Positions 1-64,000 of a stretch of DNA of 64,000 bases are shown piece by piece; positions within the stretch are counted from its first letter, which is position 1, and every line of letters starts with the position of its first letter. Origin of the DNA: Eledone cirrhosa (Eukaryota). The position numbers and the translations under genes are program-made. The notes beneath the pieces are model-generated. The model was given only the letters and a program-made list of their open reading frames with translations. It had not been told where the DNA came from and ran no database searches. The DNA is taken from assembly GCA_964016885.1 (NCBI GenBank), contig OZ024741.1, positions 295,430,001-295,494,000 of the forward strand. The letters run 5' to 3'.

Positions 1-230
1 ACATGTCAATCCTGTTCATGTAAATAGGAGAGGTGACAGTATGCACCCTTGGTGGAATGCGACTCGTACATTGAAGGCTTTCGACTTAGCATCATTTATC
101 CAAACACAAGTGCTTGGGCATTCATATGGAAACATCGGGGTGGCAAGGAACTGACCATCGATCCCCTACTCTTGCAGAACCTTCCACAGCAGGTCCTTAG
201 GAACCTGGTCATATACCTTTTCATGGTCCC
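1..230 (-). mobile_element. Degenerate non-LTR retrotransposon RT fragment
   Basis: Minus-strand translation gives EKVYDQVPKDLLWKVLQE and FHQGCILSPLLF (RT motifs A and B); the frame is broken. Confidence 0.75.
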
Positions 231-291
231 ATAAGGGAGTAATTAACAAATTTACTGAGGACATATATATACACACATATATATATATATA

Positions 292-748
292 TATTAGTAT
301 TGATGCTCTGAAATAGCGATATATACATGAATGTATGTATAGTATATTTAGCAATATACTGTATGTTTAAAAACATTTTGAAGACCATTCGACATGAGTT
401 TTAAAGTAGTAACTATGTCACTTACTTATTTTCGTCAAAAACTAAGAGAGAGTGATCGACAATCTGTTTCTCGCTGGTTAGCGTTTATCAAGACCACACA
501 CTCCCCTGTCTTTGCCGAAAATTATAGAAGCTGGATTCTTATAGAATTCCAGTAATATTTAAGAGCTGATTAAACAGAGCAATTGCCAGCGCATCAAAAA
601 TTAGGTATTAGTATTGGTGCTGCTTTTTGCCGAAAATAAGTTAGTAATATAGTCACTAATTTAAAACTCATAGTGAATGGTTTTCAAAATGTTTTTAATA
701 AACATACAGTATATTAGCAAATATACTATATATACATTCATATATATA
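292..748 (-). mobile_element. Diverged hammerhead-containing repeat unit plus inverted partial copy (Penelope-like or retrozyme-type)
   Basis: Shares blocks with the 312-bp unit at 11951-13181 (ATGCTCTGAAATAGCGATATATA, CTTATAGAAT, AGAGC..TTGCC). 625-748 is an imperfect inverted copy of about 320-441. Flanked by (TA)n. Confidence 0.75.
452..497 (-). ncRNA. Type I hammerhead ribozyme motif, U3-A8 variant
   Basis: Minus strand: GTGGTC-TTGATAA-aCGCTaaccAGCGa-GAAA-CagattG-TC-GATCAC. Stems I, II and III pair; GUC cleavage triplet. Confidence 0.65.
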
Positions 749-916
749 TATGAGGGAGTCCAACCATTACTCAATGAAGGAATTAATAAGAATCAATGAG
801 TCATAATCCACTTACCACCACCCTTCTATTAACGGCATATATGTATATATTTATATGCATATATATATATACATATATACATGTATATACATACATATAT
901 ACAATATATATATACA

Positions 917-1215
917 TCATCATCATCATCATCAATTAATGGCTATCTTCCACGCTAACATGGGTTAGATGGGTTTGTCCCATTTAGAGGCAAGCTGAGT
1001 CAGGTGACCATGTCTCGCTCATATAGGTGTGTTTCTGACTGGTTTTTTATGGCTGAATGCCCTTCCTAACACCAACCATATTGACAATGTGTGCTGGGTG
1101 CTTTTTGTCGTGCCTTTTACATGACCACTTTACAGTGTGGGTTGGGTGCATTTTGTTGTGTCACCTACACAACCACTTTACAGAGTGATCTGGATATTTT
1201 GTGGTACCGGCATAA
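917..1215 (-). mobile_element. Older RTE 3' UTR fragment with (CAT)n tail
   Basis: Contains GCCCTTCCTAACACCAACC and the 48-bp 3' UTR subrepeats seen in the other RTE copies. Confidence 0.7.
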
Positions 1216-1216
1216 T

Positions 1217-3747
1217 ATCATCATCATCATCATCATCACCGTTTTACGTCCGTTCTTCCACGCTAGCATGGGTTAGACGGGTTGTCCTGTTGTGTGCAGT
1301 GTCTGGTCGGCTGACCATGTCTTGCTCATACAGGAACTGATCTGGCTTGATTTCTACAGCTGGATGCCCTTCCTAACACCAACCTCATTTACAGTGAGTG
1401 CTGGGTGCTTTTTCGTGGCGCCTACACGTCCACTTTACAGTGTGGGCTGGGTGCTTTTTTGCCGTGGCACCTCCACGACCACCTTGCGGTGGGGGGTGTG
1501 GGGGCATATTGTTTATATGCTTCAGCATGTACCCATGGGAGGTCAGGTACTCTGTATTACTGCGTGACGCCAGAAGTCACGGTCGTGTGTCATTGTCTTT
1601 GAGAGGTGTAATTGGGTAAGGTCGGCTTTTATCACCTCATTCCAGGTCATCTTGGGTCTCCCCACTCCGCGGTTTCCATCAACTACTAGTGCTCTGCACC
1701 TTTTTATGCAGCTGTCATCCTTCATACGCATCACATGTCCATACCAGCGCAACCGCCTCTCCTGCACACAGCATTTGATTCCTCTTATGCTCAGTCTCTC
1801 TCTCAATTCATTTATGCTTTGTTGTTCACGTATATTACTGTTACACATCCATCGGAGCATTCAGGCTTCGTTTCTCTCTAATCTACGTAAGTCTTCCACC
1901 TTCAGCGCCCAGGTCTCACTACCATGCAACATCGCTGTTCGGATACACGCATCATACAGTCTGCCTTTCATTCTGAGGGAGAAGCCTTTTGCAGCTAGCA
2001 GTGGTAGTAGTTCCCTAAACTTCTTCCATCCCGTTCTTACCCTAGTTATTGTACTTTCTGAACACCCACCTCCATTGCTAATTCGGTCACCTAGGTAGCA
2101 GAAGCTGTCTACTGTTTCTACAGGGCCCTCCCAGAGATTGGTGGTACTTGTTTCCTGTGGCTGTTTGCTGCTTGCTGTTTCAGCACAGCTGCTGCATGTG
2201 AATCCTACATTCTTAATTAAGCTTCCTGAGATCCCGCTACATCTCTTGTGTACCCATTGTTTGCATTTGGGGCAGAGAATGGAGTTCCTACCTACACCTT
2301 TCCTACATACTGAGCAAGGCCATTTCCCTGAGGGGATCTGGGTTCTGTTTTCTCGTCTACTTACAAGGACCTTAGTCTTTGTCATGTTGACTTTGAGACC
2401 CTTTCTCTCTAGTCCCTGCTTCCAGGTTTGGAATTTATTCTCTAGTTCTATCATAGATTCAGCTATGAGTGCGAGGTCATCAGCATACAGGAGTTCCCAT
2501 GGGCATCCAGTCTTAAATTCCTCCGTTATTGCCTGCAGGACTATGATGAACAGGAGAGGGCTAAGAACAGAGCCCTGGTGGACCCCAACCTGTACGCTAA
2601 ATTCCTCGCTATACTCATTGCTAATCCTAACTTTGCTGACTGCTCCCCTATACATGGCTTGTACCGCTTTCACAAGCCATTCATCTACTCCTAGTTTTCT
2701 AAGAGCCCACCAGATTACAGCACGTGGAACTCTGTCAAAGGCTTTCTCAAGGTCGACAAATGCCAAGTAGAGTGGCTTACTTTTAGCTAGGTACTTTTCC
2801 TGTAATTGCCTCACAAGGAAGAGGGCATCAGTGGTGCCTCTTCCTGGTACAAACCCAAATTGCATCTCGTCTATATTCACCCGGTCCCTAATCAGCTGTG
2901 CTATAACTCTTTCTGTTACTTTCATGACCTGGTCCATCAACTTTATACCTCTATAGTTTCCTCTATCTAGTGCGTCGCCTTTGCCTTTGTAGCAGTTGAC
3001 AATGATGCTACTGCACCAATCTTTTGGTATGGCCCCTTCTAGTATTACCTGGTTAACGATACGTGTGGTTATAGTGTGACCTACAGACCCAGATGCCTTC
3101 AGCATCTTGGCAGCTATACCCGATGGACCGGTTGCCTTCCCCATCTTCATATCTCTGATTGCCTTACTTACTACGCTGCCGCTGACTTGTACTGCTGGTC
3201 CCTCTATAGGGTCTACTTGGGGTAGGGTCTCTTCTTCCCATGCATTCTCCTCATTTAGTAATCTATCATAATGACTCTTCCATGCATCTTTCTTCTCAGC
3301 ACTTGTGAGGGCAAGCTCACCTTTATCATTCCGGATACACTTCTCTCCAATGACATCACAACTATCTCTGACACACTGCCTCGCAATCTTGAATACCTCC
3401 TGTTTCTGGTCCTCACGTTGTAAAACATGCTTGAATTTTCTATCCTCTGCTTCCCTCCTAGCTAAGTATACTTGTCGCCTAGCTTCCCTCTTGGTCTCTA
3501 TGTAATGTACCCTGCTCCCCCCGTTCTTCCATTCTTTCCATGCCTGTCTCTTGGCCCTGACTGCTTCATCTACCTTATTGTTCCACCACCAAGTCACTCT
3601 CCTCCTGCTTGAGGTCTTACTCCAGCCACAGACCTCGTCCGTCGCCTCTAGTAAATTATTTTTTAGGAACTCCCAGTTCTCTTCTACATTAAATGTCTGT
3701 ATCTGTTCTTCTTTACTGTCGTAGGCGTTGAGTAAAATATCTTTAAA
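1217..3747 (-). mobile_element. 5'-truncated RTE-clade LINE (RT plus PHD-like finger), one premature stop
   Basis: ORFs 1861-3828 and 1543-1860 contain FVDLEKAFDRV, HQGSVLSPLLF, YADD and RRLRWYGHVMR. TGA at 1861 replaces the TGC of the sister copy. (CAT)n tail at 1217; no APE domain. Confidence 0.95.
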
Positions 3748-3786
3748 ATATACATATATATATATATATGCATGTATCATGATAAT

Positions 3787-3914
3787 TGTTTCTACTTTTA
3801 GCACAAGGCCAGCAATTACCCAGTACATTACTGGTACTTTATTTTATCGACCCCGTAAGGATGAAAGGCAAAGTTAACCTCGGCCTTTCATCCTTACGGG
3901 GTCGATAAAATAAA
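3787..3914 (-). mobile_element. 5'-truncated SINE with fold-back end and 15-bp TSD
   Basis: SINE core TTTATCGACCCCGTAAGGATGAAAGGC; direct repeat ATGTATCATGATAAT at 3772-3786 and 3914-3928. Confidence 0.85.
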
Positions 3915-4001
3915 TGTATCATGATAATGATAGACATATATATATATATCTGCATGCATATACACACATCATACATACACATACCATATATACCATATAT
4001 A

Positions 4002-4522
4002 TCATCATCCTTGTTGCTTAACGTCCATCTTCATAGGTAGGATTGATTGACCCTTAGGTAGAAAAACAGACGAGAGGACCATGTTTAGCTCACCCAGGGC
4101 AGACATTGGCTTCGTTTCCACAGCTCGATGCCTTTCCTACCACCAACCATCTTTACAGTGGGGACTAGGCACATTTGTCTTGGGACTAGGGAGTGGCGGA
4201 GGAAACTTGGGAAATTGCGGACATAGGTAATAGGGGAGGGGTGGTTACTGCAAAGGGAGGTGTATGAGAGGGGATAAGGTTGAGGAAGGTGTTGCCTACT
4301 AGGTATAAGCCTCAGCCGAAGAATAACAGAGGGTGGGTCTTCTGTAATACTGCATAGCGCCAGAGGCTGCAGTCCTGAGAGAGGTGTAATTGTGTAAGGT
4401 CAGCTTTTATTACTTCATCCCAAGTCTTCCTAGGCCTGCCCGCTCCATGGCTACCATCAACTTTGAGTGCTCTGCATCTTTTTATACAGCTGTCATCCTT
4501 CATATACATCACATGTCCATGT
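4002..4522 (-). mobile_element. Old RTE 3' fragment
   Basis: ORF 4312-4512 [13 protein letters not shown]...[15 protein letters not shown] matches the RTE C-terminus. Confidence 0.8.
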
Positions 4523-4524
4523 GC

Positions 4525-4559
4525 TATATATATATATATTTCTCTATATATAGAGAGAG

Positions 4560-4651
<92 letters not shown>

Positions 4652-4657
4652 ATATAT

Positions 4658-4730
<73 letters not shown>

Positions 4731-4733
4731 ATT

Positions 4734-4807
<74 letters not shown>

Positions 4808-4900
4808 TACATATGTATATTTATATATATATAGAGAGAGAGAGAAATATATATATACATATGTATATTTATATACATCTATATATCTGTATATATATAT

Positions 4901-4935
<35 letters not shown>
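4525..4935. repeat. Interrupted (TA)n microsatellite
   Basis: About 400 bp of TA with periodic TT interruptions. Confidence 0.95.
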
Positions 4936-4944
<9 letters not shown>

Positions 4945-5887
4945 GCATTGACAAATTCTGGACAAATAGATTTAACAATCCATCATCAAGAAAAAGCTTA
5001 CATAAGTCCACCATCAGCAGCCCTTCCTTTTATATATGAGAACAGAATGAGAGACAGACTGAGAGAGAGGGGGCAGCAGTGAGAGCGGGAAGAAGAGGAG
5101 AAGAGAGCTAGAGAGAGTGAGAGAGAAAGGAAGAGAGCAGGAGAGGGAGGAAGAAAGATTGAAAGAGAGAGAGAGAGACTGACTGCCACTGGTGTTATTG
5201 CATTGATTATTGGCATAATCTTGTATATACTGGTCTACAGCAGGTTTTTCAAAATGACATGTAATATAGATCATCTCTTTCTATTTTCTTTTAACTCGGT
5301 TTTCATAACTGACTTGAATGAATGAAGGCTGAACAAATGACACAAAAAAAAAAAAAAAAAAAAAATGGAAAAAAATTATTGGGTGTGGGAGTGGTATTGA
5401 GTTGGGTGGGGTGGAGGCATGTAGGCTACAATGGAGCTAGAAAATATGCCAAGAGAATTAATATCTCTCACCCACCCAACTACCCTTAAAAAGTATATTA
5501 TTGATTTCAGTATGTAAGCAGCTCTCCATGGGATAATAGTTGTACTGATCAATATCCATTCACTACAGAATGATACAAATTATAGATGTTAGTGGGGAGT
5601 TGATGGAGTATGACAAATAAAAGCCTTGCTTAAATTTTAGGTCAAAATATGTAAAATAAGATATTATTTCAACATTTTATAGTAACATTTTGTTTAATCT
5701 GCTATGAAATCTGTAAACAATTTTGTTCTTGAGTTCTTGAAAATAGTAAACTCTGCTGCCATTGATGACAATTGTCTTTTGTCATTTTATGTATTGATGC
5801 AGGCATGGATTTGTGGTTAAGGAGTTCAATTCTCTGAATTGAGAAATCGCAGCTCCGATATTACAAACATGTGGTTAGAATATCTGA

Positions 5888-5995
5888 GGAAAGAATCACT
5901 GGAAAGTTTTGAAGGGCAAAACCAACTGGCAGGAGACCCTGGGGAACACCCCAAGCAAGATGGTTGGAGGAGGAGGAGGAGAAGAAGAAGAAGAG
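5888..5995 (+). mobile_element. Short 3' fragment of a second RTE-like family with (GAA)n tail
   Basis: GGGCAAAACCAACTGGCAGGAGACCC...CAAGATGG (AKPTGRRP..RW). Homologues at about 6955-7070 (-), 42764-43023 and 48315-48571. Confidence 0.6.
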
Positions 5996-6571
5996 ACCTC
6001 TACTACACTCTTGGGTTGACCAACGTCTTGTGAGTGAAACTGTGTGGACACCCATTGCATATTTATTTAATCAATTTAAACGTCTGTATAGAGCTAGTAA
6101 GCCATGACAGACTAAGGAAAGTATCTAATACTGCTTATAGTTGAGAAACAAAAAAAATAAGATATACAGAGATAAGTGAATATAAAAATAAAAATTTGAA
6201 TTTAAAAAGAAAATGAAATTAAAATAACATAAAATAAAAATTAAAATAAAATAAATGTGAGACTGTGTGTGTGTGTTTGAGTGAGTGAGTCCTGTCAAAA
6301 GTATGTATGGTCCTGTAACTCATGACATACAGTGTTTTTTGAGAATATTAAGCCTGACGGAGCCCATCCCTCTCCAGGCCTGAGTAGAGCAGATTTCTTC
6401 CAGAGAAAGATAGAAAGTGAGAGATAGAAACTGAGAAAGTGATATAGAGGAAGAATCAACCCCAGTACAAGAATGGTACTTATTTTATCGACCTCAAAAG
6501 GATGAAGGGGAAAGTTGACCTCAGCGGGATTTGAACTCCGAGAGTAGAGAGCTGGAATGAATACCCTAAAG

Positions 6572-6899
6572 CAGGGGTCCACAACCCCCGGCCCGCGGGC
6601 CACATTCGACCCGCGAAGGGTTTCAATCTGGCTCACGAAGGCCTTTATCCTGTCCGCGAGGGTTCTAAAAAGAGTACAGTTTGCAATAAATTCGCACCCG
6701 ATCTATCGATATTGCCGAATAAAACAATGTTTAAATGTATTTTTCTGCTTGGGACAGCTCTAAGTATCAATAATCTAACATAAGAGATAAATAAATGATT
6801 ACTTATTTGTATATAAGTAGTATTAATTGCGCATCTGGCCTGCGGAGCCACCGCTGCATGGCTATCCGGCCCGCGGACCCAAAAGGTTGGGGACCTCTG
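6572..6899. mobile_element. hAT (Charlie-like) MITE inserted in a SINE
   Basis: TIRs CAGGGGTCCACAACC / GGTTGGGGACCTCTG; 8-bp TSD CCCTAAAG at 6564-6571 and 6900-6907; internal GGCCCGCG motifs. Confidence 0.9.
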
Positions 6900-7504
6900 C
6901 CCTAAAGCATTCTATCTGACGTTCTAACCTGTCAAAAGTAACCATCTCCAATTTATCCAGCTGGATCTCCAAGTGTGACCAGCTGCTGTTTGTGGATGCT
7001 AGCCAACAATCTTGCTCTGGGTGTATCCCTTGGCCTCTTGCCAGTTGGTTTTGCCCATAAAAGCTGTCCTCTGTGTATGTGTGTGTATTTATGTCCCATA
7101 AATTTACAGTTTTCCCCCGAAAAATAAATAAATAAAAACAAGGATATCAATAAAATAAGTATCAAATGTGAAAAAAAAGTACCGGTGTTAATATGTTCAA
7201 CTCAATCCCTTCATGGTGGTGTCCTAGCAGTCTAATAACAAACCAGTAAAAGAATAAAAATTAATGAATACTCTCTGTGGAGAGACTTTGTCAGGTATAT
7301 TCGACTGTGGTTGCAATGATGATGATGATGTGAATGCGTGTGTGGGAATGTGTATATATATATATAAAGAGCTATGAGTGTGTGGGGGGGGGGGTATATA
7401 TATAAAGAGCTGTGAATGTCTTTGTGTACGTGTAAGTAGATGTACATTTAAAAATATGAATGAATCCACATATGAGTTTGCAATTATTACGTAATGACAA
7501 GTTG

Positions 7505-7925
7505 ATCTCCAAGTATTTTATGTAGAATAGATTGTATGATGTCTGCATAAGAAGTGTGATGTTGCATGGTAGTGAGAGGTGGCCAGTGGATATAAAAGAC
7601 ATGCAAAGGTTGGAAAGAAATGAAGCAAACATGTTTTGATGGATATGTGATGTTAATGTACATGAGCAAAGAAGCATGGATTAACTGAGAAGAAAAACTA
7701 GAGTAAGTGAAATCATATCTAGCATGCAGGAGAGAAGGTTGCTCTGGTTTGGACATGTTATATATATAGAGCATGATAGAACATGATGAAGAAATACCAG
7801 AAGTTCCAGGTGGAAAGAAGCTGAGAAGAGGAAGACATGGGCAAAACGGATCACATGAAACTGTGTCACACTGATGAGATGAAACATAAAATACACAAGT
7901 AGAGAATGATGATCTCACAACGTGA
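7505..7925 (+). mobile_element. Highly decayed RTE 3' fragment
   Basis: Residual similarity to RLYDAC..MLHGSETW..LERNEA..RRLRWFGHV. Confidence 0.7.
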
Positions 7926-8015
7926 CGATGATGATGGTAATGGTGATGATGATTGTGGTGGTGATGATGATGATGACAATGATTGTGGTGGTGGTGATGA
8001 TGATGACGGTAATAG

Positions 8016-8053
<38 letters not shown>

Positions 8054-8147
8054 GTGGTTGTGGTGGCTGAGATGGTGGTGATGGTGGTGATGGTGATGAT
8101 GGTGATGATTGTGGTTGTTGGGGTGGTGGTTGGATGGTGGTGGTAGT
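7925..8147. repeat. (GAT/GGT)n compound microsatellite
   Basis: Seen directly; extends the (GAT)n tail of the preceding RTE fragment. Confidence 0.9.
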
Positions 8148-8302
8148 GACGTATGCCTGTATACAGTTGGAAATACACAAGTGGTGTGTATATACATATA
8201 ATAATATGTCTATGTGTCTGTTCATGTGTGTATGTATGAATTTGGTTGATTCTTTAACTATATTATTGAAATGAAATATCATTTGCACTTATCTGCATTC
8301 AA

Positions 8303-8490
8303 ATAATTGTTTCTACATTTTGGCACAAGGCCAGCAATTACCCAGTGCATTACTGGTACTTTACTTTATCGACCCCGTAAGGATGAAAGGCAAAGTCAAC
8401 CTCGGCGGGATTTGAACTCAGATCGTAAAGGGACGTAACTATGCTGGAAAGCATGGCGTCCGACCCTCTACCGATACTGCCAGTCCACTG
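8303..8490 (-). mobile_element. tRNA-derived SINE (Nin-like core, (ATT)n tail)
   Basis: A-box-like TGGCAGTATCGG, B-box GAGTTCAAATCC, core CTTTCATCCTTACGGGGTCGATAAA. Many copies in the window (about 11731, 21646, 25381, 30746, 33100-33545, 38351, 43180-43610, 46790-47465). Confidence 0.85.
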
Positions 8491-8812
8491 CATTGAAATA
8501 ATATCACATGAATCACTTATGGATGTGCATGTGTGAATATGCATGTTCACGCATGTACTTTTCAATGTATAAACACATACATATGCTCATGTGCTATACA
8601 TGAGAAATGTATGTACACACATTTGAGATTTGTGTTTTTGCATAATAACGTGTGTATTATGCAGGAGGACCAAATTTAGACATTGGGTAGCCCAGGGCAG
8701 TTCAGGTTTGGTGACGCCCCACCTTACTCCATATATACATATATATATATATGAGTTTGGAATTAGCTGTCAAAATGGCAAGAGCTCAGCCATCAAGCCT
8801 CAACTTTTCTAG

Positions 8813-8865
<53 letters not shown>

Positions 8866-9489
8866 ACACATAAGCAGGAAGAGAGAGAAAGAAAGAGAAG
8901 GGTGGCTCTTTTTGATGAGGGAGGCCCAGGGCATTCGCCCTTACTGCTCTCCAATAAAATCATTTTTGTGTTTTTGCATGAGTATTCATGTAAATATGTG
9001 TGTGTGTGTGCACCAGTGTGTGTATCAGTCTGCATGATTGTGAGTGTATGTGAGCATGTATGCATGAGTGTGCATATGAATGCTTGAGTGAGTATTTTCA
9101 TGCATGTTAATTAAAAAAACAGTTGCATACAAGTATACATCCATGAACATGTATATACAAGAAAAATGAAGTGACTATGTTTGTGTGTGTATATGTGTGT
9201 CCATGTATGTATAAGTATGTGTGTCTGCACATGTATGTGTACGTGCATGTATGTGAGTGTGTACTGTCTTTGAGCAAAACACTTTTTTTCACGTTTCTCC
9301 AATCAACTCAGCTGGAAAAAGGAGTTGTATGTTTATTGAAAGGGACAACTGTCACACACTGTATGATGCTGAATCTCCCTGAGAACTATGTATCTGTGGA
9401 ATACTCAGCCAGAAGCATATTTATTCCATATCAATGCATTTTCATTCATCAAACAATTGAAGCATTTTTGTGTCAGAATTGATGAAGAT

Positions 9490-11225
9490 GCATGTGTGTG
9501 TATGTATATATATGTGGGAGATGTGTGTGGTTTGTATGAATATGTTTGTGTGTGTGTGTGTGTGTGTTTGTATGTATGTATGAGTGCGTGTGTGTGTATG
9601 TGTGTATTTGTAAGCATGTGAATGTGTGTTATCGTGAATGTATGTATGTGTATACGTTTGTATGTGTGAGTGTGTGTGTATGTGTGTGTGTGAGTATGTG
9701 AATGTGTGTTATCATGAATGTCTGTTGTATGTGTGCATGTGTATATTTGTGTGTGTGTGTGTGTGAACATGTGAATGTCTGTTGTATGTGTGCGTATATA
9801 TGTTCGTATGTATAAGTGTGTGTAGGTGTGAGCAAGTGAATGTGTGTTATCATGAATGTCTAGCGTATGTGTGTGTATATTTGTGTGTGTGTGTGTGAGC
9901 ATGTGAATGTGTGTTATCATGAATGTCTGTTATGTGTGTGTGTGTATATGTTTGTATGTATGAGTGTGTGTGTATATGTTTGCATGTATGAGTGTGTGTA
10001 TTTGTATGTATGTTTGTATGAATGAGTGTCTGTGTATGTATGTTTGTATGTATGTATGTATGTATGTATGTATGTATGTATGAAAGAGAGAGAGAGTGTA
10101 TGTGTGTTTGTATATGTTTGTATGTATGTGTGTGTGCGTGTGTGTGTGTGTGTGCATGTGTGTAAATGTCTCAAGAAAAAATCAGTAATTTGATGTGTGT
10201 TACTCAATACCCAGCAGCTGATAGATTGATTGATAGATTGATAGATTGATGGATTGATTGATCTGATCTCTGTAATCCATGTGGTGAGAAAAAGGGGAAA
10301 TGTTTCTATATCTATGACCAATTATGTTACAGCTTCATCTTACACTATTTCATTAACAGAGAAATATATATACAGTCAGTCTATATACACAGAGGCAATC
10401 AACACACAGGCACATACACATACATCCGCATATAAATATATACCACATCCAATTATACACCACACACAGAGACATTCAACACACAGGCACATACACACAC
10501 ACACACATATTATCATCATCATCATCATCATCATTTCAATTTATGTCCCCTTTTTCCCTGCTTGCAAGGGTGGGACGGGAACTGATTCTGGCTTGATTTC
10601 TACAGCTGGATGCCCTTCCTAACACCAACCTCATTTACAGTGAGTGCTGGGTGCTTTTTTGCCGTGGCACCTCCACGACCACTTTGCAGTGGAATGATAT
10701 GGACCCCAGTCCCTATCATCTCATTTCTACAGCTGAGTAAACTGGAGCAATGTGAAATAAAGTGTCTTGCTCAAGGAAACAACACATCGCCCGGTCTGAG
10801 AATTGAACTCACAACCTTTCGATTGCAAGGCCAATGCTCTAACCACTAAGCCATGTGGCTCCCCATTGCTTATATAAATATATACAACACACATACAATT
10901 ATACACCACACATGGACATTCAATACACGGGCACATACACACACACACATACATATGCACAAATATATACCACACACATACAATCATATACCACCCAGAG
11001 ACATTCAACACACATGCACATACACATACATGCACACACACTGAGAAATATATATACCACACACATACAATCATACACCACACACAGAGACATTCAACAC
11101 ACATGCACACACATACACACGCACATACTCACACATACACACGCACATACACACACACATACATACAAATATATACCACACACATACAATCATACACCAT
11201 ACAGAGAGACATTCAATACACATTC
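9490..11225. repeat. CA/GT-rich compound micro/minisatellite region
   Basis: Recurring units such as ATGTGAATGTGTGTTATCATGAATGTC and ACCACACACATACAATCATACACC among dinucleotide runs. Confidence 0.8.
10512..10864 (-). mobile_element. tRNA-derived SINE with RTE-derived 3' tail
   Basis: Head TGGCTTAGTGGTTAGAGC...GAGTTCAATTC; tail matches the RTE 3' UTR; (GAT)n end. Near-identical copies at 24787-25133 and 29269-29611. Confidence 0.9.
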
Positions 11226-11715
11226 AGAGACACCATCCTCAATATCCACTGAAGTGATTTTGTCACCAATGATGTAATCCTTGAATGGGCAGATATGACC
11301 AGCATTGTGGCCATGCTGCTGAAGTCCCAACAATTTTGGGCAGGGCACATCTCCAGGACGAAGGATCATCATCTGCCCAGGGGGCATCACCAAAGAAGCA
11401 ATAAAAGGACTGTTTGAAAAAATCCCTTGGTGCCTGTCATATTGACCATCACTGGTTCACTCTAACTGAGAACCGTGTTGCCTCACCATCAACCATGCTG
11501 TCTCCACCTTCAAAAACACATGCAGAGCCACCCTCAAGAGCAAAAGTCACAGGAGGAAGAACCACAACACTGACCAAACCCTGACCAGACATTTGGCTGC
11601 AGTCACTACAGGTATGCGTGCCTGTCCCACATTGGCCTGAACAGCCACAGGCATTCTTGCAGCCAATGTAGACCACCCCCTTCTTAATCTCCATTAACAA
11701 ACCAAAGCCATGATG
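11226..11715 (+). mobile_element. Degenerate RTE-BovB-like 3' fragment
   Basis: Plus-strand translation LEWADMTSIVAMLLKSQQFWAGHISR, then KDCLKKSLGACHID and a C-terminal ACLSHIGLNSH zinc-finger remnant. Confidence 0.75.
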
Positions 11716-12073
11716 AAATACATATATATAATAATAATTATTATTATTTCTACTTTTGGCACAAGGCCAGCAATCACCCAGTACATTACTGGTACTTTAT
11801 TTTATCGACCCCGTAAGGATGAAAGGCAAAGTTAACCTCGGCGGGATTTGAACTCAGACCATAAAGGGGCGTAACTCTTTAATAATAATTGTTTCTACTA
11901 TTGGCACAAGGCCAGAAATTACCCAGTACAATAATAATATATATATATATGAAGGCAAACATAGAATATTCGAAAATATTCTGTGTTTATAATAAACATT
12001 TCGAAGACCCAATCGCTATAGAATAGAATACGTCACGTATTACAATTTGAGATTCTTGATAAAAGCAAGGGAA

Positions 12074-12116
12074 GTAACCTACGCGTTTCATTCTTATTAG
12101 AAATCATCAGGATTAC
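12074..12116 (-). ncRNA. Type I hammerhead ribozyme motif, copy 1
   Basis: GTAATC-CTGATGA-tTTCTaataAGAAt-GAAA-CGCG-TA-GGTTAC on the minus strand. Confidence 0.8.
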
Positions 12117-12385
12117 ATATCCAGTGCTTTTATCGAGAATGACACAGCTAGAGACTTATAGAATACTTAGCTGTGTACAGGAACTGGTTTGAAAGAGCGG
12201 TTGCCGGTCCGGCAGAAATTATAATTTGGATATAATGCTCTGAAATAGCGATATATATGTGAAGGCAAACATAGAATATTCGAAAATATTCTGTATGTTT
12301 ATAATAAACATTTCGAAGACCCAATCGCTATAGAATAGAATACGTCACGTATTACAATTTGAGATTCTCGATAAAAGCAAGGGAA

Positions 12386-12428
12386 GTAACCTACGCGTTT
12401 CATTCTTATTAGAAATCATCAGGATTAC
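12386..12428 (-). ncRNA. Type I hammerhead ribozyme motif, copy 2
   Basis: Identical core to copy 1. Confidence 0.8.
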
Positions 12429-12697
12429 ATATCCAGTGCTTTTATCGAGAATGACACAGCTAGAGACTTATAGAATACTTAGCTGTGTACAGGAACTGGT
12501 TTGAAAGAGCGGTTGCCGGTCCGGCAGAAATTAGAATTTGGATATAATGCTCTGAAATAGCGATATATATGTGAAGGCAAACATAGAATATTCGAAAATA
12601 TTCTGTATGTTTATAATAAACATTTCGAAGACCCAATCGCTATAGAATAGAATACGTCACGTATTACAATTTGAGATTCTCGATAAAAGCAAGGGAA

Positions 12698-12740
12698 GTA
12701 ACCTACGCGTTTCATTCTTATTAGAAATCATCAGGATTAC
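12698..12740 (-). ncRNA. Type I hammerhead ribozyme motif, copy 3
   Basis: Identical core to copy 1. Confidence 0.8.
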
Positions 12741-12977
12741 ATATCCAGTGCTTTTATCGAGAATGACACAGCTAGAGACTTATAGAATACTTAGCTGTGT
12801 ACAGGAACTTGTTTGAAAGAGCGGTTGCCGGTCCGGCAGAAATTAGAATTTGGATATAATGCTCTGAAATTCTAATTTCTGCCGGACCGGCAACCGCTCT
12901 TTTAAACCAGTTCCTGTACACAGCTAAGTATTCTATAAGTCTCTAGCTGTGTCATTCTCGATAAAAGCACTGGATAT

Positions 12978-13020
12978 GTAATCCTGATGATTTCTAATAA
13001 GAATGAAACGCGTAGGTTAC
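12978..13020 (+). ncRNA. Type I hammerhead ribozyme motif, copy 4 (inverted unit)
   Basis: CTGATGA 12984-12990, GAAA 13005-13008, GUA triplet ending at 13014, stem I GTAATC/GGTTAC. Confidence 0.8.
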
Positions 13021-13182
13021 TTCCCTTGCTTTTATCGAGAATCTCAAATTGTAATACGTGACGTATTCTATTCTATAGCGATTGGGTCTTCGAAATGTTT
13101 ATTATAAACATACAGAATATTTTCGAATATTCTATGTTTGCCTTCACATATATATCGCTATTTCAGAGCATTATATCCAAAA

Positions 13183-13237
<55 letters not shown>

Positions 13238-14396
13238 TATATATATACACATATATATACATATTTTATCATCATCATCATTATTTGTGTATATATTTCT
13301 ACTCTGTAATAGGGTTTAGTGAAAGGAAGGGCATCCAACCATAGAAAACCTGCCAAACATAGGATCAGGAGGACTTTTCAGTTGTGTCAAAGACATGACA
13401 ACTTCTTTAGTGTTGGTACAGTTGCAACTCCTTGCAGAAGGAGGCAAGCTTTGGTGTCAGAATGTCTAGACTCAGATCAAATACCAACAAAATATCCCAT
13501 CCATCTCTATCAATTCTACTAATCCACCATCCTTGAAATGATACTTTATTCATCGATTGCCCCCATCCCAGAGGATAAAAAGTGAAGTTGAGCTCTGTAG
13601 GATGTGAACTCAAAGCACCAACAGCCAGAACAAACCCTGAAGTATTTAATCTGATGCCCAAACAATTCTGCCAATTCACTGAGTGAAAAAAAATGAAAAA
13701 ATATTTAAAAAAATAAAGCAACAACAAAACTCCTGTCCTTATGCATGTAAATTAAATGCTAGGTATTTTTAATTTCACAAATAAATAAAAAATATGGGAA
13801 GAAACCCAGCAGCCATAGATAAAAGAAACCTATTGAAATTCAGTTAAGCATCTGCACGATGGGGGACAATTAAGAGTGTGAAGTCTATTGAAGCAATTTG
13901 CTCAAGACTCACCATAACAACCATATTACTCTCCTACTTCTTTTCCTCATCTTCTTCTGTCTCTTTACAACATCTCAGATGTTTTCTACTGCTAGGCAAG
14001 CAATGTTCATTTATAACTATTGTAAAAACAGATCAATCCTCATTTATCAAACAAATTCATATGGCATGGCTAATCGATTCAATTGTATTCCTTCTCTTTT
14101 TCTGTTTTTCTTTTAGTTGCTATTATTGTTTTGTTCATTGCCAATATCCTTTCTGAAATTGAATGGCTAAATAAAAAGTTGATGTGTGTAGAACTAATAG
14201 CAGACAGATCAATAAAACAAGTACTAAACCAATCTCTTTTTACTGTTAAACACTGTCTTAACATTTATTTTATACCTGGGAAATATCTTGCCTCCATGCT
14301 GTCAAATGACAAACAACACACCACTAGACATTACTAATACCATGCCTGTGACATTGCTACCAGAGTTATTGAACACAGCATTTATATATACTTACA

Positions 14397-17300
14397 CTAG
14401 CAGAAGAACCGCCCTTCGGGCGGTTTTCTCCTAGCGTATATAGTGTGTATATTGATATACGCAAATATATATGCACATAGATATAATACGTAAATTGACA
14501 ATATGCACATAAACTGTGTTACACTTACTTCTGTAATCAGTAAAGTAATCCATGATACATTTTACAAAAAGGTGATAATGGAGATGGAAAAGTGATGAAA
14601 CTGTTGACGGAAAATGTTCATGAATCTTCACTTGAGAATGTCGATGGGAAGCTTCAAGCAGTGAATTTGAAAATAGATGCTGCTGGTATGAATGAATGAA
14701 TTATATTTACCAATATGAAGAGTTGACCTTCACTATATTGTTGTTTTACTGTATTCACATATAGACTTCTTAAGTTTTTGTAGTGTCCCTTTTCTAGCAG
14801 TTAAAAAGTAACTGAAATGCATTTCAACTAAAAGAGAGTGATAGCTGTTTCACATCACTGTAGAATTTCTTTGTAGACACAGTTGTCAGCAAACAGACCC
14901 CTTTCATTTAATATTTTTATATATACATTTTTTTTTGTAACTCGTGATAATGCAACATACATCTGACCATGTGAGAAGAATTGTGTTGGTAGATATACAC
15001 CTATCTTTTCAAATGTCTGCCCTTGTGCCTTGTTGCATGAAAGGGCAAAGGCTGGTTTGACGGGGAAATTGCTTCCGAGTAAAGGTGAAAGGGAACTCAA
15101 GCTCTTGAGATACATGTGGTATCCTTGGAATTAGAAACCTTGTTCCAGCATTGGGACCCAATGCCACTTCAGCTTCAATTACATGATTATGTAAACTGAT
15201 GATGATGTAGCGTGTACCATTGCAATGTCCGTTTAGAGGATCCGGATTTCTCAGAAGCATGATGCAACTGCCTTTCTTCAGTTTAAGTATGTGTGTTGGG
15301 AAGCCTGTTGGGGTAAGTTTGTTGATGAACTCAATTGGATATTGCCGTTCATTATCTACTGTATCAGAGCTTCTGTAGATTATTTCATGACCAGGGAACT
15401 TGTTGACCATGAACTCATCACCAATCTTGCTGCATCATTTGTTGGAGTGATAATGGCTCTATTTGCAAGCCATAGTGGGTGTGTGTAGTTTCCTGGAAGA
15501 TTTGTATACACAAAATCACACAGTCCAGACACATTACCATATTCCAGACAAAGTTCATTTGGCAGAAGAATTGTGAATGCACCTACAGTTGGAACAGTTG
15601 GAATGTTACCTTTCCCACATCAAGAAGGTAGTTTGCAAACTGTCTTTCATCAGAATCCTCTGCATTAATTAACCGTTGATTGGTTGTCATCTCCATGGTT
15701 TCCACATAGTCCCAGAGATAGGATCTCTTGATGGTTTCCTCAACTATTTGTGGTCATACACCATGACGTACAACTGGAAGAATTTGCTTCCAGTCACCAG
15801 ATAGTAATACTGTTAGACCACCAAATGGCTTTTTGCAATCTCGAACATCTTTGAAGCTCCTGTCAAGGCATCCAAAGATATGCTTATGTCCCATACCTAT
15901 CTCATCAATGATTAGAAGGTCAGCTTGCTGCATAAGTTTACCTGTGTCATGCCTCTTTGTGAAGAAGCAAGTTGATTCAGCAGTCACATTGAGAGGAATT
16001 TTGCACTTGGAATGAAGAGTTCTACCTTTGTGAAGCAAAGTGGCTTCTATTCCAGATATGGCAGTGGCAAGTGCAATTTTTGTTTTTAGATTGGAGGTAA
16101 TCCAATAAGATGTTATGACATAGGTCTTTCCTGTACCTGCACTTGCATTCAAACAGAAAATTCTGCCTTCATTTTCATTTTCAGAGGTTATTACTTTGTG
16201 AAACATAACCAGTTGCTCAGGATTCAATGTTGGCAGAAGTTCATTTATGTTTGCTTGCAGTTGGTGTGTATTGAAATCAGTTTCTGCCATAAGAACATTG
16301 TTGATTTCTGGTATGGCAACAATAGTTGGGTCTGGTCAGGGAAGTCCATAGTTGGCATGAATGTCCAAGCCATCATATTGAAGTCTTTGTTGGATCTTCT
16401 GTAGAACAATCTGCACGGTTTGCATGGACATGACTTGCTCATGACGTTCATGCATGATATCCTCTGCAAGACAATTCTTCCATTTCTCCCAGAACTGTAG
16501 AGGGTCATTTGGCATGCTGTACAATAAAATGGTGCAGAAGATCTCTCGTAACTGAGGACCAAGCGTAATGGATGAGGCCTCTTCCATAGCTTTGTCGTTT
16601 TCTCCATCTTCATCTAACAGACCAAGTTTCCTGCATGCTTCTTGGAATGTTGGAAATTCAACTCCTTCAATTGTCTCCAAATCTTTGTATGAAGTTGACC
16701 TAGCCTTGTGATGTAGGATCATCCTGAGGTAATATAATTCAGATTGATGTCTACTGAGAGACACTGTTGGAATGCATCCAAGAGATTCACTCGTAAATTG
16801 TTGATCACCATCCAGATGTCGCTTTTTTCTTCTTTGCCACTTTTTGTTGTCCAAGTGAAATATTTAGGAATATCAATATACAATATGTTTTGTGCCAGTG
16901 GGTCTCTAATATTCAGTTGAACACATTCCGTCAACTTAGTCATTGGCTGTCCCCTAGAAACAATACTTTCTTCCTACCCTCGCTCATACACGACCCCATT
17001 TGTTCCCCAGGTAAATGGCAAGGCAACTTTTCAACTGGCGGTTTTCGATGATGTAATGAAAATGTATAGATTCTCCAGAATGCTTCACTGGCTGAAATGT
17101 ACCGTGCATTGATCATCATCATCATCATCATCATCACCGTTTTACGTCCGTTCTTCCACGCTAGCATGGGTTAGACGGGTTGTCCTGTTGTGGGCAGTGT
17201 CTGGTCGGCTGACCATGCCTTGCTCATACAGGAACTGATCTGGCTTGATTTCTACAGCTGGATGCCCTTCCTAACACCAACCTCATTTACAGTGAGTGCT

Positions 17301-19430
17301 GGGTGCTTTTTCGTGGCGCCTACACGTCCACTTTACAGTGTGGGCTGGGTGCTTTTTTGCCGTGGCACCTCCACGACCACCTTGCGGTGGGGGGGGGGGC
17401 ATATTGTTTATATGCTTCAGCATGTACCCATGGGAGGTCGGGTACCCTGTATTACTGCGTGACGCCAGAAGTCACGGTCGTGTGTCATTGACTTTGAGAG
17501 GTGTAGTTGGGTAAGGTCGGCTTTTATCACCTCATCCCAAGTCATCTTGGGTCTCCCCACTCCGCGGTTTCCATCAACTTCTAGTGCTCTGCACCTTTTT
17601 ATGCAGCTGTCATCCTTCATACGCATCACATGTCCATACCAGCGTAACCGCCTCTCCTGCACGCAGCATTTGATTCCTCTTATGCTCAGTCTCTCTCTCA
17701 ATTCATTTATGCTTTGTCGTTCACGTATATTACTGTTACACATCCATCGGAGCATGCAGGCTTCGTTTCTCTCTAATCTACGTAAGTCTTCCACCTTCAG
17801 CGCCCAGGTCTCACTACCATGCAACATCGCTGTTCGGATACACGCATCATACAGTCTGCCTTTCATTCTGAGGGAGAAGCCTTTTGCAGCTAGCAGTGGT
17901 AGTAGTTCCCTAAACTTCTTCCATCCCGTTCTTACCCTAGTTATTGTACTTTCTGAGCACCCACCTCCGTTGCTAATTCGGTCACCTAGGTAGCAGAAGC
18001 TGTCTACTGTTTCTACAGGGCCCTCCCAGAGATTGGTGGTACTTGTTTCCTGTGGCTGTTTGCTTGCTGTTTCAGCACAGCTGCTGCATGTGAATCCTAC
18101 ATTCTTAATTAAGCTTCCTGAGATCCCGCTACATCTCTTGTGTACCCATTGTTTGCATTTGGGGCAAAGAATGGAGTTCCTACCTACACCTTTCCTACAT
18201 ACTGAGCAAGGCCATTTCCCTGAGGGGATCTGGGTTCTGTTTTCTCGTCTACTTATAAGGACCTTAGTCTTTGTCATGTTGACTTTGAGGCCCTTTCTCT
18301 CTAGTCCCTGCTTCCAGGTTTGGAATTTATTCTCTAGTTCTACCATAGATTCAGCTATGAGTGCGAGGTCATCAGCATACAGGAGTTCCCATGGGCATCC
18401 GGTCTTAAACTCCTCCGTTATTGCCTGCAGGACTATGATGAACAGGAGAGGGCTAAGAACAGAGCCCTGGTGGACCCCAACCTGTACGCTAAATTCCTCG
18501 CTATACTCATTGCCAATCCTAACTTTGCTGACTGCTCCCCTATACATGGCTTGTACCGCTTTCACAAGCCATTCATCTACTCCTAGTTTTCTAAGAGCCC
18601 ACCAGATTACTGCACGTGGAACTCTGTCAAAGGCTTTCTCAAGGTCGACAAATGCCAAGTAGAGTGGCTTACTTTTAGGTCTCTTGATATAGGTCTCAAT
18701 CTCAATTTGGGCATGGACACAATTTCCTTGATCATCCTTAATAGTGAAAGTGATCTTGTCTGATCCTTTTGTGATGTACTTATATAAGTACTTAACAGCC
18801 TTGACACTGATGTGGCACTGATATCTCAATGAGAGGAAAGGGTTGTATCCAACGATTATCAACAGTAAATTCTTGACCTTTAAGTTGGATTGTATGGATG
18901 TGACCACCATGTTGTCTATCCCTTCTTCTATACTCCGGAAAGGAATTTTCGGCAACAAATGTGGTTTGTCTGAATGCCTTGGGATAACTTTTTGAGTAAT
19001 GGCATTGTTGTCCTAGCCCTTCCATACATGGGCACATTATATTAGCTTGTCCACATGGGCCATGAATGTTGCAGGATGTGATGATCTTATGCCGAATTGG
19101 ATTAGTTTCTTTATCAGGAATCTCACAGTACACTACCTGATCAATGGCATCAGCAGTTTTGGGCTTGCTATCTTCAGCCATTATCAGCAGAATATGTGCT
19201 TGAGTGAGGCCTCGTTTTCTGCCACTCTATTGTAGCAGAATGAACCACAAGTTTTCCTAGGACATTTTTTTTCAGTATGTCATCCATGGGGCTATCATAC
19301 TTGATCTTGAAGACTCTTGCACAAATATTAGGACGGTCTCTAGGTTCTTCACCAGGGTGCAAACTATTTTTTATTTGATCCTAGTTAGGGTTAGTTGTTA
19401 CTGTGATGAAGTAAGATGGCTTTCCCATGT
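14397..19430 (-). mobile_element. Decayed autonomous Helitron (Rep-PIF1 helicase), interrupted by an RTE
   Basis: Rep motifs FITVTTNP, EWQK..AHIL and KYLYKYITKG; helicase motifs ASAGTGKT, IIDEIGM, FGGLTVLLSGDWKQILPV and [15 protein letters not shown]. 3' hairpin plus CTAG|T at 14397. Many frameshifts; 5' end not located. Confidence 0.93.
17114..18683 (-). mobile_element. Young 5'-truncated RTE inserted in the Helitron
   Basis: Near-identical to 1217-2785. Splits Helitron EIETYI|NARYISASEA; apparent short TSD TTGAT at 17109-17113 and 18684-18688. Confidence 0.93.
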
Positions 19431-20669
19431 GTCAAACCACAGTCATCGAATTCTGAAAGCACTCACTCTAGAAGCAAGGGGAACCATAGATTGAAGGAGG
19501 AAGAACAATTCTCAGGCCTGCACTTGTTTCAGACGTTAGACTGTGCCCATGCTGTGGTACCACAATTAAAGGATTTTTTTTACCTCAATTCCAGTACATA
19601 TATTTTAAAATCTAGTACTTATTTTATTGATCTCTTCTATTCTCTTTGAAACGTGTGTGTGTGTGTCTATGTGTTCATATGTATGATGGTACCCTATCGC
19701 TTGCGACAAGGATTCTTCCAGCTAGGTTTCTCAAATGGAACTGCCTGAAATTAAGGTGAGAGTGTCTGAGCATTCCATAGACACGTATAACAGAGGGTTT
19801 CAGGGTGGAACTACATTGGTTCTTCGACTTACTGGCAGAGTACACTTATTTTTACTTCAGTGGAGAGAAGAAAGGCGAAATAAAGTGTCTTGCTCAAGAA
19901 CACAACGCACTGATGGGCTTCGAACTCTCAACATTACAATCACGAGACACACATATGCGGACATAAACGCACACACATATGCACATATACACAGATACAG
20001 TAACACAGATATGCACACTGACACATAAGCAAACAGATACACACACACATATACATATATATATACACATAAACATTTATGCACACACACAGATACACAC
20101 ACCACACACATATATATAAATATATATATACATGTGTGTGTGAGTCTATGTACCTATGTAATGGTAAAAACAATATACACATGTGGATTGAATCATTAGT
20201 ACTGTAGTAAATTATCCTTTCCTTATTTCCACATCTTCACATACATACACACAGCCACATATACAGATAAACACACTATCGTCTATCTTTCTATCTACCT
20301 ACCTATATATCTACGTATCGATCTATCGACCTTTCTATCTACCTGCCAACCTACCTGTCTATCTACCTCTCTCTCACACACACACACACACACACGCACA
20401 CACAAATATATCTATTCTAGAAAGTGTGTCCGTTAGATGTATAATTGCATTTCAAGAATTACGAAGAATTTGCAAGTTACTTCATCTAGGGAGGATTAAT
20501 AATGGCTTCACTAACCTCGGAACACGATTTGTGTATGGTGTGGTATGAGTGTGTGTATATATATATATATATAAATATATATATGTGTGTGTGTGTGTGT
20601 CTGCATCAGACATAATTTATATGCTATTACATTTATATATATCTAATCAATGTGTGTACAACAGTGCTT

Positions 20670-21138
20670 AATCTAAACTATAATAAAGTAAGGATCGCGG
20701 GACTGCGTACTGGTTGTAATTTTTTTCCGATTAGTAAAATAAGTTGGATTACTTTGAATAAATAATGAATGAATATTACATAATTTATCTACTAAATTTC
20801 GTGGTTGTTGATTAAATATATTTTATTGTTTATTTAAAGATTCACTTCTTTAAAATTTTCAAATGTCAACACTTCCAGTTAGCGATCGCCTAAATAAACA
20901 TACATATATTTTCGTCACTAATTTTCTCTTAATGCAGTTTATATATGATATCGTCTTTTTTTAATGTATCATGGATTACTTTACTGATTACATAAGACAG
21001 TGTAACACAGTCTTCGTTCAATTTCTGTGTATATTGTCAATTACGATTTTATTTGCATATAATTTTATTTGCATATAATATCAATATACACACTACACAT
21101 GCTAGCAGAAAACCACCCGAAGGGTAGGTTTCTGCTAG
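20670..21138 (+). mobile_element. Non-autonomous Helitron 3' portion related to the 14397 end
   Basis: About 20950-21138 matches the reverse complement of about 14397-14580 and ends in hairpin plus CTAG|T. About 20670-20890 recurs inverted at about 21519-21870. Confidence 0.75.
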
Positions 21139-22789
21139 TTATATTAAATGAGTTTTTAAAAAAAAGAGTTAATAAATAAATAAAACATTATACTTGCTTT
21201 ATCCTCCCATTTCCAATTAAACCGAATGCTATCATGACTGTATGTGTGTGTTTGTGTGAATGTATATGTGTGAATGTATGTATGTTTGTGTAAAAGTATG
21301 TGTGAATGTATGTGTATTTGTGTGAATTATGTCCGTGAGTGTGTATTTTTATAAGTTTGTGTTTGCACCATTATAGTTATATACTCATACATATAGATGT
21401 ATGTATGTGCACACTCATACGCGTCAGTGTGTAGAAAATTATAATCTCTCTATCTCTCTCATCACACACTCTCTCTTTCTATATATATGGTAGTTGAATT
21501 GGTGGTGGTGGTGGTGGTGGCGACGATATACCGGAAGTGCAACTTTGAAGAGAAGTCAATTTCAGATTATTTATTTTTACGAAATTATTTGTTTATGAAA
21601 TTTAGCACATAAATTATGTAATATTCATTCATTATTTATTATTATACGGTCTGAGTTCAAATCCCGCCGAGGTTAACTTTGCCTTTCATCCTTACGGGGT
21701 TGATCAAATAAAGTACCAGTAATACACTGGGATGATTAGTGGCCTTGTGCCAAAAGTAGAAACAATTATTTATTATTCAAAGTAATCCAACTTATTTTAC
21801 TAACTGGATTAAAAGAAATAAACCGTACGCAATCCCACAGCGCTTGCTTTATTATAATTTAGATTATATCTACATGAAAGGGCATAATAAAAGGATATAG
21901 ATTATCTAATAGTCAAGTGGCTAAGAACATTTCTTAAAAACGTTTTAGTCAGGAATGGTAGGGGACTGGACATGACCTTCTTTAAGGTTTCCATAACTGA
22001 TGAGAAAGAAGAATTGATAAAGAGATATGGTGGAAGAATATCAAGAAGTTGATATTGACAAGATTTGAAATCTGAGAATCAGAACAAATACCCTAAATGA
22101 ACCCAGTACATACTGAAAAGTGGCTGGTGATATGAAGGGCATATGGCCATAGAAAGCTTGCCAAATAAAGAGTTGAGAAGACCCTCAGTTGTGTCAAAGA
22201 CATAACAATCTCTCCTGTGTATTCAGTAGAATGAGAGACTGTACATAAGCAAAATGCAGATCCCTCCCTAGCCTGCTTCAGTACTGACTTGGTCTACGTA
22301 GACCTGTCCAATCCCTGCTAGCAGGGAAAGCGGATATTAAAATGATGATGATGATGATTCTATTCAATGTTCTAACAACTCTACTAATTGTATACACCAA
22401 TATACATCAATAGTGATGTATATTGCCTCATATATATCATAAAAAGAATTTTAATGTATGAAAGAAAATGGTGGCTTAGGGATTAGATCACAGTTAACAA
22501 TCTTAGAATTTTTGAAAATATAACATTGTGAAAAATCTTGCGTGTCAAATGGCATGACTTGGGGAATAATAAAATGGGTTGGAACAATACTAATGTATCA
22601 TATAGATGAAGGAATAATGAAGAGCTGTTGATAATGAGTTGGACAAATATTTTGCTTCCAACCTGAAGGCTAAGTCTAAAGCTGGGCTCGAACCTGGAGA
22701 CTCATCAGACCGGTGTTTATCCCAGTTTTTGTGGTATTAAATGACTGAGAGTTCAAGAATCCTCCTAGAGAAAACACAAGTACTCAATA

Positions 22790-23945
22790 GGTGGTCATGT
22801 AGGTGTCACAACGAAAAGCACCCAGCACACACTGTAAAGTGGTCATGTAGGTTTCAGGACAAAAAACACCCAGCGCACACTGTAAAGTGGTCATGTAGGT
22901 GTCACAACAAAAAGCACCCAGCACACACTGTAAAGTGGTCATGTAGGTGTCACAAAAAAGCACCCAGCACACACTGTAAAGTGGTCATGTAGGTGTCACA
23001 ACAAAAAGCACACAGCATACACTGTAAAGTGGTCATGTAGGTGTCACAACAAAAAGCACCCAGCACACACTGTAAAGTGGTCATGTAGGTGTCACAACAA
23101 AAAAGCACCCAGCTCACACTGTAAAGTGGTCATGTAGGTGTCACAAAAAAAGCACCCAGCACACACTGTAAAGTGGTCATGTAGGTGTCACAACAAAAAG
23201 CACACAGCATACACTGTAAAGTGGTCATGTAGGTGTCACAACAAAAAGCACACAGCATACACTGTAAAATGGTCGTGTAGGTGTCACAACAAAAAACACC
23301 CAGCACACACTGTAAAGTGGTCATGTAGGTGTCACAACGAAATGCACCCAGCACACACTGTAAAGTGGTCATGTAGGTGTCACAACGAAATGCACCCAGC
23401 ATACACTGTAAAGTGGTCATGTAGGTGTCACAACAAAAAGCACACAGCATACACTGTAAAGTGGTCATGTAGGTGTCACAACAAAAAACACCCAGCACAC
23501 ACTGTAAAGTGGTCATGAAGGTGTCACAACGAAATGCACCCAGCATACACTGTAAAGTGGTCATGTAGGTGTCACAACAAAAAGCACACAGCATACACTG
23601 TAAAGTGGTCAGGTAGGTGTCACAACAAAAAACACCCAGCACACACTTTAAAGTGGTCATGTAGGTGTCACAACAAAAAGCACACAGCATACACTGTAAA
23701 GTGGTCAGGTAGGTGTCACAACAAAAAACACCCAGCACACACTTTAAAGTGGTCATGTAGGTGTCACAACAAAAAGCACACAGCATACACTGTAAAGTGG
23801 TCAGGTAGGTGTCACAACAAAAAACACCCAGCACACACTTTAAAGTGGTCATGTAGGTGTCACAACGAAATGCACCCAGCACACACTGTAAATTGGTCAA
23901 GTAGGTGTCATGACAAAAAGTTCCCAGCACACACTGTAAAGTGGT
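22790..23945 (+). repeat. 48-bp tandem repeat (about 24 copies) derived from the RTE 3' UTR
   Basis: Unit AAGTGGTCATGTAGGTGTCACAACAAAAAGCACCCAGCACACACTGTA; runs directly into the RTE terminal sequence GGTTGGTGTTAGGAAGGGCATCCAGC. Confidence 0.93.
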
Positions 23946-24387
23946 TGGTGTTAGGAAGGGCATCCAGCTGTAGAAACCAAGCCAAAATCGGTTCTGTATG
24001 AGCAAGACATGGTCATCTAACCTCAACTTGCCTCAAATAGGACAACCCGTCTAACCATATATATATTACAATGGGACGTCTCGTCTAACCAATGCTAGTG
24101 TGGAATATGGATGTTAAACTGTGATAATGATTTATACATATATATATATATATATGTACATATAGATATACATATACATATATATATATATATATACGTA
24201 TATATACACACACATACAGATATATACATGCATATATATTCCCTCCCTCTCCATTCGCGCACACACATGTATATCATGACTCATACACTGTTCACTTTCC
24301 TGACATTTGTACATTATTCTACATAATATAAATGCACCTTTGATGAGTTGTAGTGCACCTGAACATTCTACACAATAATTTAATTAT

Positions 24388-24426
<39 letters not shown>

Positions 24427-24786
24427 TGTGGGTTTGATTCCTGGACTGGCTGATGCATTATGTCCTTGAGCAGGACACTTTATTCCACGTTGCTCCAGTT
24501 TACTCAGCTGTAGATATGAGCTGTAATGTCACTGGTGCCAAGCTGTATTGTACTTTGCCTTTCCCTTGGACAATATCAGTGGCATGGAGAGGGGAGACTG
24601 GTATACATGGGTGATAGCTGGTCTTCTACAAACTACCTTGCCCAGACTTGTGCCTCAGAGGGGAACTTTCTAGGTGTAAATTCCATGGTCGTTCATGACA
24701 TGTCTGACAGGGATCTATACCAATCTCTCTCTAGACATATATATATATGTCTAAATATTAGGGACAAATAACTTTTTAATTAATAT

Positions 24787-25133
24787 TCATTCATTTCATT
24801 CATTTCATTTTACGTCCGCTTTTCCCTGCTTGCAAGGGTGGGACGGGAACTGATTCTGGCTTGATTTCTACAGCTGGATGCCCTTCCTAACACCAACCTC
24901 ATTTTTACAGTGAGTGCTGGGTGCTTTTTTGCCGTGGCACCTCCACGTCCACTTTGCAGTGGAATGATAGGGACCCCAGTCCCTATCATCTCATTTCTAC
25001 AGCTGAGTAAACTGGAGCAATGTGAAATAAAGTGTCTTGCTCAAGGAAACAACACATCACCCAGTCTGAGAATTGAACTCACAACCTTTCGATTGCAAGG
25101 CCAATGCTCTAACCACTAAGCCATGTGCCTCCA
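24787..25133 (-). mobile_element. tRNA-derived SINE with RTE tail
   Basis: Near-identical to 10512-10864. Confidence 0.9.
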
Positions 25134-25285
25134 TATATATACAGAGAGAGTATATATATAACGAAGGAGTTGTGGTAAGGAACCAGATGGAAGATAACGC
25201 ACCAGAGTACTCAATACTTAGGGTAGTCCAGTCCAGAAATAGCCGTCGAAACGGCTTGAGCTCTGCCGTCGGGGTCATACATTTT

Positions 25286-25384
<99 letters not shown>

Positions 25385-26160
25385 GTTTCTACTTTTGGCA
25401 CAAGGCCAGCAATTACCCAGTGTGCATTACTGGTACTTTAGTTTATCGACCCCGTAAGGATGAAAGGCAAAGTTCACCTCGGCAGTATTTGAACTCAGAA
25501 TGGCAAGGTCCATAACTGTATGCATCAAAGCATGGCATCCGACCTGCTACCGATATTGCCAATCCACTGCCCTATTATATATATAATTAATAAATGAACC
25601 AAACAAAACACAGGAGGCAATTTTTACACAATTATATTAAGTTCATGCACATATATATATTCATATCATCTTCGGTTTTAAATAATTAAAGAGAGAGAGA
25701 GAAACCGTGTAAATCTGCCTAAGAAAGAAGTAGGATTTCAACCTTGGTGGGTCCCACTTATCTTCAGTGCAATTGAAATCATTCATGTTGTTTTACCTCA
25801 AACTATTATTTATATGTATGTAGATAGCTGGAATTAATCATTTGGTAGTGAAGATTTGTCATTTCATACATGAGATATATTACATGACATACAATACCGA
25901 TAGCATACATGAAAGCATAGATATTTAGACTTGAATTATAACCATATGTTCAATGCTGTGTTCTATATAATTTATCATATGTATATTGAAATAAGTTACT
26001 GAGATCAAAACATATTTCAGAACTTCATTAACATTCTAAGTGGTCTCTGCTTCCTGTAATAGTGATAAATCATAATTTTCTCAGTTAACAAACTGAATTG
26101 CATGTAACAACGAAATACATTATTTGCCAAAATTCTTAATATTTGTCATTCTAAATTTTC

Positions 26161-26390
26161 TGTGTGTACCTGGTTTAGAATGGGTACACTGTATACCTGT
26201 GTGTATTTAGTTAAGAATAGGTACACTATATCCCTGTATGTATCTGGTTTAGAATGGGTACACTGTAACCCTGTATGTATCTGGTTAAAAATAGGTACAC
26301 TGTAATCCTGCATGTATCTGGTTTAGAATAGGCATGCTCTCTTTGTGTATCTAGATTAGCATGGGTACACTATCTGTGTGTATCTGGTAG
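26161..26390. repeat. About 37-bp minisatellite (about 6 copies)
   Basis: Unit like TGTATGTATCTGGTTTAGAATGGGTACACTGTAACCC; stray units near 28615-28660. Confidence 0.8.
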
Positions 26391-26463
26391 CATTCCTGTG
26401 GCAATTTTCTTTAGACATTTAAAAACATTACACAGGACAAAAAAAGAACATTACAAAAAATCC

Positions 26464-28472
26464 CATCGTCATCATCACCGTTTTACGTCCATTCTTCCAC
26501 GCTAGCATAGGTTAAACTGGTTGTCCTGTTGTGGGCAGTAGCCGGTTGGCTGACCATGTCTTGCTCATACAGGAACTGATTCTGGCTTGATTTCTATAGC
26601 TGGATGCCCTTCCTAACATCAACCTCATTTACAGTGAGTGCTGGGTGCTTTTTTGCCATGGTGCCTACACGTCCACTTTACTGTGTGGGCTAGCTGCTTT
26701 TTTGCCGTGGCACCTCCATGACCCCTTTGCAGTAGGAGGGAGTGGGGGCATATTGTCTATATGCTTCAGCTTCGGCTTGTACCCATGGGGGGGTCGGGTC
26801 TTCTGTATTACTGCGTGATGCCAGAGGTCACGGTCATGTGTCATCGCCTTTGAGAGGTGTAATTGGGTATGGTCGGCTCTTATCACCTCATCCACGGCTT
26901 CCATCGACTTCTAGTGCTCTGCACTTTTTAATGCTGCTGTCATCTTTCATACGCATCACATGTCCCTACCAACACAACCGCCTTTCCTGCACACAGCATT
27001 TGATTCCTCTTATTCTCAGTCTTTCTCTTAATTTGTTTATGCTTGGCTGTTCACGTATATTACTATTACACATCCATCGGAGCATGCAGGCTTCATTTCT
27101 TTCTAATCTACGCAAGTCTTCTATAGACAGCGCCCAGGTCTCACTACCATGTAACATTGCTGTTCATATACTCGCATCATACAGTCTGCCTTTCATTTTG
27201 AGGGAAAAGCCTTTTGCAGCTAGCAGTGGCAGTAGCTCCCTGAACTTCTTCCCTCCCGTTTTTACCCTAGTTATTGTACTTTCTGAACACCCACCTCCGC
27301 TGCTAATTCGGTCACCTAGGTAGCAGAAGCTGTCTACTGTTTCTACAGAGCCCTCCCACAGTTTGGTGGTGCTTGTTTCCGGTGGCTGTTTGCTGCTTGC
27401 TGTCTCAGCGCAGCTGCTACATGTGAAGCCTACATTCTTAGTTAAGCTTCCTGAGATCCCACTATATCTCTTGTGTACCCATTGTTTACATTTGGGGCAG
27501 AGGATGGAGTTCCTACCTACACCTTTCCTACATACTGAGCAAGGCCATTTCCCTGGGGAGATCTGGATTCTGTTTTCTTGTCTACTTATGAGGACGTTAG
27601 TCTTTGTCAGGTTGACTTTGAGACCCTTTCTTTCTAGTCCCTGCTTCCATGTTTGGAATTTCTTCTCTAGTTCTACCATAGATTCAGCTATAAGTGCAAG
27701 GTTATCTGCATACAGGAGTTCCCATGGGCATCCTTTCTTACACTCTTCCATTATTGCCAGTAAAACTATGATGAACAGGTGAAGGCTAATAACAGAGCCC
27801 TGGTGGACACCGACCTGTATGCTAAATTCCTCGCTATACTCATTGCTAATCCTAACTTTGCTGACTACTCCCCTATACATGGCTTGGGCAGCTTTCACAA
27901 GCCATTCATCTACTCCTAGTTTTCTAAGAGCCCACCAGATTACAGCACGGGGAACTCTGTTAAAGGCTTTTTCCAGTTCGACGAATGCCAGGTAGAGCGG
28001 CTTACTTTTAGCTAGGTACTTTTCCTGTAACTGCCTCACAAGGAAGAGGGCATCAGTGGTGCCTTTTCTTGGTACAAACCCAAATTGCATCTCATCTAGT
28101 TTTACCCGGTCCCTAATCAGCTGTGCTATAACTCTTTCTGTTACTTTCATAACCTGGTCCATCAGCTTCATACCTCTATAGTTTCCTCTATCTAGTGCAT
28201 CATCTTGTAGCAGTTGACAATGATGCTGCTGCACGAATCCTTTGGTATGACACCTTCTCGTATTACCTGGTTAACAATACGTGTGGTTATAGTGTGACCT
28301 ACAGACCCAGATTCCTTCAGCATCTCGGCAGCTATGCTTGATGGACCAGTTGCCTTCCCTGTCTTCATATCTTTGATTGCCTTACTTACTACACTGCTGC
28401 TGACTTGTACTGCTGACCCCTCTATAGGGTCTACTTGGGGTAGGGTCTCTTCTTCCCATGCATTCTCCTCAT
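26464..28472 (-). mobile_element. 5'-truncated, decayed RTE LINE
   Basis: ORFs 28192-28476, 27164-28234 and 26966-27157 with RT motifs (YADN variant); same 3' UTR. Confidence 0.93.
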
Positions 28473-28837
28473 ACATTAAAATAAATAGGATGGGTTGGGG
28501 GTCTCAATATTTAAACTAAACGACTAATTCTGGTTTTAAAAAATCAAAACATGGGAAACAACCGAGAAAAATGGCCGATTTTTTAAACTCCCCTATTATT
28601 TTGGACATGAGAGTGGGTACACTACTTGTGTGAATCTAGTTTAGAATAGGTACACCATCTCTGCATAACGTGACTGGAAGAGTTTCCAGCCATCAAACAT
28701 TGCCTTCAAAAGAAGCCTAATAGAAGCCACAAGGCTCTAACAGAGAAAATGGCCTTACAATACTCAAAAAAGGGTTTTGTACGAAAACCAGCAAACTTGG
28801 AACTTTTGAGTAATATTATATTTACTTGTATACGTGA

Positions 28838-29135
28838 AGGTGCATGGCTTAGTGGTTAGAGCATTGGGCTTGCAATCAGGAGGTTGTGAGTTCGATTCTC
28901 AGACCGAGTGATGCGTTGTGTCCTTGAGCAAGACACTTTATTTCACATTGCTTCAGTTTACTCAGATGTAGAAATGAGTTGTGACATCACTGGTGCCAAG
29001 CTGTATCGGCCATTGCCTTTCCCTTGGACATCATCGGTGGCCTGGAGAGGGGAGGCCAGTATGCTGGTCTCCACAAACAACCTTGCCTGGACATGTGCCT
29101 CGGAGGGAAACTTTCTAGGTGCAAATCCTATCGTC
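28838..29135 (+). mobile_element. tRNA-derived SINE with the same head but a different 3' half
   Basis: Head TGGCTTAGTGGTTAGAGC and core CCTTGAGCAAGACACTTTATTTCAC. Tail ACTGGTGCCAAGCTGTAT...GGAAACTTTCTAGGTG is also seen at about 24430-24700. Confidence 0.8.
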
Positions 29136-29268
29136 TTTACCTACCTTATACATGGACAGCTGTAATGTAAGTATCCAGTTTAGAATGTACGGTGAATGTA
29201 CAGCAAATTCTTTTCATTTCAGTTTATCATCTGGCTTAATAGCTTGCAACAATTAAATTTTATATATA

Positions 29269-29611
29269 GGCACATGGCTTAGTGGTTAGAGCATTGGCCT
29301 TGCAATCGAATGGTTGTGAGTTCAATTCTCAGACCAGGTGATGTATTGTTTCCTTGAGCAAGACACTTTATTTCACATTGCTCCAGTTTACTCAGCTGTA
29401 GAAATGAGATGATAGGGACTGGGGTCCCTATCATTCCACTGCAAAGTGGTCGTGGAGGTGCCACGGCAAAAAAGCACCCAGCACTCACTGTAAATGAGGT
29501 TGGTGTTAGGAAGGGCATCCAGCTGTAGAAATCAAGCCAGAATCAGTTCCCATCCCACCCTTGCAAGCAGGGAAAAAGTGGACGTAAAATGAAATGATGA
29601 TGATGATGATG
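29269..29611 (+). mobile_element. tRNA-derived SINE with RTE tail
   Basis: Full copy with A/B boxes and (GAT)n tail. Confidence 0.9.
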
Positions 29612-29941
29612 CATAAAGCTTCAAATTTCTATGGAGAACTTTATGAATTGTTGATGTTGGTAGTTGCAATTGAACGGAAGCAGAACAGATGGACATTCTT
29701 GGTCTATGAGAAAATGACTGATGAATACGTTCAATGTCTTCATTAGATGTTCTTGGCCTTCAACTCCTCGACTTATGCAGCAATGTTCCTGTTTCCATAA
29801 ACTTCTTATGCCCATTGTAAATCGACTGACATGCTGGAGCTTGTTTTAATATTTAGTTGTGTAATTTCTTTATGTTTGAATATCAGATTTTGTTTCGATA
29901 AACCAAGAAACATATTGTGCTTTTTCTTGTGGGGTAGTCAT
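29612..29941 (-). pseudogene. Tc1/mariner transposase N-terminal HTH fragment (DUF4817-like)
   Basis: Minus strand MTTPQEKAQYVSWFIETKSDIQT*RNY...HKKFMETG..RPRTSNEDIERI, with stops and frameshifts. Confidence 0.75.
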
Positions 29942-30225
29942 CTTTTAATTCCTTTCTGGAACAAAAAAAACTAACATTGATAAGAACTTTAATAATAGCC
30001 TGTTAATATGCAAAAAGAATTATTTTGTTAATGCTTTATAAAATTTTTTTATAATTTTTTTACATTGTCTGGAACAAAAGATGACCTTGTTATCTCTACC
30101 ACGTGGTGTTTTATTAGGCTATTTACTTGTAAATAAACCAAATATTAATAATGTCATGATATTATTATAATATTATTATTATTATTATTATTATTATTCA
30201 TTCACCAGTACACTATATATATATA

Positions 30226-30472
30226 TAGGAAAAGAGTCAGAACCCCAACAGCTGAGATCCAGCCGTTTCAACAGCTAGATCCGGATCTATCTGTCGAAAC
30301 GGCCAGAGCTTAGCCGCCGGGGTGCTGACTCTTTTCCTATTATCCACTCTACTCCACTAAGTATTGAGTACTTTGGTGCATTATGGTCTACCTGGTATTT
30401 TACCACACCCTCTTTGTTTTATATGTATATATATATATATATATAAAACAAAGAGGTTGTGGTAAAATACCA
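30226..30472. repeat. Small TA-embedded fold-back element
   Basis: About 115-bp imperfect palindrome TAGGAAAAGAGTCAG...CTGACTCTTTTCCTA, plus a second inverted pair around a TA run. Relative at about 25160-25290. Confidence 0.7.
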
Positions 30473-30946
30473 CATATACATATACACACTTGTGTGTTCT
30501 CTGGGACAGTTGCAGATTCCACTGGCTACATGGAAAGCAGAATATATTGGAGGGCATTCTAAATAAATATGACCTCATGGGGATTCTAGGTAATTTGACT
30601 CCTGGTTATTTCACTCCTGGTATTTTGACTTTCGTAATTTGATCTCCGCTAATTTGACTGCCAGTCAATTTCACTCCTATTAGAAAAAAAAAATAAAACA
30701 TTAAAATTCATTATTTTTATTTATTATTATTATTATTATTATTATGTGGATTGGCAGTATCGGTAGAGGGTCGGACGCCATGCTTTCCAGCATAGTTACG
30801 GCCCTTTACGATCTGAGTTCAAATCCCGCCGAGGTTGACTTTGCCTGTCATCCTTACGGGGTCGATAAAATAAAGTACCAGTAATGCACTGGGTAATTGC
30901 TGGCCTTGTGCCTAAAGTAGAAACAATTATTATTATTATTATTATT

Positions 30947-33094
30947 GTTCTTTGAGTCTCAGTCATTGATGTTATTTAACTGGAAAGTTTGTTGGAATGA
31001 ATATCAAGCCGCTACCTGCAGCCTCAGATATTCAGGACGTATCGGAGGGTTCTTGCTGTTCCCAGCAAGCATGCCTTTTGAAATGTTCCAAAACGCTGGG
31101 CTGGACTAATCTTCTTTAACCATCCTTGGAAACTCTATGACAATCGGGACGACCTTGATTTCATGGCAGTCCCAAATCCTTTTTAACTCCCACTTTAAGT
31201 CCCTGTATCGGTTAATTTTCTCCCTCTCCTTTTCTTGCACTCTCGTGTCAAATGGGCAGGCTACATCTACAAGCAGGCACGATCTTTTTTCCTTTTCCAA
31301 AACCACCAGGTCAGGCCTATTGTGTTCTAATTTCTTGTCCGTCTGTATCCTAAAATCCCATAGCACCTTCACCTGATCGTTTTGTATCACCGACTCTGGC
31401 TTATGCTCATATCACTTCTCAGAATGTGGTAAATTGTTTACTTCGCATAGGTGCCAGTGGATCACCCCGCCTATCACATCATGTCTCCAGCCTTTATAGT
31501 GAGTCTGGGCTAGGCGTTTACACTCGGATACAATGTGAGCCACAGTCTCCTCTCTCTCTCCACAGATGCTACACAGTGAGCTAGCCTCCTCCTTGTCAAT
31601 ATCGTTCTGAGGGCTTGCTCTTGCACAGCCATTAGCATTCCTTCTGTAGCTTTGTTAAGGTCCCCTCTTTTTAACCAGTTCCATGTCTGTGGATCTCTAA
31701 ATTCAGTTTTCTTAAAGAAGGTACTCTGACGGGATTTTTCATGAAGGTTGCTCTTCCTCCTGGTTGTTATTTCCTCCTTGGACATCCCCTGGTCTATTGT
31801 CTTCTCCTTCAGTACAATTTTGAGCATTGCCTCCCTACTGTCAGTCACATATTTGTGTAGGTTGTTTTTCTCCATCTGAACACAGTCCTCTATGCTGATA
31901 AGACCTCTTCCACCTTCAGATCTCTTTAAGTAGAGTCTATCGACATCACTCCTCTTGTGGAACATGTTGTAGATAGTCAATAGCTTCCTAGTCTTCATAT
32001 CCATTTCTTTTTGTTCAGCAACATTTCATTTCAGAATTCCCGCACTGTACCTAATAATAGACACAGCTCGGGAATTCACTGCACTTATGACATTCCTACT
32101 ATTTAGATGTGATTTTAATATGCCTGTTACTCTCCTTATGTACTCAGATCTTATCAATTCCTTCATTTTTTTGTTCTTGATGTCATCTGTCTCCAGAACA
32201 CCTAAATATTTGTATCCCTCTTCAGTGTCAATTTCCTTTATCATCTCACCTGTTGGTACCTGGACTCCGTTGCTTCTGCTCAATTTACCCCTCTTCATCA
32301 CTTGGACTCCACACTTATTTATACCAAATTCCATGCATATATCATTGCTGAAAATACAGACAGTGTCAACAAGTACATCCAACTCCTTATCACTCTTCTC
32401 AAAGAGTTTAAGATCATCCATGAAGAAGAAGTGGTTGATGGTAAGCTCCCCTTTTCCCAACTTGTATCTTGCTCTCACTTTTCGCAATATAACAGTCAGG
32501 GGTATCAGGGCAAGGACAAACAGCAGAGGGGACAAACTATCTCCCTGGAAGATATCTCTCTTGATCTTCACGCCTCCCAAGGATTCTCCACCCAGTGTTA
32601 ACTCTGTTTCCCAGGACTTCATACTTTTGCTCAACAACTGTCTGATGTTATCTGCCACCTTGAAGATCTCTAGGCTTTTGGTTATCCAAGAATGAGGTAC
32701 CATGTCGAATGCCTTTTTGTAATCTATCCATCCCAAGGCAAGACCAGTGTGCTTCCTCTTGCAATTCCTCATTACCATCTTATCAAAACTGGTCTTTTGT
32801 ACCACGGGACTTCTTTCGGCATCCTTTCTGTTCGTCCGGTAACAAGTTGTTTATGTGGAGGTGATGGTAGATTTCCTCAGACACAATGCTTGTTAACAGT
32901 TTCCACATTACGGACAGACATGTGATAGGCCTATAGTTGGTAACATCATTACCCTTGATTCGGTCTTTCATTACCAGAACTGTGGTACCTTTTGTCAACC
33001 ACTCTAGTACTTCACCCGACATCAAGCAGTCATTGAACATGGTTGTCAGTTTCGAGTAGAGGGATGTTATATTTTTAATCCAATACCCTTGCAC
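30947..33094 (-). mobile_element. 5'-truncated, decayed R4/Dong non-LTR element
   Basis: ORF fragments homologous to 51705-55097 (FQGDSLSPLLF, FMDD, PDLVV, DVACP); 3' end joins (TAA)n. Confidence 0.92.
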
Positions 33095-33696
33095 ATATTA
33101 TTTTGCCTTTCATCCTTACGGGGTCGATAAAATAAAGTACCAGTCATACACTGGGATAATTGCTGGTCTTGTGCCAAATGTAGAAACAATTATTATTATT
33201 ATTATTATTATTATTTTATTATTGTTGTTGTTGTTGTTGATGTTGTTGCTAGGGTGGCAGATTGGCAATTTCAGTAGAGGGTCAGGCCCTATACTTTGCA
33301 ACATAGAGTTATGGCCCTTTACACTCTGAGTTCAAATCTCGCCGAGGTTAGCTTTGTCTTTCATCCTTATGGGGTCAATAAAATAAAGCACCAATAATGC
33401 TCTGGGGTCAATTTAATCGACTTTTCCCCTCCCCCCAAATTGCTGGCCTTGTACCTTACGGGGTCGATAAAATAAAGTACCAGTAATACACTGGGATAAT
33501 TGCTGGCCTTGTGCCAAAAGTAGAAACAATTATTATTATTATTGTTGTTGTTGTTGTTGTTGATGATCATTCACAGAGTAATTTAGTTAACTGAAAGTAT
33601 CATTTCAGTCATCCATTCAGGTGTTTTATTTAAAGAGTTTACAGGTTTATCATCCCTGCTTCATTTATTACTTAAAAAGGAAATATACATACACCA

Positions 33697-35060
33697 TGCC
33701 TCATATTTTTAACAATATCCACGGAAGGAAGAGGTGAATGACACGAATTATATATATGAAACACTGAAACAGAATTCCAATGGATCTAAGATTTACTGAA
33801 AATGTGAAATTAAGTTCTGTAAAGCTCGAGTCCACACCATGACACACAATGAAGATTATACCATAATTGAGCACGTTGGTGAAAAATCATCATAGTTTGT
33901 GGGCTTCAAAACCCAAAGTGCGCAAAACTTTAGCGGACCTGAAGGCATCTGCCTCCCAGGAATCTTCTCATTCATTAATTGCAACTGCTTGTGAAAAGCT
34001 TGATGAAAATGAAATGGCTCACATGCCCTCCTCTTCTTGTGTAAGTCGCAATATAAGGAACTGGCTTCAAGCAAACGTAGGTGCCCTGCATCCCTCAGAG
34101 TTGATTTGGTTATGAGATACCCAATGAAATATAAGTTCCTTGATAGTGGCGAATTTTTCTTGCAGTTTGATAGAGGTGAAACTGATGTAGACAGATTACT
34201 TGTGTTTGCAACTGATAAAGGGCTTGATGACTTAGTGAATGTAAAACATTAGGCAGGTGATGGAACTTTTAAGCTCCCCAACTACATTTTATCAGTTGTA
34301 CATGCTTTATATTCAAGTGGATTCATTCAGTGTTTCACGATTGTTTGCATTACTTCCAAATAAGAATCAAGAAACTTAGACTTGCCTTTTTAATAAGGTA
34401 AATGAATTACGTCAAGGACTGAGCCCTGAAAATGTTATGAGGGATTTTGAAAAAGCTCACATTAATAGTATTTTATCTGTGTTTCCTAGTGCTTCCATCT
34501 CATGTTGTCTTTTTCATCTATCTCAAAATGTGTACAGAAAAGTATATGAGTTTGGCTTTAAGGAAAGATACCATCATGATAATGAGTTTAGCATTAAAAT
34601 CAGATGTTTTTCAACACTGGCTTTTCTTCCTCTCGATGATGTGATTGCTGGATTCAAAGAGCTTGTAGATGACAAACTTGTGTCCTACTTTGAATTATCG
34701 TACATAGGATGCTTGCGAGGTAGAGGAATTAGACAACAAAGAAGTTCTCCTTTGTTTCCCATTGATAGTTGGAATGTCTGCTTTAGAACAGAATCAGATA
34801 TGCCTCACACAAATAACCATTGAGAGGGATATCACAACACACTACAAAGTTCGTTAACTTGCACATCTATGGAAATCCGAATCTATGGAAATTAATTACT
34901 ACATTGAAAAGGGAAGAACACTTGGCACAACTGAGAAAGATTGAATTTGATCGAGGTAAGATCTGCGAGACCCCAAAAAATGTATAAAGATATAAACAAA
35001 TGGCTACAGATAATTATTGACCGACATAGTCTTGAAAATAAGATGAATTTTTTATGAGCA
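33697..35060 (+). pseudogene. FLYWCH-MULE transposase pseudogene
   Basis: KIY*KCEIKFCKARVHT, DGTFK, DFEKA..CCLFHLSQ, TNNH*EGYH; multiple stops. Confidence 0.88.
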
Positions 35061-36559
35061 ATATTATTGAAGCTTTTAGTAATATTTTTTCTGTACTTTT
35101 TATTTTATCTTTATTATAATTAAACTTTAATTCATATTTTTTACTCATATGATTGCATTCATGTATTGAATCAATAAAGGAGGTTAACGCGGGTTTTAGT
35201 AATATTTGTTTCCTTTTTCGTATAGTTACTGTATATTTACTTGTTTATATTTCAAATACTGTATTGGTTTTATGTTTTGCCCTAGGCCCAAAGCCCTCCC
35301 CTTTCACCCGTCCCCTCTCTTCTGTGACACCAGAACTCTTGTCATCTCCTCCCCTTCTTGTTCTTTTTCTTCTTTCTTTCTCTCTTTATTCTTTATATTT
35401 CCCTATTCTTTCTTTCCTTTTGTTTCCCTTTTTTTTATTATTGCCATCATTATAGCTGTCATTATTATTATTTTTACTATAAATAATATCATGTTTATAC
35501 ATTTTTTATCATAAATATTGCATTTGATTTTTTTTTTAAAGTTTTATAATAAATTCGTGATAAAAGTTTTATAATAAATTCATCCTAGCTCAAAGCAATA
35601 TAAAAAAATAATAATAATAATGATAATAAAAATGAATTTCAATGTTTTATTTTTTCTAATATCTGGAATGAAATTACCAGGGGTGAAATTGACTGGCAAT
35701 CAAATAACTGAGGGTTCAAATTACCAGAGTCAAAATAGCAGGAGTGAAATTACTGGCTACCCTCACAGGGTAACATGGACTCTGTAAGCCGTAGTGAAGG
35801 CAACACAGCTAGGAGAGTAGTCAGTCACACTGAATAAAATCTAATACAAGGTAAAGATGATTCTTATGTCTAGTCACAAACTCCCTAGTGCAGGTGGCAC
35901 AAATAACGCACCCAGTCCACATAAAGTGGTTGGTGATAGAAAGAACATCCAGCCAGGAAACACTGCCAAAAACCATGACCAGTATAACATATAATATTTG
36001 AATGGAAACAAATAGATTTATGCTGTATCCAAAACAGTGATTGATAGCTTTTGTTACCTAGGTGATCTAATTAGCAGTGGAGGACATTGCTCTAAGATCA
36101 TGATAGCTCTAAGGGTAGGATGGAAAACGTTTAGGGAGCTATTACTTCTATCGATAACTAAATGAAAGGTCAGCTATATGATATGCAAGATGCAATGTTG
36201 CATGGTGGTGAGGCATGGGCAGTGAATGCAGAAGATTAGTGAAGGCTGGAGAGAAATGAAGTAGCAGGATTCAATGGCTGTGCAATATTAATATGCATAA
36301 ATGACAAAGTATGAATGAGCCAAGAGAAAAACTGGGTATAAGAGGAATCAGAGAAACATAGAGAGAGAGAGAAAGGATGTGAAATAGAGATATAGACTGG
36401 TACTTTTTTATCAACCTTAAATAGATGAAAGTTAAAGTTGATCTCAGGGAGATTTGAACACAGAGAGCAAAGAGTCAGAACAAATACTGCAAAGCATTCT
36501 ATCCAACATTTTAATAACACTGCCAATTTGCCACCTATTCATTATATTATTGATATTAT

Positions 36560-38339
36560 TACAAGTGTAATGGTGATGCACTAGATAGAGGAAGCTATAG
36601 ATGTATAAAGCTGATGGACCAGGTCATGAAAGTAACGGAAAGAATTATAGCACAGCTGATTGGGGACCGGGTAAAACTAGATGAGATGCAATTTGGGTTT
36701 GTGCCAGGAAAAGGCACCACTGATGCCCTCTTCCTTGTGTGGCAGTTACAGGAAAAGTACCTAGTGAAAAGTAAGCCGCTCTACCTGGCATTCATCGATC
36801 TGGAAAAAGACTTCGACAGAGTTCCCCGTGCTATAATCTGGTGGGCTCTTAGAAAACTAGGAGTAGATGAATGGCTTGTGAAAGCTGTACAAGCCATGTA
36901 TAGGGGAGCAGTCAGCAAAGTTAGGATTAGCAATGACTATAGTGAGGAATTTAGCATACAGGTCGGTGTCCACCAGGGCTCTGTTATTAGCCCTATTCTG
37001 TTCCTCATAGTTGTGCAGGCAATAACGGAAGAGTTTAAGACCGGATGTCCATGGGAACTCCTGTATGCAGATGACCTTGCACTTATAGCTGAATCTGGTA
37101 GAACTAGAGAAGAAATTCCCAACATGGAAGCAGGGACTAGAAAGAAAGGGTCTCAAAGTCAACCTGACAAAGACTAACGTCCTCATAAGTAGACAAGAAA
37201 ACAGAATCCAGATCTCCCCAGGGAAATAGCCTTGCTCAGTATGTAAGAAAGGTGTAGGTAGGAACTCCATGCTCTGCCTCAAATGCAAACAATGGGTACA
37301 CAAGAGATGTAGTGGGATCTCAGGAAGCTTAACTAAGAATGTAGGCTTCACATGTAGCAGCTGCGCTGGGACAGCAAGCAGCAAACGGGCCACAGGAAAC
37401 AAGCACCACCAAACTGTAGAAGAGCTCTGTAGAAACAGTAGATAGCTTCTGCTACCTAGGTGACCGAATTAGCAGCGGAGGTGGGTGTTCGGAAAGTACA
37501 ATAACTAGGGTAAGAACAGGATGGAAGAAGTTCAACAAGCTACTGCCACTGCTAGCTGCAAAAGCCTTTTCCCTCAAAATGAAAGGCAGACTGCATGATC
37601 CAAGTATATGAACAGCAATGTTACATGGTAGTGAGACCTGGGCGCTGTCTATAGAAGACTTGCGTAGATTAGAAAGAAACGAAGCCTGCATGCTCCGATG
37701 GATATGTAATAGTAATATACGCGAACAGCAAAGCATAAACAAATTAAAAGAAAGACTGAGCATAAGAGGAATCAAATGATGTGTGCAGGAGAGGCGGTTG
37801 CGTTGGTATGGACATGTGATGCATATGAAGGATAACAGCTGCATAAAAAGGTGCAGAGTACTAAAAATCGATGGAAGCCATAGAGTGGGGAGACCCAAGA
37901 AGACCTGGGATGAGGTGATAAGAGCCGACCTTACCCAATAGCACCTCTCAAAGGCGATGACGCACGACTGTGACTTCTGGCATCACACAGTAATACAGAA
38001 GACCCAACTTCTCATGGGTACAAGCCGAAGCTGAAGCATATAGACAATATGCCCCCACTCACTCCCACTGCAAAGTAGTCGTGGAGGTGCCACGGCAAAA
38101 AAGCACCCAGCCCACACTGTAAAGTGGACGTGTAGGCGCCACAAAAAAGCACCCAGCACTCACTGTAAATGAGGTTGGTGTTAGGAAGGGCATCCAGCTG
38201 TAGAAATCAAGCCAGAATCAGTTCCCGTATGAGCAAGACAAGGTCAACCGACCGGATACTGCCCACAACAGGACAACCAGTCTAACCCATGCTAGCATGG
38301 AAGAACGGACGTAAAACGGTGATGATGATGATGATGATG
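36560..38339 (+). mobile_element. 5'-truncated, decayed RTE LINE
   Basis: ORF 36614-37177 RT motifs, then frameshift; full 3' UTR and (GAT)n. Confidence 0.93.
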
Positions 38340-39133
38340 TGATGGCTTAAGGGCGGTGGATTGGCAGTATCGGTAGACTGTCAAATAACGTTTTTCGGAA
38401 TAGAGTTATGGCCCTTTACGTTCTGAGTTCAAATCCTGCTGAGGCTAACTTTGCCTTTCATCCTTATGGGGGTCAATAAAATAAAGTACCAGTAATGCAC
38501 TGGGTAATTGCTGGCCTTGTGCCAAACAACTATATTATTGACTATATAATAATTTTGCCCTGTTGGACTCTATTTAAATGTTTATTTTATTTTATTTTTG
38601 ATTTTGATTTTTACATTCATTTATCTCTGTATATCTTGTTTTTTGATTCTCCACTATAAGAAGTACTAGATACTTCCCTTAGTCTGTCATGGCTTACTAG
38701 CTCTATACAGACGTTTAAATTGATTAAATGAATAAATAAATAAATAATCTGGACATTGAATTATTTGTTATGAAATCACTGGTTTTTCCCCCTCAACACT
38801 ATATTATTTCGAAGGCCTAGCTGCAGGCTACCATGAAAGAAGAAACACCAACCATGTATAACGAACCAGTTAGTAAGTACCACAGCCAATGACTGTTATA
38901 ATGTTGCTGTTGGGGTTAGTTGAAACATGATAAATTATGGATGGATAATGAATGTTTGCAGAGTAATATCAATTACTTCATGGTCGATTATCACAAGTAT
39001 GGGAATTAAAAACAGAAATCATAATAATTAGTGGAACAACTGTGGAAACTAATGACTTTAAATGAGGGTTGGTGGTGATCAAAAGATTGAATATGTTACA
39101 TATATAAATACATAAATACATATATATATATAT

Positions 39134-39225
<92 letters not shown>

Positions 39226-39228
<3 letters not shown>

Positions 39229-39690
39229 GAATGAAAAATAACAGGTTCTCTCCTACTTCTCCAACCCCTGCATATCTTTCCTTCTCTCTCCATCTTCCCT
39301 ACTTTTCTCTCTTCCTGTTCCACTCTATCTTCCCCAACAACCCCACTTAAGGGTTTTTACATTGTATATTTACCATTCTGCTCTGAGGAAACAGTGGTCA
39401 CAGCATTGGATATTCGAGTTCTGCAAATACTTGTGAATTTGCACGTAGCGGAACTAGGCTGCAGTACCACCGTGGAAACACTTGTAAGCACACGGAATAA
39501 ACTACCTTTTTATGATATCTACCTGTTATTATTCATTCTTTATATACACTCCGGAATACTGAAGGATCAGGAACTAAGTTTCTTGAACAATTCTTCCATA
39601 ACTCGTAGAGTAACCTCTTACCGTACGTCAACCATATCCAGTGTAGTAATTAACCATCACTGCATCTTGGATAATCCTATACCTAATATA
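39226..39690 (+). mobile_element. TA-embedded Penelope pLTR-like element
   Basis: Hammerhead motif followed by AATAAA; 39226-39246 is an inverted copy of 39521-39541; (TA)n flanks. Confidence 0.6.
39379..39490 (+). ncRNA. Type I hammerhead motif with long branched stem II
   Basis: TGCT-CTGAGGA-aACAGTGGT...ACCACCGTg-GAAA-CacttG-TA-AGCA. Confidence 0.6.
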
Positions 39691-39719
39691 TATATATATG
39701 TGTATATATAAATATAAAA

Positions 39720-42373
39720 ATATGGAAGCTAAAGGACCCCACAGCCAGGAATAAATTTCAAAGCATATTACTTGATGCTTTCGACAGTAAGGAAGAACAT
39801 TTAGAGTCGGACAATATAGAGGGAGAATGGGAATTTCTGAAAGCAAACCTGCTGTTGGCGACAGACGAAGTCTGTGGCTGGAGCAGGCCTGTAGGCAGGA
39901 GGAGAGTAACATGGTGGTGGAACAGTAAGGTGGAGGGGTCAATTAAGGCCAAAAAGCAGGCTTGGAAAGTATGGCGGGATGGGGGAAGTAGAGAAGACTA
40001 TCAAGTGGCCAGGAGGGAAGCTAGGAGACAAGTGTACTTAGCAAGAAGGGAAGCTGAGGAAAGAAAGTTCAAGGATGTTCTACAACGCGATGACCAAAAA
40101 CGTGAGGTGTTCAGGATTGCTAGGCAATGCGTCAAGGAAAACCGTGATATTGTCAGGGAGAAGTGTGTACTAAACGACGATGGCACACTTGCCATCACCG
40201 ACGCTGATAAGAAGGTAGCTTGGAAGTGTCACTATGAAAGGCTACTAAATGAGGAGAATAAATGGGAGAAAGACAGTCTCCCCCATATCGACCCAATAGA
40301 GGGACCAGCAGTGTTAGTCGAGGGGAGTATAATAAGTAAGGCAATCAAGGATATGAAGACGGGTAAGGCGGCTGGGCCTTCGGAAATAGTTGCTGAGATG
40401 CTGAAGGCATCTGGCACGGTGGGACACACCATGGTCACCCGCATAGTTAACCAAGTCGTACAGAATGGGGTTGTTCCGAAGGACTGGCATAGCAGCATCA
40501 TCGTTAACTGTTATAAGGGTAAAGGAGACGCCCTAGATAGGAGTAACTATAGAGGCATTAAATTAATCGACCAGGTCATGAAGGTCACGGAAAAAGTAAT
40601 AGCGCAACTAATCAGAGAGAGAATTGACCTAGATGAAATGCAGTTCGGGTTTGTGTCAGGCAAAAGTACCACAGACGCTCTTTTCATAGTACGACAACTA
40701 CAGGAGAAGTACCTAGCTAAAGGTAAACCCCTCTACTTAGCTTTTGTCGACTTGGAGAAAGCCTTCGACAGAGTCCCCCGCTCCATTATCTGGTGGGCTC
40801 TTAGAAAACTAGGCGTTGACGAATGGCTTGTGAGGGCTATACAAGCCATGTATAAAGAAACAGTCAGCAAGGTTAGAATTAACAACGAATATAGTGAAGA
40901 GTTTAGCGTAAAAGTTGGCGTCCATCAGGGCTCTGTTCTCAGCCCCCTACTATTTATTATTTCCCTTCAGGCTATAACAGAGGAGTTCAAGACAGGCTGC
41001 CCATGGGAACTCCTATACGCAGACGACCTGACACTCATAGCGGAATCAATGGCCGAGCTAGAGAAGAAATTCCAAACATGGAAGCACGGCCTAGAGTCAA
41101 AAGGACTTAAAATTAACCTGGCTAAGACCAAAGTACTAGTTTGTAGGAAAGAAAACAAGGCGGCGGTCCCTTCTGGGAAATGGTCGTGCTCGGTGTGTAG
41201 GAAAGGCGTAGGTAGAAACTCCATTTTATGTCCTAAATGCAAAGTATGGGTGCATAAAAGATGTAGTGGGATCACAGGTAAGCTAACTAAGAACATAGAT
41301 TTTACATGTGGCCGGTGTTCTGGTGCAATAAGTAGCAGCAAGTGCCCACAAAATACTAGCTCTTTCAATTGCGCAGAGGGTTCTATAGAAATAGTGGACA
41401 GCTTCCGTTACCTGGGCGATAAAATCAGCAGTGGGGGAGGGTGCTCCGAAAGTACTGTAGCTAGAGTCAGAACTGGTTGGAAAAAGTTCAGAGAGCTTAT
41501 ACCACTATTAGCTGCTAAAGGGTTCTCCCTAAAAATGAAAGGCAGGTTGTACGATGCCTGCATACGAACAGCAATGCTGCATGGCAGTGAGACCTGGGCA
41601 TTGTGTGCAGAGGATATACGCAGACTAGAGAGGAACGAAGCTTGCATGCTCCGCTGGATGTGTAACAGTAATATACGTGAACGGCAAAGCATAAACGAAC
41701 TAAGGAAAAAATTAGAGATAAGAGGGATCAGATGTTGTTTACTCGAGAGAAGGCTACGTTGGTATGGACACGTGATGCGCATGAAAGTCGATAGCTGTAT
41801 AACAAAGTGCAGGGCAATAAAGATAGACGGTAGTCACGGAATAGGCAGACCTAGAAAAACCTGGGACGAGCTGATAAACTCCGACATCACACACTTACAC
41901 CTCTCCAAGACAATGTCACTGGACCGAGACCTTTGGCGGTACTCAGTAACAGAGAAGACCCGCCTTACCTAAATATATAGTAAAACCTACTCCAGCCAGT
42001 AGGCATCTCTAACAAAATACACCCCGTCCCACCACCACCACCCCCACCCCATCCACACCACCCCGTTCTATGTAAAGTTATGTTGGTGCCGCGCCATCGA
42101 GGCCGAAACAAATGAGATCGTGTAGGTGTCACGACAAAAAAACACACAGTCCACGCTGTAATGTGGCCGTGTAGGCAACACGGTAAAAACCTCCCAGACC
42201 CACACTGTAAATGTGGTTGGTGTTAGGAAGGGCATCCAACTGTAGAAAACCTGCCAGACAGTCCTATGCGAGCAAGACAATCACTCTTGCCTCAAGTGGG
42301 ACTACCCCCGTCCAAACCCATGCAAGCGTGGAACACGGACGTTAAACGTTGATGATGATGATGATGATGATGA
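39720..42373 (+). mobile_element. 5'-truncated RTE LINE (second subfamily) with uninterrupted RT frame
   Basis: ORF 39855-41972 (705 aa; the frame is open from about 39720) with RT and PHD-like finger; no APE; (GAT)n tail. Confidence 0.95.
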
Positions 42374-42501
42374 TATATTATGTGTGTGTGTGTAAATATG
42401 TATGTATGTATATATACATATATTTACATCTTATATATATAATATATATATATGTATGTGTGTGTGTGTGTGTGTGTATGTGTGTATACATACACACACA
42501 T

Positions 42502-42552
<51 letters not shown>

Positions 42553-43812
42553 ATGAGTGAGTAATAAACTCATTGGAAGTAGGTAATGTAACAAACATCT
42601 AATATAATCATGTCTACTTGATCATATTAAATATGTATGTTATATTATGGAACTGATAAATCATAATCAATAGCTACTAAAACTCTACATCAATGAGAGT
42701 TGGTGATGACAAATACAAGCTGACTAATAGACGAGGGTTTTTTTGTTTTACTGTTTACTCAGGGAAGAATCACTGGACAGATTTTATGGGCAAAACCAAC
42801 TGACAGGAGACCCAAAACAAGATGGTTGGATAACATCCATGAGCTCGTCTGGTCTCACTTTGGGATCCAGCTGGAGTAGTTGGAAATGGTTACTACTGAC
42901 AGGCATCTCTGGAAGGTGTATTTGAGGACTCTGCCCCCACAACCCTCCCATGAGAAGAAGAAGAAGAAGAAGAAGAAGAAGAAGAAGAAGAAGAAGAAGA
43001 AGAAGAAGAAGAAGAAGAAGAAGATATCTGAGATCAGTGGGGGAAGGAGAGAAGAAGGAAGGTATACTCAAACTACTAATGGTGGTTAATGAATTAAACT
43101 TTTTATTACCATATATCTAATGAAAGGCACTCTATGATTTTCAAATGAGTTTGCAAATAATCAAGAATTCTCTTTAAGTTGGATTGCCAATATCAGTAGA
43201 GTATTGGACACCATGCTTTGCAGCATATAGTTACACCTCTTTATGTTCAGAGTTAAAATCCTGCCAAGGTTAGCTTTGCCTTTCATCCTTACAGAGATGG
43301 GGTCAATAAAATAAAGTTCCAGTAATGCATTGGGGCTGATCTAATTGACTTTCCCTTTCCCAAAAAATAGTAGGCCTTGTGCCTAAATCAGAAACCATTA
43401 TTAAGCTGTTGTTTAAGGGCGGTGGATTGGCAGTATTGGTAGAGGGTCGGACGCCATGCTTTGCAGCAAAGAGTTATAACCCTTTATGGTCTGAGTTCAA
43501 ATCTCGCCGAAGTTAACTTTGCCTTTCATCCTTATGGGGTCGATAAAATAAAGTACCAGTAATACATTGGGGTAATTACTGGCCTTGTGCCAAAAGTAGA
43601 AACAATTATTAAGCTGTTGTTTGAAATATTATTTAAAGGTTATTACATAAAATTACAATGGAAATTGTTTTTAGTTAGATATAAATGCTATATATGATTC
43701 TACTCAGTATCATAGAACTATGGGTGATTTCAGGGAGGTGGAGGGTTCATTTCAAAAGGTTGTCTACTACCCAAATAGGTCATATCAGGATTTGAACTCA
43801 GAATGTATTTAA

Positions 43813-44866
43813 CCCTTTAGTATTTACATTACTCTATACTAGCTGACGTACCCAGCTTCGCCCGGGTAAACAGAGGATAAGAGAAGACAGGTAAAAGAGA
43901 AAATGACTGTATTGGATGTTTGTCTGGTTACAGTATGAGGTGAGTCTGTGTGTCTGTGTGATACAAAAAACAGTAAAAAATCTTCCAGATATACCAGATT
44001 CTTCGTTGTACCATTTGTGCATAGTATATGAACAATTCTAGGTGCTCCCACCTAGAATAGTGACCTCTAGGAGATGGTTCATCTTCTGCCTGACTGTAAA
44101 ACGTGTATCATTGCATAGACGTGGTTGTTCCACGTTTCTCAAAAGGATGATGGAAGTTCCAATCTTTTATATTATAGGTAGATATAGATATAGATAATTA
44201 ATATAAAAGATGATGCTCAGCCAGTTCATCTTCAACCATCGCAGCACGCCGTTGCTGCTTGGCTCCAGTGTTTTGTTGGCGTTGTTCAGCCAGCTCCTCT
44301 TCATTCATGGCGGCACGTCTTTGCCTCTGAAGTTCGGTGTTCCGATGGCGTTGTTCGGCCCGTTTTTCTTCATTCCTGGCTGCACGCCGTCGCCGCTGTA
44401 GTTCACTGTTTGATAAAGTCGAATTGCTTTTACTTTCTGTGGAACGCTGCACACACGCACAGACACATAAACATATGCACACGTACATAGACACGCACAC
44501 ATGGTAATAGTTACAGCGTTCACTTTGCCACTCTGTTTCTTACTCTCCCCTCTCACTCCCTCATTGGCATTATGCATATTAATTTAAGTTTGGCGTCGTT
44601 GAGGTGGGCGGAGTCATTTGAAACCTATGAACCAATGACAATCGAGAATTATGACACACGGAATAATGACATTGTTGAAATTAATATATAGATATACTAT
44701 TGTATTTTCTCAGTAAAGGCTTTACCTCACATAATTATCTTACATAATACCAAATCTATGAGATTTTGATTTTATTTATTTTGAGAACATCAGTATAAGT
44801 GGCCGGTTACAGCCAGTTCGAAGAGAAAGAGGTAAGAGAATCCTGGCCAGTTTAAATGTTAAAGGG
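43813..44866. mobile_element. piggyBac-like MITE hosting a Helitron derivative
   Basis: TTAA|CCCTTTAGTATTTA ... TAAATGTTAAAGGG|TTAA. Confidence 0.7.
43839..44692 (-). mobile_element. Internally deleted Helitron
   Basis: 5' A|TCTATATATTAAT at 44692; 3' hairpin ACCCGGGCGAAGCTGGGT plus CTAG|T at 43839; PIF1 remnants KIGTSIILLRNVEQPRLCNDTR and TTKNLVY; R/E/Q-rich N-terminal repeats. Confidence 0.82.
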
Positions 44867-47800
44867 TTAAATAAAATGTTTAATTTCGAACAGATTTGAT
44901 TGTCACAACAATGTGTTTGATAAAGAAATAATTTTGGCTTACCGGTCGTCAACATGAATGATCAAGTCCCTTATCCATTTGTTGCTTCACTTCTAATCTG
45001 TTCTCTTTGAAAAGGATCTGTTGATTGAAAATTCAGAAAAAAAGATGAAAACTATGTTTAAAATCTCAAACTTATTACAATGCTTCAAATTCACCTAAAA
45101 AATTTCTTCAAACTGTTATTTTAACTCTTTTAAGTGCCAGTGTTACTTTTTGGTAATTTATTACTCCATGCTGGAATTGCTCATTAATTTTGACATTTTT
45201 TGAAAAATTAGAAAAGATTGGGGCACTCTATGGTCAAAAACATACCAGTATATTTTTGGCAATCAATGAATTAAGAGTTTTGTTAGTTGTTATTATTAGA
45301 CAAATGGCTCCATTTATTAAAACAATTAATTTTGAACAAAGATCATATAACTAGTTTAAATTTCTCTCTTCAACAATAATGGTGAATAATAGTTAATGTG
45401 ATATCAGAAATAGAATGGTTGTGATACAGAGAACAATGATAAAAGCACAGAAGTAAATTTCTTATCCTTCTCATCTCTCACAGTATTAAACAATTGTGCC
45501 TATCAATTTGGAAGCTTTACAAAATCTAGATCATTCTTTTTTATTTATGTTTCAACACTTCCTTTCAACAAAGAAGATTTAAAAGATATTATCTTTATCT
45601 GCTTTGGACAATTGATTTAGATTATCTTGTTAAAGGATTAACTTAAAAGTCATCACACCATGTATACAAGACTGTTGTTGTAGTTATTATCATCTTCACT
45701 ATCACTATCATGCTACCTTGTCACATGTTATACTCATTTAGCTTTCTATTGGATGATTTAAACAGACTGCTTGAGAGTTCTGGACCAATATACCTTATAT
45801 TTCTTAACTATTTTGATGCCAAACCAATTAAAACTATCTCTGCTTCAATGAAATAAAACCATACATTTAAAGGTTTCTTTTTTAAATTAAATTCTTCTAA
45901 CATAATTTTATATAAGAACCATATGTTAAATTACTATCTTAGTTTTGAAATAATTAATAATTTTAATAAATCCTTCAAAATTCTTCATTAGTTTATTGAA
46001 ATAGGGTGTATTTCATTATAAATATGACCATGAAAAGGTTAATGCTGTAAAGTGAGATTAATAGCAATAAGATAGATTGATATAGGAACATCACAGATGG
46101 ATGTTGGCTTCTGTTAAAGTTAGTTGTTTAGCCTCAAATCAGCTATAATCTAATCAATCCTATGATGAAACGAATATCAATATATGCTTTATTTCTGAAG
46201 TGAAAATTATGGGAAAATAGGATGTGGCTCAAGGGTAGTGTAACTGAACCAGTACTACCATTAAGGCCAACTGACTAGGGAGCCATGTTACTGAACTTTA
46301 AAGGATCACAGTTTTACACATATTTCATCATTATCATCATCATTTCACAATTCTATACACTTTAACAGTAAACCTGTGATAGTGAAAGTAGACAACATTA
46401 ACTCAAATAGTTTACTGCACTCTAGTGGGAGAACGATCAACAAGATCCCATACATCATTCACTTACTGAATGGGGTCTTCATCAAATAGGACAAAGGAAA
46501 CAAGGTTTCCATTCGTCTTTCCATTGCTGATATTGGTTGCAACTGCTAGCAGAAGGTTCAATGTGAAATAAAGTGACTTGCTCAACTACATAATGCATCA
46601 CCCGGTCCAGGAATTGAACCTGCAGCCTTACAATTATGAATCCAATTTTCTAACCACTAATCCACACATCTAGTAAGTTAGCAATATATTCTAATCAAGA
46701 TGAAGATTGTATAACATTGTTGGCAGTGTGTCATATACTATTTCATTTAGTATAAAAATATTCTACAGCAAATATTCTAGGCTAAGTTAATAATGGTTTC
46801 TAATTTAGGCACAAGACCAACAATTTTGGAGGAAGGAAAAGTCGATGAAATCGACCCTAGTGTACTACTGGTACTTTATTTTATTGACCCCGTGAGGATG
46901 AAAAGCAAAGCTAACCTTGGCAGGATTTGAACTCAGAACATAAAGAGACATAACTCTATGCTGCAAAGCATATTATCTGATGCTCTACCAACATTACCAA
47001 TCGACTGCCCTCAGTGGTTAATAATACTTACTAATTTAGGCACAAGGCCAACAATTTTGGAGAAAAGGGAAAATCAATTATACCAACCCCAGTACTTTAT
47101 TGGTATTTTATCAACAATGGAAGTATGGAAGGCAAAGTTGGCCTCAGCAGGATTTGAACCCAGAATGCAGAAAGTCATAATTAAATACTGCAAAACCTTT
47201 TGTCCAATGCTCTAACAAAACAGCCAACCCACTACCCTCAGACTAGGTCAATAATTGATTCTACTTTTGGCACAAGACCAGCAATTTGAAGGACAGGGAA
47301 AAGTCAATTAAATTGCCTCCAATGCATTACTGACACTTTATTCTACCAACCCCTTAAGGATGAAAGGCAAAGCTAACCTCAGTGGGATTTGAACTCAGAG
47401 CATAAAGAGCCACAACTATATGCTGCAAAGCATATTGTCTGATGCTCTAAGCAAGTTTACCAATCCAGTCCTAGACTGGGGTTGTACAATCTTCATCAAC
47501 TCTGGAAAGATAATAAGCAAAGTAGACCCCAACAAGATTTTAACACAGGGTATGGAGAACCAGAACTAATATAGCTACACATTGTAATGACTCCACCAAC
47601 TAGCTGTCTGATGAATTAGACACTAATTTACAAAAACTATCTTTAAAATAAATAAAATGAGCATGCAGCAGTTTTTAATTGGGATTTTAGAAAGTTACAC
47701 AACATTTAAATAATGTACATAATAAAAAATAGTTGAATCACTTTATTTTAAATATTTTGGGACTTTGCTCATCACAAATTTAAAAATACAGATTTTATTG

Positions 47801-49185
47801 GTTTTTGCTAGCTGCATGCTACACATGTTTTACATGATTTGTTTAGAATTAGAATGTTTCAAAGGGTAACATATTGGTGTGTTAATGGTATTCAAGAAGA
47901 TTGAAACTCTGCAAGTCAAATTAATTTAGATCAAAACGTGCCTGGAATTTTATGGAGGGAAACATTTTACTTTTAATCAAAGAATATTTTGTTTATTTTT
48001 ATTTGTTAAAGAAACATTGTTTGTGTTTTTCTATGCTGCAAGATATAGTATCATAATTAAAGTTGTTTTGATAACCTGGGATGATGAAGATATAGATGAA
48101 TATAGGTATTAGGAGCTAGGGATATGTTGAAGTTTGTATGGTTGAAGCTGGGGAAGAGAAGAGCAGACACTATAGTTGAAAGATAGAGAAACATCATCCC
48201 TCTGCTACAAAAGGATTAAGTCCTTTTGAGGCCCTAGGCACTTAAAAAATTATGGTGCCCCACCCCTTCATTTATAAATCCTGCAAACATTTTTTTTATA
48301 ATGACAAGTAGATTAAACAAACTGGCAGGAGACCTAGGGGCAAAATCAACTTGCAGGAGACCCAGGGGAAGACCCCGAGCAAGATGGTGAGATAACATCC
48401 ATGAGCTCAGCTGGCCTTCCTTGGGGATCCAGCCAGATCAATTGAAGACAGTTGCTTCTGATAGGGCCCACTGAAAAGAGTTACTTAAGGACTCTGCCCC
48501 AACAGCCCTCCCAGGAATAAGTGTGCAAAGAAGAAGAAGAAGAAGAAGAAGAAGAAGAAGAAGAAGAAGAAATTGCGTCCCTCTTCCACCGATGCCCAAA
48601 GCATGAACCTATTTTTCTTAATGGTTAATTCAGCCTGAATTACCACCATCCTACTTCCATCTCAAATTTTGTCAACATTGAAAATCTTTTAACTCATCCA
48701 GAATTACTGATGTATTATGATTCTTGTTTAACTATGATCCCTACCAATCAACACTTTACCACACAATTTTGTTTGTATTACAGTTTCTGGGCTATAGAAT
48801 ATAAAACAATATTCATTCAGATATTTATATATTGGTTGTTTATATTGCAAGGAAGAATGTGATGTTTCTCAATACAAACTTCAAAATCCTTGATTAATGG
48901 ATAGAAATTGATATGATTGCAATACCTGGACAGATAACATGAAAATCCTGTTTACAATAGTAATAATATTAAATGAGTTAGCAGCTTTTAACATTAGCTC
49001 AATCCCTCATGAGTCTCATCACAACTGTTTTCTGTCATTGCTAGAATACTACATTCAAAATGTATTTGTTACGTCAATTCTAAAATTATTTACTGAGCAA
49101 CTTCTATTGAAATGTTGTAACTGACAGAACTGAAACATTTCATTGGGAGACTAGGTGGAAATAATAATAATAATAATAATAATAC

Positions 49186-49390
49186 AGGGATGGTTAAAGA
49201 AAATCGGCCCCGTCACGCTTTTTGGAACGCTTCAAAAGGCATGCTTGCTTGGAACAGCAAGAACCCTCGGATACGTCATGAATATCTAAGGCTGCAGGTA
49301 GTGGCTTGATATTCATTCCAACGGACTTTCCAGTTAACCAACATCAATGACTGAGATTCAAGGAATAACAACAATAATAATAATAATAAT
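49186..49390 (+). mobile_element. R4/Dong extreme 3' fragment between (TAA)n runs
   Basis: Matches 54995-55200. Confidence 0.9.
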
Positions 49391-49655
49391 AGATTATTAT
49401 TTCACCACCAATACCACCACCACTACCACGATGAAAACTCTGGTCAAATCGACTCAAATGTATACCCCAAGTACAACACCATCACTACAGTAATACGACC
49501 ACATCACCACCACTACTAAACGACTACAGATTATTATTTCACCACCAATACCACCACCACTACCACGATGAAAACTCTGGTCAAATCGACTCAAATTTAT
49601 ACACCAACTACAATACCATCACTACAGTAATACGACCACATCACCACCACTACTG
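49391..49655. repeat. About 137-bp tandem duplication
   Basis: AGATTATTATTTCACCACCAATACC... starts at 49391 and 49528. Confidence 0.85.
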
Positions 49656-49729
49656 CCTCAGTATCGCTACCGCCGCTATTCTCTCCCACTACCTCCTGCT
49701 AGTTGCTGCTAGCACAGCACCGCCCCCAC

Positions 49730-50762
49730 ATTGTAGAATTCCTACTAAAAAAGAGGAAGGCATCAAAATATATAAATAGACTCAAAAGAAAAAACAAAAA
49801 ATCAAAATCAAAGCAGCACAGCAACAACAACAACAACAACAACAAAAAAAAAAGTAAAGAAAATAAGAATGAAGAGAGAAACAAACGGACGGACAGAGAA
49901 AGGAAGGGAAAAACTAAGTCAGACATTCGAACACTACATTACAATGAAACTTATGCTTATTCATTTTTGGAGTTTTTTCTGCCTGTTTGTTTGTTTGTTT
50001 ATTTGTGTTCGTCTACAACGTGATAATGCCACACAAGAGCCACGTGGAGTGACGCAACCACCGGAGGCGGTGAATCCACCGGTGGTTATGTAACCATACA
50101 TTCACCAATCCTCGATAAGAGTGTTTAAATGTCGAACCTAAACAGTTCGAATAACGGTGAAATGGAGACTAGAACGTCATGTGACAGACTCTCACCCAAC
50201 AGGTGCTCCCTGGCTCCTATGCAAAGTAAACAATTTACCACATTCTGAGAAGTGGTATGAGCATAAGCCAGAGTCGGTGATAGAGTCGGTGATAGAAAAC
50301 GATCAGGTGAAGGTGCTGTGGGATTTTAGGATACAGACGGACAAGAAACTGGAACACAATAGACCTGACCTGGTGGTTGTGGACAAAGAAAAGAGATCGT
50401 GCCTGATTGTGGATGTGGCCTGCCCATTCGACACGAGAGTGCAAGAGAAGGAGAGGGAGAAAATTAGCCGATACCAGGGCTTAAAGTGGGAGGTAAAAAG
50501 GATTTGGAACTGCCATGAAGTCAAAGTGATCCCGATTGTCATAGGCGCACTGGGGACTATCTCCAAAAGTTTCCAGGGATGGTTAAAGAAAATCGGCCCC
50601 TTCACGCTTTTTGGAACGCTTCAAAAGGCATGCTTGCTGGGAACAGCAAGAACCCTCCGATACGTCCTGAATATCTGAGGCTGCAGGTAGTGGCTTGATA
50701 TTCATTCCAACAAGCTTTCCAGTTAACTAACATCAATGACTGAGACTCAAGGAGTAATAACA

Positions 50763-50815
<53 letters not shown>
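49730..50815 (+). mobile_element. Internally deleted R4/Dong copy (5' UTR joined to endonuclease)
   Basis: 5' UTR and ORF start are fused at about 50212 to the RLE region; ORF 50157-50678; (TAA)n tail. Confidence 0.88.
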
Positions 50816-50816
<1 letters not shown>

Positions 50817-51704
50817 TATTCAAATATTCAACTTTGTATTGTACACTGTATATCCAAAAAAAATAAAATGGCTATAAATGGAAGAAGAAGAACCCCCCCC
50901 CTCCTCTCCTCTGGCTACACTATATAGGACAGCGAAACTCAGCAACACCAGAAACTAGATACACCACCCACCCCATCATCTGTGTACACTAAACACAACA
51001 GCATTTTCACCTTCACCGCCACCGCTCACTACGGCCATCATTACCACCACTATCCCATCACCGCCGCCACCACCCCTTGACTCCTTCACTGCTGCTGCCA
51101 CCGCTACAGCACCATCACTACAGTAATACGGTCGCATCACCGCCACCACTGCCTCGGTATCGACATAACCACCACCACTGTCTCAGTATCGCCAACGCCG
51201 CCAGTCTCTGCTGGCTGCCACTTCCACATTATAGAATTCCTACTACTAACAAAGAGGAAGGCATCAAAATATATAGATAGACTCAAAAGAAAAAAGAAAA
51301 AACAAACAACAAAAGCAGCACAGCAACAACAGCAAAAAACAAGAAAAACAAACAGAGAAAAACAATAACAAAAAAAGACACCCCAAAAACGTAAAGAAAA
51401 TAAGAATGAAGAGAGAAGCAGGCGGACGGACAGAGAAGAGGGGGGAAAAACTAAAACTTAAAAAACAAAAACTAAGTCAGACATTCGAATACTACATTAC
51501 AATGAAACTTATGCTTATTCATTTTTGGGGCCCTTTCTGCCCGTGTGTTTGTTTGTTTATGTGTGTCCGTATACAGCGTGGTGATAATGCCACACAAGGG
51601 CCAAGTGGGATGGCGGATCCACAGATGGCTATGTAAACATACATTCGCCAATCCTCGATAAGAGTGTTTAAATATCGAACATAAACAGTTCGAATAACGG
51701 TGAA

Positions 51705-54700
51705 ATGGAGACTAGAACGTCATGTGACAGACTCTCACCCAACAGGTGCCCCCTGGCTCAGCAGCAGGAACCTGACTGTCAACCAAATACTGCTGATGTT
51801 GGAGGAAGAAGAAGAAGGAAAGGGGCCAGAACCAACTGGACGAAAGAATTGAATAGAACTGTTATGCAATGCTACCTGAAAAGTAACCCCAAGGAGAGGG
51901 GCTACAGGAGACGGATGCATAACATCTGGAACGAGATTGGTTTATTTAAATTAGATGAACAAAAATTGGCCGGGCAGGCTCGGGTAATAAGAACTAATGG
52001 GTGGATAAGCGAGCTGGAACTGGAGGAACTGAGCAGAGAGAATGGCTTGGAGATGGCGGGTGTAGTATGCCAGACAAGCGAGCCGGCGGGAAATGAAGGT
52101 GAGGAGGTCCTGAGAACGGAGGAACCACCCGAAGCGGACAATGATCTGAATACTGAGATAAATAATACCTGGAACAGAGATACGGCCACTGAGGAGATGA
52201 ATGCTGACGGGCTAGGACAAGATTCGGTTGACATCCTAAATTTAGTGGTAGATGAGTTGAACAATGATAGTGGGAGACCTATGAACCTAAGATTTGTAGA
52301 CAGGAAAAAGTTAAAAGAAACAACAGCTAAGGTAAACAAAGTCATCCCATACCTTGAGGCGAGGAGTCTTCACCAGTGCAACAATATCCTCAAAGCAACA
52401 GCAAATACGGTGAGGAAACTACTTGGTATAAAAGCGAGAGGAAACAACAGACAAGAAAGAGCAGAGCCGTGGTGGAAGAAGCGACTGAGTGGGCAAATCG
52501 AGGAAATGAGAAATGACATAGGAAAGCTTGAGTCACTACTGAATGGGACACTAAAAAACATAGGCACTAAAAATAGACTGGAAATAAAATACAAAACTAG
52601 GAGTAAAAAGCTAAATATTATCATAGAGGAATTGAAGCAACGCATTGTAGCAAAGAGTGCCAAAATCAGGCGATACGAGAACAGAGTCAGTCAGTATAAA
52701 CAGAACCGCATGTTCGACAACAACCAGAAGATGCTGTTTGGACAGCTTGAGGGGAAAGAAAGAGGCAACGACTTGATCCCTGGGGCGGAACAAGCTAAAA
52801 CATTCTGGAGAGGAATATGGGAGCAGGATGTTAGACACAATGCCCAGGCAGGGTGGATTGAGACAGTACAGAGGGAGATCGGTGAGCAGGCACAGCAACA
52901 GACTGATTTGAGTATCACAGTTGAAACTCTTAAGGGGCAAGCCAAAAAACTAACCAACTGGAAATCACCAGGCCCAGATGGTGTGCAGGGGTATTGGATT
53001 AAACATTTAACATCCCTCCACCCGAAGCTGACGGCCATGTTCAATGACTGCTTGGTGTCGGGTGAGGTGCCAGAGTGGTTGACAAAAGGTACCACAGTTC
53101 TGATAATGAAAGACCGAATCAAGGGTAATGATGTTACCAACTATAGACCTATCACATGTCTGCCCGTAATGTGGAAACTGTTGACGAGCATTGTGTCTGA
53201 GGAAATCTACCATCACCTCCACACAAACAACTTGTTGCCGGACGAACAGAAAGGATGCCGAAAGAAGTCACGTGATACAAAGGACCAGTTGCTTATTGAT
53301 AAGATGGTAATGGGGAATTGCAGGAGGAGACACACTGATCTTGCCATGGGATGGATAGACTACAGAAAGGCATTTGACATGGTGCCTCATTCCTGGATCA
53401 CCAAAAGCCTGGAGATCTTCAGGGTGGCAGATAACATCAGACAGTTGCTGGGCAGGAGTATGGGGTCCTGGGAGACAGAGTTGACATCAACTGGAGTATC
53501 CTTGGGAAGCGTGAAGATCAAGAGAGGTATCTTCCAGGGAGATAGCCTGTCCCCTCTGTTGTTTGTCCTTGCCCTGATGCCCTTGACCATTATGCTGCGA
53601 AAAGTGAGAGCAGGATACAAGTTGGGAAGGGGAGAGCTTACCATCAATCACCTCCTCTTCATGGACGATCTTAAGCTCTTCGGGAAAAGTGAGAAGGAGT
53701 TGGATGTGCTTGTTGACACTGTCCGTATTTTCAGCAGTGATATATGTATGCAGTTTGGTATTGGTAAATGTGGAGTCATTGTGATGAGGAGGGGTAGGTT
53801 GAGCAGAAGTAACGGGATCCAGATACCAACAGGTGAGATGATAAAGGAAATTGACTCTGAGGAAGGATACAAGTATTTGGGCGTTCTGGAGGCTGATGGC
53901 ATAAAGAACAAAAAAATGAAGGAATTGTTAAGAACTGAATACATTCGGAGAGTAAGGAGCGTATTGAAGTCACATCTGAACAGCAGAAATGCCATAAGCG
54001 CAGTAAATTCCCGAGCTGTGTCTATTATTAGGTACAGTGCGGGAATTCTGAGATGGAATGTTGCTGAACAAAAAGAAATGGATAGGAAGACTAGGAAGCT
54101 ATTGACTATCTACAACATGTTCCACAAGAGGAGTGATGTCGATAGACTCTACCTAAGGAGATCTGAGGGTGGAAGAGGTCTTATCAGCATAGAGGACTGT
54201 GTTCAGATGGAGAAAAACAACCTATACAAATACGTGACCTATAGTAAGGAGCCAATGCTCAGAGCTGTACTGAAGGAGGGGACAGTAGGCCAGGGGATAT
54301 CCAAGGAGGAAATAACATCAAGGAGGAAGAGCAGCCTTAAGGGAAAATCCCTTCATAGTACCTTCTTTGAGAAAACTGAATTTAGAGATCCACAGACATG
54401 GAACTGGTTGAGAAGAGGAGACCTCAAAAAGGCTACAGAAGGAATGCTAATGGCTGCGCAGGAGCAGGCCCTCAAAACGAAGTGGTTGAAGCACCATATC
54501 TACAAGGAGGAGGCTAGCCCACTGTGCAGGATCTGTGGAGAGAGAGAGGAGACTGTGGCTCACATTGTGTCCGAGTGTAAACACCTAGCCCAGACCCACT
54601 ATAAGGGCTGGAGACACGATGTGATGGGCAGGGTGATCCACTGGCACCTGTGCAAAGTAAACAATCTACCACATTCTGAGAAATGGTATGAGCATAGGCC

Positions 54701-55097
54701 AGAGGCGGTGATGGAGAACAGTCAGGTGAAGGTGCTGTGGGATTTTAGGATACAGACGGACAAAAAACTGGAACACAATAGACCTGACCTGGTGGTTGTG
54801 GACAAAGAAAAAAGATCGTGCCTGATTGTGGATGTGGCCTGCCCGTTCGACACGAGAGTGCAAGAGAAGGAGAGGGAGAAAATTAACCGATACCAGGACC
54901 TAAAGTGGGAGGTGAAAAGGATTTGGAACTGCCATGAAGTCAAAGTGATCCCGATTGTCATAGGCGCACTGGGGACTATCTCCAAAGGTTTCCAGGGATG
55001 GTTAAAGAAAATCGGCCCCTTCACGCTTTTTGGAACGCTTCAAAAGGCATGCTTGCTTGGAACGGCAAGAACCCTCCGATACGTCCTGAATATCTGA
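51705..55097 (+). CDS. Intact R4/Dong polyprotein (RT, CCHC finger, restriction-like endonuclease), 1130 aa
   Basis: SPGPDG, NYRPI, FQGDSLSPLLF, FMDD, CRIC..ETVAHIVSEC, RHD, PDLVV..DVACP..EK..RY; followed by short 3' UTR and (TAA)n. Confidence 0.95.
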   Translation: METRTSCDRLSPNRCPLAQQQEPDCQPNTADVGGRRRRKGARTNWTKELNRTVMQCYLKSNPKERGYRRRMHNIWNEIGLFKLDEQKLAGQARVIRTNGWISELELEELSRENGLEMAGVVCQTSEPAGNEGEEVLRTEEPPEADNDLNTEINNTWNRDTATEEMNADGLGQDSVDILNLVVDELNNDSGRPMNLRFVDRKKLKETTAKVNKVIPYLEARSLHQCNNILKATANTVRKLLGIKARGNNRQERAEPWWKKRLSGQIEEMRNDIGKLESLLNGTLKNIGTKNRLEIKYKTRSKKLNIIIEELKQRIVAKSAKIRRYENRVSQYKQNRMFDNNQKMLFGQLEGKERGNDLIPGAEQAKTFWRGIWEQDVRHNAQAGWIETVQREIGEQAQQQTDLSITVETLKGQAKKLTNWKSPGPDGVQGYWIKHLTSLHPKLTAMFNDCLVSGEVPEWLTKGTTVLIMKDRIKGNDVTNYRPITCLPVMWKLLTSIVSEEIYHHLHTNNLLPDEQKGCRKKSRDTKDQLLIDKMVMGNCRRRHTDLAMGWIDYRKAFDMVPHSWITKSLEIFRVADNIRQLLGRSMGSWETELTSTGVSLGSVKIKRGIFQGDSLSPLLFVLALMPLTIMLRKVRAGYKLGRGELTINHLLFMDDLKLFGKSEKELDVLVDTVRIFSSDICMQFGIGKCGVIVMRRGRLSRSNGIQIPTGEMIKEIDSEEGYKYLGVLEADGIKNKKMKELLRTEYIRRVRSVLKSHLNSRNAISAVNSRAVSIIRYSAGILRWNVAEQKEMDRKTRKLLTIYNMFHKRSDVDRLYLRRSEGGRGLISIEDCVQMEKNNLYKYVTYSKEPMLRAVLKEGTVGQGISKEEITSRRKSSLKGKSLHSTFFEKTEFRDPQTWNWLRRGDLKKATEGMLMAAQEQALKTKWLKHHIYKEEASPLCRICGEREETVAHIVSECKHLAQTHYKGWRHDVMGRVIHWHLCKVNNLPHSEKWYEHRPEAVMENSQVKVLWDFRIQTDKKLEHNRPDLVVVDKEKRSCLIVDVACPFDTRVQEKEREKINRYQDLKWEVKRIWNCHEVKVIPIVIGALGTISKGFQGWLKKIGPFTLFGTLQKACLLGTARTLRYVLNI

Positions 55098-55203
55098 GGC
55101 TGCAGGTAGTGGCTTGATATTCAATCCAACGGACTTTCCAGTTAACCAACATCAATGACTGAGATTCAAGGAATAACAATAACAATAATAATAATAATAA
55201 TAA

Positions 55204-55535
55204 CTGCCCGTTCGACACGAAAGTGCAAGAGAAGGAGAGGGAGAAAATTAACCGATACCAGGACTTAAAGTGGGAGGTAAAAAGGATTTGGAACTGCTAT
55301 GAAGTCAAAGTGGTCCCGATTGTCATAGCCGCACTAGGTACTATCTCAAAATGTTTCCAGGGATGGTTAAAGAAATTTGGCCCCTTCACGCTTTTTGGAA
55401 CGCTTCAAAAGGCATGCTTGCTGGGAACAGCAAGAACCCTCCAATACGTCCTGAATATCTGAGGCTGCAGGTAGTGGCTTGATATTCATTTCAACAAACT
55501 TTCCAGTTAACTAACATCAATGACTGAGACTCAAA

Positions 55536-55581
<46 letters not shown>
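55204..55581 (+). mobile_element. R4/Dong short 3' fragment
   Basis: ORF 55223-55462 repeats the C-terminal 79 aa; (TAA)n on both sides. Confidence 0.9.
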
Positions 55582-55585
<4 letters not shown>

Positions 55586-58500
55586 GAAAAAAGAAAAAAA
55601 CAAACAAAACCAAAGCAGCACAGCAACAACAGCAAAAAACGAGAAAAACAAACAGAGAAAAAAAAAAACAAAAAAAAACAAAAAAAAAAAAAACAAAACA
55701 AAAAACCCAGAAAACGTAAAGAAAATAAGAATGAAGAGAGAAGCAGGCGGACGGACAGAGAAGAGGGGGGAAAAACTAAAACTTAAAAAACAAAAACTAA
55801 GTCAGACATTCGAACACTACATTACAATGAAACTTATGCTTATTCATTTTTGGGGCCCTTTCTGCCTGTGTGTTTGTTTGTTTATGTGTGTTCGTATACA
55901 GCGTGGTGATAATGCCACACAAGGGCCAAGTGGAATGGCGGATCCACAGATGGATATGTAACCATACATTCGCCAATCCTCGATAAGAGTGTTTAAATAT
56001 CGAACATAAACAGTTCGAATAACGGTGAAATGGAGACTAGAACGTCATGTGACAGACTCTCACCCAACAGGTGCCCCCTGGCTCAGCAGCAGGAACCTGA
56101 CTGTCAACCAAATACTGCTGATGTTGGAGGAAGGAGAAGAAGGAAAGGGGCCAGAACCAACTGGACGAAAGAATTGAATAGAACTGTTATGCAATGTTAC
56201 CTGAAAAGTAACCCCAAGGAGAGGGGCTACAGGAGACGGATGCATAACATCTGGAACGAGATTGGTTTATTTAAATTAGATGAACAAAAATTGGCCGGGC
56301 AGGCTCGGGTAATAAGAACTAATGGATGGATAAGCGAGCTGGAACTGGAGGAACTGAGCAGAGAGAATGGCTTGGAGATGGCGGGTGTAGTATGCCAGAC
56401 AAGCGAGCCAGTGGGAAATGAAGGTGAAGAGGTCCTGAGAACGGAGGAACCACCCGAAGCAGACAATGATCTGAATACTGAGATAAATAATACCTGGAAC
56501 AGAGATACGGCCACTGAGGAGATGAATGCTGACGGGCTAGGACAAGATTCGGTTGACATCCTAAATTTAGTGGTAGATGAATTGAACAATGATAGTGGGA
56601 GACCTATGAACCTAAGATTTGTAGACAGGAAAAAGTTAAAAGAAACAACAGCTAAGGTAAACAAAGTCATCCCATACCTTGAGGCGAGGAGCCTTCACCA
56701 GTGCAACAATATCCTCAAAGCAACAGCAAATACGGTGAGGAAACTACTTGGTATAAAAGCGAGAGGAAACAACAGACAAGAAAGAGCAGAGCCGTGGTGG
56801 AAGAAGCGACTGAGTGGGCAAATCGGGGAAATGAGAAATGACATAGGAAAGCTTGAGTCACTACTGAATGGGACACTAAAAAACATAGGCACTAAAAATA
56901 GACTGGAAATAAAATACAAAACTAGGAGGAAAAAGCTAAATATTATCATAGAGGAACTGAAGCAACGCATTGTAGCAAAGAGTGCAAAAATCAGGCGATA
57001 CGAGAACAGAGTCAGTCAGTATAAACAGAACCGCATGTTCGACAACAACCAGAAGATGCTGTTTGGACAGCTTGAGGGGAAAGAAAGAGGCAACGACTTG
57101 ATCCCTGGGGCGGAGCAAACTAAAACATTCTGGAGAGGAATATGGGAGCAGGATGTTAGACACAATGCCCAGGCAGGGTGGATTGAGACAGTACAGAGGG
57201 AGATCGGTGAGCAGGCACAACAACAAACTGATTTGAGTATCACAGTTGAAACTCTTAAGGGGCAGGCCAAAAAACTAACCAACTGGAAATCACCAGGCCC
57301 AGATGGTGTGCAGGGGTATTGGATTAAACATTTAACATCCCTCCACCCGAAGCTGACGGCCATGTTTAATGACTGCTTGGTGTCGGGTGAGGTGCCAGAG
57401 TGGTTGACAAAAGGTACCACAGTTCTGATAATGAAAGACCGAATCAAGGGTAATGATGTTACCAACTATAGACCTATCACATGTCTGTCCGTAATGTGGA
57501 AACTGTTGACGAGCATTGTGTCTGAGGAAATCTACCATCACCTCCACACAAACAACTTGTTACCGGACGAACAGAAAGGATGCCGAAAGAAGTCACGTGG
57601 TACAAAGGACCAGTTGCTTATTGATAAGATGGTAATGGGGAATTGCAGGAGGAGACACACTGATCTTGCCATGGGATGGATAGACTACAGAAAGGCATTT
57701 GACATGGTGCCTCATTCCTGGATCACCAAAAGCCTGGAGATCTTCAGGGTGGCAGATAACATCAGACAGTTGCTGGGCAGGAGTATGGGGTCCTGGGAGA
57801 CTGAGTTGACATCAACTGGAGTATCCTTGGGAAGCGTGAAGATCAAGAGAGGTATCTTCCAGGGAGATAGCCTGTCCCCTCTGTTGTTTGTCCTTGCCCT
57901 GATGCCCTTGACCATTATGCTGCGAAAAGTGAGAGCAGGATACAAGTTGGGAAGGGGAGAGCTTACCATCAATCACCTCCTCTTCATGGACGATCTTAAG
58001 CTCTTCGGGAAAAGTGAGAAGGAGTTGGATGTGCTTGTTGACACTGTCCGTATTTTCAGCAGTGATATATGTATGCAGTTTGGTATTGGTAAATGTGGAG
58101 TCATTGTGATGAAGAGGGGTAGGTTGAGCAGAAGTAACGGGATCCAGATACCAACAGGTGAGATGATAAAGGAAATTGACTCTGAGGAAGGATACAAGTA
58201 TTTGGGCGTTCTGGAGGCTGATGGCATAAAGAACAAAAAAATGAAGGAATTGTTAAGAACTGAATACATTCGGAGAGTAAGGAGCGTATTGAAGTCACAT
58301 CTGAACAGCAGAAATGCCATAAGCGCAGTAAATTCCCGAGCTGTGTCTATTATTAGGTACAGTGCGGGAATTCTGAGATGGAATGTTGCTGAACAAAAAG
58401 AAATGGATAGGAAGACTAGGAAGCTATTGACTATCTACAACATGTTCCACAAGAGGAGTGATGTCGATAGACTCTACTTAAGGAGATCTGAAGGTGGAAG

Positions 58501-59516
58501 AGGTCTTATCAGCATAGAGGACTGTGTTCAGATGGAGAAAAACAACCTACACAAATACGTGACTGATAGTAAGGAGCCAATGCTCAGAATTGTACTGAAG
58601 GAGAGGACAATAGATCAGGGGATGACCAAGGAGGAAATAACAACAAGGAGAAAGAGCAGCCTTCATGAAAAATCCCTGAATAGTACCTTCTTTGAGAAAA
58701 CTGAATTCAGAGATCCACAGACATGGAACTGGTTGAAAAGAGGAGACCTTAAAAAGGCTACAGAAGGAATGCTAATGGCTGTGCAAAAGCAGGCCCTCAA
58801 AACGAAGTGGTTGAAGCACCATATTTACAAGGAGGAGGCTAGCCCACTGTGCAGGATCTGTGGAGAGAGAGAGAGTAGACTGTGGCTCACATTGTATCCG
58901 AGTGTAAGCACCTAGCCCAGACTCACTATAAGGGCTGGAGACATGATGTGATGGACAGGGTGATCCACTGGCACCTATGCAAAGTAAACAATTTACCACA
59001 TTCTGAGAAGTGGTATGAGCATAAGCCAGAGTAGGTGATAGAAAACGATCAGGTGAAGGTGCTGTGGGATTTTAGGATACAGACGGACAAGAAACTGGAA
59101 CACAATAGACCTGACCTGGTGGTTTTGGACAAGGAAAAAAGATCGTGCCTGATTGTGGATGTGGCCTGCCCATTCGACACGAGAGTGCAAGAAAAGGAGA
59201 GGGAGAAAATTAACCGATACCAGGACTTAAAGTGGGAGGTAAAAAGGATTTGGAACTGCCATGAAGTAAAAGTGGTCCCGATTGTCATAGGCGCACTAGG
59301 TACTATCTCAAAATGTTTCCAGGGATGGTTAAAGAAAATTGGCCCCGCCACGCTTTTTGGAACGCTTCAAATGGCATGCTTGCTGGGAACAGCAAGAACC
59401 CTCGGATACGTCCTGAATATCTGAGGCTGCAGGTAGTGGCTTGATATTCATTTCAACAAACTTTCCAGTTAACTAACATCAATGACTGAGACTCAAAGAA
59501 CAATAATAATAATAAT
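55582..59516 (+). mobile_element. Second full-length R4/Dong copy, frameshifted in the zinc finger
   Basis: ORF 56030-58915 is nearly identical to the first copy until a GA-run frameshift near 58870; stop near 59032; remainder 59035-59424. Confidence 0.95.
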
Positions 59517-62500
59517 ACTTTCTTTATTAACCACAAGTGTTTACATAAAGTAGACATTAAGGACAGTGCAGGACAATACAGGACAGTACAAATGGGCATT
59601 TCTACGTGTAAAAAAAACAAAAAAAACAGTGGATGTAACAAAAAAAATAACAATGAAAAATTCACCAATACGGGGGAGACTTCCGAGGGATATTCGTGGA
59701 GAAAGCCCTTTAAAAAGCCACAGTGACTCTGACCACCAGGGCAAGTGCCCTCTCCCAGTTTTCCACCTTTAATTTACAGACACATACTCAGAGTAGGCCC
59801 ATTCACTCGGGCCATACTTGCTTCAATTTCAACAAAATGCTGGGAAGAGAGCACTTCCCTCTCTACCCTGATTTTCCTTTTCAAATGAAATTTGAAAAAG
59901 TTAATCAGGGCATCGCCGAAGAGGTAAGTGCTCGTATTCAGCCATTTCAAAAGTGTCCACCATACTATCTCTTTCGCCATGGCCACCAGACAGATAAAAA
60001 CTGCCTGCCCTTCCCGGCTAAAAGAAAAGGGCGGGGCAATCCTCACGATGGACTCAGCTGATAGTTGAATCCGTCCTACACGCGACAGCAGGTATTCGAC
60101 ATAAACCCACAAGTCAGCAATGATCGGACACTGGAGGAGTGCATGCAGGACAGTTTCGTCGCCCTGCGCGCATCTCGAACATGCCCGGCTGACGGCACCT
60201 CCATGCCTGTAGAGTTTATCCCGAACTGGCAAAGCTCCTCGGTAGCACTGCTAGGCCAGGGATTTCTGGAAGTTGTCCATAGGCCCGGCCCGAAAGTTCT
60301 TCCGAAGAGATTGGCTAATTGATTTTCGTCAATGCCTAGAGTTTCCCCAAGTACGTCGTTGCTCTTCCCCTCCTCTAATCCTCTATAGAACGCCAAGGTG
60401 GAGTTTCCACCGATCACATTGCCCGATTGGTCGAGAGCTGTGAGTGCCTGAAGACATTCCAGTCTCCAAGCGCTCCCTCTCAGTCTTCGCTTGACCCAGG
60501 ACTGCAGCTCCGTGAAGGAGACGAGCTGGGGAAAGACGCGTCTAGCAAACGGCGACCACACCTGATCACCGTCGAAGAAGAGGTGGAGATGTCGTAGCCT
60601 GAGCGCGTGTCTGCGCATCATCAGCCACGGCATTCCCAGCCCTCCACGTAGCGGGTGTTGACAGCAGATAAACCGCCTGACCATCGGAGCACGTCCCTTC
60701 CACAAAAAGCGAAAGAACAAACGCTCCAGCGCAGTCAGGCAAGGCTTAGGACAAGGTACGATGGTCAGGCGGTAGTAGATGACGGACGCGATGTACGCGT
60801 TTGCCACCTCCCCTCGACCTTTCAAGGATAGCTTCCTCTCTGCCCATTTCTGGGTGTGAGAAGCCACCCTGCCCGTCACCTCGTCCCAGTTTTTGTCCGT
60901 CTGGAGGTCCGGACCGAACCAGACCCCTAGCAATTTAACCGGTCCGTCCGTCCAGCGCCCGACGACGCTGTTGGACAGCATGGACCTGCCTCTCCAGGTG
61001 CCGAGCTGCAGGCCCACTGACTTTTCCTGGTTGATCATTGCTCCTGTCCCCGCCGTATTCTCTTAGTGTAGTGCCGATCATCTCGATGTGTTTGGCGTTC
61101 GACACCCACCACTACGTTGACATCGTCCGCATATGCTGACACGGATCTTCCGCATCCTAGTTCGCGCGGGATTCCCCTCAACGTCTCCAGTTTGTGCAGT
61201 AATGGCTCGAGAGTCAATACGTACAAGAGGGACGAGAGGGGACATCCTTGGCGGACCGAGCGCATGATGTTGAACGGTTCCGAAAGGTGACCGTTCACTC
61301 TCACCACAGAGCAGATGTCGCCGTGCATGGCAGCGATCCAGCCTCTGAAGACGGGCCCAAAGCCAGCCGCCCTCAGGACTGCCGCTAGGTAACGATGGTC
61401 GAGCCTATCGAAAGCTTTCGACTGATCTAGATTGATCAAGGACCCACTCGTGCCAGGTTCCCTAGCTACCCTCTCCACGATGTATTGCATAAGGTGGAGG
61501 TTGTCGTGGATGGATCTGTCGGGAATGGCGCATGTCAGCGCCTCTCCCACCAGACCACCAACGACAAGCGCCAACCTCTTTGCTAGCACCTTGGCCAAAA
61601 TCTTGAACTCTGTGTTTAGCAGAGTTATGGGCCTGAAATTATCTATGTTATCCTCCTTGTTCGGATCCTTTCTCAGCAGCGCCACCGCTCCTCGGCTCAC
61701 AGAGCTGGGAATTATCCCGTTCTGTTGCCAGTTGCAGTAGACGTCCGCCAAGAGGCCTCCGAACAAGTCTGGCATCTGTACGTAAAGTTCATAGGGCAGA
61801 CCATCCAAACCAGGCGATTTACCCCTTGTGCAGCCAGTCATTGCCTCCCGTACTTCAGCGGCTGTTATCGGCTTTTCGCAACTCTCCGCCCCAGTGGCCG
61901 AGAGCCGCGGCAGTCCGTCAAGGTAGACACTAAAGTCCATTCCTCGATCCCGCCCGCCGCTGCCCCCGAACAGCTGAGCGAAGTGTCGCTGAAAAGCTTC
62001 ACACATTTGCCGGGGATCGAGTAGCATGCGCCCGTCGTGGTCCACCAAAGACCGGATCGTGGCTTTGTTGCCACGACGCGCCTCCGCCACTCGGGCCCAT
62101 TGAACGGCTTTCGTCCCCTCGTGTCTGAGAGCACGCACCCTAGTTCTGACAACCCAGCCTTCGTGCTTTGCATTGAAGAATTGGTCAAGGGCCAATTTCG
62201 CCGCAAGTACGTCGGCCGCGATGCCTTTGCTAAGCGCCTCGTCTAATTTTCTAAATAGTTCTCCCTCTGATCTATTTTTCTCTATTGCTAAAGCCTTAAT
62301 AAACCTAATAGACTCTATTCTAATCGCTCTTTTCAGAGCAAACCACCACTTGTTGTTGACGATGGCCCCCGTCAACGCCCGCTTAACTAGTTCGCTAATC
62401 CGGTCTCTGTAGGCCTTGCGCGCTGGTAAGGACGCGTTTAGCTTCCAGTCGCCGGGTCCTCGTCTATGAAGCCTATCTAAGTCAAGCACACAGATCACGA

Positions 62501-64000
62501 ATGTGTGGTCCGTGTAGCTAACTATCTTGAATTGTGGACAGCCTATGCTAGACCTATCTATTTCCCTACAAAATACTCAATCTAGATATGATCTGGATGA
62601 CCCGATGCTGTTTGTCCAAGTCCACATTGGCACATTCGGGAAATCCAATCGCTACCTGTCAGACAGCTCAAAACGCCTGAGCAGTTTGGTGAGGCTCTCG
62701 CACCCTCCTCCCCCATCCTCTAATCCCACACAGTCCCAGCATGCATCTAAGATCCCGTCCAGCACCACCAACTTACCTTCTGGGTCCAGAAAGATGGCTC
62801 GTATGGCGAGATTCCAACCTCTCCGAAAAAGCACAGCAACTCATCCCCCCGATCCAGGACGGCTGGGAGATGCGTACACATCGTAGCCGCAAAAGATCGG
62901 TGCGAAGGCCCGTGCTTCGGAGATTCTGGTCTCGCTGATGGCCACTACATCTATGTTTAGTGACCTGAGGTCGTTGAGCAGGTGGCCCTGCTTCCATGAC
63001 GACCCCAAGCCACGCGCATTTATGCTGCCTATTCTGAGTGAGGTCATGTTGAAATGGAGTTGAAAAAATGGGAAAGACCACTTACCTTACTTCTCGTAGA
63101 GGAAGGATGGTTTCTCCATCCTTTTCACTGCTTGTGGCCTCCTCCGGAAGGATGTCCTTATAAATCCTCCTGGAGAGTGCTTGTCGGAAGTCTTTGATGT
63201 CTTTGGGGAATTTTTGTTTTAGTGTCGTGTACGTTTTCTGTGTGATGCGAGAGATTTGTATGTGTGGAGGTGGTGTGAACTTTTGCGGTGTTGTGTAGTC
63301 TTTTTCTGTGATGCTGGTGTTGTGTTGGATGTAGTATAATAGTTAGTTGTTGTTCAAATTTAATGCTGTGTAGTGTGTATCGTTTTGGTTGTTTTGTTTT
63401 GTTTGCGTTTGTTGTGGGTTTGTTTCTGTTTCGCTTTTTGGTGACTTTTGTGGTGTTGGTGATGGTCGTGTTGGGGTTAATGATGGTGATGGTGTTGGTG
63501 TTTGTGGTGATGGGGTTGGTGATGCTGGTGTGGATGGTGGCATAGCTGTCCTAACTTTTTTGTTTGATAGTTTATTTGTTTCCCTCTGTATTTTGTTTTT
63601 GGAGGGGGAAGGAAGAGGATTTTTTTCTATTTTGGCTTCTTTTTCTTTTTTTTTCTTTTTTCCTGATACCGTTTCCCATTCCTCGTCGTCACAATCTGTC
63701 TCCAGTTGCGATAGGTCGGGGAGTGGAAAATCCTCCACAGGCGTTGGTTTTGGTTGTGGTGTGGTGGATGGTGTAGGCGCTGGTGCTAGTACTGGCGCGT
63801 TGGGTGGTGGTGGTGTTGGTTTTGCTACTGTTGCTGGGGTTGTTGCTGCTACAGTTGCTTCTGTTATTGCTGCTACAGTTGTTGCTGCCATTTCTGCTGC
63901 TGGTGGTGTTGATGGTTGCGTCACTGGGGTGGGTAAGAGAGGTGGCCTCAACTTTCTAGCCTGAGGGCAGAAAGCCCTTAGGTGGGTTCCTTCACCACAA
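59517..64000 (-). mobile_element. Decayed L1/Tx1-clade LINE (ORF1 C-terminus, APE, RT, CCHC)
   Basis: APE start SINARGL..ISET at 63047; KSPGLDG, RQGCPLS, YADD, CSRC..ETVLHALLQC; ORF1 knuckle CGEGTHLRAFC at the window end; AATAAA just before the 3' end; several frameshifts. Confidence 0.92.

Follow-up and report, generated by a model that had tools for sequence, protein, structure and literature searches.

An extended stem II arm with two internal loops in the type I hammerhead of a Hydra-clade Penelope-like element of Eledone cirrhosa

The closest described relatives of the element considered here are the Hydra-clade Penelope-like elements (PLEs) with a C-terminal endonuclease (EN+), which include Hydra-1_Obim (Craig et al. 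2021, PMC8557442). In the portions of that study available to us, these elements combine RWK and DKT motifs, the CxCX5C, CxxC and CxH motifs, a C-terminal GIY-YIG domain and a (TA)n target with a pLTR made up of an inverted 5' arm and a tail, and with a type I hammerhead after the ORF whose stems I and III are short and whose first stem II pair is often mismatched. All of these features are shared by an element in the window, by which we mean the whole 64,000-nucleotide stretch of Eledone cirrhosa DNA that was analysed. In contrast to the published Hydra elements, most of which are shorter than 3 kb, the unit of the window element measures 3.18 kb; its tail is 142 nt, where 30-40 bp is given for PLEs, and its stem II domain is 85 nt with two conserved internal loops, whereas the published stem II domains have 3-7 bp and loops of 3-10 nt. 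The minimal PLE hammerheads, as far as the accessible text describes them (Cervera and de la Pena 2014, PMC4209133), likewise lie in pLTRs and share a 4-5 bp helix I, a 7-8 bp helix II base and a weak palindromic helix III, which implies dimers and an expected low activity (a prediction in the case of the window copy); hammerheads with such a stem III act as dimers and cut poorly. That text describes no long arm, and the G10.1-C11.1 pair conserved there is absent from the window copy.

In a different clade, the Poseidon element PAc from Anolis (Frangieh et al. 2024, PMC11167929, available to us in part) has a hammerhead that depends on the element's protein, is not required for insertion in vitro and is followed by a tail that marks two internal starts of reverse transcription. 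As in PAc, two copy ends of the window element bound a tail downstream of the hammerhead, and copying would proceed from uncut RNA. However, the PAc hammerhead overlaps the start codon, whereas the predicted cut in the window element lies 249 nt upstream of the ATG, and protein-assisted cleavage, demonstrated for PAc, is a proposal only for the window element. Lengthened hammerheads are known in other clades or topologies: those of Selaginella PLE-X1 (Craig 2021 File S2, PMC8557442) have a stem II of ~50 nt, shorter than the window arm, and the extended type III hammerheads of HDV-like RNAs (PMC7936874) have a lengthened helix I with a conserved internal loop, which, according to the accessible text, forms a pseudoknot with loop 2, whereas inspection by eye found no conserved Watson-Crick partner for the loops of the window arm. 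A U.U first stem II pair permits cleavage (Perreault 2011, PMC3088659), and the accessible literature on hammerhead first-pair mismatches yielded no cleavage test of an A.G pair; a protein ligase closes cut retrozyme RNAs into circles (PMC7229834; both papers available in part). Within the openly accessible literature (10.64898/2026.07.22.740005 and PMC7936874 included; subscription papers, Repbase notes and bioRxiv supplements lay outside it) we found no published description of a long stem II in PLE hammerheads. PLE hammerheads are nearly universal and yet poor cutters, and one tested case needs the element's protein. As the clade of the window element and the type of its ribozyme are both known, what is new here is the pair of conserved internal loops around a covarying helix on stem II, and the gain lies in this internal motif and its test.

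A young Hydra-clade element in the window

The window copy is the 3' end (pLTR part) of a Hydra-clade PLE inserted in (TA)n (Table 1). Homology extends further upstream in other copies, which end in (TA)n, and the window copy is therefore 5'-truncated. A search of the 3.0-Gb Eledone cirrhosa genome with the window copy gave 1968 first-look candidates, and the 40 that were scored are ~99.6% identical over 251 bp, some of them differing from the window copy by one base in 251. The element is young, abundant and of a known clade. Genomic copies have either of two ends, 39688 or 39546, the latter being that of many inverted arms, and the hairpin in the tail between these two ends has a fold z of -3.21. 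Both ends fall on short TA runs, with a CTCC...TTGA-type sequence a few bases later (by eye; window, L049:6030-6060 and L083:4455-4600).

Table 1. Features of the window copy of the element (positions are those of the window)
Feature	Position	Strand	Remarks
Short inverted arm	39227-39246	-	reverse copy of 39521-39540, 19/20 complementary; runs into upstream (TA)n at the element's 'short' end 39546
5'-truncated pLTR part of element	39247-39688	+	~99.6% identical copies, (TA)n flanks, ORF linkage
Stem I 5' strand, ATTC (Ib) + TGCT (Ia)	39375-39382	+	pair 2.2 C-G in 44/74, U-A in 24/74; ATTC/GAAT kept in 66/74
Catalytic core C3-U4-G5-A6-N7-G8-A9 (CTGAGGA)	39383-39389	+	G5 and A9 in 74/74, G8 in 73/74, C3 in 68/74 copies
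85-nt stem II domain, unbranched rod	39390-39474	+	first position A.G, then nested helices
Basal helix of arm	39391-98/39466-73	+	within stem II domain
CAGC/GCTG helix of arm	39401-04/39458-61	+	within stem II domain
Loop 1 of arm	ATT 39405-07 opposite TAG 39455-57	+	internal loop
Middle helix of arm	39408-16/39449-55	+	weak in the window's family
Loop 2 of arm	AGT 39417-19 opposite TAG 39446-48	+	internal loop
Terminal hairpin of arm	39422-28/39437-43	+	within stem II domain
Core GAAA, 2-bp stem III with ACTT loop (imperfect palindrome), GUA triplet	39475-39486	+	predicted cut after A39486, from hammerhead consensus
Stem I 3' strand (AGCA, 4-nt bulge, GAAT), overlaps AATAAA 39496-39501	39487-39501	+	AATAAA kept in 70/74 copies
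'Tail' of 142 nt	39547-39688	+	between the two genomic copy ends, 39546 and 39688; holds hairpin ~39635-39673

Tandem copies of the element are spaced 3181 bp and flank an ORF of 784 aa; the predicted cut lies 202 nt upstream of the long copy end. The encoded protein (P0001) is a single ORF with an RT followed by a C-terminal GIY-YIG and with no N-terminal EN, the YRDD and WYYIG..W motifs being read from the translation. A direct Pfam scan of P0001 gave no hit; its full-length homologues carry PF26215, and one of them also PF01541. Altogether 846 full-length relatives were found, with 33-42% identity among the best 120 of these 846. P0001 contains both RWK (RRVRWKAF) and DKT in place of DKG (KADKTSN), by which the Hydra clade is defined, and it has the linker CNCHLPERC (CxCX5C) as well as CRLC (CxxC) and CNH (CxH) around the E and N of the EN; on inspection by eye CCHH is absent. 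Insertion in (TA)n, pLTRs, a tandem and inverted structure and a hammerhead within the pLTR, the remaining hallmarks of the clade, are all present. The original prediction, made from the DNA letters, had described a Penelope-type terminal repeat that is embedded in TA, has a short inverted 5' segment and lacks evident similarity to a 312-bp repeat family of the window. The linkage to the ORF, the Hydra motifs, the pLTR and the (TA)n flanks bear out the first of these statements, the 20-nt inverted arm in Table 1 agrees with the second, and the repeat is indeed unrelated in sequence to the 312-bp family.

Other identities and links were discarded. A non-LTR retrozyme, composed of short non-coding tandem units without an ORF, is ruled out by the 3181-bp unit with its intact ORF, and a Naiad PLE (N-terminal GIY-YIG, CxC linker, no canonical hammerhead) by the C-terminal EN and the canonical order of the hammerhead. 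A link to the RT-PHD LINE downstream (39687-41972) was rejected because other copies of the element end in (TA)n.

The hammerhead core and stems I and III

Judged by its sequence, the motif is a type I hammerhead, with the core CUGANGA...GAAA...UH in type I order. Every group of letters named in the original prediction is where it was said to be (TGCT 39379-82, CTGAGGA 39383-89, GAAA 39475-78, C-ACTT-G 39479-84, TA 39485-86, AGCA 39487-90), and the AATAAA expected about 5 nt after stem I indeed starts 5 nt past AGCA. Stem I can be extended beyond a 4-nt bulge through ATTC/GAAT, and this extension overlaps the AATAAA. Folding energies alone do not single out the region and Rfam is blind to it, and the case for the hammerhead therefore rests on comparison: an Rfam search of the window returned no hammerhead at E up to 1, none was returned at the gathering score in 8 of 8 loci tested, the whole 146-nt region is no more stable than its shuffles (z +0.17), and RNAalifold returned no consensus structure for 74 copies.

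These 74 distinct copies come from the Eledone cirrhosa genome and represent three to four subfamilies (alignment A1; 10 of 91 copies, of partial or outlier length, as well as identical rows and copy L120, were removed beforehand). Conservation of the core in other copies, on which the original prediction had staked its case, is what we find: the core is intact in 60 of the 74, with G5 and A9 kept in 74, G8 in 73 and C3 in 68. Invariant positions are G5, A9, A14, A15.1 and U16.1, and N7 (G in 39 copies, A in 33, T in 2) is the sole core position with alternative majority states. Compensatory change is seen at stem I pair 2.2 and at three basal pairs of stem II, with 99 cells changed on both sides versus 31 in shuffled and 5-32 in slid controls; this covariation amounts to about four events among the 74 copies, and the count of pairs with change is by itself not above shuffles (175 of 500). 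Between families, stem I takes different forms (TGCT/AGCA, TATT/AATA, AGGT/ACCT, GTCT/AGAC, CTTT/AAAG), stems I and III covary and the cleavage triplets are GUH. In 14 of the 16 clusters of arms introduced below, stem III can pair with itself at all 4 positions if G-U is allowed. In the dimer of the window's family it has two central mismatches (-3.1 vs about -8 kcal/mol), for which reason the window copy may be among the weaker cutters; stem Ia has a pair probability of ~0.1 in the predicted ensemble of the window copy.

The first position of stem II, 10.1-11.1, is unpaired in the window copy (A.G, versus the usual G-C) and in the 74 copies reads A-U (33), A.A (24), A.G (10), U.A (4), U-G (2) or C.A (1). 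A mismatch here is already known, being common in the Hydra and PLE hammerheads published in the sources available to us. It had been claimed for three hammerhead types of the window; U.U in the 312-bp family and A.G in the window copy were recovered, but three scans of the window found no type with 'A-A'.

The stem II arm and its two internal loops

The enlarged stem II had been described as branched. Its length of about 85 nt stands, but the helices named in that description are all nested, which makes the domain one rod with no junction, and all nine arms that we folded are single rods, the eight from other families having z values of -1.3 to -4.7. The helix given as its base, ACAGTGGT/ACCACCGT, is present, with an A.C mismatch at pair 3 that had been overlooked. 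The AGTTC/GAACT helix did not survive the comparison, since 34 and 66 of the 74 copies, respectively, cannot form its last two pairs, and the minimum-energy fold of the arm takes TTCG/CGGA. On its own the window arm is marginally stable (z -1.47), and the middle helix of the window's family is degenerate (3-5 pairs), although its minimum-energy fold nonetheless takes the register found across families. Among copies with exact flanks, 660 have the long arm and 1 has a short one, and the reversed pattern control gave 0.

A descriptor search allowing a long stem II, proposed together with the original prediction, was carried out on the Eledone cirrhosa genome with a generic pattern (core, 72-102 nt, GAAAC-N4-GTH, AATAAA) and returned 7247 matches versus 16 for the reversed control. 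For comparison of the arms, 50 loci were taken from the first 100 listed of these 7247 matches, and Hydra-type coding sequence lies near 14 of the 50. With three arms added from the window's family, this gave 53 distinct arms, which group at 70% identity into 16 clusters. In 43 of the 53 arms and 12 of the 16 clusters, a covarying helix of 7-8 bp is flanked by two internal loops in which A-D-U faces Y-A-G. The layout common to these 12 clusters consists of a basal helix, a short helix ending GT/AC, GC/GC, AC/GT or AT/AT, loop 1 (ATT opposite TAG in 9 of 11 scored clusters), the 7-8 bp middle helix, which ends CG/CG or TG/CA, loop 2 (A-D-T opposite Y-A-G in most clusters) and a variable hairpin. 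The descriptor of this motif, which was written after viewing the arms that it scores, matches 1.2% of shuffled arms, and with at least 7 pairs it matches 33 of the 53 arms versus 0.09% of shuffled ones. MAFFT, working from sequence alone and without the descriptor, aligns the motif as well, with 7 of 10 pairs covarying (score 0.48 versus 0.22 shuffled and at most 0.16 slid). In this alignment (A3) one row is cut 7 bases off and the window's family has its three rows out of register on the 3' side; these rows were kept and mostly count against pairing. Recurrence of both inner loops in about a dozen diverged relatives makes it likely that the arm performs a function of its own.

The original prediction also took the enlarged stem II for an independent expanded ribozyme domain. 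Enlarged it is, but not independent: the long arm is common to at least a dozen families, and nine long-arm rows form one clade with a support of 99, two poorly assigned long-arm rows falling outside, in a quick tree without outgroup whose rows are relatives rather than named Hydra reference proteins. On these sequence comparisons the long arm is inherited within one Hydra sub-lineage and did not grow independently. When a protein search was used as a held-out test, all that it recovered were known families or one family whose 31-nt arm lacks the motif, and it added no new motif positive; long arms are thus not universal among the Hydra elements of the Eledone cirrhosa genome. In 77 metagenome loci with Hydra-like proteins a hammerhead was found in 53, all with stem II domains of 10-25 nt, and a long rod arm in none.

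A sister family, family B, was found by protein alone (66% identity) and has the same core, a 90-nt arm and the AATAAA at the same place; other families found by protein alone also have the same core at the same place. Family B is young and active (948 first-look candidates, 40 identical copies; L083:4255-4450, L161-L180), and its stem I, at 1-2 bp, is too reduced to pass as a stem I. The strand after its cut (AATACCT) is complementary to AGGTATT inside the arm, which may reflect an alternative fold or a dead ribozyme.

Other hammerheads of the genome differ in their arms. Loci L377-L406 belong to a Hydra family (42% identity, open frames of ~740-780 aa) with a 31-nt stem II and an AT-only stem III, and arms of 93 and 100 nt without the twin-loop motif (L222:541-668, L227:2911-3039) represent other long-arm designs. 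A second large hammerhead class has a stem II of 41-71 nt (5576 matches versus 13 in the control), and many of its loci (L311-L340) share another internal motif, GAGTCAGG opposite CCTYGAGCT; since 1 of 30 loci has a weak Hydra protein match, this class is probably non-autonomous or from another PLE group.

Two further proposals for the arm were set aside. A pseudoknot between the arm and the 3' strand (TATTC/GAATA) is present in the window's subfamily and lost in older subfamilies, family B having its own option of 7-8 bp. SECIS or K-turn identity of the loops was rejected by eye, as the consensus of those motifs has GA where the 3' strand of the arm loops reads AG.

Predicted cleavage and the possible role of the arm

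Overall, we think it fairly probable that the type I hammerhead of this young Hydra-clade terminal repeat carries, as its 85-nt stem II, an inherited unbranched arm with two conserved internal loops, and that this arm likely offers a site for binding or docking through which a cut after 39486, predicted to be slow and aided by dimer formation or by protein, is controlled. Transcripts reading through tandem units would fold into the hammerhead motif. Having a 2-bp stem III, a 4-bp stem Ia and a mismatched first pair, it would be a weak ribozyme when alone, and for this reason two copies would pair through stem III and/or the element's protein would aid folding, by analogy with what has been described for other hammerheads of PLEs. 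Cutting of consecutive repeats would yield a 3181-nt unit RNA, with a 249-nt leader and the AAUAAA at its start, that could circularise. Cleavage would be slow and conditional. Reverse transcription of the read-through RNA would begin at 39546 or 39688, on a template that is mostly uncut or has been re-ligated into a circle; since these starts lie 60 or 202 nt downstream of the cut and synthesis passes back over it, most integrated copies would derive from RNA that was left uncut or was rejoined. In stem I there is a 4-nt bulge, and no partner for a loop 1-loop 2 contact was identified. Since the arm lacks a short loop 2 for this usual contact, the best candidates for a replacement, or for the site of the RT-EN protein, are the arm's A.G-containing internal loops, and in our model the twin loops would either replace the loop 2 contact or bind that protein. 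Tentatively, and with more doubt than confidence, we put forward a bolder version: a Hydra sub-lineage may have turned stem II into a dedicated domain of 75-100 nt, with two A.G internal loops one helical turn apart as the recognition site of the element's telomerase-related RT-endonuclease, which would select its own RNA and gate the ribozyme, making it a natural protein-switched hammerhead.

Of 30 copies that span the junction between the upstream repeat and the ORF, 21 continue past the predicted cut and none starts at it, so that no pile-up of 5' ends is seen there. The absence of such starts would also fit a fold that is kept without any cutting in vivo, with the hammerhead and arm acting as a structural handle for the element's RNP or hiding the poly(A) signal, and with cleavage dispensable. 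This would further agree with the amplification of family B in spite of a stem I of 1-2 bp, with the overlap between stem Ib and the AATAAA and, in the accessible text of Frangieh 2024 (PMC11167929), with hammerhead mutants that left insertion in vitro unaffected and RNA-seq reads none of which ended at the cut. We nevertheless judge a purely non-cutting role rather unlikely, because the retained catalytic positions with N7 left free, the GUH triplets and the stems I and III that covary across families form the pattern expected if the chemistry itself is selected. Among 25 locatable 5' ends of ORF-bearing copies (L341-L370), 17 fall in 39417-39576, around the ribozyme, which may be due to RT that stalls in the arm, to transcription starting there or to selection by the query.

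It is more doubtful still that the arm hides a short retained spliceosomal intron, the splicing of which (e.g. 39397-39457) would reduce it to a canonical stem II of 7 bp and an 8-nt loop, turning the ribozyme on. The spliced product would match the stem II of Hydra-1_oBim, 7 bp plus 8 nt (Craig 2021 File S2, PMC8557442), and the Drosophila Penelope hammerhead lies directly next to an intron (Cervera and de la Pena 2014, PMC4209133), according to the parts of both sources available to us. The 3' side of both loops is YAG and GT precedes loop 1 in 6 of the 12 motif-bearing clusters; however, GC, AC or AT stands there in the other 6, with a compensating partner in all but one (L137), and the dinucleotide therefore changes as paired bases do, unlike a donor. 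Such introns would moreover span no more than 47-61 nt. Neither the single short copy among 661 nor either of two short copies from another family represents a GT-AG deletion, but PLEs retain introns in DNA, which makes the lack of GT-AG-deleted DNA copies a weak point against an intron. Contigs from runs of unrecorded kind, covering two families, contain no arm-skipping joint and have no bearing on splicing either way. That the arm is a neutral insertion or an expanded hairpin which loop 2 tolerates is very improbable and, as far as the sequences tell, largely refuted by covariation across families: it would suit the marginal stability and degenerate middle helix of the window family's arm and the widely varying arm lengths among families of the genome (31, about 45-65 and 75-100 nt), but it leaves unexplained the unpaired loop letters, which, like the helix spacing, are kept across arms less than 70% identical with compensatory pairs, and it sits badly with the near-absence of short-arm copies in the window's family.

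The conserved, deletable and covarying stem II domain is a direct handle on what hammerheads do in PLEs. More than 7000 long-arm pattern matches in one genome, together with the failure of Rfam at all the loci tested, mean that published hammerhead counts are probably too low.

The window holds several other repeats. At 11973-13181 lies the 312-bp tandem family, retrozyme-like, with three minus-strand hammerheads and one plus-strand hammerhead that have a 14-nt stem II, a U.U first pair and a palindromic CGCG loop. Fragments of an RT plus PHD-finger LINE occur at 1861-3843, 17417-19012, 27164-28270, 36554-38031 and 39687-41972, with Pfam RVT_1 and PHD on four ORFs scanned. Tandem copies of an RT-encoding LINE (ORFs of 1141 aa and 972 aa) with shared ends and (TAA)n tails occupy 50282-59465, an inverted copy being found at 31135-33095. 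A 48-bp tandem array at 22670-24071 is related to dispersed short repeats at 29437, 38066 and 42105, and a near-perfect 80-bp inverted repeat around a TA run (30393-30472) is the source of spurious miRNA family matches.
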